Shown here piece after piece: positions 1 through 64,000 of a stretch of DNA of 64,000 bases (positions within the stretch are counted from its first letter, which is position 1; every line of letters starts with the position of its first letter). A model generated the notes under the pieces. It was given only the letters and a program-made list of their open reading frames with translations. It ran no database searches and had not been told where the DNA came from. A program made the translations under genes and the position numbers. Origin of the DNA: an uncultured Candidatus Saccharibacteria bacterium (GTDB lineage: Bacteria > Patescibacteriota > Minisyncoccia > Minisyncoccales > CAZVLR01); assembly GCA_964628095.1 (NCBI GenBank), contig CAZVLR010000001.1, positions 56,777 through 120,776 on the forward strand. The letters are read 5' to 3'.

Positions 1-290
1 ATCCTATTAATGGAAATTTTCAGGCATTTTTGGCATTCGTGCACCAGCATTAATTCTCCCTGTTTTTTCTTTCCGTATTTATCAAGGCCCTCCTGCTTAA
101 AAGTTAAGCCCAAGGGCACCATTTGCCCTTCGCAGATCGCTTTCCGATCGCCCGATTTTTTATCATCCAAATGAAAAGACCACAAACAAAAAGGGCAATG
201 ATTCCGGTGCTTGGTGCCAATATACTTTGAAAACTCCACAAAGCGCTTGCAGTTTGAACATTCAAAGCCGTTTTTTTTCTTCTCTTCCAT
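1..290 (-). CDS. RNHCP domain-containing protein; N-terminal part present, C-terminus beyond the window edge
   Basis: Reverse-strand translation from ATG at 288-290 gives MEEKKKNGFECSNCKRFVEFSKYIGTKHRNHCPFCLWSFHLDDKKSGDRKAICEGQ... This contains the literal RNHCP motif and multiple CxxC pairs. The gene runs off the start of the window. Confidence 0.5.
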   Translation of the reverse strand, partial: MEEKKKNGFECSNCKRFVEFSKYIGTKHRNHCPFCLWSFHLDDKKSGDRKAICEGQMVPLGLTFKQEGLDKYGKKKQGELMLVHECQKCLKISINR

Positions 291-294
291 AAAT

Positions 295-1896
295 TTATTT
301 TATCGGCAATTCAATAAAAAACTTTGAGCCCTTGCCTTTGCCTTCGGATTCGGCCCAAACCCTTCCGCCGTGAAGCTCTGAAAACTTTTTAGCAATGTAC
401 AAACCCAAGCCCAGGCCCGAAGTGTCTTTTTTCTCGCCCGCTTCGCCCCGGGTAAAGCTTTCAAACATCTTTTTAATTTCTTCTTGAGTCATGCCCGCGC
501 CCGTATCTAAAACCTGGATTAAAATAGAGCCGTTTGGATATTTGGAAGAAACACTATTTAATCCGGATTTTATGGTAATTCCGCCCTGATCGGTATATTT
601 TATGCAGTTATCAATAATGTTTAAAATAACCTGGCGCAATTTTCCGGCATCGGCTGAAATTTCGGGCAAAGATGCTAATTTTTCCCATTTGATATAAAGC
701 TTTCTTTGGTCGGCCTTGATCTTCATTTCATCAATTAAAGAAGATATCATACTTTCCAAAGAAACCTTTCTGGCTTCTATTTTCAAGGTACCGCTTTCAA
801 TTCTTGATATATTCAATAAATCATTAATCAAATCAATCAGCCTTTCATTGCTTTGATACACTTTTTCCAAGGGTGGTCGGGGCTTGCCCTTAACCTGCCC
901 ATATGTGCCCTCCAAAAGCATTGATATATAGCCCTTAATAGCCGTAAGGGGCGTTCTTAACTGATGCGAAGCGATGGAAAGAAACTCTGACTTTGCCCGA
1001 GACAGCCTATCAACTTCTTCATAAAGACGTTGAAGCTCGGCCTTTTGCTTAATTTCCCTTACAACACTTTGAATTAATAAATAACCAAAATAAGAAAAAA
1101 CTAAAAATAAAACAACTTTCCATGAAAATTCTAATAAATCTTGCGCGCTAACTGCCTGCAACAATAACAGTATTGCAATAACAAAGACCAACGCCTGTGT
1201 TAAAATAACTCTTATGCCAAAGAATTCTCTTTTAACGATCGCATAAGCGATTAACATAAATAAAGGCAAGGCAGCATAATCTCCAAATTGATAATATTTG
1301 TATGTCCCCATTAAAGGAAAAACAATATTAAAAATTAAGTTCATCAATATAAAAATAAAAGCTCCAATTAAAAAGTAATTAACTCTGGCTTTTTCTTCTA
1401 ACGAAGAAAATCTATAACCCTTAACGAGTAAAATTACAACTAAAAAAGTCAAGATTATTATTCCTATAAAAAATATAAGTGCTAAATCGCCAAAAATAGT
1501 ATTAACCCCCCATTGCTCCATAGAAACATCTTTAATTATAAAAGGAGTAAAAACTGAGAGAATAAAAAATATAAAACTTGAAAAAATTACTAGAATATCT
1601 AAAAAAATAGGCGTTTTATTTTTTTGATATATAAAAATTGAAAAAAAGTAAGCGAATATATAAAAAAGTGAAACCGCTCCAAAGCGTAAACGCATAAAAT
1701 TTAAGGAGCTTGCATTCTGTAAAGAATTAGATAAATAACCAAAAATAATCCAAAAAAGAGAAAGTAGCGCCCAGCCAGCAAAAATTTGATTTATTTTAGA
1801 TTTTCGATCATTCCACAAAACAGAAACAGACAAAAAACCCATGCCAAAAACAATTAAAAAGATCAGGGATTGATTAATAAAGTTATCTGTAAACAT
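295..1896 (-). CDS. sensor histidine kinase with large multi-TM N-terminal domain
   Basis: About 8 predicted TM helices in the first ~260 aa. H-box SHQLRTPLTAIKGY is present. C-terminal HATPase_c motifs are present (DTGAGMTQEE... and GGRVWAESEGKGKGSKFFIELP). No response regulator is adjacent. Confidence 0.8.
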   Translation of the reverse strand: MFTDNFINQSLIFLIVFGMGFLSVSVLWNDRKSKINQIFAGWALLSLFWIIFGYLSNSLQNASSLNFMRLRFGAVSLFYIFAYFFSIFIYQKNKTPIFLDILVIFSSFIFFILSVFTPFIIKDVSMEQWGVNTIFGDLALIFFIGIIILTFLVVILLVKGYRFSSLEEKARVNYFLIGAFIFILMNLIFNIVFPLMGTYKYYQFGDYAALPLFMLIAYAIVKREFFGIRVILTQALVFVIAILLLLQAVSAQDLLEFSWKVVLFLVFSYFGYLLIQSVVREIKQKAELQRLYEEVDRLSRAKSEFLSIASHQLRTPLTAIKGYISMLLEGTYGQVKGKPRPPLEKVYQSNERLIDLINDLLNISRIESGTLKIEARKVSLESMISSLIDEMKIKADQRKLYIKWEKLASLPEISADAGKLRQVILNIIDNCIKYTDQGGITIKSGLNSVSSKYPNGSILIQVLDTGAGMTQEEIKKMFESFTRGEAGEKKDTSGLGLGLYIAKKFSELHGGRVWAESEGKGKGSKFFIELPIK

Positions 1897-1907
1897 AATT
1901 TAATATA

Positions 1908-2750
1908 TTATATCTTATCGGCTAAAAATAAGTAATACTTAACAAATCCCTTTTTAAAAGCACAATATTGGCTAACAACAGCTTTTGTTCCACCATGAGA
2001 TTTTTTAATCTTAAAGATTTCTGTTAATTTAAAAATGGCCCCTAAAAACTTCCCTATTTTAAAATACATTTTTTGAGAAGAAGGCAATATTTCTTTTGTT
2101 TTATCAAAATATTGTATATTTTTAAATCCAGATAATTCTAATTTATTCTTAAATTCATTAAATGTAGAAAGATTTGGCATTTCCCATCCCTTACACCATT
2201 CATCTATTAATTTTCTACCTTCATCGTTTAGGTTATCTGCTATAAAAAAATCTGCTACAAGGACTTTACCCTTAAGTTTTAAAATCCTATATGCCTCTTT
2301 AATAAAATATTCTTTTTTTTCAGCATGACAAACGCTCTCCACTGCAACAACTTTATCGAAATAATCATTTTGAAATCCTGTATCGCAGAAATCTCTAACA
2401 AAAAATTCTACTAAATTATTTATTTTTCTTTTGTTTGCTTCTTCTGTCGCAAATTTAGCCTGTTTTTCAGACAAAGTTATTCCTATTACGTTGCTACCGT
2501 AATTTTCAGCTATCCAAATACTAGTTCCGCCTACTCCGCAACCAGCATCTAAAATTTTATCGTTTTTATTAATATTTAATATTTCTGCTATTGTTTTATT
2601 TTCAGCAATAATCGCCTCGTGTAAATTTTTAATGTTTTTCTCCCAAAATCCATAATGCATACCTAGGTTCTTTTTATTAAGCCAAAAAATATTATATATC
2701 TTTTGCACTCTATCATAATGCTCTTTAATTTTTTCTTTAGATGTTTCCAT
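1908..2750 (-). CDS. class I SAM-dependent methyltransferase (gamma-tocopherol/MPBQ-MT-like fold)
   Basis: Motif I ILDAGCGVGGTSIWIAENYG is present. The downstream acidic motif VLVADFF is present. Length is 280 aa. Confidence 0.7.
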   Translation of the reverse strand: METSKEKIKEHYDRVQKIYNIFWLNKKNLGMHYGFWEKNIKNLHEAIIAENKTIAEILNINKNDKILDAGCGVGGTSIWIAENYGSNVIGITLSEKQAKFATEEANKRKINNLVEFFVRDFCDTGFQNDYFDKVVAVESVCHAEKKEYFIKEAYRILKLKGKVLVADFFIADNLNDEGRKLIDEWCKGWEMPNLSTFNEFKNKLELSGFKNIQYFDKTKEILPSSQKMYFKIGKFLGAIFKLTEIFKIKKSHGGTKAVVSQYCAFKKGFVKYYLFLADKI

Positions 2751-2751
2751 T

Positions 2752-3609
2752 TTAACTAACTTTCTTAATCAATAATAAAAAAATGGGCCAGAGAACAAAC
2801 TCTCCATCAACCAGTGTTGCCGATAAAATTTCCTGATTCTTCTGTTTTTGCGGCAAAACCTTTAAATAATAAAAAACGTAGGGTATGGCCAAAAGAAGTC
2901 CCAAGGAATAAACCGGCAAAAGATTAAAATATACTCCAAGGCCCAAGGGAATTATCGACAGAATATTAATGATATTCAGTAATTTTAACAGTTTTTCCTC
3001 TCCCAAAACAATAGCCAGGGTTTGCAATCTCTCCTTATTATCCCCTTCTACATCGGTAAGGTTTAAAAACTCCTCGTGGATAAAAAGCTTTAAATACACA
3101 AAGATTAACAATAAAAGAAGCGCCCAGGAAAAAGGAAAGGAATAATATAAAACCAAGAAAACCAGCATTAAAGCCCAGATTAAAGAAACGAAAAAGCTTT
3201 TAAAGGCCACAACCTTTCTGGTGAACTTTTTTAAAAACAAGCTGTAAAGAACGCTTAATAAAAATAACAGCAGGCCGAATAAAAGAGCTGGGATCTTATT
3301 CAAATATATTAAAATCGCCACCCCCAGCAGAAAGAAAAAGAAAATTATGTAAGGCAGGCTTTTAATGTTTTTTTTAAGATAGTGCGTCCTTTGGGGATCG
3401 GTAACCACATCCTTGTTTATTTCTTTAAAGCGGTTATACAGATAAACCGCTTCGGTCCATAAATAAACAACGACAAAAAACAATGCATCGGTTTTTATTC
3501 CTAAAACAAAAGCGGCGCCAAAAGTTAGGCCAACCGCGCCCAGAGAAAGCAGATGCCCGCCAAAAATAAAACCCTTTATGATTTTTTTTATCATCTCGCC
3601 AATTCTCAT
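2752..3609 (-). CDS. UbiA-family membrane prenyltransferase (putative)
   Basis: Polytopic membrane protein. The first Asp-rich region is YNRFKEINKDVVTD. The second motif, NLTDVEGDNKERLQTLAIVLG, resembles the UbiA RDxExD...G..TL signature. I place the start at MRIGEM (ATG 3607-3609), immediately after the YjbQ stop. The longer ORF-track start at 3687 would overlap YjbQ. Confidence 0.5.
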   Translation of the reverse strand: MRIGEMIKKIIKGFIFGGHLLSLGAVGLTFGAAFVLGIKTDALFFVVVYLWTEAVYLYNRFKEINKDVVTDPQRTHYLKKNIKSLPYIIFFFFLLGVAILIYLNKIPALLFGLLLFLLSVLYSLFLKKFTRKVVAFKSFFVSLIWALMLVFLVLYYSFPFSWALLLLLIFVYLKLFIHEEFLNLTDVEGDNKERLQTLAIVLGEEKLLKLLNIINILSIIPLGLGVYFNLLPVYSLGLLLAIPYVFYYLKVLPQKQKNQEILSATLVDGEFVLWPIFLLLIKKVS

Positions 3610-3611
3610 TT

Positions 3612-4055
3612 TTATTCGCCAATAATCTGCAATTGGTATTTTCTCGGCCGGGAGCGGTCCAACTCCACAAAAAACACCCGCTGCCACTGGCCAAGCTGCA
3701 AACTGCCGTCAATTATATTAAGCGTAAGATTGGGTGGAAGATAAATGGCTTTGCAGTGGGCGTGGCCATTGGCGCATTCGTTGTTGCACATATTAACCGT
3801 GCGCACTTTGAAATTATCGTGATCGTAAATTACACTTTTGGGCGCCTGCTGTTCCAGATTTTTTTTAATGTCTTCTAATAATAAAGGTTCGTTTTCGTTA
3901 AGCATTAAAGCGGTAGTGGTATGAAGCGTTTGAATATTTAATAAGCCGTTTTTGATTTGGCTTTCTTTAACAAAGCTTTTAACAATATCGGTGATGTCCA
4001 AAAAATCAAATTCGCCTTTTGTCTGATAGCTGATAGTTTTATTGAATGAATGCAT
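3612..4055 (-). CDS. YjbQ/UPF0047 family protein (secondary thiamine-phosphate synthase-like)
   Basis: 147 aa. Conserved LHTTTAL and NGHAHCKA motifs, with family-typical length. Confidence 0.65.
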   Translation of the reverse strand: MHSFNKTISYQTKGEFDFLDITDIVKSFVKESQIKNGLLNIQTLHTTTALMLNENEPLLLEDIKKNLEQQAPKSVIYDHDNFKVRTVNMCNNECANGHAHCKAIYLPPNLTLNIIDGSLQLGQWQRVFFVELDRSRPRKYQLQIIGE

Positions 4056-4073
4056 ACGTTTTTAAAATAATGA

Positions 4074-5108
4074 TTATTTTTGTCTCTCGACTACCAAATC
4101 GGTAATTTCCTCCAATAGCCGATTATATTTATTTTGAGGCAAAAGCTTCAAGCTGGTTTTGGTTTTCTCAACGATTTTCCGGCTGTAATTCAGCGCCCTT
4201 TCTTTGGCATGGGTTTTCTTAATTAAATTAATGGCCCGCTCAAGATTTTCTTTGGTCATCTTTTTCCTCCTAATAATCTGCCAAAACTCTTTCTTGTCTT
4301 TGGGCAAAAACTCCTGATTGGCAAAATAGATTACAATATTACCGCCTTTTCGCTCTTCAATGTCTTTGCCGATTTTCTTGCCAAACTTCTTTTCCTCTCC
4401 GAAAATGTCCAAAATGTCGTCTCTCATTTGAAAAGCTAACCCTAAATTATAGCCGTAGCTCCTAACGGCTTTTAGCTGCCGCGCATTGGCATTACCGCAT
4501 AAGGCCCCGATTTCGCAGCAAGTTTGGAATAAAATGGCGGTTTTTTTGCCCACCATTTCAAAATAATCCTTTTCGGTAATATTACGGTAACGATGCTTTA
4601 AAATATACGGCTCTTCTTCCCGGCCGGCCTGCTCAAAAAGAATATCTAAAATTTCTCCGTCGCTGATTTTCTTAAGAACTTTGGCTAAAAGCTCGGATAC
4701 TTCTACGGGTTTTTTGGAACGATTGGCTTCCTGGAAAATGGCGGCCGCATAATCAATGCTGATACACTGGGCAATGGCCTTGCCGTATTTGGCCCAGGTT
4801 GTTTTCTGCCCACGCCTTAATACGCTATTATCTATTATATCATCGATTATCAAAGAATAGTTGTGCAAAATTTCAAGGGCAGCGGCCAAACCCAAAGCGC
4901 TCCTGATGCTGCCACCGAATAATTGGCTTGATAAAATGGTCAGCGCCGGCCTGATTCTTTTGCCGCCAGACAAAATCTGATAACGCGCCAAATCCTGGAA
5001 CTTTTTATCAACGTAAAGCGTGAGTATCTTTTCGATTTCTGGCTGAATCCCCTTGGAGGTTTTGCTGAAATATTGCTCTAGATTTTTTTTATTTTTTTGC
5101 CCAGACAT
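4074..5108 (-). CDS. polyprenyl diphosphate synthase (trans-isoprenyl diphosphate synthase)
   Basis: First DDxxD motif LIIDDIIDNSVLRRGQ. Second motif FQMRDDILDIFG. Length 344 aa. Confidence 0.85.
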   Translation of the reverse strand: MSGQKNKKNLEQYFSKTSKGIQPEIEKILTLYVDKKFQDLARYQILSGGKRIRPALTILSSQLFGGSIRSALGLAAALEILHNYSLIIDDIIDNSVLRRGQKTTWAKYGKAIAQCISIDYAAAIFQEANRSKKPVEVSELLAKVLKKISDGEILDILFEQAGREEEPYILKHRYRNITEKDYFEMVGKKTAILFQTCCEIGALCGNANARQLKAVRSYGYNLGLAFQMRDDILDIFGEEKKFGKKIGKDIEERKGGNIVIYFANQEFLPKDKKEFWQIIRRKKMTKENLERAINLIKKTHAKERALNYSRKIVEKTKTSLKLLPQNKYNRLLEEITDLVVERQK

Positions 5109-5595
5109 ATTTTAAAGCCGGTTTTAGCCACGGAGCGTATTTTTTAGGATTTTTTGCAATGTCTTTTTTCAACTCATTAGCCCCCACCCATTTTATCGCC
5201 ACCACTTCTTTGGAATTAATTTTAATTTTACCTTCGCAAGCGCCCACAAAAACATCGCAGAGCTCGTGTTCGGCCCCGATGTTTTTATAAGAAACCTGAT
5301 AATAGAACCTGCCTTTCTTTTTTAACTGACACTGCAAACCCAGCTCGTATTTTATTCTTTTCTTAACGGCCTGAAGATTGTTTTCCCCTTTTCCCGGATG
5401 GCTGGAAAAGGAAGCTTCCCAAGAAAGCGGCCAAAGTTTTTTATACTTGCTTCTTTTTTGTATTAAAATCTGCTTTTTATTGTTAATAATAAAAGCGGTG
5501 AAAGCCCGGTGCAATAAACCTGAGTCCTGGTGGCATTTTTCCTTGCTTGCAAAACCCCGAGCCCTATTTTTTTTATCAACAAGAATTAAATTCAT
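5089..5595 (-). CDS. idi: isopentenyl-diphosphate delta-isomerase type 1 / Nudix hydrolase
   Basis: HRAFTAFIINNKKQILIQKRSKYKKLWPLSWEASFSSHPGKGE matches the IDI-1 pattern (HRAFS...LLQRR...K..FPG.WTN.CCSHP). It overlaps the polyprenyl synthase gene by 20 nt. Confidence 0.6.
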   Translation of the reverse strand: MNLILVDKKNRARGFASKEKCHQDSGLLHRAFTAFIINNKKQILIQKRSKYKKLWPLSWEASFSSHPGKGENNLQAVKKRIKYELGLQCQLKKKGRFYYQVSYKNIGAEHELCDVFVGACEGKIKINSKEVVAIKWVGANELKKDIAKNPKKYAPWLKPALKYVWAKK

Positions 5596-5635
5596 TTTCC
5601 AATTCTATATTATTTAACTTTACCTGACAAGATTG

Positions 5636-6283
5636 CTATTTTTTCCTCGGCTTTAAACAATACTTCTTTTCTACTAAGCGGAAAAAATGAAGCAGTTCGG
5701 GATCGTCCAAAACTTCTTTGGCCCGACACACCCATAATTTGTGCTGAATTCTGCCGTATTTTTTCCAGTATTCCAGTCCCTGCAAAAGATTAATCAGTTT
5801 ATCGGCCTGACGAACAAACCGGGCCTCCTTGCTGTACCCTTTTTCGTATTCTAACCAAAGCTGGTTTATTTCCGATTTTAGAGGTGAAGGCAATTTGCAT
5901 AAAAGTTTTTTCATGGCCCTTATTTCCAGCATCTCTTTTATTTTGGCCAGTTTTTTGCGCTGCTTTAAATTGGGCCGGCCGATCACGGGCTTGGAATTGA
6001 GCACTTCTTTTATAGTGCTTCTGCCTTTTTCATCCAGGCCCATAGCGTCGTAAGGCGTAAAATCGGGCGCGTAAACCTCGCAAATATCATGAACTAAGGC
6101 CATTTTTATCGCTTTTTCGGTATTAATATTTTTCTTCTTGCCCAGGGCCCACACTAAAAAAGCCAGCTGGAAAATATGCTCGGCCGTGGTTTCAGGATTC
6201 TTTATCTTATGAATCACCCACCCTTTGCGCGCCTTGCCCTTTAATTTGCCGATTTCCAAAATAAAATTGAGATGGTTTACCAT
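5636..6283 (-). CDS. HD-domain phosphohydrolase
   Basis: His...HD...D motif pattern is present (HIFQLAFLVW ... LVHDICEVYAPD). Confidence 0.55.
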   Translation of the reverse strand: MVNHLNFILEIGKLKGKARKGWVIHKIKNPETTAEHIFQLAFLVWALGKKKNINTEKAIKMALVHDICEVYAPDFTPYDAMGLDEKGRSTIKEVLNSKPVIGRPNLKQRKKLAKIKEMLEIRAMKKLLCKLPSPLKSEINQLWLEYEKGYSKEARFVRQADKLINLLQGLEYWKKYGRIQHKLWVCRAKEVLDDPELLHFFRLVEKKYCLKPRKK

Positions 6284-6303
6284 AAATTTATTCCCCTTTT
6301 TAT

Positions 6304-6843
6304 TTATAAATTTCTTAGCATAATAATTTCATCTAATAATTTTCCCTTGTAAGATATCTGTTTTGAAATCCGCGCCACCGCTTTAAAGCCGTGCAGCCTA
6401 TACAGGGCCCGGGCCGGCTTGTTGTTGGGATAAACGCCCAGGTGGAGAATTTTAACATTGGGCTTCATTTTCTTTTTGGCCAGTTTAATCACCTCGCCCA
6501 TCATAAAAATACCCAGGCCGATGCCCCGGTATTCTTTTTTTATGCTAATGCCAAAATCCCCAATGTGGCTTTTCCGCCATCTGCCGGACTTAATGGTGGT
6601 AATGGCAATAATTTTATTGTTGTGCTCGGCAACCAAAGTAATTCTTTTGCTGGCTTTTGTCTGCTTTAACTGGTCTTGCAAAAAAACTTTCTCTTCTTTT
6701 AAAGATATTTCTTTGTTCATTAAAATCTTCGCGTCTTCTTTTATTAAAGAATTAATGTATTGCTGAAATTCCTTGGCTCTTTTTAGGTCTTTTTTAGAAA
6801 GCTCCCTGATAGTAATTTCTTGCTGGTTGAATGTTTTTTTCAT
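6304..6843 (-). CDS. GNAT family N-acetyltransferase
   Basis: Acetyl-CoA binding motif region RGIGLGIFMM. Length 179 aa. Confidence 0.55.
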   Translation of the reverse strand: MKKTFNQQEITIRELSKKDLKRAKEFQQYINSLIKEDAKILMNKEISLKEEKVFLQDQLKQTKASKRITLVAEHNNKIIAITTIKSGRWRKSHIGDFGISIKKEYRGIGLGIFMMGEVIKLAKKKMKPNVKILHLGVYPNNKPARALYRLHGFKAVARISKQISYKGKLLDEIIMLRNL

Positions 6844-6874
6844 TACAATAATCTTTAATTTATTATATCACTTT

Positions 6875-8182
6875 TTAAAGCGACACTGTTAAATTATATA
6901 TGTCGCCCGCGCCCATAACCATTAGCACCTCTCCGCCTTTTAAATTGGCCTTTAAATAATCTAATATCTTTTCTTTTTTAATATAAAGAGTGTTCTCTTT
7001 TTTAATGCTTTCTACCAACTTCTCCGAACTTACTCTGTTTTTAATTTTATTGTCTTCGCGGCCGGCTACGTCATAAATATCGGTTAAGATTAACTTATCC
7101 AGGGGCAAGCCCTTTAAATTCCTGACAAAGTCCTTGAATAAAAAATATGTCCGCTGGTATTGGTGGGGCTGGAAAACCAGCCAGATCTTTTTGTTTTTGT
7201 ACTTTTCCCTGGCGCCTTCAACCGTGGCTTTCACTTCTGTGGGGTGGTGGCCGTAATCCGAAACCAAGGTTATTCTCTTTCCGGATATCTTTGTCTCCTT
7301 AACTTCAAACCTGCGCCAGGCGCCCTGATATTTGGCCAAAGAGCTCAAAATGGTTTTTTCGGGAATCTTTAAAATCTCCCCCACTCTTTTTACTGCCAAA
7401 GCGTTGGCAATATTGTGCCGGCCCGGAACTTTGAGAACTTTTTGGATCTTTTTTGCATCTTTGTCTTTTTGGGAATAATAAACAATTTTTCCCGAAAAAG
7501 ACTTAATAATCTTTTTAATATTCTGGTCGTCTTTATTAGCCACTAAAATCCCGCCCTCGGGCAAGTGATTGATATATTTTTTATAGGTTTTAATGATACT
7601 ATTCAGGTTTTTGTAAAAATCCAAGTGCTCCCTTTCCACGGTGGTTAAAACAATAATCTGGGGCCAGTAATTCAAAAATGAGGCAAAGTGTTCGTCGGCC
7701 TCAATCGCCAGGTATTTTGACTTACCTACTAAGCAATTGGAGTTATTGAATTCTTTTACTTTGGTGCCAATGATCACGCTCGGATCGAGCCCGGCGCTCT
7801 TTAGTAAAATGCCCAAAAGAGCCGTGGTGGTGCTTTTCCCGTGCGTGCCCGAAACCGCAATAGTAAAATGATTCTTGGTTAGCTCGCCCAAGGCCTGGGG
7901 ATAGCTTTTTAGCTCAACTTTTCTTTTTAAGGCCTCTCGGTATTCAGGATTATTAATTCTGACGGCCGGGCTGAAAATAACCGCATCAACGCCTTTTGGC
8001 AGGTTTTTGGCCCGGTGCGGGCCGATTTTAAGAGCAACCCCCATTTTAAAAAGAGCCTTGGTTATTTCCGAAGGCGCTAAATCTGAACCCGAAACCTTAA
8101 AGCCCTGGCATAAATAATATTTTGCCAAAGCCGAAACGCCAATGCCGCCAATACCGATAAAATATATTTTTTTGTTTTTCAT
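6875..8182 (-). CDS. murC: UDP-N-acetylmuramate--L-alanine ligase
   Basis: N-terminal GIGGIGVSALAKYYLCQGFKVSGSD. P-loop GTHGKSTTT. Length 435 aa. Confidence 0.85.
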   Translation of the reverse strand: MKNKKIYFIGIGGIGVSALAKYYLCQGFKVSGSDLAPSEITKALFKMGVALKIGPHRAKNLPKGVDAVIFSPAVRINNPEYREALKRKVELKSYPQALGELTKNHFTIAVSGTHGKSTTTALLGILLKSAGLDPSVIIGTKVKEFNNSNCLVGKSKYLAIEADEHFASFLNYWPQIIVLTTVEREHLDFYKNLNSIIKTYKKYINHLPEGGILVANKDDQNIKKIIKSFSGKIVYYSQKDKDAKKIQKVLKVPGRHNIANALAVKRVGEILKIPEKTILSSLAKYQGAWRRFEVKETKISGKRITLVSDYGHHPTEVKATVEGAREKYKNKKIWLVFQPHQYQRTYFLFKDFVRNLKGLPLDKLILTDIYDVAGREDNKIKNRVSSEKLVESIKKENTLYIKKEKILDYLKANLKGGEVLMVMGAGDIYNLTVSL

Positions 8183-8739
8183 CAGTCTTTTAAAGGAATT
8201 GATTCTAAGATAAAATATTCCGGACCTTGCGGCCGCAATTTGCTTTCCATGATTTCAATGGAATTTACGGGAAAGCTTAACGATATTTCTTCATTAACTT
8301 CGGGCAATGCCTCCTGGTCCATTTGTTTAAACTGCCACTGTTTGATTCTAGCTAAGGTAATATGTGGCGCATAACCCTTGTTTTCTTTTTGAAAAGAAGT
8401 CTGCTCGATTAAAGCCTTTTCTAAGTCTTTTTGTAGCTGGCCCAATTCCAAGCTTTCTTCTCCTTTTACCCAAACCATTCGGGGTGGCTTTTTAGGCGGA
8501 CCGTAAAGTATGCTTTTTAAAATTAGAAAAAAGGGGCTGTTTTTTTGCACCACCCGCTCGACAATTTTGCAGATTTCGGGAATTTCGGCTTCGGCCACGT
8601 TTCCTAAAAAAACCAGCGTAATGTGCAGGTTTTCTTTTTTGGTCCATTTGGCCGGTATCTCTTCTAACCGTTCCTGGTATAAATTAAGCTTTTGCTTAAT
8701 ATTTTCGGGCAAATTAATAGCGATAAAAATACGATGCAT
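8182..8739 (-). CDS. thpR: RNA 2',3'-cyclic phosphodiesterase (2H phosphoesterase, LigT/ThpR)
   Basis: Two H-x-T-x motifs are present (HITLVFLG and HITLARI). Length 185 aa. Confidence 0.75.
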   Translation of the reverse strand: MHRIFIAINLPENIKQKLNLYQERLEEIPAKWTKKENLHITLVFLGNVAEAEIPEICKIVERVVQKNSPFFLILKSILYGPPKKPPRMVWVKGEESLELGQLQKDLEKALIEQTSFQKENKGYAPHITLARIKQWQFKQMDQEALPEVNEEISLSFPVNSIEIMESKLRPQGPEYFILESIPLKD

Positions 8740-8798
8740 ATCTGTTTGAATCTTATCATAAATTAAGCTAAAATTAAAGGAGAAAAAGCTTTAAATCT

Positions 8799-9821
8799 AT
8801 GCCTGCCAAAGAAGCCCATCTTTACCAAAAATTAACTAATAAGAACGTTCTTTGCCGAAACTGCGCCCATTACTGCAAAATAGTTCCTGAAACCAGGGGC
8901 CTTTGCGGCGTCCGCGAAAACATTAAAGGAAAGCTATATACTTTAAACTACAACCTGGTTGCGGCTTTGCATGTTGACCCGATTGAAAAAAAGCCATTTT
9001 TCCATTTCCTTCCCGGCACCCAAACGCTTTCAGTGGCTTTGGCCGGCTGTAATTTTAAATGCGACAACTGCCAGAACTGGGATATTTCCCAATCGCCCAG
9101 CCTTGATAAAAAAATCGAAGGTGAAAAAATACTGCCCCAAAAGATTGTTAAAACCGCCCTGGAAAAAAACCTGCCCAGTATTTCCTATACCTATACCGAA
9201 CCGACTATTTTCTCCGAATACGCGCTCGAAACCATGAAGCTGGCCAAAGAAAACAATATAAAAAACTGCTGGGTAAGCAACGGCTATTTATCGCCAGAAT
9301 TATTGAATTCAATCTCCCCGTATCTCGATGCCATTAATATTGATTTAAAATCCTTTTCCGACGACTTCTATTTAAAAAACTGCGGCGCCCGGCTTCAGCC
9401 GGTTTTAAACACCTTAAAAGCCATGAAACAAAAAGGCGTTTGGGTGGAAATAACCACCTTGGTAATCCCTGGATTAAACGACACCCGCGCGGTTTTTGAA
9501 AACATTGCCAAGTTTATCAAAAATAATTTGGGAACAGGAATCCCTTGGCATCTCAGCCAGTTTTCGGGCGCCCCTTCCTGGAAATTAAAAAACATCATTG
9601 AAACCCCCGTAGAAACCCTAAAACTAGCCTATCAAATCGGGAAAAAACACTGCTTAAAGTACGTTTACACGGGCAACGTACCGGGCTTGCCCACAGAAGA
9701 CACTTTTTGCCCAAATTGCGGCCAACTGGCTGTTGACCGAACCCCCTATGGCATTAAACGCTACGATAAAAAAGGAAAATGCGAAAAATGCGGGGCCGAT
9801 TTAAAATTAATTTTAGAATAG
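8799..9821 (+). CDS. AmmeMemoRadiSam-system radical SAM enzyme (AmrS-like)
   Basis: N-terminal CRNCAHYC...GLCGVREN. Radical SAM cluster CNFKCDNCQNW. C-terminal zinc ribbon CPNCG...CEKCG. Confidence 0.7.
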   Translation: MPAKEAHLYQKLTNKNVLCRNCAHYCKIVPETRGLCGVRENIKGKLYTLNYNLVAALHVDPIEKKPFFHFLPGTQTLSVALAGCNFKCDNCQNWDISQSPSLDKKIEGEKILPQKIVKTALEKNLPSISYTYTEPTIFSEYALETMKLAKENNIKNCWVSNGYLSPELLNSISPYLDAINIDLKSFSDDFYLKNCGARLQPVLNTLKAMKQKGVWVEITTLVIPGLNDTRAVFENIAKFIKNNLGTGIPWHLSQFSGAPSWKLKNIIETPVETLKLAYQIGKKHCLKYVYTGNVPGLPTEDTFCPNCGQLAVDRTPYGIKRYDKKGKCEKCGADLKLILE

Positions 9822-9836
9822 CGATGAATAAATTTT

Positions 9837-10394
9837 ATGAAGCAAGAAGTTGAAATACAGGTTAAAATTAAAAATCCAAGCGAAGTGGAAAAAAATATAA
9901 GAAAAATTGGTAAATTCAGAAACATCAAAAAACAGATTGATAAATATTTTGTTCTGCCCCAGCGCAATTTTTTTTCTAAAAACCCGCCTATTGAATATTT
10001 AAGAATTAGATACGAAAAAAACAAAAATCACTTAAATTATTCTTTTTTGCACTTTGACGAATCGGGCTGGCTAAAAGCGACCGACGAATATGAAACTATT
10101 ATTGAAAAACCAGAAACCGTTGAGAAAATATTTAAAAAAATCGGCCTTATTTTAACGGTAACGGTGGCAAAAGAAAGAAAATATTTTGATTACGGTAATT
10201 TTGAAATAACCCTTGATAAAGTAAAGGGGCTGGGTAATTTTATGGAAATAGAGGCGAAGAAAAATCTGTCCTCTCTTAAAAAAACAAGAGAGTCTTGTTT
10301 TAAATTATTAAAAAGCTTACGGATTGAATATATTCTCAAAAAAGATTCTGGCTATCCCCGCCTGCTTTATCAAAAATTAAAAAGTAAAAAGTAA
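9837..10394 (+). CDS. CYTH-domain protein (class IV adenylyl cyclase / triphosphatase fold)
   Basis: Begins EVEIQVKI. Carries an EIEAK motif. Length 185 aa. Confidence 0.45.
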   Translation: MKQEVEIQVKIKNPSEVEKNIRKIGKFRNIKKQIDKYFVLPQRNFFSKNPPIEYLRIRYEKNKNHLNYSFLHFDESGWLKATDEYETIIEKPETVEKIFKKIGLILTVTVAKERKYFDYGNFEITLDKVKGLGNFMEIEAKKNLSSLKKTRESCFKLLKSLRIEYILKKDSGYPRLLYQKLKSKK

Positions 10395-10398
10395 ATTA

Positions 10399-11853
10399 AT
10401 GATTTTTGCGAGTTTTGAATTTTTAGTTTTTTTTATTATCGTTCTGGCTTTAAACTGGATATTAAAAATATGGCCGCTCTGGTGGCGGCTTTTTCTACTG
10501 GGCGCCAGCTATTTTTTCTACGCCTTTTGGGATGTTAAATTTCTTCTGGTGTTACTCCTTGTTTCTCTTTTTAATTATTATTGGGCTTTTTTAATAGAAA
10601 AATCGAAAGAGGAAAAAAAGAAAAAGATTGTTTTAGCCGCTTCCATAATCATTAATGTGCTGGTTTTGACGCTTTTTAAGTATTACGGCTTTTTCCGCGA
10701 TTCGGCCGAAGCTCTTTTGAATAAATTCGGCTTTCAGCCCGACTTTTTACTTTTAAACGTGGTCTTGCCCATCGGCCTGTCTTTTTACATTTTAAGGGTA
10801 ATCTCATACAGTATCGACGTTTTCCATAAAAAAATACTGCCGGAAAAATCTTTTATTGATTTTGCGCTGTATGTGGCCTTTTTCCCCCAGCTGCTTTCCG
10901 GCCCGATTGCCCGGGCTAACGATTTCTTACCCCAATTAAAAGCGGGCGGCGCCCAAAAAATAGAAAATCTTGAGCAAAACTTTGTTTTTATCCTAAGCGG
11001 CCTTTTTAAAAAGCTGGTGATCTCAAGCTATTTAACCTTGAATATCGTCAACGATGTTTTTGCCGTACCCCAGAACCATTCGCAGTTAGCCGCGCTTTTG
11101 GCCATGTACGCTTATGCTTTAGTAATTTATTGCGACTTTTCGGGCTATACCGACATTTCCATTGGCGTGGCCGGCTTAATGGGTTTTAAATCCCCTCTCA
11201 ACTTTAACGCCCCTTATTTGGCCCTAGACTTCCAGGATTTTTGGAGAAGATGGCATATTTCATTTTCCAATTGGCTGAGAGACTATGTTTACATTCCTTT
11301 GGGCGGAAACAGAAAGGGAAAAATTAGAACTAATTTAAATTTGCTGGCCACCATGTTCGTAAGCGGCCTGTGGCACGGTTCGGGCTTAAATTTTATTATC
11401 TGGGGACTGCTCCATGGCTTAGGTTTGATTTTAAGCCGCTTTAAAAACGGCTTTTTGGAAAAATCTAAAAATAAAATAAATCTTAAAATTGAAAAGCTGC
11501 TTTCCTGGTTTATTACTTTTAACCTAATCTGTTTTTTCTGGATCTTCTTTGGCAGCCAGAACCTGCAAAACGCCTTTGATATTATAAGGCAAATCTTTAA
11601 CTTTAAAGCCCTGCCCCAGCCCATCGACCTTTATCTAATCTTAATCATTCCTCTTGCCTTTGTAATTTTCGCCCTGGGCAAATACGTTACCAATTCATTT
11701 GTTTATTTGCTAAGCCTGCAAAAGAAATTTCCTTTTTATATTCGCATTATTACCGGCCCCATTTTCTTAGCGTTAATAATAACCTTATTTGCGATTTTAA
11801 TGATAAAGCTGGGCCCGGACATTGTTCCGCCCTTTATCTATTTTAAGTTTTAA
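10399..11853 (+). CDS. MBOAT family membrane-bound O-acyltransferase (AlgI/DltB/PatA-like)
   Basis: Polytopic membrane protein. WRRWHISFSNWLRDYVYIPLGG and the conserved His in SGLWHG are present. Confidence 0.8.
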   Translation: MIFASFEFLVFFIIVLALNWILKIWPLWWRLFLLGASYFFYAFWDVKFLLVLLLVSLFNYYWAFLIEKSKEEKKKKIVLAASIIINVLVLTLFKYYGFFRDSAEALLNKFGFQPDFLLLNVVLPIGLSFYILRVISYSIDVFHKKILPEKSFIDFALYVAFFPQLLSGPIARANDFLPQLKAGGAQKIENLEQNFVFILSGLFKKLVISSYLTLNIVNDVFAVPQNHSQLAALLAMYAYALVIYCDFSGYTDISIGVAGLMGFKSPLNFNAPYLALDFQDFWRRWHISFSNWLRDYVYIPLGGNRKGKIRTNLNLLATMFVSGLWHGSGLNFIIWGLLHGLGLILSRFKNGFLEKSKNKINLKIEKLLSWFITFNLICFFWIFFGSQNLQNAFDIIRQIFNFKALPQPIDLYLILIIPLAFVIFALGKYVTNSFVYLLSLQKKFPFYIRIITGPIFLALIITLFAILMIKLGPDIVPPFIYFKF

Positions 11854-11857
11854 TCCT

Positions 11858-12808
11858 ATGAAAAGCCCCTGGCAAAGCGTCAAAGTAATAATTATTCTGC
11901 TCCTGGTTCTATCTTTTGTGTTTTTTTACGAATCAAAAAGAATCGAAGCTTTTGCCATTAACATGGAAAACGGTGTTTTGCGCTCTTTAGCTTTAAGCCT
12001 AACCTACGCCTCGCAAAACCTTAAATCGGATCTGGGCTTAAACCCCTATTTTGAAGCCGAAGAAAGATTTTGGCAAAGAATAAAAAACTCGCCCAAGATT
12101 TTTAACGCCCAAGCTCCGGTTCAAATAAATAACGAAGTTCCGCTTGTTAATGAAAACATTGAAATTTTACCCCCGTATAATTTTTTGCTGATCGGCGATT
12201 CCTTTATGGCCGAAGCTTTCGGCCCGGCTCTCGAAAAAGAATTAATTCTTTACAAAAACGTTTTGGTATTCCGCAAGGGCGTATATTCTACCGGGCTTTC
12301 CCGGCCTGATTACTTTGATTGGGAAAAAGAAGTTAAAGATTTGATTTTGCAAAAAAAACCGAATTTGGCCGTTGTAATGTTCGGAGCCAACGACGGCCAA
12401 GACATTAGAACCCAGAACATAATAATACGTTACGGCCAGGAAGAATGGAATATAAATTACGGCCAAAAAGTATCTGCTTTTTTAAAAATCTTAAATGATA
12501 ACAATATCTTTGTTTTTTGGATTGGAAATCCGATTGCCAGGAGCAGCTATTATTCCTCAAAAATGGCCAACCTTAACTCAATCTACGAGGCTGAATGCCA
12601 AAAATCGGTTAACTGCCGCTATGTTTCCACCTGGAGCCTGTTAACTGACAGCCAGGGCAAATATTCGGCCTATTTGCCCGACCAAAACAATAAAAACCGC
12701 CTAGCCCGGGCTAACGATGGCATCCACACCACTTCCTTTGGCAGCCAAATTCTGGTAAAAGAAGTAATAAGGAAAATTAAAGAGAAAATCGGTTTGGAAA
12801 AACTATGA
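11858..12808 (+). CDS. SGNH/GDSL-like hydrolase, probable partner of the MBOAT protein
   Basis: N-terminal TM anchor. GDS block LLIGDSFMAE. VVMFGANDGQD is present. DGIHTTSFG (catalytic Asp/His block) is present. Start placed at ATG 11858, just after the MBOAT stop. Confidence 0.6.
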   Translation: MKSPWQSVKVIIILLLVLSFVFFYESKRIEAFAINMENGVLRSLALSLTYASQNLKSDLGLNPYFEAEERFWQRIKNSPKIFNAQAPVQINNEVPLVNENIEILPPYNFLLIGDSFMAEAFGPALEKELILYKNVLVFRKGVYSTGLSRPDYFDWEKEVKDLILQKKPNLAVVMFGANDGQDIRTQNIIIRYGQEEWNINYGQKVSAFLKILNDNNIFVFWIGNPIARSSYYSSKMANLNSIYEAECQKSVNCRYVSTWSLLTDSQGKYSAYLPDQNNKNRLARANDGIHTTSFGSQILVKEVIRKIKEKIGLEKL

Positions 12809-13314
12809 AGATAGCCATTATGTCAGATACCCACGATAATCTGGCCAATTTCAAAAAGGTAATCGCTTTTATAAAAAAAGAAAAGGTTAATCTCACTATT
12901 CATTGCGGCGATGTTTGTTTTGCCGACACTTTAAGGGAAGCCTTAAAAGATTACAAGGGTGATTTTTTAATTTCCAAGGGCAATGGCGATATAGAAAACT
13001 TTTGTTTTGGAAAACTCTGCCCCAAAGAATTCGCCCACGTAAAATTCTTTGAGGATTTCGGGAAAATAACCGCAAACAAGAAAAAGATCGCTTTTACGCA
13101 TATGCCCGAAAAAGCCAAAAAAATGGCTGAATCCCAAAAATATGATTTGGTTTTCTGCGGCCACTACCACAGGCCCTGGGAGGAAAAAATTAAAAAAACC
13201 CGTTTTGCCAACCCGGGAAATGTGGCCGGGCTTTATTACCCCCCGACTTTTGCCCTTTATGATACGACAAACGACAAGCTGGAATTAAAAATCTTAAACC
13301 GGCTAAAAATATGA
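12805..13314 (+). CDS. metallophosphoesterase (YfcE-like)
   Basis: Motifs MSDTHDN, HCGD and GHYHRPW. Overlaps the upstream gene by 4 nt. Confidence 0.7.
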   Translation: MKIAIMSDTHDNLANFKKVIAFIKKEKVNLTIHCGDVCFADTLREALKDYKGDFLISKGNGDIENFCFGKLCPKEFAHVKFFEDFGKITANKKKIAFTHMPEKAKKMAESQKYDLVFCGHYHRPWEEKIKKTRFANPGNVAGLYYPPTFALYDTTNDKLELKILNRLKI

Positions 13315-13790
13315 AGAAAGACGAAAAGAAAGCCAAAAAGCCTTTATCGCCCGAAAAAATAAAAGCAAGGAAAGACGAAGAAACCGCCATCCAGCAGATT
13401 GTTAACCACTACTTTTACACCAAAGGCCTGACTTTGGAACAAATAAAAGAAGATGCTAAAAAGAAAAAGATAATCTACTCGCGCTTTACCCGCCCCGCCA
13501 AGCAGCTTTTGGTTTTAGCCGGCTCGGTAAAAAAGGCCAAAGGCGCCATTGATATTGTGGCCCGCTGGGCCCGATCGCGAAAGCTGGATTACGCCATTGA
13601 AACCGTTTTTAAAAAATGGCTGGAATTGGACAAATTAAAGCCCAAAGAAATCGTTAAAAAGCCCTATTACCAGGGAAACCCCATGATATGGTCGCAAGCC
13701 AAAAGAAAATGGTACGTGATTACACCCGAGAACGACTGGTTAGAGTTTGCGGGAAAAGAAGAAGACCTTGAATGGCGGACGGAAAAGTAG
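13311..13790 (+). CDS. hypothetical basic protein
   Basis: 159-aa Lys-rich ORF that overlaps both flanking genes by 4 nt (ATGA junction). No recognizable motif. Confidence 0.4.
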   Translation: MKKDEKKAKKPLSPEKIKARKDEETAIQQIVNHYFYTKGLTLEQIKEDAKKKKIIYSRFTRPAKQLLVLAGSVKKAKGAIDIVARWARSRKLDYAIETVFKKWLELDKLKPKEIVKKPYYQGNPMIWSQAKRKWYVITPENDWLEFAGKEEDLEWRTEK

Positions 13791-13810
13791 TATAATACAA
13801 TATCAAAAAT

Positions 13811-14374
13811 ATGCTCACCCATTCAGACCTTAGAAAAGGCGCCTTAATAATTTTAGAAGGCGAACCGTATGAAATATTGGAAGCCCAGCCCATGAAAAAA
13901 GCCCAGAGACGGGTGGTAATTCAGGCGCGCATAAAAAGCCTGATTAGCGGCAGCGTAATCTCCCAAAATTTCCACCAGGGCGACACCTTTGAAGAAGCGG
14001 AAATGATTAAATTTACCGCCAAATTCCTGTACAAGCACCGGGACAAGTTTTTCTTTTGCAAAGAAGACAATCCGGCCGAGCGTTTTGAAATGACCGAAGA
14101 CAAAATCGGCGCCCCGGCCCGATTTTTAAAGCCAAACCAAATCGTCCAAGGACTAATCTTTAATGAAAAGATTATTAACATTGCCCCGCCGATTAAAATC
14201 TCCCTGGAAGTAACCGAAGCGCCGCCGGGCGAACGGGGCGGCCGGGCCCAGGCCGGCACCAAACAAGTGGTGTTGGAAAGCGGGGCTACAATAAACGCGC
14301 CCCTATTCATTGAAAAGGGCGATATTATTGAGCTTAATACCGAAACCGGCGAATACGTAAGAAGAGTTGAATAA
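13811..14374 (+). CDS. efp: elongation factor P
   Basis: GALIILEGEPYEILEAQPMKKAQRRVVIQARIKSLISGSV. Length 187 aa. Confidence 0.9.
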   Translation: MLTHSDLRKGALIILEGEPYEILEAQPMKKAQRRVVIQARIKSLISGSVISQNFHQGDTFEEAEMIKFTAKFLYKHRDKFFFCKEDNPAERFEMTEDKIGAPARFLKPNQIVQGLIFNEKIINIAPPIKISLEVTEAPPGERGGRAQAGTKQVVLESGATINAPLFIEKGDIIELNTETGEYVRRVE

Positions 14375-14380
14375 AAAGAG

Positions 14381-14408
14381 AAAACCGCCCAAGAAGAGCG
14401 GTTTTTTT
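14381..14408. terminator. rho-independent terminator (bidirectional) between efp and the convergent gene
   Basis: AAAACCGC / GCGGTTTT hairpin followed by a T6 run. A-rich on the other side. Confidence 0.6.
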
Positions 14409-14413
14409 GATTC

Positions 14414-14917
14414 TTAAGGCTGTAAAATATCCTCTGTTCGGCCGTTAATAGAAATTATTACTTCCTTTACCGTGGGAAATTGGCTTAAAGTCTGGGCTAT
14501 CTCGGCCCTAATGGCCGAAACCCGGCAGGAACCGCCGACTTGAAACTCTAACTCTTCGTTAAAATCTACTTTGGCCGTTCCGTCTTCAACAGTTAAAGAA
14601 TTAATTTTAACTCCAGAATTAATGCTGGTAAAATAGCCTTGAGCTTTCTCTTTTTCTGTGGGGCCCTTTAAAAGCTCTTGGAGAGAGGCCCGGCCGACAG
14701 CTAAAGTTTTAACAATCCTTCTTTCAACCGGAAAAACTTTATTGCAAGAAGCTTCCGGATCCATCTGGCTATTATTGAAAAAAACTTTAACAGTTAAATA
14801 TTCTTCGGGTATAAAATTATTTTCCGAATCTAGCGGGTTTTTAAGCAAATAAAAAACGAGGCAAAGGATGGCCAGTAAAGATAAAACAATTAAAATAGCT
14901 AAATTGGTATTTTTCAT
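14414..14917 (-). CDS. secreted or lipoprotein-like protein (GerMN/Gmad2-like, tentative)
   Basis: N-terminal signal/TM MKNTNLAILIVLSLLAILCLVF. Length 167 aa. Confidence 0.4.
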   Translation of the reverse strand: MKNTNLAILIVLSLLAILCLVFYLLKNPLDSENNFIPEEYLTVKVFFNNSQMDPEASCNKVFPVERRIVKTLAVGRASLQELLKGPTEKEKAQGYFTSINSGVKINSLTVEDGTAKVDFNEELEFQVGGSCRVSAIRAEIAQTLSQFPTVKEVIISINGRTEDILQP

Positions 14918-14918
14918 G

Positions 14919-15191
14919 TTATTTATTTTTCCAAAAGTCGTCCGCTTCTTTTTCCATCAAATCCAAACGGGTATAGTAATCAGGAAATTCGTTTAAATGA
15001 GCCAAAGTAATCTTTCCGGTAATAAGCGGATCATCGTTGCTCACGTTAGTATGAGCCTCTCTTGTGCCGTGTTCTAACTCCACATCCAAACCCATGCGAA
15101 ACTGTTCGATATCAAACTTTAACCAATCGATTCCTAGCTTCTCCCCTATTTCTTTAGCTTCTTCGCCAGAAAAGTGTTTATTTGAAGTCAT
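14919..15191 (-). CDS. hypothetical protein
   Basis: 90-aa acidic ORF, tightly packed with its neighbours. Confidence 0.4.
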   Translation of the reverse strand: MTSNKHFSGEEAKEIGEKLGIDWLKFDIEQFRMGLDVELEHGTREAHTNVSNDDPLITGKITLAHLNEFPDYYTRLDLMEKEADDFWKNK

Positions 15192-15212
15192 ATATTTTTA
15201 TAATTTTATTTA

Positions 15213-15911
15213 TTAAATTGATCTCCTAAAAGTTCCGGCTTTGTAAAGCCATTGGCCAAACTGGCATTCAGAGCTATGCTGGGGCGGTTCGGGCTTCTTT
15301 AACACCGTTACCGCGTCGGTAAATAACTCTAACACGTCTTCGGGATTGGTGTCTATCTCATGCAGCTCTTTTTTAAAGGGCAAACGGTCCTGAAAGCCGT
15401 TTTTCTTATCCACTACGTAAAAGGCCAGATAGCCTTTTCTAGGCGTTTTAAACCCGTTCTTTTCCAATAAATAAGTATAAACATCCATTTGCAGCTGGAA
15501 GCGGTCGTAAACGTTGGGAGCTGAAGATCCCGTTGATTTGTAGTCCAGGGGGGCCAAATCTCCGTTGGCAAACTCCAGCACGTCGTCGACAGCGCCAAAA
15601 AGCGTGGCTTCCAACTGACTGTCATAATGCCGAATGCCTGAAAAATTGCTCCGCCATTGGTTTAAAAGCGATTGATTATGAAAAAGTTTAGCCGGCACTT
15701 GATGCGCGGTTAATAAAGGGTGTGGCTCCCCCGCTGCTCTAAAACTATCAAACTCCTGCTTTAAAAGCACGTCAACGGCCATATTTAAAGCATAGGGAAA
15801 AGGCTGGGGCCGCTTAATGCCCATTTTTTTGTCCAGCCAGAAGCAATGCGGGCATTCTAAGAATAAATTGAGCGAGTTGGGCGATAATTGTATTTTTTGA
15901 GGAAGAGGCAT
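15213..15911 (-). CDS. PD-(D/E)XK-type nuclease (putative)
   Basis: D...D..LDYK (GAVDDVLEFANGDLAPLDYKSTGS) resembles the PD-(D/E)XK core. N-terminal CPHC motif. Confidence 0.4.
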   Translation of the reverse strand: MPLPQKIQLSPNSLNLFLECPHCFWLDKKMGIKRPQPFPYALNMAVDVLLKQEFDSFRAAGEPHPLLTAHQVPAKLFHNQSLLNQWRSNFSGIRHYDSQLEATLFGAVDDVLEFANGDLAPLDYKSTGSSAPNVYDRFQLQMDVYTYLLEKNGFKTPRKGYLAFYVVDKKNGFQDRLPFKKELHEIDTNPEDVLELFTDAVTVLKKPEPPQHSSECQFGQWLYKAGTFRRSI

Positions 15912-15925
15912 AATTTTATCAGCTA

Positions 15926-15954
15926 TTGACTTTTTTATTAAAATATGGTATATT
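15926..15954 (+). promoter_or_regulatory. sigma70-like promoter (TTGACT, 17-nt spacer, TATATT) driving the small ORF at 16017
   Basis: TTGACT at 15926-15931, a 17-nt spacer, and TATATT at 15949-15954. Confidence 0.5.
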
Positions 15955-16016
15955 TAAAGTATAAGAATTGAACATTACCAACAATTAAATATTAACCCGA
16001 TTTGGAGGTAAAGACA

Positions 16017-16181
16017 ATGAAGGAAAAAGTAAAAAGCTTTTTTGGCTGGGTATCTGTATTAATATCTGCGTATGCGGTCATCGGCGGCTGGTCGTTTGTC
16101 GCAATAATTAACGGCGCCGATATTCTGTACATCCCCTTCTGGCACGCCCCCTGGAAACTTCTTCTTTCTCTCTTCTCTTAA
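16017..16181 (+). CDS. small hydrophobic membrane peptide (54 aa), not in the ORF track
   Basis: GGAGG Shine-Dalgarno 7 nt upstream of the ATG. Translation: MKEKVKSFFGWVSVLISAYAVIGGWSFVAIINGADILYIPFWHAPWKLLLSLFS. Preceded by the promoter and followed by the terminator hairpin. Confidence 0.5.
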   Translation: MKEKVKSFFGWVSVLISAYAVIGGWSFVAIINGADILYIPFWHAPWKLLLSLFS

Positions 16182-16473
16182 CTTTTACCCCCCCCAATAA
16201 CAAAAGGCTGTTGAAGCAATTTCAACAGCCTTTCTCTTTTAATGTTTGACTATTGTTAGAGCTTTTTATTCAGCGCCGCCCGGGTTTTGGGCCCCACCGT
16301 CCCCACCGGGCTTATTTTATTAGCCCTTTGGAATTTAATTACCGCCTTCCGGGTTAAAACGCCGTAATACCCGCCAATCTTTCCTGAGTAGAATTTCAAC
16401 TTTTTTAAGAGCTCTTGCAGTTTTTTAACCTCTGGACCCTGGTAGTCGGAATAAAGGTACTTGGTAAATTTAA
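16035..16473. repeat. copy A of a ~390-440 bp duplicated segment (3' end of giant gene + terminator + small-ORF region)
   Basis: Near-identical to 20034..20423, except for a 48-bp in-frame segment present only in copy A (about 16069-16116). Confidence 0.8.
16203..16233. terminator. bidirectional rho-independent terminator (13-bp perfect stem, 5-nt loop)
   Basis: AAAGGCTGTTGAA-gcaat-TTCAACAGCCTTT, T-rich on both sides. It sits between the small + ORF and the stop of the giant - gene. An identical copy is at 20152..20182. Confidence 0.65.
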
Positions 16474-19400
16474 ATGGCGGAGCTGGAATTACGATTTGCC
16501 CTTTATTCTCGCCCATAACAACAAATAGGGTAAGATGATTTACTTGAGCAGATATTTCATTGGTATTGATGTTTAATTGAGAATCTAAAGGGATCCATTG
16601 CTTTGTCTGCTCATTAAAATAGTAGATTTTTAGAGTGCTTTCAATAAAATTTAACACGTCTGATTCCTGATAATGAATATATATGCTTATGGGCTTGGAA
16701 AAGCTGGTAATTTGTTGCCCCCCTGAAACGATTTGGTAGTTAGCAGACAGGCTTGGAACAATATTTAAAGCTTGGGGCAAAGAAGCGCTGTTTGTGATTT
16801 GACTTACTTGGTTTTGGTCTTTTGTTTGAATTTGGAAAGAATAAACACCTGCTAAGGTGTTTGGCTCAATCTGGGCGCTGACAAAGCTTTGGGAATTAAA
16901 ATATGAAGTAACCGTACCTGTTTGGGAAGGAGAAGCACCACCCGAAGCGCCGCCAGAGCCCTGGCTTGCAACGGTAAAAGTTATAATATAATCATTTGTG
17001 TTTGCGTTTGATAAAGAATCCGAGCAACGGACATAAAAGGTATGAGTTGCGGGACCTAGGCTTGTTAATGGTTGGCTGTGTAAGGTTGAGCCTGTGGTTG
17101 AGAATGTGCTGGTCATTAAAGCATAAGTGGTGCTAGCCGTTGTTGAATATCTACAGGTGGCTGCTTCGTCTGTGGCAACAGAAAGGGTTTGTGAGGTGCC
17201 AAAAGAGGATCCGGTGGGAGAGCCGGCTGAAAGGACAGGCGGAATAGAAACATAAAGTTCAAAAGTGGTAGTACTAGACGGAGTATTTGTGCGTGAGAAT
17301 GATAAATCCCCATTAGCATTGGCTGAATATTTTTGACTAAAAGAACTATCGATAAAAAGATCGTAATTAGAGCTGGAAGTTAAATCAGTAAAATTAAGAG
17401 TCAACTGGCTAAAACTTTGGGCTCTAACCTTGCTGTAGCTACTTCCTAATTCATCGGCGTAAACCGTAACCGGCGCCACGTCTGTGCTTGTAGCTTCAAT
17501 TTCTACCGTATTAATTTCGTCAAAATCCATGGCATAATTGGTGGAAACTTGGCTTCTGTTATTATGCAGCTTTTTACCGTAAACCCAAGCATTGTACCAA
17601 TTAGTAGCCATAATCCCACTGCCAGTTGCATTGGTATGCACCCCATCAAGCAATAAACCAGATTCGTCACTAGTATCTAAATCATAATCCCAACCGTCTT
17701 GTATAAAAGTATTCCAGTGGTCGGCAATAACCACATCTTCTTCCAAGGCCATAGTTCTTAATAAATCATTTAAATCGTCTGTAGAATCATAATCTGCCTG
17801 GGTTCTGCTGTTTACGCCCACAACAATGGGAGAAACTAAACCAAGAATTGGAGTAACGCCCATTGACTTTGCGTACTCTACCATTATTCTTAAATTATCC
17901 CGGGCCACTATTTCATTGGCGTCAGTGCCCAAATCATCAGTATCGTTAGTCCCTTCAAGGATAAAAACAGCTTCTGGAGCCGTTTCTAAAATAGAATTAA
18001 CCAAACGCAAGGCTGCGCTGGCAGAGGTTTCTCCACCCTCGCCCCCATCAACCATATCCGTGCTAGTTGCATAATAAGTTTCCAATTTTCCATCCAAGAG
18101 CACCCTGTAAGCTTCGTAGTTATTGCTGGCAACTCCGGCGGTCAAGGAATCGCCAAAAGCTAGAAATTTTTTGCTAACCGGTTTTATAACGGTTATGGTA
18201 GTTGTTCCACTTACGTTGCTGGAGCCATCAGTGGCTGCAATCTCAAAAACATTGGAACCGCTGGCTAAATTTCCGCTATAGCTCCAGGAGGTTGCCCCAG
18301 CCGTATAAGTTACTCCGGAAACAGAATTATTTACTTTTATGGTTTCGGTGCTGGCACTGGTTGTTCCAGACAGCGAGATAGTTGATTCAGTAGAGGAAAA
18401 ATTCTTTCCGACCCCATTACCGCCGTTGGTGGTAATTATCGGCCGGCTAATTGTATTTTCATATTCATACGCTCCGATATCATAAGCGTTGCCCGCACCC
18501 GCATCGGTCCGCAAGTTGCCGGCATAATCATCCGCCACATCCGCAATGGTCGCACCTGCGTCTATCATGGGGCTATCTTTTTGCAAAGTAAAATCGTATG
18601 CAGCTGCATTGGTAAATAGCGGATCAAGGCTCATATTGGTAGTGTCTATGGCTACTCCGTCTGCCTGATGGATATAACTGACATCTGTTGAATTTTGGTA
18701 TAAATTATTATTTTGAAAAATAACATTGCTGGTCCCCGCTAGATATACCCCATCAGCAACCGCCTCATTAAAAACATTATTTTTTATATCAATGTCATCG
18801 GCACTCGTATGTACCTTAAGCCCGTAGTAATTCTGGTAAAAAGTATTATTATAAACGTTTATTCCATTACCCTGTAAAACAAACAGTCCGCTCCTCATTG
18901 ACAAATAGGAGCTTTGAGTCCCATTTTTATAAAAAATATTGTTTAATATATTAAAAGTGCTTTCTGTGCTGTTGATATAAACGCCCGTTCTTTCATTATT
19001 GTTTAAAATGCTTTTTTCAACTTCATTAGTGCCTGTTGCAAAATAAATTCCGTTTTCAACACTATGATGCGAATGACTATTTATTATACTATTACTGCCC
19101 CCGGATACAAAAACACCTGTTATCCCATTGTCGTATATTTCGCAATTTTCAACGACAACGTTACTTCCCTGCAGATAAACGCTGTAAGCCACGGCGTTTC
19201 TTAATTTTAAATCTTTTAATTTTACATAACTTTTTGTGCTTGTAATGTTAACAACATAATTGGCACGATTGACCTCTATGGCATGGTCATCGGGATTAGT
19301 CCCGTCTGCCGTATGCACATATAAAAGATCGTTGGCAGCATCCAAATAATAGGTTGACGCACTCGCTTCAACTAAAGCAATAGAGGAAGTGGAAGTATAT

Positions 19401-19879
19401 CTTGTATAATTATCGTTTTGCCAAGCAAATGAAATGCTGGCAGCTGTTTCCGTCGCTTGATAAGTATTAGTTTTTCCATCGGTTAAAACAAACCCGGTTT
19501 TTAAAGTTCCGGCTGAAAGAATAACTTCTTCTCCGGTATAAGCCTGGTAAGTTATGTATCCTCCCGCTTCGCTTCCAGTATTCGTGAGAGATATTAAACT
19601 TCCTGTACCAGTGCCACTAACATATCTTCCCGCCCGGATATTTACCGTATCTCCTGCGGCTAAATTTGTGTTGGCCTTAGAAATACTGCACCAAGGCGTA
19701 GTAATAACTTGGGCCTGAGTCGTAGTGTAAGAATCGTTACAGGCGCCCCCCACGCTGTCAACGTCAACATAATAGGTTGTTGCTTGGGCAAAAGAAAAAC
19801 TTCCTAAAAATAGGATGGTTAAAAATAAAAAACAACTGAGAATAAAATACTTTCTTATTTTTCTTTTGGTATAAAACAT
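16256..19879 (-). CDS. giant secreted beta-helix protein with internal SGNH-hydrolase domain and C-terminal peptidoglycan-binding (PG_binding_1) domain
   Basis: 1207 aa. N-terminal signal peptide. Many parallel beta-helix repeats (NN.F..N......). SGNH blocks (FLAFGDSLTAG, ILEGTNDTDD, DGVHTNATG). C-terminal YQGPEVKKLQELLKKLKFYSGKIGGYYGVLTRKAVIKFQRANKISPVGTVGPKTRAAL. Confidence 0.8.
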   Translation of the reverse strand: MFYTKRKIRKYFILSCFLFLTILFLGSFSFAQATTYYVDVDSVGGACNDSYTTTQAQVITTPWCSISKANTNLAAGDTVNIRAGRYVSGTGTGSLISLTNTGSEAGGYITYQAYTGEEVILSAGTLKTGFVLTDGKTNTYQATETAASISFAWQNDNYTRYTSTSSIALVEASASTYYLDAANDLLYVHTADGTNPDDHAIEVNRANYVVNITSTKSYVKLKDLKLRNAVAYSVYLQGSNVVVENCEIYDNGITGVFVSGGSNSIINSHSHHSVENGIYFATGTNEVEKSILNNNERTGVYINSTESTFNILNNIFYKNGTQSSYLSMRSGLFVLQGNGINVYNNTFYQNYYGLKVHTSADDIDIKNNVFNEAVADGVYLAGTSNVIFQNNNLYQNSTDVSYIHQADGVAIDTTNMSLDPLFTNAAAYDFTLQKDSPMIDAGATIADVADDYAGNLRTDAGAGNAYDIGAYEYENTISRPIITTNGGNGVGKNFSSTESTISLSGTTSASTETIKVNNSVSGVTYTAGATSWSYSGNLASGSNVFEIAATDGSSNVSGTTTITVIKPVSKKFLAFGDSLTAGVASNNYEAYRVLLDGKLETYYATSTDMVDGGEGGETSASAALRLVNSILETAPEAVFILEGTNDTDDLGTDANEIVARDNLRIMVEYAKSMGVTPILGLVSPIVVGVNSRTQADYDSTDDLNDLLRTMALEEDVVIADHWNTFIQDGWDYDLDTSDESGLLLDGVHTNATGSGIMATNWYNAWVYGKKLHNNRSQVSTNYAMDFDEINTVEIEATSTDVAPVTVYADELGSSYSKVRAQSFSQLTLNFTDLTSSSNYDLFIDSSFSQKYSANANGDLSFSRTNTPSSTTTFELYVSIPPVLSAGSPTGSSFGTSQTLSVATDEAATCRYSTTASTTYALMTSTFSTTGSTLHSQPLTSLGPATHTFYVRCSDSLSNANTNDYIITFTVASQGSGGASGGASPSQTGTVTSYFNSQSFVSAQIEPNTLAGVYSFQIQTKDQNQVSQITNSASLPQALNIVPSLSANYQIVSGGQQITSFSKPISIYIHYQESDVLNFIESTLKIYYFNEQTKQWIPLDSQLNINTNEISAQVNHLTLFVVMGENKGQIVIPAPPFKFTKYLYSDYQGPEVKKLQELLKKLKFYSGKIGGYYGVLTRKAVIKFQRANKISPVGTVGPKTRAALNKKL

Positions 19880-20033
19880 TAATTTTTTACTGACTGGTAC
19901 GGTTTAACAAAAAATAACCGGTCAAAATTCTTTTTAATAATTGTATCATAAAAAATACGTTTCTGCAAAAATTTAATCGGAGAATAATTATTTATTAATT
20001 ATGTTAATATTTAAAAATTTTAATCGTTCTAAT

Positions 20034-20423
20034 CTTTTTTGGCTGGGTATCTGTATTAATATCTGCATATATTCTGTACATCCCCTTCTGGCACGCCCCC
20101 TGGAAACTTCTTCTTTCTCTCTTCTCTTAACTTTTACCCCCCCCAATAACAAAAGGCTGTTGAAGCAATTTCAACAGCCTTTCTCTTTTAATGTTTGACT
20201 ATTGTTAGAGCTTTTTATTCAGCGCCGCCCGGGTTTTGGGCCCCACCGTCCCCACCGGGCTTATTTTATTAGCCCTTTGGAATTTAATTACCGCCTTCCG
20301 GGTTAAAACGCCGTAATACCCGCCAATCTTTCCTGAGTAGAATTTCAACTTTTTTAAGAGCTCTTGCAGTTTTTTAACCTCTGGACCCTGGTAGTCGGAA
20401 TAAAGGTACTTGGTAAATTTAAA
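20034..20423. repeat. copy B of the duplicated segment; small-ORF remnant lacks start codon, RBS and promoter
   Basis: Identical run from the TTTTTTGGCTGGGTATCTG through the terminator hairpin and into the last ~75 codons of the 20205..23339 gene. Confidence 0.8.
20152..20182. terminator. second copy of the 13-bp-stem bidirectional terminator
   Basis: Same hairpin sequence as 16203..16233. Confidence 0.6.
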
Positions 20424-23339
20424 GGCGGACTCGGAAACTATGGCTGTTTTTTTCTCACCCATTAAAGCAAACAGGCTAAGATGATTTACACTGGCAGCAA
20501 CCTTGTTGTTAACCATATCTAAAAAGTTATTCAACAGGGCTTCCCATTTTTTATCTTGCTCATTGTACCAAAAAATCTTAAGCGTCTCTTCTTTGTAGTC
20601 TTGAACTTCTTGATCGGTATATTGAAAAGTAATCGTTAAGGGTTTTGAAAAAGAAGAAACTGCTATACCGTTGGAAGTTATCGAATAATCCGCCACCAGC
20701 TGCGAAACAATCTGAGTATTTGCACTGAGCATTGACGCATTGTTAGTTAACTGCTGAACCTGAGCAGAATCTTTAGGAACAATAGAAACTATAGCAGAAT
20801 TAATATTCTGAGCCGGAATCTCTATCTTGGTGAAACTTTGATTGGTAAAATTATATAAAGTGCTGGTTGGGCCATTAGAAGATACCGTGGTCGAACCATT
20901 GCCTGTTTCTGGCAAAACAATAGGCGGACTAAAGGTGGTTGCTGAGCCACCGCCACTGCAACCGCTGTTATTTTCAAAACTGGTAATGGTGGTAAAATCG
21001 CTCTCGAAAGCATCCCTATTTTTAGCTTTTACCCGAAAATTATAACTGGCTCCATCCCCGCAGCTAAGGCCCGAAGAAATCCAAGAAGTATCCGTTATCC
21101 AGCCAGAATTAGTGCCTTCGGTTATGTTTTCAACGTAATAATAGGTGCCGGCCGGGTTGGAATTGGCCGACCAAGAAACAGTGGCTCCGTGAGAGGCCGA
21201 GTTAGGGGTTACGGTGACGCTAGAGGGCGTATACACCCTCTCGGTAACCTCAAAGGTTTTGATGGAATATCCCCCGTTATAAGTAAAGGTAATTTGGCCG
21301 GAACCGTTGGAGAGATAATTTCCCAAACTAACACTGTCAACCAAAACCGTATAATAAGTATCTGCCCCAAGATCTCCAATCGTATGAACGGAAACAATAC
21401 TTGAGGTAGCACTGGTTTCAATCCATTTTTTATAATAAGTTGAAGAAGTGCTCCAATTTTTAACAGTAATATCCATCCAACTGCTATAATCGGCTAAGGG
21501 CCAGCCCGAGCTTGGAGCAATATTAAAATCAGCAACCGTGCTGGTAGCGCCAGTACCGGTGGCGCTGGTATAACGGAATTTACCATTAGAATATATTCTA
21601 AGAGGCGAAGAAACGTCAAAGTCGTTGGTGCCAGCAGTATACGGAGGCTGATATTCATAAGCGCCAATATCTGGGGTGCCGTAAATAGGGTTGCCGAGAT
21701 AATCAGCGGTTAAGCCCACATTGGTCCCTGCATCAATAGCCGGCGAAGTTGAAAGCAAGCTTAAAGAATTGGTCGAAGTGCTGGTATAATCGGGATCATC
21801 AATAATTGAATTGGTATCGTAGCCCAAAGCCTGCCAAGTCGCTACCAAACCGGCCTGGTGCCCGTCGGCATTTGCAAAAATATAGCCAGTATCTGTTTCT
21901 GAACCGTTCCAAAAAAGATTATAGTTGGAAACGTGATCAGTGCCAAGGTAAAAATCTACTGGGTGGGCTGAGGCATCCGTATATTCGATGGCATTATTTT
22001 TAATCCATGTTTCGTTGGTTGTCCAGCCGGCAACACTACTAGCCCCGTTAATAATTGAACTGCTGGTTCGATTCTGATAAAAAGAATTATTGTAAATAAT
22101 AGCGCTGTCTTGGCCCTTAGCCGCAATTACTACGCCCTGCTGATTAATAAAAATATTATTATAAATTCCGTATTGATGATTTAAATCAAGATTCAGCCCG
22201 GTTGAATCTTGGTCCCTAAGGCCCATGCCAATACCAAGACCGACAACCTTATTCCGATAAAAAGAAGTTGGGCAATCAAACTGGCCAGCATGATTGCTGT
22301 CATTTTCTGCGCCAAGATAACCGGTAAAAGTATTGTCGTAAACAAGAGCCGGAGAAGCCATATTCCAGGCGCCCAGAATAAGCGCTCCGCCGGCGGCAGA
22401 ATATCCGGTAACTGTAAAAGAATTATCGTAAACCGAAGCTGAAGTAACGGTTGGATAAGACGTACCATTAATTGTTATAATACCAGGCCCGTTATTATCT
22501 TTTGTAAAAATATTATCGTAAACTAAAATATTATCCCAATTAAGAGAATTGCATAAACCGCCGGCCCCGGAATTGGTCCAAATGTTATCGTGGATAATAA
22601 GATCAGAACCGGCCAAAACGGTTGTTCGGTAATTGTTATCTTCATATATTAATGGAGCCACAATATTATTAGAAGTATCGTTTATGTTTTTTATTTCCAA
22701 AGAGTTCAAGGCCGCCCTTATTTGAAAAATGCCATTATTGGCAGCTGTTTCAGCCCAATCATTTATCGTTAAATTATCCAATATAATGCTATAATTGGAA
22801 GAAGTCTGTGGAGAATAAAAAAATCTAGTTGTTGTAGCAAAGTCAGTTGAATTGTTTATGGTGCAGTCTTTAAAATTAATCGTGCCTCCGGATCCTGCTT
22901 CAAGGCTGGTAGTAAATACGTGAGTGATTGTCAGTCCGGCTACATCGGCATCAAATAAAATATCTTGAAAAGTAACGGTGTTTGAGCCGATCGAAGATAA
23001 ATCAACCGTAATAGCAATACTTAAACCATTTGAATTAATTTCTGCCCCGGCCCCATAAGCTATCCAAGTGCCGCCGTTTATAGTTACCAAAGAAGCCGGA
23101 CTAAAAGTGCCAGTAATATAAATAGTGTCACCATTGGTTGTTACTGCTCCGTCGGCATCCTCTAATTGATCAAAGGGGGCGGTAGCGCCAGAACACACTG
23201 AAGTGCTACCATCTCCTGGAGTGGCGCAAGTTGAATCAATATAAAATGTTGCCGCCTTGATTCTTTCAAAAGTAAAAAGACAGTTAAAAAATAATGCTAA
23301 TAAAAAAATAATTCTTAAATATTTAAATTTTAACCTCAT
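20205..23339 (-). CDS. giant secreted beta-helix protein with C-terminal peptidoglycan-binding domain (paralog of 16256..19879)
   Basis: 1044 aa. Signal peptide. Beta-helix repeats (NNIFINQ, NNSFYQN, YDN.FT). C-terminal ~75 aa are identical to the paralog. Confidence 0.8.
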   Translation of the reverse strand: MRLKFKYLRIIFLLALFFNCLFTFERIKAATFYIDSTCATPGDGSTSVCSGATAPFDQLEDADGAVTTNGDTIYITGTFSPASLVTINGGTWIAYGAGAEINSNGLSIAITVDLSSIGSNTVTFQDILFDADVAGLTITHVFTTSLEAGSGGTINFKDCTINNSTDFATTTRFFYSPQTSSNYSIILDNLTINDWAETAANNGIFQIRAALNSLEIKNINDTSNNIVAPLIYEDNNYRTTVLAGSDLIIHDNIWTNSGAGGLCNSLNWDNILVYDNIFTKDNNGPGIITINGTSYPTVTSASVYDNSFTVTGYSAAGGALILGAWNMASPALVYDNTFTGYLGAENDSNHAGQFDCPTSFYRNKVVGLGIGMGLRDQDSTGLNLDLNHQYGIYNNIFINQQGVVIAAKGQDSAIIYNNSFYQNRTSSSIINGASSVAGWTTNETWIKNNAIEYTDASAHPVDFYLGTDHVSNYNLFWNGSETDTGYIFANADGHQAGLVATWQALGYDTNSIIDDPDYTSTSTNSLSLLSTSPAIDAGTNVGLTADYLGNPIYGTPDIGAYEYQPPYTAGTNDFDVSSPLRIYSNGKFRYTSATGTGATSTVADFNIAPSSGWPLADYSSWMDITVKNWSTSSTYYKKWIETSATSSIVSVHTIGDLGADTYYTVLVDSVSLGNYLSNGSGQITFTYNGGYSIKTFEVTERVYTPSSVTVTPNSASHGATVSWSANSNPAGTYYYVENITEGTNSGWITDTSWISSGLSCGDGASYNFRVKAKNRDAFESDFTTITSFENNSGCSGGGSATTFSPPIVLPETGNGSTTVSSNGPTSTLYNFTNQSFTKIEIPAQNINSAIVSIVPKDSAQVQQLTNNASMLSANTQIVSQLVADYSITSNGIAVSSFSKPLTITFQYTDQEVQDYKEETLKIFWYNEQDKKWEALLNNFLDMVNNKVAASVNHLSLFALMGEKKTAIVSESAFKFTKYLYSDYQGPEVKKLQELLKKLKFYSGKIGGYYGVLTRKAVIKFQRANKISPVGTVGPKTRAALNKKL

Positions 23340-23425
23340 TATGTATATAATAACAAATTTTTAATCTTTTTAAAGAGTAAATTATTAACAGCGGGATAAA
23401 ATTTATCTATATATTAAAAAAGCAC

Positions 23426-23468
23426 CTTAACTTCTAAAAAGGGCCCCGACATATTAATAATTGTCGGG
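23426..23468. terminator. rho-independent terminator downstream of the DUF5667-like gene
   Basis: GGGCCCCGACA / TGTCGGGGCCC stem with a 10-nt loop. T-runs on both sides. Confidence 0.55.
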
Positions 23469-23500
23469 GCCCTTTTCTTTAATCTTAAACAAATTAAGAG

Positions 23501-24700
23501 TTAGCTATTGTTTCTATTTCTTTGTATTCTGCTGGCGTTGCCTTCTTCTTTACCGTTCTCTTTGTTATTATTGTACTTATTATTCTCCTCGCCACTATTA
23601 CTATTATCACCTTCAAACCCTTGCTCTTGTATTTTTTCTTCAAAATGCTGAATTCTGTCATTTATAATCTCGATTTTTTCCAAATTAGTAATAATTTTAA
23701 TATTGGTTAGAGATTTGGCAAAAATAGCCAATCTCATAGCAACCTGGCTGGCCCTAAAAGAGTCTTCGTATTTGGATTCTTGATATAACTTTCTCGCCTC
23801 TTCTAGTTTATTTTTGGCTTCCTGCAATTTTAAATTGGCCTTTTCCAAAAGCGCCGGTTCAACCTTTTGCGCTTCTACCTCAATAAATTTTGCGGCTTGG
23901 TCAATTTTATTCTGAACCGAATCAATTTTATTTTGGGCGGCCACCTGAAGGGTCGAACTCGCCACTTCGTCTTTTTCATCTTCGTCTATTTCATCGCTTT
24001 CTGTTTCTTTTTCATCTTCTAAATCTTTAATTTTCTCTAAGGCATTATCGATTCTTTCTCGATTCTGCTCTTTTACCTTCTCGCGATTCTGCTCTAATTC
24101 CGCTTTGTAAACGCTGAGTGCGTTTAACAGTTCGGCGTTTGACTCTAGAGATTTAACCGTTTCTTTTTGCGCCCTGAGCTTTTGAGAATTCTCAGCTGCT
24201 TTTTCTATGTTTTTATTAAAATTATCCAGGGCTTTATCCATTTTTTCCGTTAATTCTCCGCTCGTTGCATTTTGGCTTGCTTCAATTAATTTGTTAATTT
24301 CCTCCATTCTCTTTTGGGCAAATTTAATCCTAAGTTGATTTTTGTTTTCCTCGTTAAAAGACAAAGACACCTGGGCATCTTCTGATAAAATTTTAACCGG
24401 GTACAAGATATCGCCGGGCAAGCTGCCCTGGGAAGCGGCAACAGTACCGACGGTTCCGCCGCCCAACAAAGCAATAATTAATAAAATAGGAATTATAGGC
24501 ATAGTTTTTATTTTAAATATATTAAATATGTTTGACCTTTCTTTGTTTAAAAGACGCTCCCTTTTAACTGCTTTTTCATCAAAAGGATGGCTTTCCATAT
24601 GCGTTACTAAGTTTTTGCGCAAATTAACAATAAAACTGCTCTCTGTTTTAGAGCTTTTTAAAAGTTTAAAGAGTTTTTTAATGTTAATTACCTTTTTCAT
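23501..24700 (-). CDS. coiled-coil membrane protein, putative anti-sigma factor (DUF5667-like)
   Basis: One TM (PIIPILLIIALLGG), followed by DILYPVK. Long coiled-coil. Asn-rich C-terminal tail. Translationally overlapped (17 nt) by the upstream sigma factor gene. Confidence 0.45.
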   Translation of the reverse strand: MKKVINIKKLFKLLKSSKTESSFIVNLRKNLVTHMESHPFDEKAVKRERLLNKERSNIFNIFKIKTMPIIPILLIIALLGGGTVGTVAASQGSLPGDILYPVKILSEDAQVSLSFNEENKNQLRIKFAQKRMEEINKLIEASQNATSGELTEKMDKALDNFNKNIEKAAENSQKLRAQKETVKSLESNAELLNALSVYKAELEQNREKVKEQNRERIDNALEKIKDLEDEKETESDEIDEDEKDEVASSTLQVAAQNKIDSVQNKIDQAAKFIEVEAQKVEPALLEKANLKLQEAKNKLEEARKLYQESKYEDSFRASQVAMRLAIFAKSLTNIKIITNLEKIEIINDRIQHFEEKIQEQGFEGDNSNSGEENNKYNNNKENGKEEGNASRIQRNRNNS

Positions 24701-25217
24701 TTATTTTTTTCTTTAAAAGTTTTACGGCCCGATGCGTTGTATTGTAAACGTATATTAAGCTTTTACCGGTTATCTCTTGCGTTTCTTTAATGGTTAAATC
24801 GTTAATATAGCGGCAGGTTAAAATATCCTTGTAATCCTGGGGCAAAGAATCGAATTCTTGCTTAATAAGGTTAAAATCAATAAGGGCTTCGGTGTTTTTT
24901 AAAAAAGCGTCTTTTAAGTCTTTTTGCTCTTTTAAATCTTCCAAAGGAATGGTTTTGTTCCTGGCTTTCTGGCGGTAATGATCAACAATTAAATTATGGG
25001 CGGTACGGTACAAAAAAGCCTTAAAGTTTTTAATCTTGTCCCCTGTTCTGATATAATTCCAGGTTCTGGTAAAAACCTCCGATGTCAGTTCTTCTGCTGT
25101 TTCTTTGCTGCTAACCCTAAAATAGATATGCTTTAAAATCTTTTCCGCATATTGGTCGTAAGCCAAAAGGAATTTTTTCTCCACTTCTTTTTTTATAATC
25201 GAGTTATCTTCCCACAT
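24684..25217 (-). CDS. RNA polymerase sigma-70 family (ECF-type) sigma factor
   Basis: Region 2 (FTRTWNYI...DHYRQ). Region 4 HTH (LTCRYINDLTIKETQEITGKSLIYVYNTTHRAVKKL). Confidence 0.75.
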   Translation of the reverse strand: MWEDNSIIKKEVEKKFLLAYDQYAEKILKHIYFRVSSKETAEELTSEVFTRTWNYIRTGDKIKNFKAFLYRTAHNLIVDHYRQKARNKTIPLEDLKEQKDLKDAFLKNTEALIDFNLIKQEFDSLPQDYKDILTCRYINDLTIKETQEITGKSLIYVYNTTHRAVKLLKKKINEKGN

Positions 25218-25251
25218 TGTATAAAGACGACGATAAATAAGAGATTTTTCA

Positions 25252-25623
25252 CTAATTAATTATCAAAAGAATCATTAAAAAGCCCAAGGCTATCCCTAAA
25301 ATAGACGTTAAAACATCATCGCGAGTAAAGCTTTTGTCTAATAATTCCTTGCCCAAAGATAAAACAATGCCGGCAACCAAAGCCGCCATCAATGCAAAAA
25401 CACCCGAGGCGCTTAAAAGGTATTTATATAAAGAAAAAATTGCGGCCATAAACAGAATAATGATTACTACCTTAAAAACATAGTGCCAGGGACGGCCCCA
25501 TTTAAAAAAGAAGTTAATGGGCGATGTTTGCTCGTGGATATAGCGATCGGGATCGCTTTTTAAAAACAGCCAACCACACAAAGCAATTAAAATTAAAATA
25601 ACGGATACAATAAGAATGAGCAT
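25252..25623 (-). CDS. hypothetical membrane protein (3-4 TM)
   Basis: Hydrophobic 123-aa ORF. Confidence 0.4.
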   Translation of the reverse strand: MLILIVSVILILIALCGWLFLKSDPDRYIHEQTSPINFFFKWGRPWHYVFKVVIIILFMAAIFSLYKYLLSASGVFALMAALVAGIVLSLGKELLDKSFTRDDVLTSILGIALGFLMILLIIN

Positions 25624-25641
25624 AATTTAAACTTTACAAAT

Positions 25642-25715
25642 TGGCTGCGGGGCTTGGATTCGAACCAAGATTGATGGCTTCAAAGGCCACTGTCCTACCA
25701 TTAGACGACCCCGCA
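25642..25715 (-). tRNA. tRNA-Gln (anticodon TTG)
   Basis: Cloverleaf reading TGCGGGG-TCGTCTAATGGTAGGAC-AGTGGCCTTTGAAGCCAT-CAAT-CTTGGTTCGAATCCAAG-CCCCGCA-G-CCA. U1:A72 and G73 are as expected for tRNA-Gln. CCA is encoded. Confidence 0.8.
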
Positions 25716-26813
25716 AGATTCAATCACTGCCAACTCTAAGGGCAGCTGGATTATGGGCGAATAGCGCATTTTGTTTTCCGCCTCCAAGAATAAATTAATA
25801 ATGTTCTTTAATTGCGCCTCCTGGAAAGCTGCTGAATGGTTTTTTAACCTTAGCAACTCTTCTTTGGTAAAACCGGCGATAATCGAACCGGAAAGCTCCT
25901 GGCCCGCAATCTTTAAAATCAAAACCTGGCGCAGATAGTTTATCAAAGATTTGGCAAACTCCTGCACGTCCTGACCGCCGTTGGTAATTTCGTTTAACAA
26001 ATTAATCGCCTCGGGCGCCTTTTTTTGCGCCAGATAATCGCAAAAATCAGCCACGGCTTTTAACTCTACCAATCCCAGAATGTTTTTAATGTCATTGGCC
26101 TTAATTTCGCCCCCGTTTTCTTTTGAGCCGGCAAAAGTTAAAGCCTGGTCGAACAAGCTTTCAGCATCGCGCACCGAACCGCCCGAGCTAATGGCAATCA
26201 TTTCCAAAGCCTCTTTTTCGACTTTTACTTTCTCTTTTTTCGCAATGATATCTAACCGGTTAATAATTTCAGGCAAAGTTAATTTTCGGAAATCAAACCG
26301 CTGGCAGCGGGAAATAATCGTAGGAATCATTTTATGAACCTCGGTGGTAGCCAGAATAAATATGGCGTGAGAAGGCGGCTCTTCCAAGGTTTTTAAAAGC
26401 GCGTTGGAGGCCTCTTTGGTTAATTGGTGCGATTCGTCGATAATAAAAACTTTGTATTTAGACTTAGAAGGAGCAAACCTTATCCCCTCTTTTAATTCGC
26501 GAATTTCATCAATGCCCCGGTGGGAAGCCGCATCAATTTCAATTAAATCCAACGCTCGCCCCTCGCTGATTTCCAAACACGATTCGCATTTGTTGCAAGG
26601 CTCGAATTCTCCATCCTTGCGGTTCTGGCAATTTAAGGTTTTGGCCAACAATCTGGCGGTGGTAGTTTTACCACAACCCCTGGGACCGCCAAACAAATAA
26701 GCATGGGATATCATACCCATGGAAATAGCGTTGGTCAAGGTTTGCACCACGTGCTCCTGGCCGACCAACTCTGCAAAAGTCTGCGGCCTGTATTTGCGGT
26801 AAATTACCGGCAT
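25701..26813 (-). CDS. dnaX: DNA polymerase III subunit gamma/tau (short form)
   Basis: MPVIYRKYRPQTFAELVGQEHV. Walker A GPRGCGKTT. Zinc module CQNRKDGEFEPCNKCESC. Stop codon TAA lies inside the tRNA-Gln D-loop. Confidence 0.85.
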   Translation of the reverse strand: MPVIYRKYRPQTFAELVGQEHVVQTLTNAISMGMISHAYLFGGPRGCGKTTTARLLAKTLNCQNRKDGEFEPCNKCESCLEISEGRALDLIEIDAASHRGIDEIRELKEGIRFAPSKSKYKVFIIDESHQLTKEASNALLKTLEEPPSHAIFILATTEVHKMIPTIISRCQRFDFRKLTLPEIINRLDIIAKKEKVKVEKEALEMIAISSGGSVRDAESLFDQALTFAGSKENGGEIKANDIKNILGLVELKAVADFCDYLAQKKAPEAINLLNEITNGGQDVQEFAKSLINYLRQVLILKIAGQELSGSIIAGFTKEELLRLKNHSAAFQEAQLKNIINLFLEAENKMRYSPIIQLPLELAVIESCGVV

Positions 26814-26816
26814 AAA

Positions 26817-27413
26817 TTACTTTTTAAAAACAATGAATTTGTAACCAATAAAGTTCCAGGTAAAAACTACTACGGTGGCGGCCAAGGCACCAATCGTACC
26901 CCAGAGTTTTTCGGTAATGCCAAATTTGGGCCCGATCATATTAACCACCACGCTGGCGATAACAACATTAATTACAAAGCCGACAATGGTAACCAAGAAA
27001 AATTGGCCAAATTCCTTGCCCATCCCCTTTTTCTCTGTTTGCTCAAAAGCCCAATACTTATCGACAAAATACTTAAAACAGGTAGCCACGATAAAAGAAA
27101 AACCTTTAAAAACCACGTAATAAAGCCCCTTATCGATTCCGTACTTTTCCATTAAAATGTTAAGCACGCCAATATCGGCGACAGTGGCTAAACCCCCAAC
27201 CAGCAAAAACTTGGCCAGTTGAAACACGAACAAAAACTTCTTTCCGATCAAATAGGCAATAAAAAGGCCAAAGAGCGCCAAAAGAGGCAATAAAATTGCC
27301 AAAGCGGGCAGTAAAGGGGCTATTTTAACCCCGGCGTTTACCAGGATAAAATAAAAGAACAAGGCGACCGCCTCGCCAATGCCCAAACTGAAAATAATGT
27401 CTATTTTTTTCAT
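26817..27413 (-). CDS. GtrA-family membrane protein
   Basis: FLLVGGLATVADIGVLNIL ... KYWAFE, with additional N-terminal TM helices. Confidence 0.5.
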   Translation of the reverse strand: MKKIDIIFSLGIGEAVALFFYFILVNAGVKIAPLLPALAILLPLLALFGLFIAYLIGKKFLFVFQLAKFLLVGGLATVADIGVLNILMEKYGIDKGLYYVVFKGFSFIVATCFKYFVDKYWAFEQTEKKGMGKEFGQFFLVTIVGFVINVVIASVVVNMIGPKFGITEKLWGTIGALAATVVVFTWNFIGYKFIVFKK

Positions 27414-27522
27414 AAGATATTATTCAACTTATTAATTTATTAATTATTCTATTTTAACCTTTAAAAAACCTTAAATCAAGGTTGAGGTTTTATTAAAAAA
27501 AGATTAGAATAAAATAACTGTT

Positions 27523-28917
27523 ATGTTAAATTTATACAACACCATATCTGGTAAAAAAGAAGCTTTCAAGCCAAGATCGGGAAAGAAAGTAAACCTCTTT
27601 GTCTGCGGACCCACGGTTTACGATTATTCCCACATCGGCCACGCCCGAACCTATATCTTTTTTGATCTTTTTACCAAATACTTAAAAACCCTGGGCTATG
27701 GCGTTTTCTATTTGCAAAACATCACCGACATTGACGATAAGATAATAAAAAGAGCTCAGGAAGAAAATATGCCCTGGCAAGAGCTTTCAAAACGCTTTGA
27801 AAAAGAATATTTTAACAATATGAAAACTTTGGGCGTAAACAGCGTTAAAAAATACGCCCGGGCTACCGACCATGTAAAAGAAATAATCGGCCAGGTAAAA
27901 CGACTGCTGAATAAAAAATACGCCTACCAAATTGAAGACGGAATTTATTATAACGTTAAGAAATTCAAGAATTACGGAAAGCTGTCAGGGCGTACCGCCC
28001 AGCAGGCCGAAGACGCGGTTTCGAGGATCGACGAATCAAAAGAAAAGATAAACAAGGGGGATTTCTGCCTTTGGAAGGTTTCTAAAAATAACGAACCTGG
28101 CTGGCCCAGCCCCTGGCAAAAGGGGCGCCCGGGCTGGCACATTGAGGATACGGCCATTACAGAAAAATATTTTGGCCCCCAATACGACATTCACGGAGGC
28201 GGAGGCGATTTAATATTCCCCCACCACGAAGCCGAAATCGCCCAGATGGAAGCAATTTCTAAAAAGAAGCCCCTGGTAAAATACTGGCTGCATACAGGCT
28301 TTTTAACAGTTCAGGGCAAAAAGATGTCAAAATCATTGGGTAATTTTATAACCATCAACGATTTCTTAAAAAACAATTCGGCCCGCACCATCAGACTGTT
28401 TTTCTTAAAAAACCATTACCGCTCCCCCATTGATTACAATGAAAACGATTTAGGAGAAGTAAAAAGCCAACTGGAACGGATCGATGAATTTACGGATAAA
28501 ATAAAAAAGGTAAAAGAAAAGAAAACAAATAATAAAGAATTTAAGGTTTTCTTAATTAAAATTGAAAAGGAATTTAATGAAGCGATGGCTGACGATATAA
28601 ACACCCCAAAAGCGATCGCTTCCATTTTCAAATTAATCAACCAAGGAAATGCACTAATTTCTCAAAATAAAATTTCTAACGCAGAAGCTAAAAAAATAAC
28701 CGAATTTTTAAAAAGGGCTGACCTGTTCTTAAACTTCGTTTTTAACAAAGAAGCAAAAGAAAAAATCCCAGCAAAAGTTCTGGAATTAATAAAAGAAAGG
28801 GCTGCTTTTAGAAGAGAAAAGAACTGGCAAAAATCTGACGAGATCAGGGATGAAATTAAAAAATTAGGCTACTGGGTAGAAGACACCAAAGAAGGAATAA
28901 AGATAAAAAAGCTTTAA
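27523..28917 (+). CDS. cysS: cysteine--tRNA ligase
   Basis: HIGH motif (HIGHARTY). KMSKS motif. Length 464 aa. Confidence 0.9.
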   Translation: MLNLYNTISGKKEAFKPRSGKKVNLFVCGPTVYDYSHIGHARTYIFFDLFTKYLKTLGYGVFYLQNITDIDDKIIKRAQEENMPWQELSKRFEKEYFNNMKTLGVNSVKKYARATDHVKEIIGQVKRLLNKKYAYQIEDGIYYNVKKFKNYGKLSGRTAQQAEDAVSRIDESKEKINKGDFCLWKVSKNNEPGWPSPWQKGRPGWHIEDTAITEKYFGPQYDIHGGGGDLIFPHHEAEIAQMEAISKKKPLVKYWLHTGFLTVQGKKMSKSLGNFITINDFLKNNSARTIRLFFLKNHYRSPIDYNENDLGEVKSQLERIDEFTDKIKKVKEKKTNNKEFKVFLIKIEKEFNEAMADDINTPKAIASIFKLINQGNALISQNKISNAEAKKITEFLKRADLFLNFVFNKEAKEKIPAKVLELIKERAAFRREKNWQKSDEIRDEIKKLGYWVEDTKEGIKIKKL

Positions 28918-29942
28918 TTGCTCTTTTGGGTAGTATTTCCTTTTATTAAAAGGTTGCCAATGGTATTAATATAGCTAGGCAAATCTTCGAGCTGCTTGGC
29001 TAAATTCCGCTCGCTGTTGCAGCGAATGCTTACGTAGCACCCGCCGCATTTGTTTTGGGGCACGAATTTTTCCTGAAGTTCGGGCAAAGTATCGTATCTT
29101 TCGCGCACCATCGAGCAAGGCACAAAAGCGCCGTCGGGCATTACCACCACAAACCTGGTGCCGGCCTGGCAACCGGGCATAAAGCCGGTTTCAAAAAACT
29201 GCAGAATTTCCCTTAACACGCCTTCGGACGTAACAATATTCCTGGCTTCTTTTTTAAGCTCAATCAATTCTTCAATCTTCTCTTTTAACTCAGGTATATC
29301 TTCCTTTTTAAAGGACAAATCGTAGTTTCCCGTTCGCAAGGGCGTATAGGCGCTGTAAGATATCATTACTCCCCATTCTTGGGCTTTTTTGGCAATGGGA
29401 ATAATCTCTTTGTAATTGGCCTTGGTAATAGCCGTATTCATAATAATATCCGAGAATCCGTACTTTGCGAGCTGGGGCATTAAGTTTTCAAGATGCGAAA
29501 ACAGGCCCGGATAATTCCTGAAATCATCGTGGCGCTTATCGGGAAAATCCAAAGAAAAAGAAAACTGGTTCACCCCGGCCTTTTTCAATTCCAAGTATTT
29601 TTTCTCGTTTAATAAAGCGGCGTTGCTTACCAAAATTGCATAAGGCAGCCTTTCAAACTGCTTTACCGCCTTTATTATTTCAACAATGTCTTTTCTCAAC
29701 AAAGGTTCGCCCCCTGAAATCTGGACAAAAAGCGGCTTTAAGTCGCGCACCACTTTGGCATAATCCTCCGGCTTCATTGATTTTTCTTCTTTTTTGGGCC
29801 CGCCCAAATCGCAGTGCTGACAATTACAAACACAAGACAGGGTAACTTCAAAAGAAACCACCAATAAGTCTTTATTAATAATTTTATAGATTCCCTTGCT
29901 GCCCAGTTTTAAGGCATCCAGCAGGGAAAAAATATTGATCAT
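28914..29942 (-). CDS. radical SAM protein with C-terminal Cys-rich (SPASM-like) region
   Basis: CxxxCxxC (CVCNCQHC) is present. C-terminal CGGCYVSIRC is present. Converges on cysS with a 4-nt overlap. Confidence 0.6.
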   Translation of the reverse strand: MINIFSLLDALKLGSKGIYKIINKDLLVVSFEVTLSCVCNCQHCDLGGPKKEEKSMKPEDYAKVVRDLKPLFVQISGGEPLLRKDIVEIIKAVKQFERLPYAILVSNAALLNEKKYLELKKAGVNQFSFSLDFPDKRHDDFRNYPGLFSHLENLMPQLAKYGFSDIIMNTAITKANYKEIIPIAKKAQEWGVMISYSAYTPLRTGNYDLSFKKEDIPELKEKIEELIELKKEARNIVTSEGVLREILQFFETGFMPGCQAGTRFVVVMPDGAFVPCSMVRERYDTLPELQEKFVPQNKCGGCYVSIRCNSERNLAKQLEDLPSYINTIGNLLIKGNTTQKSN

Positions 29943-29948
29943 AAAAAA

Positions 29949-31082
29949 TTAAATGTTTAGAAGTTTTTTGTAATTTTTGCCCACCTGCTCCCAGGTCCAC
30001 ATTTTTTCAACCAATTGTCTCCCTTCTCTGGCCATATCTTTCCTGGCTTTTTCATTATTAAACAAATATGAGATTTTTTCAACCATGCCTTTGTTGTCTT
30101 TTGCCAAAAACCCAACCGGACGATCCTGAAAGATAAAACGGTGGGCGTAAATATCGCTAACAATAGGAACGCAGCCCTTGGCCATGGCTTCGACCAAAGG
30201 TATGCCAAAACCCTCCAATTGCGAAGCGGAAACGTAAAAAGCGGCGCGGTTTAAAACTTTAATCTTTTCTATCTCGCCCAAATAACCGTGAAAAACAACG
30301 CTGCCCTCCAAATTAAGCCTTTTAACCTTGTTTTTAATAAATTCTTCCTTTGGGCCGCTGCCTACCAAATGCAAAAGAACATCGGGAAAGCTTTTCCTCA
30401 ATTCAGCCGCCACCTCAATTAAATCCTCCACCCCCTTTAATTCGGCAATCCGGCCCAAGTAAACCATCTCTTTTAAATTCTTCTCTTCCTGGAAGTTATA
30501 AAAAGACAGATCTACCCCATTGGCCACCACCACGGTTTTTGACTTGGAAAAACCCTTCTTTTCTAAAATCTCAACCACTAAAGGGTTGACCGTGCCAATA
30601 GCATCGAGTTTCAATAAAAAAGGCAGGGCAAAACCCTCCCATAACTTTATTAATCTGGTAGAAAGATTCTGTTTTTTAATTCCAAACAGGCCCGAGTACA
30701 AATGATGGATAATGCCGATTTTTTTAGCTTTAATGGGAAAAAACCGCACCAAAAAAGCGGCGAACAGATTGTTTCCGATCAGAACATCGGGCTTTTCTTT
30801 TTTAATGTATTGCCAAGCTTGCCCAAAGAAAGACCAGCTGCCAAACTGAGCGTTCTTTAGCCACTGGGAACGGCCCAAAGAAACAATTTTTACCCCCTGA
30901 TAGTCAATTTTATTCTCCCCTTTTGCTTTTTGCTGGTTTAAGCATAAAATCGTTACCTGATAGTCGTTTACCAAATGAACCGAAGCCGAAACCGCGTGCA
31001 TTAAGCCGCCCTCCATAAAAACAAGCTTGCCCTCTTTCATTAAAGGGCCGCCGGTTAAATGAATAATAATTATTTTTTTCAT
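29949..31082 (-). CDS. family 4 glycosyltransferase (GT-B)
   Basis: EGFGIPLVEAMAKGCVPIVSD (E-x7-E region). Length 377 aa. Confidence 0.75.
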   Translation of the reverse strand: MKKIIIIHLTGGPLMKEGKLVFMEGGLMHAVSASVHLVNDYQVTILCLNQQKAKGENKIDYQGVKIVSLGRSQWLKNAQFGSWSFFGQAWQYIKKEKPDVLIGNNLFAAFLVRFFPIKAKKIGIIHHLYSGLFGIKKQNLSTRLIKLWEGFALPFLLKLDAIGTVNPLVVEILEKKGFSKSKTVVVANGVDLSFYNFQEEKNLKEMVYLGRIAELKGVEDLIEVAAELRKSFPDVLLHLVGSGPKEEFIKNKVKRLNLEGSVVFHGYLGEIEKIKVLNRAAFYVSASQLEGFGIPLVEAMAKGCVPIVSDIYAHRFIFQDRPVGFLAKDNKGMVEKISYLFNNEKARKDMAREGRQLVEKMWTWEQVGKNYKKLLNI

Positions 31083-31190
31083 TAAAATATCTAATTTAAT
31101 TATTTGTTAATTATAGCAGTCATTTTTCCCAATCGCAATTTAACGCATACTTGCCAGCTCTCTTGCGTTATGATAAATCTAAAATAGATT

Positions 31191-32552
31191 ATGCCAGAAC
31201 AACTTCCCGACAAAATACCGCCTCAGGCTTTAGAAGCTGAAAAATGCCTTCTGGGCTGTTTGCTAATAGATAAAAACGCCATTATTAAAGTGGTGGATTA
31301 TTTGAAGCCCCGAGATTTTTACAAAGATAAAAACCAGGAGATTTATAAAACTGCTATCGAGCTTTTTGAAAAAGGCGAACCGATCGATATTCTTTCCCTG
31401 TCTAACCGATTGCGCGAAAAAGGAACTTTAGATGAAATCGGCGGCCGGGGCTATCTGACTGAAATAATAAACACTGTGCCGACAGCCAGCCACGTTGCCA
31501 ACTATGCCAAGATTGTCCAAAAGAAAAGAATTCTAAGAGATTTAATCGACGCCAGCCAGGATATTGGCTTGGCCGCCTTTAACGAAGCCGAAGACGTTGA
31601 TATTGTTTTAGACCGGGCGGAAAAAAAGATTTTCAGCATCGCCCAAAAAGGCCTAAGCCAGGTTTTCACGCCTGTAAAAGACAGCTTGGCCGACGCTTTT
31701 GAAAGAATCGACCGGCTTTCCAAGCACCAAGGCGGCATGAGAGGCTTGCCTACCGGCTTTTCCGCTATCGACAACATGCTGGCCGGCCTTCAAAAGTCAG
31801 ACCTGGTAATTTTAGCGGCCCGCCCTTCTATGGGTAAAAGCGCCCTGGCCATGAACATTGCTTCTTATGTCGCTATGAATGAAAAAATCCCGGTTGGTAT
31901 TTTTTCTTTGGAAATGTCAAAAGACCAGGTTGTAGACCGCTTAATTTCCACCGTGGCTAATGTTGATTTGTGGCGATTAAGAACCGGCCGGTTATCAAGC
32001 GAGGGCGATGAAAACGATTTTACCAGAATTCAAAGAGCAATTGGCGTTTTGGCTGAAGCGCCCATTTACATTGACGATGCTGCCACTTCCAATATCTTAC
32101 AAATGAGGGCCATGGCCAGAAGGCTACAGGCTGATAAGGGCCTAGGCTTAATCATAGTTGATTATTTGCAGTTAATTGAGCCGCGAATAGAAACCGATAA
32201 CGTGGTTAGGCAGATTACCGAAATTTCCCGCTCTTTAAAGGCGCTGGCCCGGGAATTGAATATTCCGGTTTTAGCGCTCTCCCAGCTTTCAAGAGCAGTT
32301 GAACAAAGAACTCCGCAGATCCCACGCTTAGCAGACCTCAGGGAAAGCGGAAGCTTGGAACAGGATGCCGACGTAGTGTTTTTCATTTATCGGGAAGACC
32401 GCTACCGCCCCGAAACTTCGAGAAAAAACATTGCCGATATAATTGTCGCCAAGCATAGAAACGGCCCGGTAGGAAAAGTAGAGCTTTTCTTTGACGAACG
32501 CATGGTTAGCTTTAAAAACCTTGATAAATCCTACGAAGGATACGAAATGTAA
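31191..32552 (+). CDS. dnaB: replicative DNA helicase
   Basis: PPQALEAEKCLLGCLL. Walker A GARPSMGKSALAMN. Length 453 aa. Confidence 0.9.
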   Translation: MPEQLPDKIPPQALEAEKCLLGCLLIDKNAIIKVVDYLKPRDFYKDKNQEIYKTAIELFEKGEPIDILSLSNRLREKGTLDEIGGRGYLTEIINTVPTASHVANYAKIVQKKRILRDLIDASQDIGLAAFNEAEDVDIVLDRAEKKIFSIAQKGLSQVFTPVKDSLADAFERIDRLSKHQGGMRGLPTGFSAIDNMLAGLQKSDLVILAARPSMGKSALAMNIASYVAMNEKIPVGIFSLEMSKDQVVDRLISTVANVDLWRLRTGRLSSEGDENDFTRIQRAIGVLAEAPIYIDDAATSNILQMRAMARRLQADKGLGLIIVDYLQLIEPRIETDNVVRQITEISRSLKALARELNIPVLALSQLSRAVEQRTPQIPRLADLRESGSLEQDADVVFFIYREDRYRPETSRKNIADIIVAKHRNGPVGKVELFFDERMVSFKNLDKSYEGYEM

Positions 32553-32567
32553 CAACCTTTAATTACA

Positions 32568-33164
32568 GTGTATTCTCCCAAGATCCAAAAACTCATAAAC
32601 TTGTTTTCTAAATTCCCCACTGTCGGTCCGAGAACTGCGGCCCGCTTTGTTTTTTATCTGGCCCAAAAGCCAAAAGAGGAAATCGACAATCTAATCGAAG
32701 CGATTTTGGACGTTAAAAACAATATTAAAACCTGCCCGAGCTGCTTTAAAACGTTTGATTCAAACACCGAGGTTTGCGAAATTTGCCAAAACCCGGGGCG
32801 CAATAAAAAGCTTTTATGCGTAGTGGAAAAAGAGGTTGATTTGGAAACCATTGAAAAAACCAAAAAATACCAGGGCCTGTATTTTATTTTCGGCCCCCTG
32901 GCCTCCCCTTTGAAAAAAAACAGCGAAGATAATTTAAGAATAAACGTGCTGGAAGAAAAAATGAAAAATAATCCTGAGGTCCAGGAAATTATTATTGCTA
33001 TTAACCCAACGGCCGAAGGCGAAGCCACCACCCTGCTCCTAGAACGAAAACTTAAGCCCCATACAAAAAAGATTACGCGCTTGGGCCGAGGCCTGCCCAT
33101 TGGCGGCGAATTGGAATATGCCGACCAAGAAACCCTGGCCTCGGCTTTGGAAAATAGGAAATAA
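32568..33164 (+). CDS. recR: recombination protein RecR
   Basis: C4 zinc finger (CPSCFKTFDSNTEVCEIC), followed by a Toprim region. Confidence 0.85.
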   Translation: MYSPKIQKLINLFSKFPTVGPRTAARFVFYLAQKPKEEIDNLIEAILDVKNNIKTCPSCFKTFDSNTEVCEICQNPGRNKKLLCVVEKEVDLETIEKTKKYQGLYFIFGPLASPLKKNSEDNLRINVLEEKMKNNPEVQEIIIAINPTAEGEATTLLLERKLKPHTKKITRLGRGLPIGGELEYADQETLASALENRK

Positions 33165-33186
33165 TTTTAAATAAAAAGTAAGAAAA

Positions 33187-33210
33187 AATCCGGCTTTCGC
33201 CGGGTTTTTC
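33187..33210. terminator. bidirectional terminator between recR and rplU
   Basis: AATCCGGC-tttc-GCCGGGTT hairpin, flanked by A-run and T-run. Confidence 0.5.
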
Positions 33211-33212
33211 TT

Positions 33213-33524
33213 TTACACTTCAATGCTCTTTATTTCCACCTCGGTAAAGCTCTGGCGGTGCCCCCGTTTCTTTTTATAGCGGGTTTTAGGATGGTATTTA
33301 AAAACAATCACCTTATCCCCTTTTCCTTGGGACAAAACCTTTCCCAGAACTTTGGCGCCAGAAACTCTTGGGTTGCCAATCTCTAACTTCTTGGATTTTT
33401 CCACCAATAAAACATCTTCGAAAACGACTTCCTCGCCTTCTTTTTTATCCAACTTCTCTATTTTTATTTTTTGCCCGGGAGCAACCAAATACTGTTTGCC
33501 GCCGGTTTTAATTACAGCTAACAT
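33213..33524 (-). CDS. rplU: 50S ribosomal protein L21
   Basis: MLAVIKTGGKQYLVAPGQKIKIEKL. Length 103 aa. No rpmA (L27) follows it. Confidence 0.9.
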   Translation of the reverse strand: MLAVIKTGGKQYLVAPGQKIKIEKLDKKEGEEVVFEDVLLVEKSKKLEIGNPRVSGAKVLGKVLSQGKGDKVIVFKYHPKTRYKKKRGHRQSFTEVEIKSIEV

Positions 33525-33545
33525 ATTTTTATTTATATTTTTAAT

Positions 33546-34598
33546 TTATTTATTTTCCACTTCTTCTTGAAGCGGCTTTTCCAATTGCCGAACCGCTATT
33601 TTCGACTCTGTGCCGGTAATTTTAACCACGTCTTTATCGATTTTGCCAAACTCTTTGTAAGCGTGGTTGTAAGCCGATACCGAAGCCGTTAAATTGTTGC
33701 CCAGCTTTTTTAAATATTCGTTGTAACTCAATAAATGTTTTGAAAGTATTTCCACCCGCTTTCTTATTTCTTTAGCCGACTGCTCAATTTGCATCGCCCT
33801 TAAGCCCTGAATAATGGTTTGCAAATAGGCATAAAAAGAGGTGGGAGACACAATATGCACTTTCTTTTCCCGCACCGCGTATTCGATCAAATCCCGGGTG
33901 TTGCTTTTTAGGGCGCCGATTTTATTAACCAACAAATCGTAGTAAATCGCTTCGGCCGGAATAAACATTAAGGCAAAATCCAAGGTGTCTTCGTTGGGCC
34001 TGATGTATTTGGCGGTTTCATCGATCCGGTTCTTCAGATCCTGCTTAAAGGCTTTTTCCAGCTCTTCTCTTTTGCTCGGATCTTTTTCTTCAACAATCCG
34101 GTTGTAATTCTCCAAGGAAAATTTGGAATCCACCGGAATCATTTTGTCTTTAGCCACAAAAATCACCGCATCGACAATATCCCCATTTTTAAAGCTGTAC
34201 TGCAGCTGGTATTGATTGGGAGCAAAAACGTTGCTTAATAGCTCCTCTAAAAAATATTCGCCCAATATTCCCCGCTGCTTGGGATTCTTTAAAATATCCT
34301 CTAAAGACTGAATCTGTTTTTGGTAGTCAATCACCTGCCGGTTCGTTTCTTCCAGCTTGGTTAACTGCTTTGTCATATCGCTGATAATCCTGGTATATTC
34401 GCCCGACTGCGTTTGAAAAGACCTGCTTGATTCGCTTAACTTGGTATCTAATACCCGGTTCATTTCCTGCAACTGCTGCTGGAGCATTAGCAAGGAATCG
34501 TTCGGCTTTAGCTCTTTCTTTCTTAAAATAAAAAAGGCTATCCCCGCCCCCAGTGCTACTGCCACTAATAATAATATAATAAAAAGTGGCTCAATCAT
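33546..34598 (-). CDS. rmuC: DNA recombination protein RmuC
   Basis: N-terminal TM plus coiled-coil, then the conserved RmuC C-terminal region. Confidence 0.75.
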   Translation of the reverse strand: MIEPLFIILLLVAVALGAGIAFFILRKKELKPNDSLLMLQQQLQEMNRVLDTKLSESSRSFQTQSGEYTRIISDMTKQLTKLEETNRQVIDYQKQIQSLEDILKNPKQRGILGEYFLEELLSNVFAPNQYQLQYSFKNGDIVDAVIFVAKDKMIPVDSKFSLENYNRIVEEKDPSKREELEKAFKQDLKNRIDETAKYIRPNEDTLDFALMFIPAEAIYYDLLVNKIGALKSNTRDLIEYAVREKKVHIVSPTSFYAYLQTIIQGLRAMQIEQSAKEIRKRVEILSKHLLSYNEYLKKLGNNLTASVSAYNHAYKEFGKIDKDVVKITGTESKIAVRQLEKPLQEEVENK

Positions 34599-34653
34599 TG
34601 AACCATCTTAACATCTTTTAACTTAATCGTCAATAAAATAATTTAGCCCTTTT

Positions 34654-35610
34654 TTAAGTTAAAATCTCAGTAACTAAAAATAATATGTAAAGCAAGAGCA
34701 AAAATATGCCCTCTTTTTTACTGATCTTGTTGTCGGTTTTTAAGCAGAAAATAAAGAGCAGGGCGGAAATCACCATAAACAGCCGGGCAATGGCAAAGGG
34801 CGAAAAATCAACAATAGTAATCGGGCAGATCAAAGCCACAATGCCCAGCACCAAAGTGGCGGTAATTACCACCCCGCCCATTAAATCGCCCAAAACCATC
34901 CAATCCTGGCCCCTACGAGCTGCCTGGATAGAAAAAAATGCTTCGGGCAAGCAATTACCCAAACCCACCACAAAAAGCCCGATCAAACTTATGGGCAGGT
35001 TTAACAGCTTGGAAAAATAAGAGGCGGAAACCACCACCCCCTCAGAACCCACTAAAAGCAGGATAACGCTTAATAATAAAAAGAATAAATTTTTAGCGAT
35101 GTATTTGGGCTTTGTTTTTTTTGTTTCGTGTTCGTAAATCTTAGAGAACCTTTCGTTTTTAGAAAAAAGCCAGAAGATGTAAATAATAAAGCTTAAAATC
35201 AACACTAAGCCGTCGGGCCTTGAAAGCTTTTGATCAATAATCAAAAACAGGGGCAAAACCGCAATAATAATGGTAAAAATTGACGTACCCTGAACCGTCC
35301 GACTTTCCGAAGACAAGCCGCCCCGCGACAATAAAGCTGCCAAGCCGATTATCAAAGTTAAATCCACAATATTGCCTCCGATCACATCGCCAAAGGAAAG
35401 CTGTGGCACTTTATTAAAAGCCGAAACCAAGCCCACAAAGAAATTTGGAGCTGAGGCGGCAAAAGCCATAATAAAAAAGCCCACCACGAATTCCCGAACT
35501 TTCAAAAAGAACGACACCTTAGAAAGATTGCTCACCAGCCACTTGCTCGAAAAAGAAAGCAGTACAAAAGAAGCAACAAACAATAAAATATGAATTATTA
35601 AAAACAACAT
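34654..35610 (-). CDS. Ca2+/cation antiporter (CaCA/YrbG-like sodium/calcium exchanger membrane protein)
   Basis: Two alpha-repeat regions (GNIVDLTLIIG and GNCLPEAFFSI). About 10 TM helices. Confidence 0.55.
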   Translation of the reverse strand: MLFLIIHILLFVASFVLLSFSSKWLVSNLSKVSFFLKVREFVVGFFIMAFAASAPNFFVGLVSAFNKVPQLSFGDVIGGNIVDLTLIIGLAALLSRGGLSSESRTVQGTSIFTIIIAVLPLFLIIDQKLSRPDGLVLILSFIIYIFWLFSKNERFSKIYEHETKKTKPKYIAKNLFFLLLSVILLLVGSEGVVVSASYFSKLLNLPISLIGLFVVGLGNCLPEAFFSIQAARRGQDWMVLGDLMGGVVITATLVLGIVALICPITIVDFSPFAIARLFMVISALLFIFCLKTDNKISKKEGIFLLLLYILFLVTEILT

Positions 35611-36725
35611 TATTTTATAAAATAAATGATTTCATAAATTATGCCCAGGATAAAAATCAGCATTAAAGGATAGGTTAAAAGCCTGTATTTGGCTGTTTTT
35701 ATACTCTGGTACATTAATAAAATTAAAATGCCATCGATTCCCAGAAAAATACCGCCCACAAAGGAAACAACCCGAATAAAGCTTTGAAAGCCCAAAATAA
35801 ACAGCAATAAAGGAACAAAGCAGGTAAGCGCCCAGGCCAAGCCCTTTTTCAATTTTAAATCGTATTCAAAAATACTTCTTAGTACCAGGCCCGAAGCAAT
35901 AAAAGAAGTAATAATTACCAAAAAGCCGAAAATGGCTGACAGATAAAGAATGTTTTGACCCAGGGCCTGGCCCAAGCCCAAAAAGGCCGATTCGGAAGTT
36001 GAACTCCCGCTGACCCCTAAAACAAAAAAGGTAAAAAGAATAGAGATAATTAAGGACAATATTACCCCCAGCACCACCACCTTTTTTAAAAGCTGCTTTT
36101 GGTCGACAAGCATGGCTTCCAACTCCGGGATAATCGAGGTACCCCACAAAGAAAAAAGTAACGGGCCGTAGGGCAGAAAGAAAAGCTTAAAATTGGCGGG
36201 TACTGATAAATTAACCAACTTTACCGAAAACAAGCTTCTAATTAAAATAAACAGTAAAATGGCGCTGAAAACAATTACGGCCCAGAATTCAAAACGGCCA
36301 ATCGCTTTTAAGCCGCGGTATATAAAAAGGGCGCCGATTAAAAAAAATACGAGAGTGTAAAAAAAAGCGGAGCCGCCAATTATAGGTTCCAACATATTTT
36401 TTAGGAATTCACCGCCTAAAATAACATAAACCAACAGGGAGCCGTAAACCCCTAAAATTAAAGAAATTGCCGCTGTTTTTTCGCCCCAAGGGCCAAGATA
36501 AGTTCGGGCAAAGCCAGTAAACCTTTTCTGATCCGGAGTTCTTATTACCACGTACGCAAACAGCAAATGAACAACTAAAGCCAAAGCGCCGATAATTAAA
36601 AAATAAACTAGCATTAAGGATGTCCCGACCCGAGAGGCGATATAGGGCAAGGAAAAAAGGCCAGCGCCAATAATCGTACCCATTAAGGTTGTTACCGGAT
36701 AAAAGAATTGCTTGAATTTGGACAT
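35610..36725 (-). CDS. amino acid permease-like transporter
   Basis: About 11 TM helices. N-terminal motif GTIIGAGLFSLPY. Confidence 0.5.
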   Translation of the reverse strand: MSKFKQFFYPVTTLMGTIIGAGLFSLPYIASRVGTSLMLVYFLIIGALALVVHLLFAYVVIRTPDQKRFTGFARTYLGPWGEKTAAISLILGVYGSLLVYVILGGEFLKNMLEPIIGGSAFFYTLVFFLIGALFIYRGLKAIGRFEFWAVIVFSAILLFILIRSLFSVKLVNLSVPANFKLFFLPYGPLLFSLWGTSIIPELEAMLVDQKQLLKKVVVLGVILSLIISILFTFFVLGVSGSSTSESAFLGLGQALGQNILYLSAIFGFLVIITSFIASGLVLRSIFEYDLKLKKGLAWALTCFVPLLLFILGFQSFIRVVSFVGGIFLGIDGILILLMYQSIKTAKYRLLTYPLMLIFILGIIYEIIYFIK

Positions 36726-36823
36726 TAATGTATTTTAGCAGAAAAAATAACTATTTTGAATAAAAAAGAGGGCAAGTTAAAAAACAACTTGCCCTTTGCC
36801 CTCCCCTCACGAAAAGAAAATTA

Positions 36824-37300
36824 TTAATCGCACGAGTCGCACTGACATTCGCTGAGGTAGCCGATGAGGCTCAAAGAAAATAAAGATACTGCCATCATAC
36901 AGTAAAGAGAATCCTTGCAGATGCAACCATACGGAATCCAGTAGATAACGCTGGTTGACATGCCGGCAGTATAAACCTCACACCACGATTCGTTGGTAAG
37001 GCCGTACACCAGCAATGGTATAAATACCATGGCTATTACCGGCTGCATACAGGCGGCAACATCACAGAAATTCGGGGAATAATCATAATCTCCAAAGCCC
37101 GCCTTGTTCACCTGCGCCAGAAAATTCTGGATTCTCTGCTCGCTCCAGCCCGCTTCAGCCAGCCTTGTTTCCAGGATTTCTTTTAAAGAAATATTATCCT
37201 GGGGACAGTTCTGGCATTCCTGTTCTGCCCTAACAATGGGCACAGCCGCTGAAACAAAAAGGAAAACAAATATTACTGTTAGCGCGATAAACCTTTTCAT
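36824..37300 (-). CDS. secreted cysteine-rich hypothetical protein
   Basis: Signal peptide with AxA site (IVRAEQE). About 12 Cys in 158 aa. Confidence 0.4.
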   Translation of the reverse strand: MKRFIALTVIFVFLFVSAAVPIVRAEQECQNCPQDNISLKEILETRLAEAGWSEQRIQNFLAQVNKAGFGDYDYSPNFCDVAACMQPVIAMVFIPLLVYGLTNESWCEVYTAGMSTSVIYWIPYGCICKDSLYCMMAVSLFSLSLIGYLSECQCDSCD

Positions 37301-37418
37301 AGTCGTTCCTCCTTTCGAAAAGGCGTTTAAGTTTTCTTCCCGTTACGGGAAATCCTTTATTAGCTTCTTTTATGTACTATGGCCCTATTATAATACCTAA
37401 AATATATTTGTCAATATG

Positions 37419-37491
37419 CGGCCCCAACCGGATTTGAACCGGTGTTCCCACTGTGAGAGAGTGATGTCCTGAACCACTAGACGATGGGGCC
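37419..37491 (-). tRNA. tRNA-Glu (anticodon CTC)
   Basis: GGCCCCA-TC-GTCTAGTGGTTCAGGAC-A-TCACT-CTCTCAC-AGTGG-GAAC-ACCGG-TTCAAAT-CCGGT-TGGGGCC-G. Good 7/4/5/5 stems. CCA is not encoded. Confidence 0.75.
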
Positions 37492-37548
37492 TAAATTAAA
37501 TTCGCAATTTACTGATTTATTTTAAAATGATTTTAATCTTTTGTAAAG

Positions 37549-37580
37549 AAAAAGTCGCCTTTTAAAATGGGGCGACTTTT
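37549..37580 (-). terminator. rho-independent terminator downstream of the small zinc-ribbon gene
   Basis: AAAGTCGCC / GGCGACTTT stem. On the minus strand it is followed by TTTTTCTTT. Confidence 0.55.
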
Positions 37581-37604
37581 GTTTGGATGTTTAATATATG
37601 TGTT

Positions 37605-37766
37605 CTACCAGGCTGTGCAACGGCCTTTGTCGTTTCTTCTGTAATTCACTTTTTTCCCGCAGTGTGGGCATTGTTCGGTATATTTACCTTTCAAATTATT
37701 GCTCCTGACTCGGCGCGGGAAAGTTTTCTTACAGCTCGGATTGGTACATTTTATTCGATGGCACAT
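37605..37766 (-). CDS. small basic zinc-ribbon protein (53 aa), not in the ORF track
   Basis: GAGGAG Shine-Dalgarno 9 nt upstream of the ATG. Translation: MCHRIKCTNPSCKKTFPRRVRSNNLKGKYTEQCPHCGKKVNYRRNDKGRCTAW. Has its own terminator. The + strand track ORF 37587..37772 is its antisense shadow. Confidence 0.55.
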   Translation of the reverse strand: MCHRIKCTNPSCKKTFPRRVRSNNLKGKYTEQCPHCGKKVNYRRNDKGRCTAW

Positions 37767-37964
37767 AATTGAGATCTCCTCAATAGGTACTGGTTATAAA
37801 ACGACAACCCCCTTAACAGAACTTTAATTAAGAATAAATCTGTTTTGAATATAAAACTTGTTCAAGCTTATCACCCCCTTTCAGTTGGAAAAGTACGGCA
37901 ATATTATTTAAAACAACAATATTTAAAAATTATAACAAAAAGCGGGGCTTTGTCAATAATACTC

Positions 37965-38597
37965 TTAAGCGCCGAAATTCCTCAGCGCCTCTGAAATTTC
38001 AACCAAATTCAAATCGAAAATTACGCCCACGCAGGCTGAAGCCAAAACCGCGCAAACCTGCTCGCCTCCGGATTTGTCTTGCAGCCAAAAGGGCACAATA
38101 TTCCCCTTGTAATTGAGTTTAAAATTGGTTCCGCCGTTTGAATGAATGTCGCTGGCCTGAAAGTTAGCGCCCTCTTCAAATCCGAAAGTCAGCGTTTTTA
38201 AATTGGTAAGCTCGGCCACCTCGCCAAAAGCTTTGTCGTCTGAATTAAAAACTAAATATCCGCCCAGGGGCGCGGTTTTTACCAGCTTTCTAATCTTTTC
38301 TATTGTTTTCTTTTCTTCAGTTTTAGCGCCCGAGCTGGCGATTACTAAAATAAGCAAAGAGGAGTTCTTCATTAAAAAATCCAGCTCGGGCAAATTTGAA
38401 AAATCGTTGTCGAAAACAAAAACTTCGCTGTTAATTTTCAAATACGGCTTTAAAACCTGGTTAATCGCTTTTTTGGCAACCAAACGCGAACTGCCGCAAA
38501 CAATAATGGTTTTGGGCTTCTTTAAGGTTATTTTTAATTTAGAAAGTATTCCCAGCATGTTATTGTGTTTGATCTGGCGCAATCTGCCATAAATCAA
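37965..38597 (-). CDS. Mur ligase central-domain-like protein with degenerate P-loop (possible murE/murF remnant)
   Basis: KTIIVCGSSRLVAKKAINQVLKPYL aligns to the Mur ligase V.GITGTNGKTTT...L P-loop region, but GKT is replaced. The C-terminal VCAVLASACVGVIFDL..ISEALRNF resembles the HN..NALAA.A.A..LG block. Only 210 aa. It sits where murE/murF normally follow ftsI. Confidence 0.45.
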   Translation of the reverse strand: MIYGRLRQIKHNNMLGILSKLKITLKKPKTIIVCGSSRLVAKKAINQVLKPYLKINSEVFVFDNDFSNLPELDFLMKNSSLLILVIASSGAKTEEKKTIEKIRKLVKTAPLGGYLVFNSDDKAFGEVAELTNLKTLTFGFEEGANFQASDIHSNGGTNFKLNYKGNIVPFWLQDKSGGEQVCAVLASACVGVIFDLNLVEISEALRNFGA

Positions 38598-40275
38598 TGA
38601 TATATTTGGCCATGTCGCGGAATAAAGGCACGGCTGATTCTTCGGCCGAACTGGTTTTGGGATTGTATACTTTAACCAGAATTACAAATTGCGGGTTTAG
38701 GGCCGGGCCAAAGCCGATAAAAGACTGAATGGTTTTATCCGAATAGCCCCTTTGATTAATGCCCAAAGAAGAATAAGGCACCTGGGCCGTGCCGGTTTTG
38801 CCGGCTAAATAATAGCCGGGAATCTTTGTTTTCCTGCCATAGCCGTTTTCCACCACGCTAATTAGCATGGCGGTTAACTGCGAGGCGGTTTTTTGGGAAA
38901 TAAGATCTGATTTTTGCACCTTGGGCACAATAGTCTGAACGCTGTCCTTTTTGATTATTTTTTCCACCAAATAGGGCCTCATTAATTTCCCACCATTAGC
39001 AATGGCTGAAAAAGCCCGAACCAGCTGAAGCGAGGTGATTTCAATGCCCTGGCCAAAAGAAGCGGTGGCAAAATTAACGTCGCTCCCCTTTTTTAAGCCC
39101 TTGTTTTGAGAAGACACCTCGCCCTGCAAATCAACGCCTGTTTTTTCAAAAAACCCGAATTTTTCAATATAGTCCAAAAAATCCTGATGGCTGATCTGGC
39201 GCTGGGCAAAAACCGCCCCGGTGTTGATCGAATTTTCAAGAACGTTAGTCATGGTTAAAAGCCCGGGCCATTTTTTCTTGTTAAAATTTGAAATAACGTA
39301 CCCGCCAATGCTTTCACTGCCCGGATCAAAATAAGTGGTTTGCGGAGTTATCTTGCCCGAATCCAGGGCCGCCGCCATGGTAATGGGTTTGAAAACCGAG
39401 CCCGGCTCGAATATTTTTTGAATGCTGGAGTTTTGAAAAATATCCAAATTCTTAACGCTAGAATAATTATTGGGGTCAAACCCGGGCCAGGTGGCTAAAG
39501 CCAAAATCTTGCCCGAATTGGGATCCATTACAATAATTTCAGCGCTTTCAAATTCAATATCCTGCTGCGCTTTTTTTAAAACGTTTTCAGCTTGAAACTG
39601 AATATGGTAGTCCAAAGTTAAAACCAGGTCACCGCCTTTGTCGGGCAGACTGGAAGAGCCTCCAGAGTTTTCGCTATCCAAATCAATGTTGCCGCTGATT
39701 AAAAAACCTTTGGGGCCCTTCTCTCTTTCTAAATAAGATTCCTGCCCTCTCAATGCGTCTTCGTAAAAAGCTTCCAATCCGTACTGCCCGGTGTCGTCGC
39801 CCCCCAAAAAGCCTGAAACCTGGGAAGCCAAAGATTCCAAAGGATAGTATCTTAAGGTTTCTGTTTTTAAATAAACGCCGGGCAATTTTAACTCTTCAAT
39901 TTTTAAAGCTTCCTCATCGCTTAATTTATTTTTTAATGTTTCGTAATTGCTTTCTTGCGTTATCTTTCCCAAAATCTCGGCCTTATCCAAATTTAAAACA
40001 AGGCTCAGCTGCTTAGCGGTTTCTTCCTTTTCTTTAATTTCATTGGGAGCCGCATAAACAAAATCGGCCTGCTGGTTAATAACCAGAGGCGACATATTGC
40101 TAAAATAGATTTCCCCCCGTTCGCCCTGGGCCAAATCCATGAATTTTTGCTGGCCAAAGGCCATAGCCCGCCACTCCTGCGTTTTTATTATCTGAAAATA
40201 AACGAGGCGACCCGCAACGATCGCCAATAAAACGCTTAAAAGAAAAAAAACTATATTAATTCTCCATTCCCTCAT
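38560..40275 (-). CDS. ftsI: penicillin-binding protein 2 / FtsI-type peptidoglycan D,D-transpeptidase
   Basis: N-terminal TM. SxxK (GSVFKP), SxN (ENSINTG) and KTG (AGKTGTAQ) are all present. Confidence 0.85.
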   Translation of the reverse strand: MREWRINIVFFLLSVLLAIVAGRLVYFQIIKTQEWRAMAFGQQKFMDLAQGERGEIYFSNMSPLVINQQADFVYAAPNEIKEKEETAKQLSLVLNLDKAEILGKITQESNYETLKNKLSDEEALKIEELKLPGVYLKTETLRYYPLESLASQVSGFLGGDDTGQYGLEAFYEDALRGQESYLEREKGPKGFLISGNIDLDSENSGGSSSLPDKGGDLVLTLDYHIQFQAENVLKKAQQDIEFESAEIIVMDPNSGKILALATWPGFDPNNYSSVKNLDIFQNSSIQKIFEPGSVFKPITMAAALDSGKITPQTTYFDPGSESIGGYVISNFNKKKWPGLLTMTNVLENSINTGAVFAQRQISHQDFLDYIEKFGFFEKTGVDLQGEVSSQNKGLKKGSDVNFATASFGQGIEITSLQLVRAFSAIANGGKLMRPYLVEKIIKKDSVQTIVPKVQKSDLISQKTASQLTAMLISVVENGYGRKTKIPGYYLAGKTGTAQVPYSSLGINQRGYSDKTIQSFIGFGPALNPQFVILVKVYNPKTSSAEESAVPLFRDMAKYIIDLWQIAPDQTQ

Positions 40276-40619
40276 TTGGTTACCACTTGGTTGTCAATTA
40301 ATTGAATATAGTTGATTTTATCTATTTTTTCAAACCCCAGCTCCTGGATTTTTTGTTCAGTAATGTTCAAAGAGTTGCTCTTTAAAGAGCTTACCTCCAG
40401 CCTTTTATTATCTTGGCTTAATTGGGTTAATTTTGACTGATAATCGTTGATCGAATAGCCCTCTGAAATAATGGCATTTACCTGGAAAATATAGAAGCCG
40501 GCCATTAATAAGGCGCTGGCCACGCTTAAAACCAGCAAATATCTCAATTTTAAGACCCTTTTAAGATCAAAAAAACTGACAATTGAGAATGGGAAAGTGA
40601 TCGATAAAGCGTTATTCAT
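40272..40619 (-). CDS. FtsL-like cell division protein
   Basis: Single TM plus coiled-coil, 115 aa, sitting between rsmH and ftsI. Confidence 0.5.
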   Translation of the reverse strand: MNNALSITFPFSIVSFFDLKRVLKLRYLLVLSVASALLMAGFYIFQVNAIISEGYSINDYQSKLTQLSQDNKRLEVSSLKSNSLNITEQKIQELGFEKIDKINYIQLIDNQVVTK

Positions 40620-41496
40620 ATGTTTTTATGGCGCCTCTTAATTTAGCTGATCTTGAACGCGGGTTTGTTTTTACCTCGCTCGCTCCAGCCATAATCGGCT
40701 TTTTATTTATTAATAATATTTTTTTATTATGATAATTTTCCCGAAGGAAATTTTTAATAATCCTATCTTCTAAAGAATGAAAAGAAATTACCGCCAGCCG
40801 CCCCTTTTTATTTAAAACATCCAAGGCTTGGGGCAAAACTTTTTTTAAATTGTTAAGCTCGTCGTTTACCGCCATTCGCAAAGCCTGAAAAGTCTTGGTG
40901 GCAAAATGAATTTTCTGATGATGATACCAGCCGGGCGTTGACGCTTTAATAATTTCTACCAGCTGTAAGGTGCTTTTTACGGGCCTTGTATGCTTTGCAA
41001 TATTCCTGGCGATTTTCAAAGAAAACCTTTCTTCTCCGTATTCTTTTAAAATCTTTTCGATTTCCTGCTCGGGCCATTCATTAATAATTTCCTGGGCTGA
41101 AATTTTCTGAACCTTGGGGTTAAACCGCATATCCAGCTTCTCGTCTTTTTGAAAAGAAAATCCCCTTTTGCCCTCTTGCAGTTGCTCGCTGGAAAGCCCC
41201 AAATCCAGTAAAATGCCGTCAGCCTTTGGAAAATTATTTTTCTCAACGATCTCTTTTAAATTTGCGAAATTATCGCAAGCCAGAATTAAATTATTTCCAA
41301 ACTTTCTTTTTTCCTGCTTGATTTTAAAAATAGCTTCTTCGTCCCGGTCAATCGCCAATAATTTTCCCCTTATCCCGATTTTTTCCAAAATTGCAAAAGT
41401 ATGTCCGCCGCCGCCAAGGGTGCAATCGATAAAATTTTCTTTGGGCTGCGGGTTTAAAATTTCCAGTATTTCTTTTTTAAGAACAGGAATGTGCAT
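40612..41496 (-). CDS. rsmH: 16S rRNA (cytosine1402-N4)-methyltransferase
   Basis: MHIPVLKKEILEIL, DCTLGGGGHT and LLDLGLSSEQL motifs. Confidence 0.9.
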   Translation of the reverse strand: MHIPVLKKEILEILNPQPKENFIDCTLGGGGHTFAILEKIGIRGKLLAIDRDEEAIFKIKQEKRKFGNNLILACDNFANLKEIVEKNNFPKADGILLDLGLSSEQLQEGKRGFSFQKDEKLDMRFNPKVQKISAQEIINEWPEQEIEKILKEYGEERFSLKIARNIAKHTRPVKSTLQLVEIIKASTPGWYHHQKIHFATKTFQALRMAVNDELNNLKKVLPQALDVLNKKGRLAVISFHSLEDRIIKNFLRENYHNKKILLINKKPIMAGASEVKTNPRSRSAKLRGAIKTYE

Positions 41497-41497
41497 T

Positions 41498-41929
41498 TTA
41501 TACGCCTAGCTCTTTTAATCTTTCAGCAATATCCCCCACTTCTTTTTCTGTTTTCTGTTTATAATTGTTCCAGTTATTCTCATCCCAGATTTCAATGCGG
41601 TTATATAATCCAGCCACCACTGTTTTCTTTTTTAACTGACAATAATCTTTTAGATAATCAGGCACTAAAATTCTTCCTAAATTATCAAAGACAACTTCCA
41701 TAGCGCCCGACAACATCATCCTAGAAAATCCCCGGGCATCCGATTGAGCTAGCGGCAGCTGGCTTAACTTTTTGGCTAAAATATCCCACTCTTTTGCCGG
41801 GTATAAAAACAAGCATTGGTCCAATCCTTTGGTGATCACCGCTTTCTTTCCCAAGAGGTGCCTGAATTTTGCCGGAATCGCCAAGCGTTTTTTTTCGTCG
41901 ATTGAATATGAATATTCTCCGATAAACAT
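41498..41929 (-). CDS. mraZ: transcriptional regulator MraZ
   Basis: Two MraZ repeats (DEKKRLAIPAKFR and the second half). Start placed at MFIGEY, conserved in MraZ. The longer ORF-track start at 41992 would cover the operator repeats. Confidence 0.85.
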   Translation of the reverse strand: MFIGEYSYSIDEKKRLAIPAKFRHLLGKKAVITKGLDQCLFLYPAKEWDILAKKLSQLPLAQSDARGFSRMMLSGAMEVVFDNLGRILVPDYLKDYCQLKKKTVVAGLYNRIEIWDENNWNNYKQKTEKEVGDIAERLKELGV

Positions 41930-41952
41930 AAAAATTAAAATATCTTTTTTAC

Positions 41953-41993
41953 TTATCCCCAGAAAAGCCGAGTTATCCCCATAGTTATCCACT
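41953..41993 (-). promoter_or_regulatory. probable MraZ operator: three direct repeats TGGGGATAA / TGGGGATAA / (A)GTGGATAA upstream of mraZ
   Basis: On the minus strand: AGTGGATAACTATGGGGATAACTCGGCTTTTCTGGGGATAAG. MraZ operators are arrays of TGGGN-type direct repeats at roughly one helical turn spacing. Confidence 0.45.
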
Positions 41994-42115
41994 CTTTCCC
42001 ACCTATATACACTTTATCTCACATCAACCTACCTGGTCAACACAATTAAACACCCGCTTAAAATAAAGCTAAAACCTGGCTTTATCCACAAATAATCCAC
42101 AAGCCTTAAAACTAA

Positions 42116-42147
42116 AAACCGCCTTTTTTTAATAAAAAGCGGTTTTC
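42116..42147. terminator. long palindromic terminator hairpin upstream of the mraZ promoter region
   Basis: AAAACCGCCTTTTTTT-aat-AAAAAGCGGTTTT. Confidence 0.55.
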
Positions 42148-42175
42148 GTTCTTAAGCGCCCTGCTTAAATAACTC

Positions 42176-43837
42176 TTAATCTAGGCCTGAGCCACCCGGG
42201 CACTTGTAACTTGAACCCGAACAGTAACCTGCTTGGCCCGGATTAATATTGATTTCGTAACTGTTAAAACTGCTGTCTATGCAATACCAAGTTTTTTTGT
42301 CGCCCTCTTTAGCTGGCAATAATTCAGCAAAAGCGCAATATGCCTTACTAGACGTACGTAAGGTTGGATATTTTCCAAGTAAAGATTTCATGTCGTCTAA
42401 TAAAATTTTTATATCTTCGTCTTTATAGGTAACTTTTGAATAATTTCCGTTTTCTGAATAAATTGTTTCTGCCGCACTCATCATCTGCATTAAATCTGAT
42501 TTGATATAGGCATTTGTTTGATTGGTCTGAGCACCTATTAAAGAAGCCCCGATAATACTGGTCAAAATATCTCCTAGATCCTGAGCGTCTTTTGGTTCCT
42601 CGATATTTACCACTTTGCCATATTTTGAAAAATTAACAGCGAGGTTAATATTGGCCGCGCCGCTCATGGTTGGATCAAGTTTTCTAAAATCAATCTCTTT
42701 ATCAATTTTAATCCGGTAAATTAAATTATCTTTTTTGCCCACCCAAATTTCGCCACTTATCTCGCCAAGATTCTTAAAAGAATCTGTTATTGCTTTTTCA
42801 GTATCCTGCAATTCCTGAGCCGAAGGCATTTCTTCACCCAAGCCCGTAGCTACGTTAACCAAAAATTGAGTCATTGATTTTGCAAGCTCGTCATTATTTA
42901 AAACAATTAAATAATGATAGGCTTTTACATCATTGATGTTCTCGTCCGGCTTTTCTTCTTTTACAAAATATATTTTTGCGTTTTCCAAAAATAATTTTTT
43001 CAGATTATTAAGAATTAATTCTTGAGCCAGGCTAAATTTTTCCGTTAAATCGGATGAGTCCAGCAACGGGCTTGCTGAAGAAAAAAGGTTGTTGAGGCTC
43101 TCTTTATCTAATTTATACCATTGGTTCTGGATCTGACTTAGATCAATCCCCGACTCTTGAAAAATTTGTTCGGTCAGCAAAGAAGGCGCAGAAGTAATTT
43201 TTAAATAAAAACTCGGTCCGATTATTCTGCTTTCATAGCCAAAAGAAGAGCTGACTCCTTCAAAAGAAAAATCGATCGTGGTGGCGCCCGAAGCTTTCAT
43301 TTTCTTTTTATCCGTAGCGTCAAAGTCTCCTATTGTTTTGCTGGTTAATTTAATTTGCTCCCCGCTCTGGGCAGAAAGTTCAGCAGCGCTTTCGTAATGA
43401 AAATTTTTCACCGCGCTCATTTTCGCTACCGCATTAGCTATTATTTTTTCTGGCGCGGGCCTGAAAGGATTCCATAAAGGATCATAAATTTGAAAAGCTA
43501 AAACCGCACCAAGGCCCAAAACTAAAACCAAGACAACGGCCAAAGCAACGAAAACGGCTTTTAAAGGCGACTTTTTAAGCTTTGAAGGCGGAATTTCCGA
43601 TGTTTTATGGCTCGGAATAGCCGGTGGCAACGGTGGCGGAGGTGAAGGCGGCGTAGAGGGTTTTGGCGGCTCGTAAGAGGGCGCTTGATAAGCCGGTTTG
43701 GGCGTTTCGGGAACAAAAGAGGGCTCCGAGGGCAGGTTTTCCGGAGGCGCAGGCGGCTCCGTGTTAGGATTTATAGTTGGAGGCGTATAATTTTCTCCGT
43801 TCATTTTTTTGCCCCTTCCCCAAAAAAGCAGATTCAA
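42176..43837 (-). CDS. membrane-anchored protein with proline-rich cytoplasmic N-terminus and large extracytoplasmic domain
   Basis: Pro-rich low-complexity region (PPAPPENLPSEPSFVPETPKPAY...PPPPLPPAIP), then a TM (AVFVALAVVLVLVLGLGAVLAF). The C-terminus has a pilin-like segment (SAAETIYSENGNYS) and a Cys pair (CSGSSYKC). Confidence 0.5.
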   Translation of the reverse strand: MNLLFWGRGKKMNGENYTPPTINPNTEPPAPPENLPSEPSFVPETPKPAYQAPSYEPPKPSTPPSPPPPLPPAIPSHKTSEIPPSKLKKSPLKAVFVALAVVLVLVLGLGAVLAFQIYDPLWNPFRPAPEKIIANAVAKMSAVKNFHYESAAELSAQSGEQIKLTSKTIGDFDATDKKKMKASGATTIDFSFEGVSSSFGYESRIIGPSFYLKITSAPSLLTEQIFQESGIDLSQIQNQWYKLDKESLNNLFSSASPLLDSSDLTEKFSLAQELILNNLKKLFLENAKIYFVKEEKPDENINDVKAYHYLIVLNNDELAKSMTQFLVNVATGLGEEMPSAQELQDTEKAITDSFKNLGEISGEIWVGKKDNLIYRIKIDKEIDFRKLDPTMSGAANINLAVNFSKYGKVVNIEEPKDAQDLGDILTSIIGASLIGAQTNQTNAYIKSDLMQMMSAAETIYSENGNYSKVTYKDEDIKILLDDMKSLLGKYPTLRTSSKAYCAFAELLPAKEGDKKTWYCIDSSFNSYEININPGQAGYCSGSSYKCPGGSGLD

Positions 43838-43935
43838 TTAACATTGAAAATCTTATCGGGAACCAAGGCTGTTATTTGTATTAATCTATTCTAGCACTAT
43901 TAAATATAAAAAATATCCCGCCTGTGGAAAACTAG

Positions 43936-46491
43936 CTATTTTAAAACCAGACTGAAATCACCGGGATTAATCTCAAAGCGGCTGCCCCGAATTAACTCGC
44001 CCTTTAACATGGACTGGGCAATTACGTTTTCCACCTTATCCTGGATCACCCGCCTCATTTCCCGGGCGCCAAAAACCGGATTATAGCCCAATTCAATTAT
44101 TTTTTCCTTTAAAGCCTGGCTAACGATAAAATCAATTTCTTTTTCATTCAAATTCTTCTTTAATTTATTAAAAAGCAGATCCGCAATCTGCAAAAGGTGC
44201 TCCTTGCTCAAGCCTCTAAAAACCACCACCGCGTCAAAACGATTAATCAGCTCGGGCCTAAAAGCGCCCTGCTTAAAAAGAAAATCTAACAATTCTTCTT
44301 TTACCCCGGGCATGGGCTTTCCTTTTTTAATCGCTTCTAAAATAACCTGGTAGCCGGCGTTGCTGGTGGCGATGATAATCGAATTCTTAAAATCTACTTT
44401 CCGGCCCTGGCCGTCGGTTAAATGCCCTTCGTCAAAAACCTGCAAAAACAGATTTAAAATATTAGGATGCGCTTTTTCAAACTCGTCGAGCAAGACCAAA
44501 GAAAAAGGATTTTCCGTTACCGGAGTGGTTAATAAACCCTCTTGGCCCAAAGAGCCGATTAAGCGCGGAATATCGGAAACAGACTGGAATTCGGACATAT
44601 CCAACCTGATCATTTTTTCTTCCGAGCCAAAATAGAATTCGGCCAAAGCCTTGGCGGATTCGGTTTTTCCCACGCCTGTGGGCCCCAAAAACAGGAAAAC
44701 GCCCATCGGCCCTTTTCTTACTGTAATATTGGCCCGCGCCCGCCGCAGGGCCGAAGCGATTTCCTTTACCGCCTCTTCCTGATTAACAATTCTTTGGTGA
44801 ATCAGCTTTTCCAAATTAAGCAGCACTTCTTTTTCTTCGGTTTTTAGCTCGCCAATGGGAATCTGGGTTTTCTGGGTTAAAACTTGGGCCACGTGCTCGG
44901 GCAAAACCGCGCTAATCTCTTTTGAGCTGGCCGCAAAAATCATGGTTTCGTCCAGAATATCCAAAGCTTTTTCGGGAAAATGAAGAGCGGGCAAATACTT
45001 TCCGGTTAAAGTAATAATTCCCTTTAAAGCGTTGTAGGTAACCATTTTTTTGTACTTTCTTTCTAAAATTAAAACCTGGCGCTCTAAAAGCATTAAAGTT
45101 TCGTCTTCAGATATCTCTGAAACTTCCACTTTCTTAAAAAGATTCAGCAAAGAAGAATTCGGTTCGATATTCCGGTGCAACCCTTCGTAAGTAGTTAGGG
45201 CCACTATCTGGAATTGGGGGTTTTTTAAATAAGAAGCGATCTGGCCGGAAATATCGATTACGCCGGGCTTTCGGCCCTGGCCCACGTAATTGTGGAAATC
45301 GTCGATGAATAAAATAACGTTGCCGGCCATGAAAACCTCTTTTAAAACAACTTCCAAGGTGGCTTCGGCCTCTTCGAGCGAGGGCTGGCCGGCCAAAAGC
45401 TTTTGCAAGTCCAGCTGCACCACTCTTTTGTGGTTTACCGTCGGCAAGCTCTGGCCCAACAAGCTTCTTAAGGCCAAAGCCAAAACAATGCTTCGCCGCC
45501 CCGTGCCCGGATCCCCCACCAGCAAAACGTTTTTATTGTCGCTGCGCGATAAAATCCGCTCCACCTCTTCAACTTCGTTTTTGTGGCCGATAACTTCAGG
45601 AAAGCTTCTTTTTACAATCTCGGTCCAATCGACTGAAAACTGATCCAGGTAAATGGTATAACCGGCTGTCCATTCTTTAGCCAAGCTTCCCAACCTGATT
45701 AAGTTGGTCCACTCCCAGAATTTTTTGCTGAATTCAATTCTTTTTTCAATCGATTCTAACCACCAAACCAGATTGCCAATGTCTTTGGGCTTTAAATTAA
45801 CTTCAATAAGAATATTTTTAAAAATCGGGTCTTCCTGGGCCAGGGCAAAAATCAAATCGCCCGTTTCAATCCGATCGTGCTTTCTTTCTTTAGCAATTTT
45901 TAAAGACGAAATTATCGTTTTTTGAAAGTCTGGCGAATAAACTTCCTGAAACCGATCTCTTTTTAAGGTTTCGAAATATAATTTTAAAGATTTTTCAACA
46001 ATCCTTGTGTCTATCATCGCCCGAAAAAGCACCGCATCCAGCTTGGGATTGTGCAAAAGCAGAAAATAAAACAGCATTGAGGAGTTAGCCTCTAAAAAAC
46101 CCTTGTCTTTAGCCAAGGCCAAAGAATTAGCTACGGCTTTTAGCGAATCAAAGCTTAAAAGCTCGGCTAAATTCAAGCTTAAAGTGTGCTCGGCAAAATC
46201 AGGGAATTTAAGCGAAGGCCTCTTTAATTTTAGATTGAAAAAAAGATCGCCCTGCCAGAAAGCAACCGACAAGGAAAAGCATATTACGGCCAGGCCCAAA
46301 AAAGAAGAAATTAAATCCTGGGAAAAGCTTTTCTCAAAAAAACCGTAAAAGCAAAGCGCCAAGAATATTAAAAAAGCGACAAAGAAGAGCTTTTTAAAAA
46401 TTTTGGCGTATTTGAACAAAAAAGCTTTCTCCCAAAAAAGCGAGGGCCAAAGCGCGGTTTTTCTCGGATTAAAATAAAAGCTTGAATCCAT
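43936..46491 (-). CDS. membrane-anchored ClpC/ClpB-like AAA+ ATPase with degenerate first nucleotide-binding domain
   Basis: N-terminal TM helices plus Clp_N-like repeats. NBD1 Walker A is GDPGTGRRS (canonical GxPGVGKT) and Walker B is FIDDFH (Glu replaced by Asp). NBD2 is intact (GPTGVGKTESAKALA and LLDEFEKAH). Sensor ATSNAG is present. Confidence 0.75.
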   Translation of the reverse strand: MDSSFYFNPRKTALWPSLFWEKAFLFKYAKIFKKLFFVAFLIFLALCFYGFFEKSFSQDLISSFLGLAVICFSLSVAFWQGDLFFNLKLKRPSLKFPDFAEHTLSLNLAELLSFDSLKAVANSLALAKDKGFLEANSSMLFYFLLLHNPKLDAVLFRAMIDTRIVEKSLKLYFETLKRDRFQEVYSPDFQKTIISSLKIAKERKHDRIETGDLIFALAQEDPIFKNILIEVNLKPKDIGNLVWWLESIEKRIEFSKKFWEWTNLIRLGSLAKEWTAGYTIYLDQFSVDWTEIVKRSFPEVIGHKNEVEEVERILSRSDNKNVLLVGDPGTGRRSIVLALALRSLLGQSLPTVNHKRVVQLDLQKLLAGQPSLEEAEATLEVVLKEVFMAGNVILFIDDFHNYVGQGRKPGVIDISGQIASYLKNPQFQIVALTTYEGLHRNIEPNSSLLNLFKKVEVSEISEDETLMLLERQVLILERKYKKMVTYNALKGIITLTGKYLPALHFPEKALDILDETMIFAASSKEISAVLPEHVAQVLTQKTQIPIGELKTEEKEVLLNLEKLIHQRIVNQEEAVKEIASALRRARANITVRKGPMGVFLFLGPTGVGKTESAKALAEFYFGSEEKMIRLDMSEFQSVSDIPRLIGSLGQEGLLTTPVTENPFSLVLLDEFEKAHPNILNLFLQVFDEGHLTDGQGRKVDFKNSIIIATSNAGYQVILEAIKKGKPMPGVKEELLDFLFKQGAFRPELINRFDAVVVFRGLSKEHLLQIADLLFNKLKKNLNEKEIDFIVSQALKEKIIELGYNPVFGAREMRRVIQDKVENVIAQSMLKGELIRGSRFEINPGDFSLVLK

Positions 46492-46867
46492 ATAGGAAAA
46501 TTAAAACTAAAATAAGGGGCAAAAGCAACCAGCATAAAAAAACAATTAAGCCCCCGATAAACACTAAAATTTCGGCAATGGCGCCGATAATAATAAAAAA
46601 GGTGCGCAAAAACGCCCCGATAATCCGCGACATCATATTTAGGGTAAAGGTTTCGGCCCAGCGCTGGAGATTTAAGCCCCGGCCGTAAGAAGCCTGGTAG
46701 CGCCGCCATGGGGAAAAGAAGGTTTTTAACAGTGTGGGCAGAGAAAAATAATTCAAATTAAAGATAAGGAAATTCTTCCAGGCCTTTAAAATATCGCCGG
46801 GTGCGTTAAAAAACTGCCACTCCAAATACTGGCTAAGAATGTTTTTCTTTGGGGAGAGTTCTGCCAT
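46469..46867 (-). CDS. small membrane protein preceding the ClpC-like gene
   Basis: 132 aa with a strongly hydrophobic C-terminal half. Overlaps the ClpC-like start by 23 nt. Confidence 0.4.
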   Translation of the reverse strand: MAELSPKKNILSQYLEWQFFNAPGDILKAWKNFLIFNLNYFSLPTLLKTFFSPWRRYQASYGRGLNLQRWAETFTLNMMSRIIGAFLRTFFIIIGAIAEILVFIGGLIVFLCWLLLPLILVLIFLYGFKLLF

Positions 46868-46941
46868 TGGTTTATTATATCAAAAGCCAAATCTTTGAGC
46901 AAAACATTTGGAGGATAGAGAAAATCGTATATAATTAAGTA

Positions 46942-49005
46942 ATGCGAATATTTGAATTCCATTTTAATCCCAAAGCTAAAACCGAAATGATTTTCGACAG
47001 CTTTTGCTACGAGCCTGAAAACCTGTACGAAAAAAAACTCGGTTCGCTTTATCTGGCCGGCGAGTTAAAAAATGCCCTGCCCCAGAATAATAAGTTTTTG
47101 GATCATCTGTCCGAATTCCTAAAAAAAGAGTTTTATTCTTCCATCAAAAGATCTTCTGAAAACTCCTTAAAGGACAGCTTAAAAAAAAGCAACGCTTATC
47201 TGGGAGAAATTGGCAAAAAAGGCGACGTTTCGTGGCTGGGCAATCTAAGCTTGGCGGTTTTGAACTTTAAGGATTACAATTTGAACTTTGCCAAGGTAGG
47301 CGATTTTAAAATCGTGCTTTTAAGGTCGGGCCAGATAATCGATATTGGCAAAAGCCTGGATTTGGCCGAAATCGAGCCCTACCCCGTAAAAATCTTTGGC
47401 AATATTTTAACGGGAAAGCTGGCGGAAAAAGACGTGGTGCTGGTGATGACCAAAAACATTTTCTCGCTTTTTTCCCAGGGGGCCAGAATAAAAAGAATTT
47501 CCAAAGAAACCAATAAAAAAGAAAAGGTTTACCTGCCCAGCATTCTTGAAAAAGTGGCGAGATTAGCCGCCTTTGAAAGCAAGGAAAACCCCTTTTCAGA
47601 AAAAAAGCTCAAGGAAATATTAAAAAACAAGGAAAAAGAGCTCTTAATAAATTCCGGGCTTTGCTTGATTTGCTATTTAACAAAAGAGCAGGAAAACAAA
47701 AAATCAAAGCCCTTTACCTACCAAAAAGAACTGGAAAGGTTTTCCCCGATAAGGGCGGTTCAAAATATCTTCTCCCCTGTTCTTTCAAAAATTACCCCTT
47801 GGCTAAAAAAGCTCAAGGATTTTATCAAAAAACAGCCCTTTAAAAAAGAAAGCAAAGAAACGCCAAAGGAACAGCAAAAATTAAAGCTGGCTTCCCCCAG
47901 AATTATTTTTAAAAAACCCCATCTTAGTTTTCCTGAAAAAATCAGGAAAAACGCCATACTACTGTCTTTGTTTATTTTAATCCTAGCTGCTGGCTTCTTT
48001 ATTTTCAAAAAAGAAGAGCAAAGCCGACTGGAAGAATACCGGGCCACCTTAAACAGTATCCGCCAGGATGTTGATAAGGGCGAAAGCTATCTGATCCTTA
48101 GCGAAAACAAAAAGGCTTTTGATCTGTTTAAAAAGCTATTAGAAGATATCGTGCCTTTAAAAAATGAGAAGAAAATCCAAAAAGAAGCTTTAGAGCTTGA
48201 AAGCATAATTGAAAAAAACCTTAAGGAAATAAGTAAATTTACCGTGCTGGAAAATCCTAAGCTCTTTTACGAATTCAACGCCCAGGAATTCATCCCGCAA
48301 AAAATCGCCTACTTTAAGGGCGCCCTGTATGTATTCAGCCCGGTGAACGAGAATGTGTATAAAATAAGCCAGCAAAAAGATCAAACGAAAATTGAAATGA
48401 AGGAATTGCTCAGCGACGCCGCCGGCCTTGATAACTCCCTGGTTTTCCTTAAAAAACCGAATTCGGTGTATCTTTTGGAAAACGATAAGTTTGATATAAA
48501 CTACGTTTTAAACGACCCCTACCCTGATTTTACTCTTAAAAAAATCGTGGCTTTTGGCTCTAATCTTTACGCTTTTGACGAAAAAAACGGCGAGGTGATA
48601 AAATACCCGGGCCCCTTAAAAGAAGGCAAAGACACGCCGCAAATCTGGCTAGAGGTTGCCGGTCCCAAAGCCAAAGAAGGATTATCCATGGCGATCGATA
48701 CTTCTGTTTGGATTTTAAACAAAGACAACACTATTTCGCGGTATTACAAAGGAGCTTTGAAAGAAAAATTTGAACCGAGCATTTTTCCTTATCCCAAGGG
48801 CTTTTCTGAAATTACCCTTTCAACCAATTACGTTTATCTGCTCGAACCCGGCCAAAAAAGAGTTGTGATTTTAAACAAAGCCGGACAGGTTGTTAAGCAG
48901 TTCCAAAGCGAAAAATTCGACAACATTAAAGATTTTACCGTTTCAGCAAACGGTACCGTCTGGCTGTTAAACGGCACCCAAATTTACCAGCTGCCGCTCT
49001 TTTAA
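46942..49005 (+). CDS. large hypothetical membrane protein (possible degenerate PP2C-like N-terminal domain)
   Basis: 687 aa. Central TM (ILLSLFILILAAGFFIF). N-terminal AKVGDFKIVLLRSGQI is loosely PP2C-like but lacks the DGMGG metal-binding block. Confidence 0.45.
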   Translation: MRIFEFHFNPKAKTEMIFDSFCYEPENLYEKKLGSLYLAGELKNALPQNNKFLDHLSEFLKKEFYSSIKRSSENSLKDSLKKSNAYLGEIGKKGDVSWLGNLSLAVLNFKDYNLNFAKVGDFKIVLLRSGQIIDIGKSLDLAEIEPYPVKIFGNILTGKLAEKDVVLVMTKNIFSLFSQGARIKRISKETNKKEKVYLPSILEKVARLAAFESKENPFSEKKLKEILKNKEKELLINSGLCLICYLTKEQENKKSKPFTYQKELERFSPIRAVQNIFSPVLSKITPWLKKLKDFIKKQPFKKESKETPKEQQKLKLASPRIIFKKPHLSFPEKIRKNAILLSLFILILAAGFFIFKKEEQSRLEEYRATLNSIRQDVDKGESYLILSENKKAFDLFKKLLEDIVPLKNEKKIQKEALELESIIEKNLKEISKFTVLENPKLFYEFNAQEFIPQKIAYFKGALYVFSPVNENVYKISQQKDQTKIEMKELLSDAAGLDNSLVFLKKPNSVYLLENDKFDINYVLNDPYPDFTLKKIVAFGSNLYAFDEKNGEVIKYPGPLKEGKDTPQIWLEVAGPKAKEGLSMAIDTSVWILNKDNTISRYYKGALKEKFEPSIFPYPKGFSEITLSTNYVYLLEPGQKRVVILNKAGQVVKQFQSEKFDNIKDFTVSANGTVWLLNGTQIYQLPLF

Positions 49006-49012
49006 GCCAAAA

Positions 49013-49039
49013 GAAAAACCGGCGATTATCGCCGGTTTT
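49013..49039. terminator. bidirectional rho-independent terminator between the 687-aa gene and rplL
   Basis: AAAAACCGGCGAT-t-ATCGCCGGTTTTT perfect palindrome with flanking A-runs and T-runs. Confidence 0.65.
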
Positions 49040-49056
49040 TCTTTTTAGAGTAATAA

Positions 49057-49458
49057 TTATTTTAACTCTACCTTGGCGCCTGCGGCTTCGAACTTCTTTT
49101 TAATGTCTTCCGCCTCTTCTTTCTTGGCGTTTTCTTTTACCATCTGGGGGGCGGCCACGGCGGCGTCAACCAAGTCTTTGGCCTCTTTTAGGCCTTTTTG
49201 GGTGACATCCCGGACCACCTTGATCACTTCGATCTTTTTGTCGCCCACAGATGCCAAAACCACGTTAAAGCTGGATTTTTCCTCAACCGCTTCGGCAACG
49301 GCTGCGGGGGCGGCCATTACGGGAGCGGCCGCTGAAACGCCGAATTTCTTTTCGAGAATTTTAACCAGCTCGGCTAAATCTAAAACCGACATTTCTTCGA
49401 TTTTTTTAACCAGTTCCTCGAATTTTTTAGGAACTTCGATTTTTTCTTCGTCTGCCAT
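49057..49458 (-). CDS. rplL: 50S ribosomal protein L7/L12
   Basis: N-terminal dimerization/L10-binding region, Ala-rich hinge, and C-terminal [13 protein letters not shown]. Confidence 0.9.
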
Positions 49459-49487
49459 ATGTTTGTTTTTTTTATTTATTTAATTAT

Positions 49488-50006
49488 TTATTTTTTATTG
49501 CTTATGGCGTTTAAAGCCAATACCAGACCTTTAATATTTCCCTGTAATACGTTCAAAAATCCTGAAACGGGCGAAGACATGCTGCCCAGCATTTTGGCCA
49601 GCAGCTCTTCTCTTGAAGGCAGTTGGGCCAAAAATATAATATCTTGGGCGCTCTTTAGCTGGTTCTCCATAAAACCCCCCAGAATTTTGAAATTGGGATT
49701 ATTTTTTGAAAATTGGTAAGCGATTTTAGCCGGTAAAATTTGGTCCTGATAGCCGAAAATCAAAGCGATTTCGCCCGAAAGCTTTTTGGCGGCCACCTCA
49801 ATCTTGTTTTCTTTAAAGGCCACGTCCATTAAGGTTTTCTTGGAAATTTTAATTTCGTTCTTGGAACCCTTAAGCTCTTTTCTTAATAAAGACAAATCTT
49901 TTACCTTCAAGCCCGTAAAGTCGGCAAAGATCACCAGTTTTTGCCGGGCTAATTTGTCCTTTAAATCCTTGATAATGCTTTGCTTTTGTGTTTTGGTTAA
50001 TGCCAT
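49488..50006 (-). CDS. rplJ: 50S ribosomal protein L10
   Basis: MALTKTQKQSIIKDLKDKLARQKLVIFADFTGLKVKDLSLLRKEL. Confidence 0.9.
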   Translation of the reverse strand: MALTKTQKQSIIKDLKDKLARQKLVIFADFTGLKVKDLSLLRKELKGSKNEIKISKKTLMDVAFKENKIEVAAKKLSGEIALIFGYQDQILPAKIAYQFSKNNPNFKILGGFMENQLKSAQDIIFLAQLPSREELLAKMLGSMSSPVSGFLNVLQGNIKGLVLALNAISNKK

Positions 50007-50161
50007 AAAAAAAGTCTGCTTCCGCAGACAAAAATGAAATTACAGACTGGTTCTGTATATTTTATCCTCGGCAGGTCTTACAAAACGCCTGCTTTCTGCG
50101 GATTAAAGCTGATATTTAATTGATATCTTATCTTAAGCTGTTCTTAAAAAGATGTCAACCC
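50007..50161 (-). promoter_or_regulatory. possible structured L10 (rplJ) leader
   Basis: 155-nt untranslated region upstream of rplJ. It contains hairpins (e.g. GTCTGCTTCCGCAGAC), which is unusually long for this compact genome. Confidence 0.3.
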
Positions 50162-51301
50162 CTACTGCTCAATGCACAAAAGCTTGGACGGCTGATCGCA
50201 GGACTTTCCAACGGTAACCACAAAGCGCTTGGAAGGGTCTTCCCCAGCCACGCCCGAAGCCAAAGCGCCCAAACCAACCGCGGAAAGGCGCTTGCCTTGA
50301 GCCGTATAACATTCAGGATAGCTGGTAGTTTGGCCGACCGCAGGCGGATAACCCGGAATATTCCTGGACTCCGTGGTCCAATTTTGGCAAGTAGTAGTAA
50401 AACTGTATGATTCTGAAAGATTTAAGGGTACATAGCGCAAAGAAAGAGTGGTGCATTCCCGCTTGCTTTCCTTTGATATTCTTCCCAGCCAAAGATTGCT
50501 CATGTCGTCAAAATATTGGTTATTCAGTATTTTAAGATTAATAACATAAGAATTGGTTAATAGCTTTAAAAAAGAATTGGCGTCCTTTCCTAAAAGCCGA
50601 TGGCAGGTTTTTCCTTCAACAACCGAAGTTTCTGCTTTGGCATCGATAAAAATGCCTTCTAAATTAAGCCGGTCGGTGGCCAGCTTCTGGTCATCTCCCA
50701 AAAAAGCTTTCCAGGTGCCGCCATAATCCAGCTTTTCTGCTTCATCTTGGCATTTACGATCCGCCCCTTCCAAACCCTCTAAATTACCATTGTAACTGCC
50801 CTGGGTTACAAACACCTTTTTCAATTCTGGATAATCGCTGGGCAAATAGGGCCATTCGTTATTCTTTGATAAGGTATCACAAGAGGCAAACTTAGGCCCG
50901 GCAATCGTAAAATAATCGGTGGAATAACTTATCTTCTTTCCCTCCTGCCATGGATATTCATAAATGGCGATTTTGTAATCCTGATCGTAATCTTCGCCCG
51001 CATTCTCCCAAACAAAAACCGAGTAATCGAACTTTCTCTTGCTGGCTGGAATATCCGAGGCAATCACCTTAATTTCTTTCTGGTCCCGGCCCTTTACCAG
51101 CATAATACCAATATTCCCGATGTTTCTGGCGTCCCAGGTAATCTGATAGGTTTTTCCCGCCTGAAAAACCTCTCCCCCTTTGGGCGAAGTTATTTCCAGC
51201 ATTTGCTCTACAAAGTAACGGTTGTAAATCCAAAAACCCAAGAGCGCTAAAAAAATTGTGGCGCCAACGATAATTAAAATGATTTTTGTTTTCTTTTCCA
51301 T
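50162..51301 (-). CDS. membrane-anchored hypothetical protein
   Basis: N-terminal TM (IILIIVGATIFLALLGFWIY). Length 379 aa. Confidence 0.45.
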   Translation of the reverse strand: MEKKTKIILIIVGATIFLALLGFWIYNRYFVEQMLEITSPKGGEVFQAGKTYQITWDARNIGNIGIMLVKGRDQKEIKVIASDIPASKRKFDYSVFVWENAGEDYDQDYKIAIYEYPWQEGKKISYSTDYFTIAGPKFASCDTLSKNNEWPYLPSDYPELKKVFVTQGSYNGNLEGLEGADRKCQDEAEKLDYGGTWKAFLGDDQKLATDRLNLEGIFIDAKAETSVVEGKTCHRLLGKDANSFLKLLTNSYVINLKILNNQYFDDMSNLWLGRISKESKRECTTLSLRYVPLNLSESYSFTTTCQNWTTESRNIPGYPPAVGQTTSYPECYTAQGKRLSAVGLGALASGVAGEDPSKRFVVTVGKSCDQPSKLLCIEQ

Positions 51302-51324
51302 TAGAATTTAAATTATTTTATTAA

Positions 51325-52008
51325 TTATTTAAAAGATTCTATAATTGCTTTGGCAAACTGCTCAGCCGCTTCCGGACCGTTGGCGGTAACAATATTATTA
51401 TCAACCACTACCGCACTGTTTTGATAAACAGCTCCGTTGGCTTCCAAAGTTTTAACCGCTGACCCATCTAGAGAACTGGACCAAACTGTAGCATTTTTCC
51501 CTTTTAACAAACCGGCTTTAGCTAAAATTGTGGGCGCAATGCAAATGGCGGCTAAAGTTTTCCCCTGACTTAAAGTTTCTTTAGCGATATTATATGAAAT
51601 TTGATTATCAAGATACTGCAAAGCGCCCGGGCCGCCAATAAAAACAACTGCATCAAAATCGGCTACGTTCAGATCCGATAAAACTATTTGAACCTGGGCT
51701 TCTCCTCCGTCGGCCCCCAGAGCCGCACCCAATTTAGTCGAAACAGTAGTAATTTGCGCGCCGGACTTTTCCAAGTTTTCTTTGGTAACAAAATATTCGG
51801 CGTCCCGGTAGTTTTTCCAGGCAATAATCATGGCGATTTTCTTTCCCTCAAATGGCATAGTATTTTCTTTGGCTTTATTATTCTCCTGCTGTAAAGATTG
51901 CGAAATCTGCTCCCCTGTTTTATCTCCAACATTCTTTTGCAAAACAAAAACTCCCGCTATTACTATAATAATAACAACTATTAAAATATATGGCAAAAGC
52001 TTGTTCAT
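51325..52008 (-). CDS. DJ-1/PfpI family protein (membrane-anchored or secreted)
   Basis: AICIAP nucleophile-elbow-like motif and FIGGPG are present. N-terminal TM. Confidence 0.6.
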   Translation of the reverse strand: MNKLLPYILIVVIIIVIAGVFVLQKNVGDKTGEQISQSLQQENNKAKENTMPFEGKKIAMIIAWKNYRDAEYFVTKENLEKSGAQITTVSTKLGAALGADGGEAQVQIVLSDLNVADFDAVVFIGGPGALQYLDNQISYNIAKETLSQGKTLAAICIAPTILAKAGLLKGKNATVWSSSLDGSAVKTLEANGAVYQNSAVVVDNNIVTANGPEAAEQFAKAIIESFK

Positions 52009-52011
52009 GTT

Positions 52012-53064
52012 TTAGTTATTGTTTAAGTATTTATCCTGGGCCGCCTGGTGCTCTTTATAAGTTTTGCTAAAAATAGTCTGGCCTTGGGGAGTAGATAAGT
52101 AAAACCAATAGTCGCTACTTTTAGGATATAACGCGGCTTTTATGCTTTCAAGCCCGGGGCTGGCAATCGGGCCCAGAGGCAGGCCTTTGTATTTATAAGT
52201 GTTATAGGGCGAGTCGATCTGGGTTTCCAAAATCGATATGTTAGCGTTGTTTTTATTGGTAATGTAGTTGACGGTCGAACAAAGTTGCAGCGGCATGCCG
52301 GCTTTTAACCTTTTCCATAAAAGACCCGAAACCAATTCTTTGTCTTTTACCGTCATCACCTCCCTTTCAATCAAAGAAGCCATGGTAATTATCTCAAAAT
52401 AAGATTTGCCCTGCTTTTTAATTTCCGCTTTTAATTCCGGCGTTAACTTTTCATCCAGATTTTTAATCATTAATCTCACAATGTTTTCCAATTTCTCCCC
52501 CTTTTTTATCTTGTAGGTATCGGGAAACAAATAGCCTTCTAAGGTAACGTTCTGTGGTTTGTCTTTTAAAATGTCGAATTCCTGGCTAAGGTCCTGGGGT
52601 TTTGGCGCATCGGTTTTTTTTGAATAATCAGTTAAAGGATAGCCGGTTATTTCAAAAAGCTCTTCTGATTGAAACAGGCCCCTTTGCTCAAGATAAGAGG
52701 CAATATCCCTTAAATCCCAGCCTTCGATAATAGTAATAGTTTCTGTCGCCACTTCGCCCCCGGCGATTTTATATACAATTTCAGGAACATTCATTGAAGG
52801 AGAAATTTCATAATCTCCGGCTTTTAATTCTTTGGCTTTACCCGAAATTAAAACATAAACCTGGAAAAACAGCGCCTGTTTTATCAAGCCCTCCTTTTCC
52901 AAGTTTTTGGCAATTTCTGTTCCGCCTTCGCCCTTTTTAACGGAAAATGATTTAAAACCGATATCGTTGGGATTTTTAGCCTGGTAAATCCCCTGCCAGA
53001 AATAAGAAAAAGACAGCACTAAAATAGCTATTAAAATAAAAATGGGGATGAAAGCTTTTTTCAT
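52012..53064 (-). CDS. mltG: endolytic murein transglycosylase MltG (YceG-like)
   Basis: N-terminal TM. Conserved YKGLPLGPIASPGLESIKAAL...YWFYL region. Confidence 0.8.
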   Translation of the reverse strand: MKKAFIPIFILIAILVLSFSYFWQGIYQAKNPNDIGFKSFSVKKGEGGTEIAKNLEKEGLIKQALFFQVYVLISGKAKELKAGDYEISPSMNVPEIVYKIAGGEVATETITIIEGWDLRDIASYLEQRGLFQSEELFEITGYPLTDYSKKTDAPKPQDLSQEFDILKDKPQNVTLEGYLFPDTYKIKKGEKLENIVRLMIKNLDEKLTPELKAEIKKQGKSYFEIITMASLIEREVMTVKDKELVSGLLWKRLKAGMPLQLCSTVNYITNKNNANISILETQIDSPYNTYKYKGLPLGPIASPGLESIKAALYPKSSDYWFYLSTPQGQTIFSKTYKEHQAAQDKYLNNN

Positions 53065-53072
53065 TTAAATTA

Positions 53073-53750
53073 TTATTTGTGGGTTAGGGGCACAAAAACA
53101 AAGCCAGGATATTCGATTTTTTCAAAACCGGCCTGATTGGTGAACTTTTCCAAAAAAGAGGATTTTTTAACAAAAAGCCAAATAGAGCTACTAATGGGCG
53201 CCACAACCCGCCCCCGATCTTTTAACTGCTCCTGCCAAGCCAAAGGCAAGCTTTGTTTTGAAGAAATACTGGCCGAGCATAAAATTTTATCGTAGGGCGC
53301 CAAATTTTGATAACCCTTGGAACCGTCGATGCAAAGCGGCTCCACTATTTTTTTATCTATAAAGCCATATTTGTTAATATTGTTCTTGCCAAACTCCGAT
53401 AATTCCGGAATTATCTCAACCGAAACCACCTTGCCCTTTTCCCCCACAATTTCAGCCAAAAGCGCGCTGGTCCAGCCCGAACCGGAACCCACGTCCAAAA
53501 TCTTATCCCCTTCTTCGGGTTTTAACAATTCCAGCATAAAAGCCACCACCAAGGGCTGGGAAATGGTTTGCCCAAAGCCAATGGGCAAAGCCGTATTGGC
53601 TTCAGCCATGTCTCTCATTTCCTGGGTTAAAAAATCAACCCTTTTTATTTTCTTAAAAGCCTGGATGATTCTCGGTGTTTTTAACCAGTCTTCTTGAATT
53701 AGGCTATCGATAAGCAACATATGTTTATTATAACAAAAAAACCTGCCCAT
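53073..53750 (-). CDS. pcm: protein-L-isoaspartate O-methyltransferase
   Basis: ILDVGSGSGWTSALLAE, ISQP and VEIIPEL motifs. Confidence 0.85.
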   Translation of the reverse strand: MGRFFCYNKHMLLIDSLIQEDWLKTPRIIQAFKKIKRVDFLTQEMRDMAEANTALPIGFGQTISQPLVVAFMLELLKPEEGDKILDVGSGSGWTSALLAEIVGEKGKVVSVEIIPELSEFGKNNINKYGFIDKKIVEPLCIDGSKGYQNLAPYDKILCSASISSKQSLPLAWQEQLKDRGRVVAPISSSIWLFVKKSSFLEKFTNQAGFEKIEYPGFVFVPLTHK

Positions 53751-53784
53751 TGGCAGGCTTTAAAAGAAAAATGCGTTCAATTGC

Positions 53785-54891
53785 TTAACCGGCCCAATAA
53801 TTATTCACAAATAGAATTATATACAGGGCTAAAAGCAGAATTGAAATAATAATCCAGGACATTTTAAGGTATTCGTTCTTAATTTTAGCCAGTATAATAT
53901 AAATTGGAAACAAAACTAAAATATAGCGGTTAATGCTCATTAAGGTGCCCGAGCTCAAGGCAATAGCTACAGTAGAAAGCATGTAAATGCCATAAGACGC
54001 CCTTAACTTTTTAAAAACAAAGAAGATTATTAAAAGAATAAAGGCAACGAAAAAAGCGTCCAAGCAAAAATTAGTTATGGCCGAACTGCTGAAAAACTTA
54101 AAGTGCTCTTTGTTAAGATTAAAGAACCTCCCCCACCAGGCTTCCACCCAAAAAAATAAAAAGAAGTTTTTGAATTTTAGGTAATGGTAAATAAAAAACG
54201 AAAAAAGCCCCAAAGGAATTAAAAAAAGCGGCAGAATTTTCCTGTTTAGCGCTTCTTTTATTTTAAAGTTATAAACTTTCAAATACTCCCAAAGTACCGG
54301 TAAAAACAGCAAAACGCCGGTTACCCTGGATAGCGAACTTAATAAGCCAAAAACGCCGGCCCAGAAAAACTTTTTCTTTAGAGAATAATAAAAGGTGGCC
54401 AAAGAAAGGAAGAGAAACAAGGATTCGGTATAAACGGCGTTTAAGAAAAAAGCGGCCGGGAAAATAAGCAAAAAGAAGATGGGCAAATAGGGATCGACCT
54501 CGGAATGGAATTCCTTAGTTATTTTATAAAGATAAACCAGGGATAAAAACAGAAAAATTACGCTGATCAGCCAGCCGGCCAAAATATAATTACCTAGAGT
54601 AAAAAAAGAAACTACCTTGATCAAAAAGGGATATAAAGGAAAAAAGACTATATTGGACAGCTTTTCAACCCCCTTGTAAGAATAGCCGTTTTGGGCGATA
54701 TCCAAATACCAAAAAGAATCCCATTTGGCGTGAAGGAAAACCGGATTCCAGGTTTTTTCCTGAAAGAATTTAGCCGGATCAATCCAGTTATAAGCCTGAT
54801 CGCCAACAAGATTTAAACGGTTAAGCGCCAATAAACCGAATAAATTAACAACAACCAACCAAAATAATAAAATTAAGGCTATTTTTTTCAT
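53785..54891 (-). CDS. polytopic membrane protein, GT-C type glycosyltransferase-like (PIG-V/mannosyltransferase-like)
   Basis: At least 9 TM helices. HAKWDSFWYLDIAQNGY resembles the PIG-V/DUF2029 signature. Confidence 0.4.
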   Translation of the reverse strand: MKKIALILLFWLVVVNLFGLLALNRLNLVGDQAYNWIDPAKFFQEKTWNPVFLHAKWDSFWYLDIAQNGYSYKGVEKLSNIVFFPLYPFLIKVVSFFTLGNYILAGWLISVIFLFLSLVYLYKITKEFHSEVDPYLPIFFLLIFPAAFFLNAVYTESLFLFLSLATFYYSLKKKFFWAGVFGLLSSLSRVTGVLLFLPVLWEYLKVYNFKIKEALNRKILPLFLIPLGLFSFFIYHYLKFKNFFLFFWVEAWWGRFFNLNKEHFKFFSSSAITNFCLDAFFVAFILLIIFFVFKKLRASYGIYMLSTVAIALSSGTLMSINRYILVLFPIYIILAKIKNEYLKMSWIIISILLLALYIILFVNNYWAG

Positions 54892-55163
54892 TAACTTTTT
54901 CTATAAAATTTCCTTAGCCACCACTTTTTAAAAAGAGGAACGGTTAAGGTGGAAACAACAAAGGCAATTGCCGGAACAATGGCATTAATAAATGGTTTGG
55001 GCAATCGCGCAAAAAAGAAGAATATTACGATAACGATATAAGTAAAAAGCAGAATAATAACTTTTCTCGTCCAGCTTGTTTCCCAGGCCTTATCCGCTTC
55101 CACCCGCTGATTCCGCTTTTTAATCTCGTTTATTTCCAATTGTAGTTCTTCAATTGAGGGCAT
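54891..55163 (-). CDS. small two-TM protein
   Basis: 90 aa. A charged N-terminal helix, then two hydrophobic stretches. Confidence 0.4.
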   Translation of the reverse strand: MPSIEELQLEINEIKKRNQRVEADKAWETSWTRKVIILLFTYIVIVIFFFFARLPKPFINAIVPAIAFVVSTLTVPLFKKWWLRKFYRKS

Positions 55164-55188
55164 AATTAATTTTTATTAAAATAATAAA

Positions 55189-56451
55189 TTACTTTTCTAG
55201 CTCAATAATTACAATTTCTTCAGCCTCATCAAATTTTGAAGGCAACCGGCGAATTTTAACGGCTAAAGCTTTTCCATCCGGACTAAAGCCAAAAGTGGCT
55301 ACGGTTATGCCGCTCAGAGAATACTCTTGATAGCCTGGCACATTAAAATGACTTAACCTCTGCTGATTTGAGCCGTCGGCATCCATAATCCAAAAATCGG
55401 AACGCAAATTATCGCCTACAATATCGCCGTTCTTATCCCGATTTTGAGCCGTATCCTGGCTGGACATAAAAACGATTTTTTGGCCATCTGGTGAAAATTT
55501 AGCAAATTCATCCCATTCCAATGGCGTATTGGTTAATCTAGTAACTTTTTGCGTCTTTAAATCATAGAAAAATTCATCCAAGGCCGTTAACTTTGAATAG
55601 TAAGTTTTCTTATTTTTATCTTCCGGAAAGGCTGAATAGATTATTTTTGAATTGTCAGGTGAAAACCCATTAGTTTCATAAAACTGCATATTGCCCGGTT
55701 TAACCTCAATTATATTTGTAAGCTTCGGCTCTCCGTTTTCCACCATAAAATCAGCAACTTTCATTACCCAACTGCCCCAGGATTCCGGATCGTAGCTGAC
55801 TTTTTCCGCCCAGAGAATTTTTTTGCCGTCATAGGAAAATTTTGGATGAAGCACTCCCATGCGGGCAGCCACCTGGGTTATTTGCCAAAATTGTGATCCA
55901 TCGGCATTGGTTATCCAAAGATTGTTATTCAGCCCGCCGCCCGGAGTCCTGGCAAAGCGTTCTAGAATTTTTAATTTAGAAAATAATTCAGTATCCTCTG
56001 ATTGAAAAGCGATAAATTTACCGGAAGGATGCCAACTAGGATTGCCATTCATCCCTTGCGGTATATTGGATTTATTGCAAGTTAGGCATTTTTCATTCAT
56101 TCCATCTAGATTAATCGTCCAAATATCATAATTGCCGTCTTTCTCCTTACGATCAAAAGCAATGATATTATTCGGTCCCCATTCTACCCGTCCGCCTTTA
56201 TTAGTTAAGGTTCTGACATTTTTAACCTTATAAGTTGTTGAGTCGGGAAAATTTTTTCCGTTATTGGCGTTGCAATCAATCGAACAGCTTCCATTTTTTT
56301 GTTCCCATTTTTGGCAAATACTATCACCACATTTGGATTTTTGATAATTTTTTAGCAATATAAAGCCAATTACTAATAAAATTATAACTATCAAGACAAT
56401 AATTAAAAGTTTTTTGTTTGCCATATATTTAAAATTATTTTTCAAACTCAA
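55189..56451 (-). CDS. TM-anchored PD40/TolB-like beta-propeller protein with N-proximal 4-Cys motif (paralog family member 1)
   Basis: TM (LLIIVLIVIILLVIGFILL), followed by CGDSICQKWEQKNGSCSIDCNANNG. PD40-type repeats (GNPSWHPSGKFIAFQ, WITNADGSQFWQIT, FSPDG). Confidence 0.7.
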   Translation of the reverse strand: MSLKNNFKYMANKKLLIIVLIVIILLVIGFILLKNYQKSKCGDSICQKWEQKNGSCSIDCNANNGKNFPDSTTYKVKNVRTLTNKGGRVEWGPNNIIAFDRKEKDGNYDIWTINLDGMNEKCLTCNKSNIPQGMNGNPSWHPSGKFIAFQSEDTELFSKLKILERFARTPGGGLNNNLWITNADGSQFWQITQVAARMGVLHPKFSYDGKKILWAEKVSYDPESWGSWVMKVADFMVENGEPKLTNIIEVKPGNMQFYETNGFSPDNSKIIYSAFPEDKNKKTYYSKLTALDEFFYDLKTQKVTRLTNTPLEWDEFAKFSPDGQKIVFMSSQDTAQNRDKNGDIVGDNLRSDFWIMDADGSNQQRLSHFNVPGYQEYSLSGITVATFGFSPDGKALAVKIRRLPSKFDEAEEIVIIELEK

Positions 56452-58117
56452 TGATTACGATTTTCTCGTTTTGCCAAAATTCTCCAGGATATGTCCTGAG
56501 CTTGATAACAATCTGTGTGCCGTCAGGATTCCAGCTATGTTCTGCAACTACTGCGCCATCAGCTGTTAATTCCGGATAAACCGTTGAATCGGTGAGCGAA
56601 GAATTAAAATGAGTCAATCTTTTCTTGTTGGATCCGTCTGGATCCATTATCCATAAGTCCTGTTTTTGTTCTCCTGCCACAACATAGCCATCAGCATTTC
56701 TATTTTGCAGAATGTCCAAAGTTGAAGTCCAAATTATTTTGTTTCCATCTGGAGTAAATAGAGCGAATTCATCCCATTCATATTGTGTTCCGGTTAAGGA
56801 AGTCAGCTGCTGAGTATCCAAATCATATATAAATTCATCAAAGCTTTGGGCGGGCAAGTCTTCTTGAGAAGCCGAAAAAGTGATTTTATCATCATTCGGA
56901 GAAAAGCCATGTGTTTCATAAAGCCCCATGTCGCCGGGCTGTATTCCTTGAATATTGCTAATGGTTGGCACACCATCGACAACTGAAAAATCAGCTATTT
57001 TTATTTCCCACTGCCCCCAAAAACCCGAAAAGCAATTGGCGGGAAAGGTCATCCGCTCAGCCCAAATAAGCTTGGTTCCGTCGTGGGAAAATTCGGGATG
57101 CAGCACTCCTTTCCTGTCGGTCATAAAAGTTAGTTGCCAAAATTGGCTGCCGTCTGGATTAGTAATCCAAAGATCATTGTTAATGCCGCCACCGGGACTT
57201 TCAGCAAAGTTTTCACATACAAGATTCGATAAATCAGGATTTTCAGACTGGAAAACTATATAATTGCCAGAGGGATGCCAGCTGGGATTGCCATTCATAT
57301 GAGGATCGCCAGCCTCGGCGCAGGTTAGGCATTTTTTGCCGGAGCCGTCAGGATTCATTGTCCAGACATCATAGAATCCGTCGATTCCCATTCGGTCAAA
57401 GGCAATGATATTATTTTTGCCCCAATTTACTCGTCCGCCGCTTTCGGTTATAGTTGTAATACTTTTTATTTCATAACTGCCCGGTGGCGGTGGCGGATTT
57501 GGTATAAAAGCCAACTGCGAACCACCGCATAAAGGAGTAATCCTTATACCCCCTCTATTATCTTGGTCCAAAATATCACATTCCAAGCCCAAGTCTTCTG
57601 AACAATAACTAATGCCGTAATGGCAGGGACTCTCCTCTGTGCCCAGATTAATAGAAGTATATCCGTAAATATAGCGGTACTTTGAATTATTAACCGGGTC
57701 TTTGGGCGGACCGTCGGGGAACCAATCTTTTAGGATTTCTTTAAAGCTATTACCCCAGTCAGATCCCCCATTAATGCTGCCGTCTCCTACAGAGGCAGCT
57801 GCCAAACAATAAAGATTGTCTGCGTCTTCCAAACAGCTTTGGGTCGGATCGCAAAGAACATTCCAAAATGCATCTGGCCCGCCTTCCCCAAGGCAAGCTG
57901 CCGCTTCAGAACCGTTGGGGTTGGGATAATACCCGTAAAAAGTATAATGGGCGTTAAGCGCCAGCCTTAATTGGTTGGTTTCAGCCGCTCTCTTGGCGTC
58001 TCGGCCCTCCTTCTTGGCGCTATCAAGCACTATGAAAACAATCGTGGTAAGAAGCCCGATAATGCTAATTACTACTAGCATCTCAATTAAAGTAAACCCT
58101 TTTGATCTTTCATGCAT
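56435..58117 (-). CDS. type IV pilin-like N-terminus fused to PD40 beta-propeller domain (paralog family member 2)
   Basis: Class III signal MHERSKGFTLIEMLVVISIIGLLTTIVFIVL (G-FTLIEML). C-terminal domain is homologous to the neighbours (GNPSWHPSGNYIVFQSE, WITNPDGSQFWQLT). Confidence 0.7.
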   Translation of the reverse strand: MHERSKGFTLIEMLVVISIIGLLTTIVFIVLDSAKKEGRDAKRAAETNQLRLALNAHYTFYGYYPNPNGSEAAACLGEGGPDAFWNVLCDPTQSCLEDADNLYCLAAASVGDGSINGGSDWGNSFKEILKDWFPDGPPKDPVNNSKYRYIYGYTSINLGTEESPCHYGISYCSEDLGLECDILDQDNRGGIRITPLCGGSQLAFIPNPPPPPGSYEIKSITTITESGGRVNWGKNNIIAFDRMGIDGFYDVWTMNPDGSGKKCLTCAEAGDPHMNGNPSWHPSGNYIVFQSENPDLSNLVCENFAESPGGGINNDLWITNPDGSQFWQLTFMTDRKGVLHPEFSHDGTKLIWAERMTFPANCFSGFWGQWEIKIADFSVVDGVPTISNIQGIQPGDMGLYETHGFSPNDDKITFSASQEDLPAQSFDEFIYDLDTQQLTSLTGTQYEWDEFALFTPDGNKIIWTSTLDILQNRNADGYVVAGEQKQDLWIMDPDGSNKKRLTHFNSSLTDSTVYPELTADGAVVAEHSWNPDGTQIVIKLRTYPGEFWQNEKIVIIEFEK

Positions 58118-58156
58118 GGGTTAATATATTTTGTGCTTGCTTTTTATATCTCTATT

Positions 58157-59389
58157 TTAATCCTGGTGTTTTTCAAATTCAATAACAATAATTTTTTCGT
58201 TGTCATCAAAATTACCCGGCATTACCCGCGTTTTAACCGCCATCCTACTTCCGTCGGGACTCCAGCTGTAATCAGCCGGATTGGTGCCAGCCGGGTTGTA
58301 TTCCGAATAACCTGGCTCGTTAAAGTGTGTGAGCCGGGCTAAATTTTTTCCATCAGCATCCATAATCCAGAAATCAGATTTAAGCTTATTGCCTTCTATA
58401 ACTCCTTTGGCATTGCGAATTTGATTGATGCCCATGCTCGACATAAGAATTATTTTTTTCTGATTTGGCGTCAACATCGCAAATTCGTCCCATTCCTTGG
58501 GCGAATTGGTAAAATTGGTAAGCTTCTGGGTTTTTAAATTGTAACTGAACTCGTCAAAACTTTGCGACGCTTCATATCTTTTGGAAGCGGAAAAAAATAT
58601 TTCGGAATTGTCTTTGGAAAAACCGTTAACTTCATACAATCCCATATTTCCCGGCTGGATTTCTTGGATATTGGAAATTTTAGGTTCGCCATTGATAATA
58701 TTAAAATCGGCAATTTTAATAGACCATTGTCCCCAAAAATCATTAGTAAAGCTCTTGGAAAGCGCAATTCTTTCAGACCATAATAATTTTGTGCCGTCCG
58801 GTGAAAAATGTGGATGCAAAACACCCAACCGATTGGTCACATGTGTTAACTGCCAGAATTGGCTGCCGTCGCGATTAGTAACCCATAAATTATTATTAAT
58901 CCCTCCGCCGGGATGCGTCGCCCATTTTTCTAAAAAGGGCACGGATAAATTTGGATCTTCCGCTTGGAAAACAATATAATTGCCAGAAGAATGAATAGTT
59001 GGATTACCATTCATTTTCTGAGGGATCCCCGCTTTTTCACAAGTTAGGCATTTTTTATTGGAACCGTCGGGATTCATCGTCCAGATGTCATAAAACTTAT
59101 CATCTCCCTTGCTATCATAGGCAATATAATCGTTGGTCGGAGACCAATCAACCCTACCGCCTTTTTCGGCAATAGTTGTTATGGATTTTATTTTATAATC
59201 GCTTGCTGGGCCATTAGGAATATTTTTACAATCATTGGCGCAGGTTTCATTTTTTTGTTCCCATTTCTGGCAGATATTATCTCCGCATTTTGACTGGCGC
59301 CAGAAAAATAATAAAGCTAATGCAATAAATATTATAACAACAACTATTAAGATAATTTTTGTTATTTTTTTCATATTTTTTATTTCCAC
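58157..59389 (-). CDS. TM-anchored PD40 beta-propeller protein with CGDNICQKWE...C..DC motif (paralog family member 3)
   Basis: TM, then CGDNICQKWEQKNETCANDCKNIPNG, then PD40 repeats. Confidence 0.7.
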   Translation of the reverse strand: MEIKNMKKITKIILIVVVIIFIALALLFFWRQSKCGDNICQKWEQKNETCANDCKNIPNGPASDYKIKSITTIAEKGGRVDWSPTNDYIAYDSKGDDKFYDIWTMNPDGSNKKCLTCEKAGIPQKMNGNPTIHSSGNYIVFQAEDPNLSVPFLEKWATHPGGGINNNLWVTNRDGSQFWQLTHVTNRLGVLHPHFSPDGTKLLWSERIALSKSFTNDFWGQWSIKIADFNIINGEPKISNIQEIQPGNMGLYEVNGFSKDNSEIFFSASKRYEASQSFDEFSYNLKTQKLTNFTNSPKEWDEFAMLTPNQKKIILMSSMGINQIRNAKGVIEGNKLKSDFWIMDADGKNLARLTHFNEPGYSEYNPAGTNPADYSWSPDGSRMAVKTRVMPGNFDDNEKIIVIEFEKHQD

Positions 59390-61584
59390 TCAATAATTTT
59401 ATTTTTATCAACTGGACAGCCCAGAGCTTCAAATTCCTGGATAGTCTGGTAATGCACTATGGGCTGATACGGACCCATAACATTAGATTTATTTTCGCCA
59501 ATTAAGCTTTTGTTATACGTTGTCTGATACCAGGAACCGGTTTTCCAAGGAATGTTTTGGTCGGTCGGTGCATATTCTTTCATATAATTATCAGGATAAA
59601 CATTCATCCACCTCATAATCAATCCTTGCGTAGATTCTGGGCCAATGTTTTGCCAGGTGATGCCGCATTCTGGCCTGGCATTTGAAGGTTTCTCTTTTTG
59701 ACCATAAACAATAATATAATCATTATTATTGTCTCTTACCACATTTTCATCTAGTAAGCAGCCATAAACCAGCCCGTTATACATGTCATCTTGCCCTCCG
59801 CCAGTATGGCAGATTGACCAATAACGCGCTTGAGTTTTTTGAGTTGTGCTTTCTCCATTTCTGGTTTTTGGGGTTGTCGGAATCCGGCCGGTAATTGCAT
59901 AAACATGATTCGGAGTCACAGCAATACTACGGTGGAGATACATATCATACGGGCAGTCCGTGGCACTGTGCCCGATATTGCCCGGAGGAGCTGCATCAGG
60001 GCCCTTATTGGTTTGGCAGGCATATTGTTCTTGGAGCACTTTTTTAACTGTGTTTTCAGGCAACTTGCCAAAGGGTTGGGCTTTTTGGATTGCTGCGCCT
60101 TCGGCCCAAATAAGAAAAATATCAAACATTTTCCACCAACCCATAGATGAGCCAAGAATAGCTGGAACTTTTGCTAATGGTTTTTCCTCATAACCAGGAA
60201 CTATTCTTGCTAGAAGCTGGTCAATTTTAGAAGTATCTGGCTGAATCCAGAATTCTTCGCCAGTTTTTAATTTAAATAGCGCCTTAGGAAGCGAAACTCC
60301 ACCATAGGGATTTTTGCCGTTATCTGGAACATAATAACGCAACCATAAAATTGCTGGCGAAAGCATTCCATTGCCAATAGCGCCAGTGGATGAAAACGGC
60401 CCGCCAACACGCGTATTTCCCTGTGCTCTAAAATATTCGTTTTGCAATACTGGATTTAAATCGACCATGTTGCCTTGCTTTAAATCAAAATAAGCATGAT
60501 AGTGCCGATTAGTTGCGTTTCTGTTTTCGCCCACTCTGAATGGATTTATGTTTCCCGGGTCAGGATTGATATCTGCATCAATCAATGGCACTTCCATCTG
60601 GCCGCGGTTGCCGGCATAAGGAAATTGCGGATCAAAGGGCGGAGAAACTTGCAAGCTCATAAATCGGGCATGCGGAAAATCACCCTCAATAACCAATTGA
60701 GAATCATAAGGCGCGATATAGATTAATTTTTGGTAGGTTACATGAGTAGCGGCATTGTTCATGCGCAGATGTTGCCAATTATCTGAATCTGGCTCTTCTC
60801 GAGCAGGAATTCCATACCATTGTTCTTCTGCTGTAATTTCATCGGGCTTATATAATTTCCAGTGATTGGTTTTTGCATTATCAATATCTTCTCCCAGATA
60901 GCCGGCCGGAATTTCAGCAGGATTTTTGCCAGCCAGCCAGCCCCTGATATAATCTTCTAGTTTTTTTGAAAGTTCTTGGCCGGCTACTATTTGTTTTTTA
61001 TAGAATTCAGAATTTTTAGAATAAGGATCTTCTTTTTTACAAATATCTAAGATTTGATTAGCTGTTAAGCCCGGAAGGTTTACGGTAGAGATTCTGCCCG
61101 CATCTCTGCCTTCGGGCATTTTTGTTTTTAAGGCAACGCTTTTTTCCTGCTTGTTATAGCTGACTGATATTTTGCCCGAGCAAGCGCCGTGGCCGGTATT
61201 CCAAACAATAGCGCTGCCTTGGTTTGATCCTTGAATTGTGCCGCAGCCGGAAACTTCCCATTTGGGAGTGCCAAATTTTGTACATTCAGGATCGTCTTTA
61301 CCATTGGAACATTTAAAATTAACTATTTCATAGAGGCCGAAAACATCATTGGTGTTTTTAGGATTTATTGCCAGGCCTTCTTCTATTATGCCTTCGCAAT
61401 CCGCAGAGCAGGTGCCTTTGTTAAGCTCCCATCTTTGGCAGATATTATCTCCGCATTTTGACTGGCGCCATTTATTTGCAACAAATAATAAAGTTAAAAC
61501 AACAAATATTATTGCCAAAATAATTAAGACGTTTTTTATTGTTTTGTTCATATTTTTAATTTTGCTTGCCGCAGGCGCCGGCAA
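59380..61584 (-). CDS. TM-anchored large hypothetical protein sharing the CGDNICQRWE...C..DC motif (family member 4, non-propeller)
   Basis: TM (VLIILAIIFVVLTLLFV), then CGDNICQRWELNKGTCSADCEGII. The remaining ~650 aa show no motif I recognise. Confidence 0.6.
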   Translation of the reverse strand: MPAPAASKIKNMNKTIKNVLIILAIIFVVLTLLFVANKWRQSKCGDNICQRWELNKGTCSADCEGIIEEGLAINPKNTNDVFGLYEIVNFKCSNGKDDPECTKFGTPKWEVSGCGTIQGSNQGSAIVWNTGHGACSGKISVSYNKQEKSVALKTKMPEGRDAGRISTVNLPGLTANQILDICKKEDPYSKNSEFYKKQIVAGQELSKKLEDYIRGWLAGKNPAEIPAGYLGEDIDNAKTNHWKLYKPDEITAEEQWYGIPAREEPDSDNWQHLRMNNAATHVTYQKLIYIAPYDSQLVIEGDFPHARFMSLQVSPPFDPQFPYAGNRGQMEVPLIDADINPDPGNINPFRVGENRNATNRHYHAYFDLKQGNMVDLNPVLQNEYFRAQGNTRVGGPFSSTGAIGNGMLSPAILWLRYYVPDNGKNPYGGVSLPKALFKLKTGEEFWIQPDTSKIDQLLARIVPGYEEKPLAKVPAILGSSMGWWKMFDIFLIWAEGAAIQKAQPFGKLPENTVKKVLQEQYACQTNKGPDAAPPGNIGHSATDCPYDMYLHRSIAVTPNHVYAITGRIPTTPKTRNGESTTQKTQARYWSICHTGGGQDDMYNGLVYGCLLDENVVRDNNNDYIIVYGQKEKPSNARPECGITWQNIGPESTQGLIMRWMNVYPDNYMKEYAPTDQNIPWKTGSWYQTTYNKSLIGENKSNVMGPYQPIVHYQTIQEFEALGCPVDKNKIIEWK

Positions 61585-63703
61585 ATTTTATTTTATAAAT
61601 ATCTCCGTTGATATGCGGGCCACTGGTTTCTTCGCTGGAAACATGCGACATATAAATGGCTGCGCCGCTTGGATCCCAGCTTTGTTCTTCATTATGTTTG
61701 GCCAAGGTGTCATATTCTGGATAACCAGGAGTGTTGAAATGAGTGATTTGTACCAGATTGCTGCCATCCGGATTCATCAGCCAAATTTCATCATTGGTGG
61801 CTGGGTATTTGTCCATTATTTTGATGGCGATTTTTTTGCCATCAGGAGAATAAGCAATTTCTTCTTCCACTTGCGGGGTATTGGTAATTTGCTTCAAATT
61901 TCCTCCGTTTAAATCAGTGGTATAAATATCCGGCCAAAGTTCGGTGCCATCAGGACTTTTGGTCAAATCAGAATAGGAATAAATAAATCCTTTATTGTCA
62001 AAAGTAAATCCTTCGGGCTCAACCATAGTGAAATTAGCTGGAGGATTAACAGTTTTTATATCAGCGACAATCGGTTTGCCACTGGCGTCATATGTGATTT
62101 TTGTATATTTGGCGCGCCAGATACATAGTTCTTCGCCCTTGCGCAAGGAAAAACTTTCTACACCCCACCAACAACCCGGATGCTTATCTACTCCTGGCTT
62201 GCCATTGGGGTATTTTTCCATCATAAACTCTTCTCCCCAAGTAATCATAGTGCCGTCAAAGGAATAATAAGGTTCAATCATCCCCCAATTGTCCGGATAA
62301 TCAGTAATCTGCCAAAAAGCCGAGCCATCAGCTTTGGCGATCCAAACATTATAATTTCTGCCAATGCCTGGTCGGGCTGTGGTGCCTATGCCTTTTCTGG
62401 GATATTTGGCTGATTCAGCGCCAAAGATAATATATTTGCCATCTGGCGACCAAGCTGATTGGCCGCGATGGCGGGTATTGGCCAAAGCCGCTTTGCCACA
62501 AGTTAAGCATTGAATATTGGAAAAATCTGCATTCATGGTAAAAACTTCGAATTGATCGTTAACTTCATCGGTAAAAGTTATCTTTCCCTGGGGCGAAGTC
62601 CTGGGGAACGAGCCATTAACTGCGGTTTTTTCCACGCTAACAACTTTGCAGGGGTTCTCATTCCCCACCGGTTTTTCGGCTAAAATCCCCGCCTCGTAAC
62701 CCTCAACCTCCTGGGGTAAAGCTGCAAAAGCGCCGTAGATATCGTTTAATTCGTACCAGCACATTTTGGTGTCTTGAGAACATTCCAAGGGCTCGCCCAA
62801 AATGCCAGCGTTCCTTCTTTTGGTAGCATCGCCTTCGTATCCTGGCCAAGTAATGGTTGTTTTATAGGTTACTAATATTTCTTTGCCAATGTAAGAATCC
62901 TTTTTAGAATAATCGTCAAAAGATAAGCCGATTAATCCGGATTCCGGCCCATCTTTGGCGTATTTTACAAAATAGGAGCCGATTTTTTGGTACTGAGCGC
63001 TAGAATCAAAAACCGAGAGCTCGCCCGAAGACCAGGTAATTACGTTGTCGCCCGCCTCAATATTTAATTCGCCCCAAGTGCCGTCCCAAAACATGGGTTC
63101 GATAGTGGACGTGCCCACCAGTTTTTTGCATAAAATAGTCTCGTCTTCCTGGATTAATTTTACGCTTTTACCAATGTCTTCCAAATTAAGCGCCACCTGC
63201 GGAGAACCAATATCGGGATGATATGTAAAAAGGGCAGGCCAGCCAAAAGCCACCATATAGGCGCCCTGTTTTTCAACCGAACCCGAACAGGAGACTTGCT
63301 GGGCTGTTTGAGCCAGAACCGTACCAACGCTTGCCAAGCCAATGCTTGAAGTCTGATTTGTCTGTTTTAACCCTTGAAGTAGTTTTAATTTTATTAATTG
63401 CTTGATCCTTTCGGGGATTACTCTTTTTGAAGAATTTAAGCTGATAATCTGCTCTTTAATGCCCTGGTATTGCTTGAGTTTTTCAATAAGAGCTTGTCGC
63501 CTTTGCTGCATTAGCTCAATCGCAGCATTCTTTCTGCTTTCCAACATTTTCTTTCGAAAATTAGAAAGAAGATAAAGAAACAAAGCTCCTAGAAGAATAA
63601 CAATAAGCACAATAATTAAGGTTTTTTGCCAGGTTTTTAAACTAAATCCTTTTTTAACTTCACCCGAAGTTACGGGTGTTTGAAGATTATTTTCTTGAGG
63701 CAT
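61556..63703 (-). CDS. TM-anchored coiled-coil protein with C-terminal PD40 beta-propeller (family member 5)
   Basis: TM (LIIVLIVILLGALFLYLL), then coiled-coil. PD40 repeats (WSPDGKYIIFGAE, WIAKADGSAFWQIT, YSPDGKKIAIK, WLMNPDGSN). Confidence 0.65.
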   Translation of the reverse strand: MPQENNLQTPVTSGEVKKGFSLKTWQKTLIIVLIVILLGALFLYLLSNFRKKMLESRKNAAIELMQQRRQALIEKLKQYQGIKEQIISLNSSKRVIPERIKQLIKLKLLQGLKQTNQTSSIGLASVGTVLAQTAQQVSCSGSVEKQGAYMVAFGWPALFTYHPDIGSPQVALNLEDIGKSVKLIQEDETILCKKLVGTSTIEPMFWDGTWGELNIEAGDNVITWSSGELSVFDSSAQYQKIGSYFVKYAKDGPESGLIGLSFDDYSKKDSYIGKEILVTYKTTITWPGYEGDATKRRNAGILGEPLECSQDTKMCWYELNDIYGAFAALPQEVEGYEAGILAEKPVGNENPCKVVSVEKTAVNGSFPRTSPQGKITFTDEVNDQFEVFTMNADFSNIQCLTCGKAALANTRHRGQSAWSPDGKYIIFGAESAKYPRKGIGTTARPGIGRNYNVWIAKADGSAFWQITDYPDNWGMIEPYYSFDGTMITWGEEFMMEKYPNGKPGVDKHPGCWWGVESFSLRKGEELCIWRAKYTKITYDASGKPIVADIKTVNPPANFTMVEPEGFTFDNKGFIYSYSDLTKSPDGTELWPDIYTTDLNGGNLKQITNTPQVEEEIAYSPDGKKIAIKIMDKYPATNDEIWLMNPDGSNLVQITHFNTPGYPEYDTLAKHNEEQSWDPSGAAIYMSHVSSEETSGPHINGDIYKIKFAGACGKQN

Positions 63704-63815
63704 AGATTTTTTAATTAATTAGTTATTTTTAATATATTATATAACCATTTAATTTATTATACAATTAAAACGCCCTTTTTAAATGGGGTTAAATTACAGA
63801 AATTCATTATATTTG

Positions 63816-63886
63816 CGGGGGCACAAGGATTCGAACCTCGATCACTTCTTTTGGAGAGAAGTATTCTGCCGTTGAACTATGCCCCC
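63816..63886 (-). tRNA. tRNA-Trp (anticodon CCA)
   Basis: GGGGGCA-TA-GTTCAACGGCAGAAT-A-CTTCT-CTCCAAA-AGAAG-TGATC-GAGGTTCGAATCCTT-G-TGCCCCC-G. CCA is not encoded. Confidence 0.8.
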
Positions 63887-64000
63887 AATATATTAAAAAT
63901 ATCATTTTTAAGATAAATTTTCAACCAAAAAAAGCCCAGGACAAAAGTCCTGGGTTGTTTGCTTTAATATTTTAATTTTCGTCTTTTTTAACCAATTGCG

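What the first reader, a model, noticed from the sequence alone, without database searches (positions are those of the whole stretch)
55189..63703. Tandem array of five paralogous membrane-anchored surface proteins (PD40 beta-propellers, shared 4-Cys motif, one with a pilin N-terminus)
Five consecutive minus-strand genes, slightly overlapping each other, each start with a single TM anchor or pilin-type signal. Four carry homologous PD40/TolB-like beta-propeller domains with recurring blocks such as GNPSWHPSGxxIxFQ and WITNxDGSQFWQ. Three (55189, 58157, 59380) carry an identical-register motif directly after the anchor, C-G-D-[NS]-I-C-Q-[KR]-W-E-x(4,5)-C-x(2)-D-C, which I do not recognise as a named domain. 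The family looks like a diversifying surface-protein array, fed by recent duplication. It lies directly downstream of tRNA-Trp. It is the best candidate in this window for an undescribed surface or host-interaction system.
Basis: partly seen in the sequence, partly recalled or inferred. Interest (0 to 1): 0.75.

Follow-up and report, generated by a model that had tools for sequence, protein, structure and literature searches.

The report
Tagged surface propeller gene cassette
Five neighbouring genes encode proteins tethered to the outside of the cell membrane (four six-bladed propellers, one on a pilin stalk, plus an unrelated protein), and the same kind of gene set, marked by the same short four-cysteine tag, recurs in distant uncultured microbes, so it looks like a conserved but uncharacterised surface apparatus, not a fast-evolving private gene family.

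Summary
Five co-directional minus-strand genes lie downstream of tRNA-Trp. Four carry PD40 propellers. G1, G3 and G4 share C-G-D-x-I-C-Q-[KR]-W-E...C..DC directly after the anchor. G2 has a true prepilin signal.

Corrections:
- The gene overlaps disappear with ATG starts.
- G4 shares only the anchor and tag. Its body belongs to an unannotated family whose fold resembles three structural-genomics proteins of unknown function.
- G5 is at most 33% identical to other propellers.
- The duplications are old. G1 is closer to proteins of other organisms than to G2 or G3.

New findings:
- The four-Cys motif is a widespread 19-20 residue repeat (404 representative clusters) with no Pfam or NCBIfam model.
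- Its "CGDGICQ" subtype is an N-terminal tag of this cassette.
- Tagged propellers occur in arrays in 9 of 10 loci, untagged ones in 6 of 67.
- A distant lineage has a lipoprotein cassette with a G5-type propeller, a G4-family protein and canonical propellers, all tagged.
- The propeller family conserves nine His/Asp/Glu residues on inner strands. The window's copies keep 7, 6, 5 and 2.

Best reading: a membrane-tethered capture or processing apparatus, with one unit displayed on a type IV filament. It is not TolB. Function is untested.

The parts
63815..63886 (-). tRNA-Trp (CCA), 112 nt upstream of G5 on the same strand
   Evidence: ARAGORN; Rfam RF00005 at 66.3 bits
63756..63783 (-). Promoter-like site (TTTAAA-16-TATAAT) between the tRNA and G5. 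It is a consensus match only.
61556..63703 (-). G5, 715 aa. Hydrophobic anchor at aa 28-46 (nt 63566-63622). Helix-rich then beta-rich N-domain of unknown type at aa 50-351 (nt 62651-63556). Divergent 'type B' propeller at aa 352-715 (nt 61559-62650). It keeps only 2 of the 9 family-conserved His/Asp/Glu residues.
59380..61584 (-). G4, 734 aa (723 aa from the ATG at 61551). Anchor at nt 61480-61530. Four-Cys tag at nt 61396-61455. Ig-like beta-sandwich at nt 61120-61371. Helical linker at nt 60934-61101. About 495-aa C-terminal domain at nt 59383-60867. About 560-580 aa of G4 (linker plus C-terminal domain, from about aa 164) are shared with homologues of an unannotated family (86 clusters).
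58157..59389 (-). G3, 410 aa (405 aa from the ATG at 59374). Anchor at nt 59303-59365. Four-Cys tag at nt 59228-59287. Six-bladed propeller at nt 58160-59194. It keeps 7 of the 9 conserved residues.
56435..58117 (-). G2, 560 aa, a modular pilin. Prepilin signal plus alpha1 helix at aa 7-31 (nt 58025-58099). Cys-rich pilin head at aa 32-164 (nt 57626-58024). Relic of the four-Cys tag at aa 165-184 (nt 57566-57625). Pro-rich linker at nt 57476-57502. Propeller at nt 56438-57478. It keeps 6 of the 9 conserved residues.
55189..56451 (-). G1, 420 aa. Anchor at nt 56353-56409. Four-Cys tag at nt 56272-56331. Propeller at nt 55192-56235. It keeps 5 of the 9 conserved residues.
53785..55163 (-). Two co-directional membrane-protein genes directly downstream: a 90-aa protein and a 368-aa polytopic protein with a weak GT-C/PMT_2 resemblance. 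Whether they belong to the system is unproven.

Best explanation
**What it is.** An operon-like cassette of proteins held on the outer face of the cytoplasmic membrane. Four members are differentiated paralogues of a large, uncharacterised family of six-bladed PD40/Tricorn_N-like propellers. The fifth, G4, has an unrelated beta-rich body: an Ig-like domain followed by a domain whose nearest folds are structural-genomics proteins of unknown function.

**How the members are attached.** Each is tethered by an N-terminal anchor. G1, G3 and G4 have a transmembrane helix followed directly by a 20-residue four-cysteine, acid-rich tag (CGDxICQ[KR]WE...C..DC). G5 has a transmembrane helix followed by a long stalk. 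In G2 a type IV pilin module has replaced the anchor, so this propeller can be built into, or onto the tip of, a type IV filament.

**How it probably works.** Family-wide, the propeller carries nine nearly invariant His/Asp/Glu residues on the innermost strands of blades II-VI. I read these as a metal-dependent binding or catalytic centre at the central channel. All four copies in this genome have partly lost it. They therefore more probably act as ligand-capturing modules than as full enzymes. The tag most likely forms a small disulfide-stabilised (possibly cation-binding) membrane-proximal stalk or assembly module that keeps the components together at the surface. Overall this is a surface capture or processing apparatus for an extracellular macromolecule (peptide or glycan, identity unknown). 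It is neither a Tol-Pal component nor a rapidly diversifying antigen family.

**Shown.** Gene order, homologies, folds, recurrence of the cassette, the association of the tag with arrays, and the pilin signal.

**Inferred.** Outside topology, the metal centre, binding versus catalysis, cooperation between the components, and display on a pilus.
For: **Architecture.** Gene layout, domains and homologies are.

**Conserved residues.** Counts out of 115 family members, in G3 405-aa numbering:

| Residue | Conserved in |
|---|---|
| H128 | 96 |
| H187 | 113 |
| H189 | 94 |
| E248 | 115 |
| H250 | 111 |
| D296 | 110 |
| E297 | 114 |
| H298 | 106 |
| D368 | 110 |

Eight of the nine lie in the first strand of blades III-VI in the model; H128 sits directly after the first strand of blade II. 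G3 keeps 7, G2 keeps 6, G1 keeps 5 and G5 keeps 2.

**Recurrence of the cassette.** L089/L090/L123/L153 carry six adjacent lipoprotein genes, each with the tag:
- a 415-aa protein of unknown type;
- a divergent propeller;
- a G4-family protein, 45% identical to G4;
- a Kazal-propeller;
- a G5-type propeller, 39.6% identical to G5;
- a canonical propeller.

Tagged arrays are also present in L075, L076, L095 and L111.

**Tag and arrays.** Nine of 10 loci with a tagged propeller hold two or more propeller genes. Only 6 of 67 untagged loci do (Fisher p = 3e-7).

**Fusion.** L146 encodes one 772-aa protein that joins the 415-aa-type domain to a propeller.

**Tag exchange within the genome.** The G3 and G4 anchor-plus-tag modules are about 80% identical in DNA. 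They share the derived Asn (CGDN) where other lineages have CGDG.

**G2 as a pilin.** PF07963 and TIGR02532 both score above their cutoffs. Residues 4-66 match solved pilins at E 3.6e-6. The modular-pilin concept comes from PMC8179133.

**Wider context.** Family members elsewhere sit beside secreted hydrolases and transporters: type I phosphodiesterase, sulfatase, alpha/beta hydrolase, MFS and CstA.
Against: - No biochemical or expression data exist.
- I could not inspect model coordinates, so the clustering of the nine residues at the channel is inferred from strand positions only.
- The tag is modelled at only about pLDDT 70-76. Its disulfide or metal state is unknown.
- The loci behind the tag-array association are not independent. 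They represent about four lineages, and tandem duplication of an already tagged gene explains part of the association.
- G4-family genes in three other genomes stand alone, without propellers.
- The closest propeller homologues (P0002, P0007) are single-copy. The components can therefore work on their own.
- No pilus assembly genes were seen in the ORFs I annotated in this 64-kb window.
- The substrate is unknown.
Confidence: 0.45

Rival explanations
1. TolB-like envelope tether. The membrane-anchored propellers bind peptidoglycan or a wall-associated partner. They would link membrane and wall in an organism without an outer membrane, as a housekeeping envelope function analogous to Tol-Pal.
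For: - Cell-wall genes lie nearby: MltG/YceG at 52012-53064, a PBP transpeptidase at 38560-40275, and PG_binding_1 proteins at 16256-23339.
Against: - The TolB equivalog model TIGR02800 scores 34-66 bits against a cutoff of 343.
- No Pfam match to a TolB N-terminal domain, and no tol-pal genes among the neighbours annotated.
- The nine-residue His/Asp/Glu set defines this family. I know of no such centre in TolB, but that is from memory and was not compared here.
- The genomic context of family members varies and is often rich in hydrolases.
- Copy number ranges from one to five, which is not housekeeping behaviour.
Confidence: 0.12
2. A diversifying adhesin array for host or partner attachment. 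The paralogues offer alternative binding specificities, and one is exposed on a pilus.
For: - Surface tethering, and a propeller grafted onto a pilin.
- Modular pilins are typically adhesins (PMC8179133).
- The putative centre is eroded in all four window copies, which fits binding better than catalysis.
Against: - The paralogues are old, at 50-59% identity or, for G5, at most 33%.
- Each paralogue type has orthologues in other lineages, and the cassette composition is conserved.
- No near-identical copies, no variable cassettes and no recombination repeats were found beyond the exchange of the anchor-plus-tag module.
- The lifestyle of the organism is unknown.
Confidence: 0.2
3. A protease-related system. 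The propellers descend from the substrate-gating propellers of S9 or tricorn peptidases. They would capture or deliver peptides to separate peptidases or transporters, or regulate proteolysis at the surface.
For: - Weak hits to DPPIV_N, Dpp5, lasso-peptide isopeptidase and an S9 peptidase.
- Precomputed Tricorn_N matches.
- A Kazal protease-inhibitor domain in the array member P0023.
- The peptide/pyruvate transporter CstA next to P0002.
- P0083 is fused to alpha/beta-hydrolase domains.
Against: - No peptidase domain occurs in any window gene or in its immediate neighbours.
- All the similarities are generic PD40-blade matches far below family cutoffs.
- Other contexts point to phospho- or sulfo-ester and glycan enzymes.
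Confidence: 0.15

Closest known systems
TolB C-terminal beta-propeller (Tol-Pal system)
   Different: - No Pfam match to a TolB N-terminal domain.
- Far below the TolB equivalog cutoff.
- Membrane- or pilin-anchored, not soluble.
- No tol-pal neighbours.
- Carries a conserved His/Asp/Glu set and a CLTC motif that define this family (not compared against TolB here).
- Multi-copy.
Atu1656 (PDB 2ojh) and other standalone 'PD40 domain-containing' / Pfam Tricorn_N-type propellers
   Different: Identity is only 17%. Atu1656 has no described function either, so the match gives a fold class and not a mechanism.
Modular type IV pilins (S. sanguinis PilB/PilC; Raynaud et al. 2021, PMC8179133)
   Same: G2 has a class III signal peptide, a pilin module, a short linker and a grafted bulky functional module. 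This is the architecture defined in that paper, which reports 264 different architectures.
   Different: - The grafted module is a PD40 propeller preceded by a decayed four-Cys tag.
- G2 is a paralogue of neighbouring TM-anchored proteins, so the anchor was swapped for a pilin.
- No assembly genes were seen in the window.
- Incorporation into a filament is untested.
DUF1254/DUF1214-type structural-genomics proteins (PDB 6ans, 2p3y, 3u07)
   Different: - They cover only about half of the C-terminal region.
- No sequence match to any Pfam model in 39 family members, and none to PDB.
- The assignment of these PDB entries to DUF1254/DUF1214 is from my memory and was not tested.
- Their function is unknown too.
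Small extracellular cysteine-rich repeats: Pfam RET_CRD (PF22540), DUF4215 / Myxococcus cysteine-rich repeat (PF13948)
   Same: - A canonical copy of the tag aligns to RET_CRD positions 44-73 (E 5e-4).
- 19 of 105 proteins carrying the repeat hit RET_CRD.
- P0126 has a DUF4215 repeat at the place where G4 has the tag.
   Different: - The window copies hit neither model at E <= 10.
- The RET_CRD hit is below its cutoff.
- Proteins consisting of 5-13 copies of the repeat hit no Pfam or NCBIfam model.
- The C-x4-C-x9-C-x3-C unit of 19-20 aa is shorter than either named domain.
- No PDB sequence contains it.

Membership tests
TolB (Tol-Pal system protein) | Scores above the equivalog HMM cutoff (TIGR02800, 343 bits) | tested here: not met
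   G1 66.3, G2 51.8, G3 34.3 and G5 45.8 bits
TolB (Tol-Pal system protein) | N-terminal TolA-binding alpha/beta domain ahead of the propeller | tested here: not met
   No Pfam hit other than PD40 or N_methyl. The N-termini are a TM helix plus Cys tag, a pilin module, or a long helix-rich then beta-rich region.
TolB (Tol-Pal system protein) | Six-bladed PD40 beta-propeller | tested here: met
TolB (Tol-Pal system protein) | Encoded with tolQ/tolR/tolA/pal | tested here: not met
   The neighbours are PCMT, MltG, DJ-1, ClpB-like and membrane proteins. Only part of the window was annotated.
Type IV pilin / pseudopilin (G2 only) | Class III signal peptide: short charged leader, Gly-1, Phe+1, Glu+5, and an N-terminal hydrophobic alpha-helix | tested here: met
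   Sequence MHERSKG|FTLIEMLVVISIIGLL. PF07963 scores 31.5 bits (cutoff 21.2) and TIGR02532 scores 30 (cutoff 16.3). Solved pilins align to residues 4-66 at E 3.6e-6.
Type IV pilin / pseudopilin (G2 only) | Globular pilin head after alpha1 | tested here: inconclusive
   Residues 32-164 are Cys-rich with no family or PDB match beyond alpha1.
Type IV pilin / pseudopilin (G2 only) | Prepilin peptidase and assembly ATPase/platform present in the genome; the protein is incorporated into filaments | not testable with these tools
   Only 64 kb of the genome is available. None was found among the ORFs annotated. The genome is not in the GTDB representative set.
Modular pilins (PMC8179133) | An N-terminal pilin module fused through a linker to a domain not specific to pilus biology | tested here: met
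   Pilin module, then a PNPPPPPGS linker, then a PD40 propeller 51-57% identical to the TM-anchored G1 and G3.
Uncharacterised PD40/Tricorn_N-like standalone propeller family (at least 909 clusters) | Full-length similarity to the family, and the CLTC motif | tested here: met
   Homologues at E 1e-60 to 1e-143 covering 75-100% of the query. C109 and C112 are present in all four window copies.
Uncharacterised PD40/Tricorn_N-like standalone propeller family (at least 909 clusters) | The nine-residue His/Asp/Glu constellation (H128, H187, H189, E248, H250, D296, E297, H298, D368) | tested here: not met
   G3 keeps 7 of 9, G2 keeps 6, G1 keeps 5 and G5 keeps 2. The H298F change is shared by the whole subclade. 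The 'type B' G5 orthologues also lack it.
DUF1254/DUF1214-like proteins (G4 body) | Match to the Pfam sequence models | tested here: not met
RET_CRD / DUF4215 cysteine-rich domains (four-Cys tag) | Score above the Pfam gathering cutoff | tested here: not met
   The window tags give no hit at E <= 10. A canonical tag scores 20.6 bits against a cutoff of 26.

The most novel reading that the evidence does not exclude
The 'CGDGICQ...C..DC' element placed directly after a lipid or TM anchor is a previously undescribed assembly or sorting tag. It would mark and organise a conserved, cross-lineage surface machine. The machine would be built from a new family of metal-dependent six-bladed propeller enzymes, their inactivated paralogues, and two further unannotated protein families (the G4 type and the 415-aa type). 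In this organism one unit has been moved onto a type IV filament.
Probability: 0.22. Interest if true: 0.75.

Novelty: new variant of a known kind. Interest (0 to 1): 0.55.

Why it matters
Most large surface proteins of uncultured, small-genome bacteria have no assigned role. Here three unannotated families are tied together by gene order, by one gene fusion and by a shared short tag:
- a propeller family with at least 909 clusters;
- the G4 family;
- a 415-aa family.

The tag has no model in Pfam or NCBIfam even though it occurs in hundreds of protein clusters. This yields concrete, testable handles:
- a candidate metal centre for a new propeller enzyme class;
- a candidate membrane-proximal assembly tag;
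- a new pilin-grafted module.

If the tag does organise a surface complex, it could be used to find further components by sequence alone.

Tried and rejected
- **Third homologue search.** I ran it with the 40-column tag profile. It found nothing because the word index gave only 3 candidates, so the search was wasted. The exhaustive representative search answered the question instead.
- **Sequence searches of PDB.** G4, its family profile, the 415-aa protein, the G5 N-domain and the tag all gave nothing significant.
- **G4 and propellers as an obligatory pair.** I looked for conserved synteny. Three G4-family loci (L058, L059, L061) and L071 have no propeller nearby. I therefore rejected a universal operon. 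The pairing is limited to tagged cassettes.
- **The GTDB genome scan.** It did not contain the source genome or close relatives. Synteny at the tRNA-Trp site in sister genomes and the taxonomy of the organism could not be established.
- **The 2026 'cysteine-rich repeats' preprint.** It describes a different cysteine spacing and is not this motif.
- **The 415-aa array protein as a glycoside hydrolase.** This was my guess from sequence. Pfam and PDB gave no support, so I dropped it.
- **The 21-nt inverted repeat bracketing the array.** I judged it to be chance in AT-rich spacers.
- **Mobile island or phage origin.** None is indicated: GC content is flat and the neighbours are housekeeping genes.


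Full report
**1. What is in the sequence**

The window carries five co-directional minus-strand ORFs:

| Gene | Coordinates | Length |
|---|---|---|
| G5 | 61556-63703 | 715 aa |
| G4 | 59380-61584 | 734 aa |
| G3 | 58157-59389 | 410 aa |
| G2 | 56435-58117 | 560 aa |
| G1 | 55189-56451 | 420 aa |

- tRNA-Trp(CCA) lies 112 nt upstream of G5, at 63815-63886.
Public gene calls use ATG starts (G3 405 aa, G4 723 aa), which leave gaps of 4, 5, 39 and 10 nt. The genes are still packed like an operon.
- A promoter-like site lies between the tRNA and G5. No strong terminator lies inside the array.
- GC content is flat at 0.39-0.42.
- The flanks are housekeeping genes. On one side are RNase III, S16, TrmD and NUDIX. 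On the other are two membrane proteins, PCMT, MltG and DJ-1.
- The same locus appears on contigs from several metagenomes.
- The source genome is not among the GTDB representatives, so the organism is unidentified.

**2. The propellers**

- PD40 scores above its cutoff in G1, G2, G3 and G5.
- G1, G2 and G3 are 51-57% identical to each other. G5 is 29-30% identical to them.
- The alignment-based AlphaFold model of G3 is confident, with pLDDT 90.7.
- The family profile finds TolB propellers at E 7.5e-14, and S9 peptidase and oligogalacturonate lyase propellers weakly.
- These are not TolB proteins. TIGR02800 scores 34-66 bits against a cutoff of 343. There is no Pfam match to a TolB N-terminal domain and there are no tol-pal neighbours.
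- They belong to a large unnamed family of at least 909 clusters. Members come from Acidobacteriota, Aminicenantes, Theionarchaea, Desulfobacteraceae, Caldisericia, WWE3 and others. Their only labels are 'PD40 domain-containing' or Pfam Tricorn_N.

**3. A conserved polar constellation**

Across 115 family members, nine His/Asp/Glu residues are nearly invariant. In the model, eight of them lie in the first, innermost strand of blades III-VI, and H128 sits directly after the first strand of blade II. Counts, in G3 405-aa numbering:

| Residue | Conserved in (of 115) |
|---|---|
| H128 | 96 |
| H187 | 113 |
| H189 | 94 |
| E248 | 115 |
| H250 | 111 |
| D296 | 110 |
| E297 | 114 |
| H298 | 106 |
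| D368 | 110 |

- A CLTC motif is also conserved, in 92% of members.
- I infer a metal-dependent binding or catalytic centre at the central channel. I could not inspect coordinates, so this remains an inference.
- The window copies are degenerate. G3 keeps 7 of 9, G2 keeps 6, G1 keeps 5 and G5 keeps 2.
- The H298F change is shared by the whole subclade that contains G1-G3.

**4. Age of the duplications**

- G1's nearest relatives are proteins of other organisms (P0007, P0004 and P0006, at 57-59%), not G2 or G3.
- G2 and G3 are 59% identical. P0002, from another organism, is almost as close to them.
- G5 belongs to a separate 'type B' lineage with its own orthologues, 38-40% identical, in L089, L100, L111 and L152.
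- The duplications are therefore old and the copies are differentiated. They are neither recent nor diversifying.
- The closest homologues, P0002 and P0007, are single-copy genes in unrelated contexts.

**5. G4**

- G4 shares only its anchor and Cys motif with G1 and G3.
- Most of the rest (about 560-580 aa, from about aa 164) belongs to a family of 86 clusters with no Pfam domain. The family occurs in Acidobacteriota, Theionarchaea, Deltaproteobacteria, Planctomycetota and others.
- The model is confident, with pLDDT 92.2. It shows a TM helix, the tag, an Ig-like sandwich, a helical linker and a large beta-rich domain.
- No sequence match to PDB was found.

**6. G2**

- G2 starts with a canonical class III signal, MHERSKG|FTLIE.... 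It is the only one in the window.
- Its first 66 residues align with solved type IV pilins.
- After the signal come a Cys-rich head, a decayed copy of the tag (aa 165-184, aligned under the motif), a Pro-rich linker and the propeller.
- This is the 'modular pilin' architecture of Raynaud et al. (PMC8179133).
- The relic of the tag suggests that a pilin module replaced the TM anchor of a G3-like gene.

**7. The four-Cys motif**

- The motif has no hit in Pfam or NCBIfam, and no PDB sequence contains it.
- An exhaustive profile search of 1.84 billion representative proteins found 404 clusters at E <= 1e-3.
- The unit is CG[DN]GxC-x(8-10)-C-P-x-DC, 19-20 aa long.
- Among the top 150 hits, 54 carry four or more copies, and one carries up to 23 matched stretches. 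Twenty-three carry one copy just after the signal or lipobox.
- Partner domains include PD40, GH5, trypsin, GH42, RCC1, FGE-sulfatase, NosD and transglutaminase. This marks the repeat as a promiscuous extracellular module.
- The nearest named models are RET_CRD, which is hit by 19 of 105 such proteins while a single canonical tag stays below its cutoff, and DUF4215.
- The 'CGDGICQ' subtype found in this window is more specific. Of the N-terminal-tag representatives of this subtype, 11 are propeller-family proteins and one is of the 415-aa type. Most of the rest are short fragments.

**8. The cassette recurs**

- A metagenome scan with the propeller alignment returned 80 loci. Local HMMs showed 15 of the 77 loci with a called propeller gene to hold two or more copies, with arrays of three to five.
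- L089/L090/L123/L153 carry six adjacent genes. All six are lipoproteins whose lipobox is followed at once by the tag. In order they are:
  1. a 415-aa protein of unknown type;
  2. a divergent 'type C' propeller;
  3. a G4-family protein, 45% identical to G4;
  4. a Kazal-propeller with two tags;
  5. a G5-type propeller;
  6. a complete-site propeller.
- L075, L076, L095 and L111 hold similar tagged arrays. L075 includes a double-propeller protein of 781 aa.
- Nine of 10 loci with a tagged propeller are multi-copy, against 6 of 67 untagged loci. Fisher p is 3e-7, and 5e-5 for loci of at least 6 kb. The tagged loci represent only about four lineages.
- L146 fuses the 415-aa-type domain to a propeller in one protein.
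- Within the window, the anchor-plus-tag modules of G3 and G4 are about 80% identical in DNA, more than the propeller blocks at 60-77%. They share a derived Asn (CGDN). This indicates exchange of the module between unrelated genes.
- G4-family genes without the tagged array stand alone.

**9. Interpretation**

- The data fit a conserved set of membrane-tethered extracytoplasmic proteins that work side by side. The four-Cys element would serve as a membrane-proximal stalk or assembly tag. The propellers would be the ligand-handling units. In this genome all propellers have eroded centres and one is moved onto a pilin.
- The contexts of untagged relatives suggest nutrient scavenging. They include type I phosphodiesterase, sulfatase, alpha/beta hydrolase, MFS and CstA transporters, and PMT_2-type glycosyltransferases. 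They do not fix a substrate.
- The rival readings are a TolB-like wall tether, a diversifying adhesin array and a protease-associated propeller set. All three are weaker, for the reasons listed under each.
- Confidence in the main reading is moderate (0.45), because topology, the metal centre, cooperation between components and pilus display are all inferred.

**10. Verdict**

- The parts belong to known superfamilies (PD40 propeller, type IV pilin). What is new is the tagged multi-paralogue cassette, the pilin-grafted propeller, the unmodelled four-Cys repeat and the candidate metal centre.
- I rate it a new variant of a known kind, with interest 0.55.

Noticed in passing
window 55171-55191 and 63750-63770: A 21-nt AT-rich inverted repeat (81% complementary) brackets the five-gene array almost exactly. 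It is probably chance in AT-rich spacers.
   Followed up: no
window 63629-63655 (G5 aa 17-25): G5 has a pilin-like 'KKGFSLKTW' before its hydrophobic segment. It has Thr instead of Glu at +5 and charged residues inside the helix start. It gives no N_methyl HMM hit. It could be a decayed or atypical pilin signal.
   Followed up: partly
window 57566-57625 (G2 aa 165-184) and 62744-62785 (G5 aa 307-320): Degenerate relics of the four-Cys tag align under the motif columns: CHYGISYCSEDLGLECDILD in G2 and ECSQDTKMCWYELN in G5. This suggests that both genes descend from tagged ancestors.
   Followed up: partly
window 53785-54891 (-); loci L128, L129, L130, L145: The 368-aa polytopic membrane protein two genes downstream of G1 resembles PMT_2 (GT-C glycosyltransferase) weakly, at E 0.01. 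Clear PMT_2 genes (E 4e-10) neighbour propeller genes in four other loci. This may hint at glycosylation of these surface proteins.
   Followed up: partly
window 16256-19879 and 20205-23339 (-): Two very large putative secreted proteins. One is 1207 aa, with beta-helix/DUF5123, GDSL esterase and PG_binding_1 domains. The other is 1044 aa, with PG_binding_1 as its only recognised domain.
   Followed up: no
L146:5666-7984 (+); L075:1099-3444 (+): Fusion proteins. One is a 772-aa protein joining the 415-aa-type domain of the distant cassette to a propeller. The other is a 781-aa protein with two propellers in tandem behind one tag.
   Followed up: partly
L072 (GCA_024276465.1, JAJRXD010000100.1): Three propeller-family genes lie within 10 kb, interleaved with a 694-aa type I phosphodiesterase and two MFS transporters. 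Sulfatase and phosphodiesterase neighbours recur in L138, L139 and L144 and in related loci (L109, L126, L131).
   Followed up: partly
L153:10001-11386 (P0023): One array member carries two copies of the tag plus a Kazal-type protease-inhibitor domain ahead of its propeller.
   Followed up: no
G1-G5, family-wide (G3 aa C109/C112 in 405-aa numbering; window about 59039-59050): A CxxC motif (CLTC) between blades I and II is conserved in 92% of the family and in all four window copies. It could be a structural disulfide, a redox site or a metal site.
   Followed up: no
window 56955-57263, 58581-58979, 59830-60150, 61349-61912, 61995-62267 (+): Plus-strand ORFs of 90-187 aa lie antisense to the array genes. 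They look like by-products of the coding strand and were not supported by any search.
   Followed up: no

What the first reader, a model, noticed from the sequence alone, without database searches (positions are those of the whole stretch)
56435..58117. Type IV pilin class III signal peptide fused to a TolB-like beta-propeller
The N-terminus MHERSKG-FTLIEMLVVISIIGLLTTIVF matches the prepilin peptidase cleavage and N-methylation consensus (G|FTLIE). The other ~500 aa form a beta-propeller paralogous to the neighbouring TM-anchored proteins, not a pilin globular domain. This would put a propeller on a pilus-like stalk, or use pilin-type processing for surface display.
Basis: partly seen in the sequence, partly recalled or inferred. 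Interest (0 to 1): 0.55.

Follow-up and report, generated by a model that had tools for sequence, protein, structure and literature searches.

The report
Type IV pilin carrying a beta-propeller
This gene from an uncultivated ultra-small groundwater bacterium encodes a complete pilus subunit with a six-bladed propeller domain attached by a proline linker, a "modular pilin" of a kind already described, most likely used to display a binding domain on a pilus.

Summary
The ORF exists: window 56435-58117, minus strand, 560 aa. It starts with a canonical class III (prepilin) signal, MHERSKG|FTLIE, which scores above the curated thresholds of Pfam N_methyl and TIGR02532. It ends in a confidently modelled six-bladed PD40/TolB-like propeller that is 48-53% identical to the neighbouring TM-anchored paralogues.

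Residues 8-~204 form a full pilin module, homologous over about 80% of its length to stand-alone 150-220 aa CPR pilins. A PNPPPPPG linker follows, and the propeller covers only aa ~214-560.

This is a bimodular "modular pilin" in the sense of Raynaud et al. 2021, whose catalogue already lists eight N_methyl + IPR011659 proteins (IPR011659 = PD40 by my recollection). A propeller-bearing minor pilin (PilX2) needed for efficient host binding has been reported in Saccharibacteria.

A second locus carries the same pilin module (about 480 nt virtually identical) fused to a GHL15 glycoside-hydrolase-like domain. The module therefore behaves as a carrier.

No pilus machinery lies in the window or in about 36 kb of extra flanks. 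That is uninformative, because orphan pilin genes occur in other CPR contigs too.

Verdict: a real feature and a new member of a known kind. Pilus-tip display is inferred, not shown.

The parts
58097..58117 (-). Leader peptide MHERSKG (aa 1-7) of the class III signal; predicted prepilin-peptidase cleavage after Gly7
   Evidence: Sequence; Pfam N_methyl and TIGR02532 above curated cutoffs. Cleavage itself is inferred.
58034..58096 (-). Hydrophobic alpha1-N segment FTLIEMLVVISIIGLLTTIVF (aa 8-28), with Phe+1 and Glu+5
   Evidence: In an alignment of 86 pilins, K6 G7 F8 T9 L10 E12 V16 I17 I19 I20 are invariant. AF2 models a helix at aa 10-61 with pLDDT above 90.
57506..58096 (-). Complete pilin module of the mature protein (aa 8-204): long alpha1 helix, a Cys-rich insertion (aa ~72-118), the conserved PxDPxNxxxYxY region and a terminal Cys197; eight Cys in all
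   Evidence: Homology to stand-alone 150-220 aa CPR pilins over up to 80-82% of the 215-aa query. A family profile hits GspG, PilE and EpsG chains in the PDB. The AF2 head is only partly confident and the Foldseek search was not significant.
57571..58057 (-). Tract of ~480 nt (gene nt 61-546) that is identical, apart from 1-2 positions, to a second pilin gene at another locus (L009 4266-6344)
   Evidence: Three-way nucleotide alignment. Contigs L001, L002 and L008 end inside it.
57479..57505 (-). Proline-rich linker IPNPPPPPG (aa 205-213), homologous to IPNGPASD in the 410-aa paralogue
   Evidence: low pLDDT in the model.
56438..57478 (-). Six-bladed PD40 / TolB-like (Pfam Tricorn_N, PF26549) beta-propeller, aa 214-560; blade motifs start at aa 227, 277, 339, 403, 452 and 527
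   Evidence: PD40 hit; PF26549 precomputed for the identical protein P0001 and named Tricorn_N; AF2 pLDDT above 90; Foldseek best match TolB at E 1e-11; blade motifs.
55189..56451 (-). Downstream paralogue (420 aa): TM anchor + CGDxIC...C..DC stalk motif + the same propeller; its start overlaps the pilin gene's end by 17 nt
   Evidence: 48% identity.
58157..59389 (-). Upstream paralogue (410 aa): TM anchor + Cys stalk motif + propeller
   Evidence: 53% identity.
59380..61584 (-). 734-aa TM-anchored protein in the same co-directional array, with the same Cys stalk motif and an unknown C-terminal domain
   Evidence: no Pfam or NCBIfam hit.
61556..63703 (-). 715-aa TM-anchored paralogue: a long N-terminal region followed by the propeller
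   Evidence: 28% identity; Tricorn_N annotation.

Best explanation
The gene encodes a bimodular ('modular') type IV pilin of a Parcubacteria-type CPR/Patescibacteria bacterium. It consists of a 7-residue leader and G|FTLIE class III signal, a complete small GspG-like pilin module (aa 8-~204), a proline linker, and a six-bladed PD40/TolB-like propeller (aa 214-560). The propeller was recruited from the adjacent family of TM-anchored surface propellers. The fusion replaced the paralogues' 'TM helix + Cys-rich stalk' with a pilin module. Proposed mechanism, all steps inferred: the precursor inserts in the membrane; the prepilin peptidase PilD removes MHERSKG and N-methylates Phe8; the type IV pilus machinery then extracts the protein through its alpha1 helix into a filament. 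A ~38 kDa cargo cannot be carried by every subunit of the filament body, so the protein would be a low-abundance minor pilin, most likely at the tip. There it would display the propeller away from the cell as a ligand-binding module, for a host or partner surface or for a polymeric substrate. The TM-anchored paralogues would present the same domain at the cell surface. Shown here: the motif, the two-module anatomy, the paralogy, the propeller fold, and reuse of the same pilin module with another cargo.
For: The class III signal scores above curated cutoffs and is unique in the window. The pilin module is homologous to whole stand-alone pilins, and its family profile matches solved GspG, PilE and EpsG chains beyond the hydrophobic helix. 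The propeller is confidently modelled and TolB-like, and the query carries the listed family-wide nearly invariant residues. The homology junction with the 410-aa paralogue lies exactly at IPN...YKIKSITTI. An independent SPAdes contig from another sample (L010) reads through the whole fused gene at 99.6% nt identity, with 10 synonymous and 2 non-synonymous codon differences. The fusion is therefore reproducible, and the small sample of differences is consistent with purifying selection. A second locus (L009, on a 78-kb contig) carries the same pilin module fused to a GHL15 glycoside-hydrolase-like domain. That is the carrier-plus-cargo logic of modular pilins. Literature: modular pilins number more than 1,200 proteins in 264 architectures, many from CPR, and are modelled as tip-located (PMC8179133). 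The N_methyl-IPR011659 architecture is listed 4+2+1+1 times. T4P components including PilD are widespread in CPR (PMC6744442). The propeller-bearing pilin PilX2 of TM7x is needed for efficient host binding (PMC11623550). The lineage is CPR: DnaB is up to 78% identical to Nealsonbacteria, Wildermuthbacteria and Minisyncoccales MAGs.
Against: No PilB, PilC, PilD, PilM or other pilin lies in the 64 kb window, in ~20 kb beyond its two ends, or in the 16 kb of locus B. The pilin head fold is only partly confident (mean pLDDT 68.7; low at aa 72-118 and 181-204), and the Foldseek search returned pilins only at non-significant E-values. The propeller family is 40-45% identical across distant phyla and is fused to esterases and M4 peptidases elsewhere. 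That pattern fits a conserved biochemical role better than a fast-evolving host adhesin. The pilin module is a repeat that demonstrably breaks and mis-joins short-read assemblies. Processing, polymerisation, tip location and the ligand are all untested.
Confidence: 0.75

Rival explanations
1. Surface display without a true pilus. The class III signal is processed by PilD, but the protein stays at the envelope as a membrane-proximal oligomer or short pseudopilus. This would resemble the Sulfolobus 'bindosome', in which substrate-binding proteins carry class III signal peptides, or a competence/T2SS-like pseudopilus. The propeller would then work close to the cell surface.
For: There is a precedent for class III signal peptides on binding proteins that are not pilus fibres (PMC3047682). 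The N-terminal helix resembles GspG and ComG pseudopilins. The paralogues are ordinary surface-anchored proteins. The gene is an orphan, away from any pilus locus.
Against: The protein has a full pilin head that is homologous to stand-alone pilins, not merely a signal peptide. CPR bacteria are reported to build T4P, with components widespread in the group. A TM anchor already achieves near-surface display in the paralogues, so swapping it for a pilin module suggests a different location.
Confidence: 0.12
2. The cargo is catalytic or feeds substrate to an enzyme, rather than being an adhesin. The pilus, or the pilin anchor, would deliver an enzyme-like propeller to extracellular polymers or to the host envelope. 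This would parallel the GHL15 hydrolase-like cargo on the sister pilin.
For: The sister locus fuses the same carrier to a GHL15 glycoside-hydrolase-like domain. The propeller family has many conserved polar residues (R229, H281, Q290, N314, H340, E401, E450, N505, D526) and a CLTC motif. In other organisms it is fused to esterase/PHB-depolymerase and M4 peptidase domains. Oligogalacturonate lyase is among the structural matches.
Against: No catalytic family is matched by sequence. The best structural matches are the non-enzymatic TolB and the gating propellers of S9 peptidases. Many of the conserved residues belong to the structural PD40 repeat motif.
Confidence: 0.25
3. Assembly artefact. The pilin module and the propeller belong to different genes and were joined by the assembler across the ~480-nt repeat shared by two loci.
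For: Contigs L001, L002 and L008 end inside the repeat. L007 joins the locus A upstream region to the locus B downstream region. L094 is an evident chimera that continues into unrelated DNA.
Against: The same join is found in the 170-kb NCBI contig (P0001) and in an independent SPAdes contig from another sample with a different SNP haplotype (L010). The A-specific sequence begins at nt 547, still inside the pilin module, whose last strand and Cys197 are present in A-specific form. It then continues without a frame break into the propeller. The gene sits in a tandem array of propeller paralogues, and the downstream paralogue's start overlaps the end of this gene.
Confidence: 0.05
4. Vestigial signal. 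The N-terminus acts only as an uncleaved TM anchor, and the pilin-like features are a relic.
For: No peptidase or machinery has been observed in the sequence available.
Against: Every position that is invariant in the 86-pilin alignment is intact in the query (K6 G7 F8 T9 L10 E12 and others). The pilin module is kept virtually identical at two loci. The differences between strains are mostly synonymous.
Confidence: 0.04

Closest known systems
Modular type IV pilins, prototype PilB (vWA module) and PilC (lectin module) of Streptococcus sanguinis (Raynaud et al. 2021, PMC8179133)
   Same: Canonical class III signal, a small pilin module, a short linker and a bulky C-terminal domain that is not specific to pilus biology. 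The organism is a monoderm. The cargo is predicted to be presented at the pilus tip. The published catalogue already contains IPR012902-IPR011659 (N_methyl + PD40) architectures in 8 proteins.
   Different: The cargo here is a six-bladed PD40/Tricorn_N propeller, not vWA or lectin. The gene is an orphan in a surface-protein array rather than part of a pil locus. Nothing has been tested experimentally.
PilX2 of Nanosynbacter lyticus TM7x (Saccharibacteria; PMC11623550)
   Same: A CPR bacterium. A pilin-like protein with a C-terminal beta-propeller. It is a candidate tip adhesin, and its deletion halves host binding.
   Different: The PilX2 propeller is heptabladed and of RCC1 type, and PilX2 lacks a predicted PilD signal. 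The protein here has a six-bladed PD40 propeller and a textbook G|FTLIE signal. No sequence comparison was possible.
PilY1/PilC tip adhesins of Pseudomonas and Neisseria
   Same: A beta-propeller is presented at a type IV pilus tip.
   Different: PilY1 is not a pilin and docks on minor pilins through its own propeller (IPR008707). Here the propeller is covalently fused to a pilin and belongs to another propeller family. No PilY1 family appeared in the Pfam scan.
TolB (Tol-Pal system)
   Same: Six-bladed PD40 propeller fold; TolB is the best PDB match (E 1e-11, TM ~0.5).
   Different: TIGR02800 scores 51.8 bits against a cutoff of 343. There is no TolB N-terminal domain and no Tol-Pal genes in the window, and the organism belongs to a group reported to lack an outer membrane. 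This is a fold relative only.
Sulfolobus bindosome substrate-binding proteins with class III signal peptides (PMC3047682)
   Same: A non-pilin functional domain is placed behind a class III signal peptide for surface localisation.
   Different: Those proteins are archaeal and lack a pilin head module. They depend on a dedicated Bas system and are not shown to form fibres.

Membership tests
Type IV pilin (class III signal peptide; Pfam PF07963 / TIGR02532) | Short hydrophilic leader ending in Gly(-1), then Phe/Met(+1) and Glu(+5) | tested here: met
   MHERSKG|FTLIE. G7, F8 and E12 are invariant among 86 aligned pilins.
Type IV pilin (class III signal peptide; Pfam PF07963 / TIGR02532) | HMM score above the curated threshold | tested here: met
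   PF07963 scores 31.5 bits against 21.2. TIGR02532 scores 30 bits against 16.3.
Type IV pilin (class III signal peptide; Pfam PF07963 / TIGR02532) | About 20 hydrophobic residues continuing into a ~50-residue alpha1 helix | tested here: met
   AF2 models a helix at aa 10-61 with pLDDT 91-97 for aa 11-60. The same helix (aa 10-60) appears in the full-length model.
Type IV pilin (class III signal peptide; Pfam PF07963 / TIGR02532) | Globular head (alpha-beta roll with antiparallel sheet and C-terminal Cys/disulfide) | tested here: inconclusive
   Sequence homology to whole stand-alone pilins runs through aa ~177-204, including PxDPxN...YxY and Cys197. The profile hits truncated GspG and EpsG structures. 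However, the model shows only one hairpin, with low-confidence loops, and the Foldseek matches to pilins have E above 3.
Type IV pilin (class III signal peptide; Pfam PF07963 / TIGR02532) | Prepilin peptidase and assembly machinery (PilD, PilB, PilC, PilM/N/O) encoded in the genome | tested here: inconclusive
   None lies in the 64 kb window, in ~20 kb beyond its ends, or in 16 kb of locus B. The rest of the genome could not be reached. These components are widespread in CPR according to PMC6744442. Homologous orphan pilin genes occur next to housekeeping genes in other CPR contigs.
Type IV pilin (class III signal peptide; Pfam PF07963 / TIGR02532) | Cleavage, N-methylation and polymerisation into a filament | not testable with these tools
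   Requires biochemistry or imaging.
Modular pilin (sensu Raynaud et al. 2021) | N-terminal pilin module joined by a short linker to a further domain not specific to pilus biology | tested here: met
   Pilin module aa 8-204, linker IPNPPPPPG, PD40 propeller aa 214-560. The definition is and the architecture is listed. That IPR011659 is the PD40 entry rests on my own knowledge.
TolB (TIGR02800, Tol-Pal) | Equivalog HMM score above the cutoff, and the N-terminal TolA-binding domain | tested here: not met
   51.8 bits against a cutoff of 343.15. The N-terminus is a pilin.
TolB (TIGR02800, Tol-Pal) | Six-bladed PD40 propeller fold | tested here: met
   Foldseek best matches are TolB chains at E 1e-11. 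Six blade motifs are present.
PilY1/PilC tip adhesin | PilY1-type propeller domain (IPR008707 / Pfam Neisseria_PilC) in a non-pilin protein | tested here: not met
   No such family appeared in the Pfam scan at E <= 0.01. The protein carries its own pilin module.
PilX2-like propeller pilin of Saccharibacteria | Sequence or structural homology to TM7x PilX2 (RCC1-type heptabladed propeller) | not tested
The published description indicates a different propeller class.

The most novel reading that the evidence does not exclude
The near-identical pilin module shared by two loci is a recombination cassette. Gene conversion or crossover within the ~480-nt tract would exchange whole cargo domains (PD40 propeller versus GHL15 hydrolase) and leaders between loci. 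Populations of this episymbiont would then vary what their pili display, a domain-scale analogue of pilE/pilS antigenic variation. The hybrid contigs (A leader + GHL15 in L007; B leader + propeller start in L094) would be real recombinants rather than chimeras.
Probability: 0.12. Interest if true: 0.65.

Novelty: new member of a known kind. Interest (0 to 1): 0.3.

Why it matters
CPR/Patescibacteria are thought to depend on type IV pili to find and hold their hosts, yet the molecules at the pilus tip are known for only one cultivated Saccharibacterium. This locus gives a clean example from a Parcubacteria-type lineage. A canonical, presumably PilD-processed pilin carries a conserved PD40 propeller whose TM-anchored siblings sit next door. 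A sister pilin with the same carrier carries a putative glycoside hydrolase. This offers concrete candidates for what such cells present at a distance from their surface, either binding or polymer processing. It also gives a natural comparison of the same domain on a pilin anchor and on a TM anchor. It does not reveal a new principle, because modular pilins, including N_methyl-IPR011659 architectures, are already catalogued.

Full report
**Observation**

The ORF lies at window 56435-58117 on the minus strand and encodes 560 aa from an ATG start. It begins MHERSKG|FTLIEMLVVISIIGLLTTIVF. That is a 7-residue basic leader ending in Gly, then Phe+1, Glu+5 and 21 hydrophobic residues. Pfam N_methyl scores 31.5 bits against a gathering score of 21.2. 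TIGR02532 scores 30 bits against 16.3. A six-frame regex scan finds no other such motif in the 64 kb window. The C-terminal part hits PD40. It is 48%, 53% and 28% identical to the TM-anchored neighbours at 55189-56451, 58157-59389 and 61556-63703.

A search with aa 1-215 alone returned about 100 proteins that all carry N_methyl. Most are stand-alone CPR pilins of 130-220 aa, and several align over 70-82% of the query at 29-36% identity.

The alignment shows the usual pilin landmarks beyond the helix. These are R39-D40-x-x-R43, P65, the P138-x-D140-P141 and Y151/Y153 block, and a terminal Cys197. A profile of 86 such pilins matches solved GspG, PilE, EpsG and geopilin chains, including N-terminally truncated GspG/EpsG head domains.

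Residues 8-~204 are therefore a complete pilin module, with a Cys-rich insertion at aa ~72-118 and eight Cys in all. The linker IPNPPPPPG (aa 205-213) follows. The propeller covers only aa 214-560.

The homology with the 410-aa paralogue starts at the linker (IPNGPASDYKIKSITTI). The fusion therefore replaced the paralogues' 'TM helix + CGDxICQxWEQxxxxCxxDC stalk' with a pilin module.

**Structure**

| Model | Input | Result |
|---|---|---|
| Pilin module | 86-sequence alignment A4 | Helix aa 10-61 (pLDDT above 90), one hairpin at aa 152-170 at moderate confidence; poorly defined at aa 72-118 and 181-204; mean pLDDT 68.7 |
| Full length | Alignment A5 | aa 216-559 mostly above 90 pLDDT |

The Foldseek search of the pilin module against the PDB listed CofA, PilE, EpsG and PilJ only at non-significant E-values. 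The head fold therefore rests on sequence homology.

For the full-length model, the best PDB matches are TolB chains (E ~1e-11, TM ~0.5). S9-peptidase propellers and oligogalacturonate lyase follow. Six PD40-like blade motifs start at aa 227, 277, 339, 403, 452 and 527.

The protein is not TolB. TIGR02800 scores 51.8 bits against a cutoff of 343, and the TolB N-terminal domain is absent.

The propeller family (Pfam PF26549, Tricorn_N) is extracytoplasmic and widespread. It keeps 40-45% identity across distant phyla, and in other organisms it is fused to esterase/PHB-depolymerase or M4-peptidase domains.

**Is the fusion real?**

The identical 560-aa protein is on a 170-kb NCBI contig (P0001). 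An independent SPAdes contig from another sample (L010) reads through the upstream paralogue and the entire fused gene at 99.6% nt identity. It differs at 10 synonymous and 2 non-synonymous codons.

The pilin module is nevertheless a repeat. A second locus, L009, lies on a 78-kb contig. PGK, DHH and methyltransferase genes lie upstream, and RNase H, MurJ and LepA genes downstream. It encodes a 692-aa pilin with this make-up:
- The leader is MRKKRKS|FTLIEIL.
- Gene nt 61-546 are identical to the window gene apart from 1-2 positions.
- The first 60 nt, and everything after aa 183, differ from the window gene.
- The cargo is a GHL15 glycoside-hydrolase-like domain (PF14885, 77.5 bits; PDB 9nhf, E 1.3e-7).

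Several metagenome contigs end inside this tract (L001, L002, L008). L007 joins the locus A upstream region to the locus B downstream region. L094 runs from the B leader through the module into the start of the propeller and then into unrelated DNA, so it is a clear chimera.

I read the long contigs as the parental state: locus A carries the propeller and locus B carries GHL15. I read the short hybrids as probable mis-assemblies. The sharply bounded identity tract is best explained by gene conversion. Some consensus blurring by the assemblers cannot be excluded.

**Context and lineage**

The rest of the window holds housekeeping genes and many surface proteins. The housekeeping genes include mraZ/mraW, PBP2, Mur ligases, DnaB, CysRS, a ClpB-like ATPase and ribosomal protein L10. 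No PilB, PilC, PilD or PilM is present.

About 10 kb beyond each end of the window, and the 16 kb of locus B, also lack them.

The samples are groundwater metagenomes. DnaB is up to 78% identical to Candidatus Nealsonbacteria, Wildermuthbacteria and Minisyncoccales MAGs. The organism is therefore a Parcubacteria-type CPR bacterium.

In CPR, pilins, PilB/T, PilC, PilM/N/O and PilD are reported as widespread (PMC6744442). Homologous stand-alone pilins in other CPR contigs are likewise orphan genes among housekeeping genes. Absence of machinery near this gene therefore says little.

**Mechanism**

The best-supported reading is a modular minor pilin. The steps are PilD cleavage after Gly7 and N-methylation of Phe8, extraction by the T4P machinery through alpha1, incorporation at low abundance, and display of the propeller. 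Incorporation is most likely at the tip, because a ~38-kDa cargo on every subunit would not pack. All of these steps are inferred by analogy with S. sanguinis PilB (PMC8179133) and TM7x PilX2 (PMC11623550).

What the propeller binds or does is unknown. Its strong conservation, its enzyme partners elsewhere and the hydrolase-like cargo of the sister pilin keep a substrate-processing role alive alongside adhesion.

The rivals, in my order of likelihood:
- enzymatic rather than adhesive cargo;
- bindosome-like or pseudopilus surface display (PMC3047682);
- assembly chimera;
- vestigial signal.

**Comparison and novelty**

Raynaud et al. searched InterPro and found more than 1,200 modular pilins in 264 architectures, many of them from CPR. 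Their Dataset S1 lists four architectures containing IPR011659:

| Architecture | Proteins |
|---|---|
| IPR012902-IPR011659 | 4 |
| IPR012902-IPR022346-IPR011659 | 2 |
| IPR012902-IPR002469-IPR011659 | 1 |
| IPR012902-IPR011659-IPR011659 | 1 |

That IPR011659 is the PD40 entry rests on my own knowledge; a literature search for the accession returned nothing.

In the search with the full protein, no other listed close relative combined N_methyl with this propeller. This particular fusion therefore looks like a local, recent invention.

The finding is a new member of a known kind. It is sound and tidy but not surprising to a pilus specialist. The two-locus carrier module with its conversion tract, and the pilin-GHL15 fusion, are the more unusual side observations.

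Noticed in passing
L009 4266-6344 (second locus, 78-kb ENA groundwater contig): A 692-aa pilin with the same pilin module but a GHL15 glycoside-hydrolase-like cargo (PF14885, 77.5 bits) behind a CGNGVC...C.FDC motif. It is a putative enzyme on a pilin. Its leader, MRKKRKS|FTLIE, has Ser instead of the near-invariant Gly at -1.
   Followed up: partly
window 57571-58057 versus L009 ~4326-4811: About 480 nt are identical apart from 1-2 positions between the two pilin genes, while the first 60 nt and the 3' parts diverge. This is a sharply bounded tract suggesting gene conversion. Strain variants (L010, L001, L007) carry about 9 SNPs in the locus A copy.
   Followed up: partly
L007 (6455 nt), L094 (2702 nt), and the ends of L001, L002 and L008: Short metagenome contigs break or mis-join inside the pilin-module repeat. 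L007 joins the locus A upstream region to the locus B downstream region. L094 continues into unrelated DNA after nt 1269. This is a warning that proteins such as P0003 and P0124 in public catalogues may be chimeras.
   Followed up: yes
window 55189-63703: Five co-directional, overlapping or closely spaced surface-protein genes. The TM-anchored members share a small Cys motif (KCGDxICQxWEQxxxxCxxDC) directly after the TM helix, which looks like a common stalk module.
   Followed up: partly
window 59380-61584 (-): A 734-aa TM-anchored protein within the propeller array, with no Pfam or NCBIfam match even at E = 1. Its domain is unknown.
   Followed up: no
window 16256-19879 (-) and 20205-23339 (-): Two very large proteins (1207 and 1044 aa) that end in a PG_binding_1 domain. 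The first also has a right-handed beta-helix and a GDSL lipase/acylhydrolase domain. They may be cell-wall-attached or cell-wall-targeting enzymes.
   Followed up: no
window 50162-51301 (-): A 379-aa TM-anchored protein combining a Kre9/KNH-like Ig domain with DUF1554, a combination usually noted in other lineages.
   Followed up: no
P0002, P0004, P0005: The closest non-identical relatives of the propeller include proteins of 728-781 aa. The one whose sequence was read (P0002) has two tandem copies of this propeller behind a lipoprotein-like signal. One hit is annotated from an ANME-1 archaeon, so the family crosses domains.
   Followed up: no
L091 10001-11074 and L093: In other CPR contigs, homologous stand-alone pilins sit as orphan pairs between PGK and enolase, with a T2SSE ATPase about 5 kb away. 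The PGK neighbourhood recurs at locus B here.
   Followed up: no
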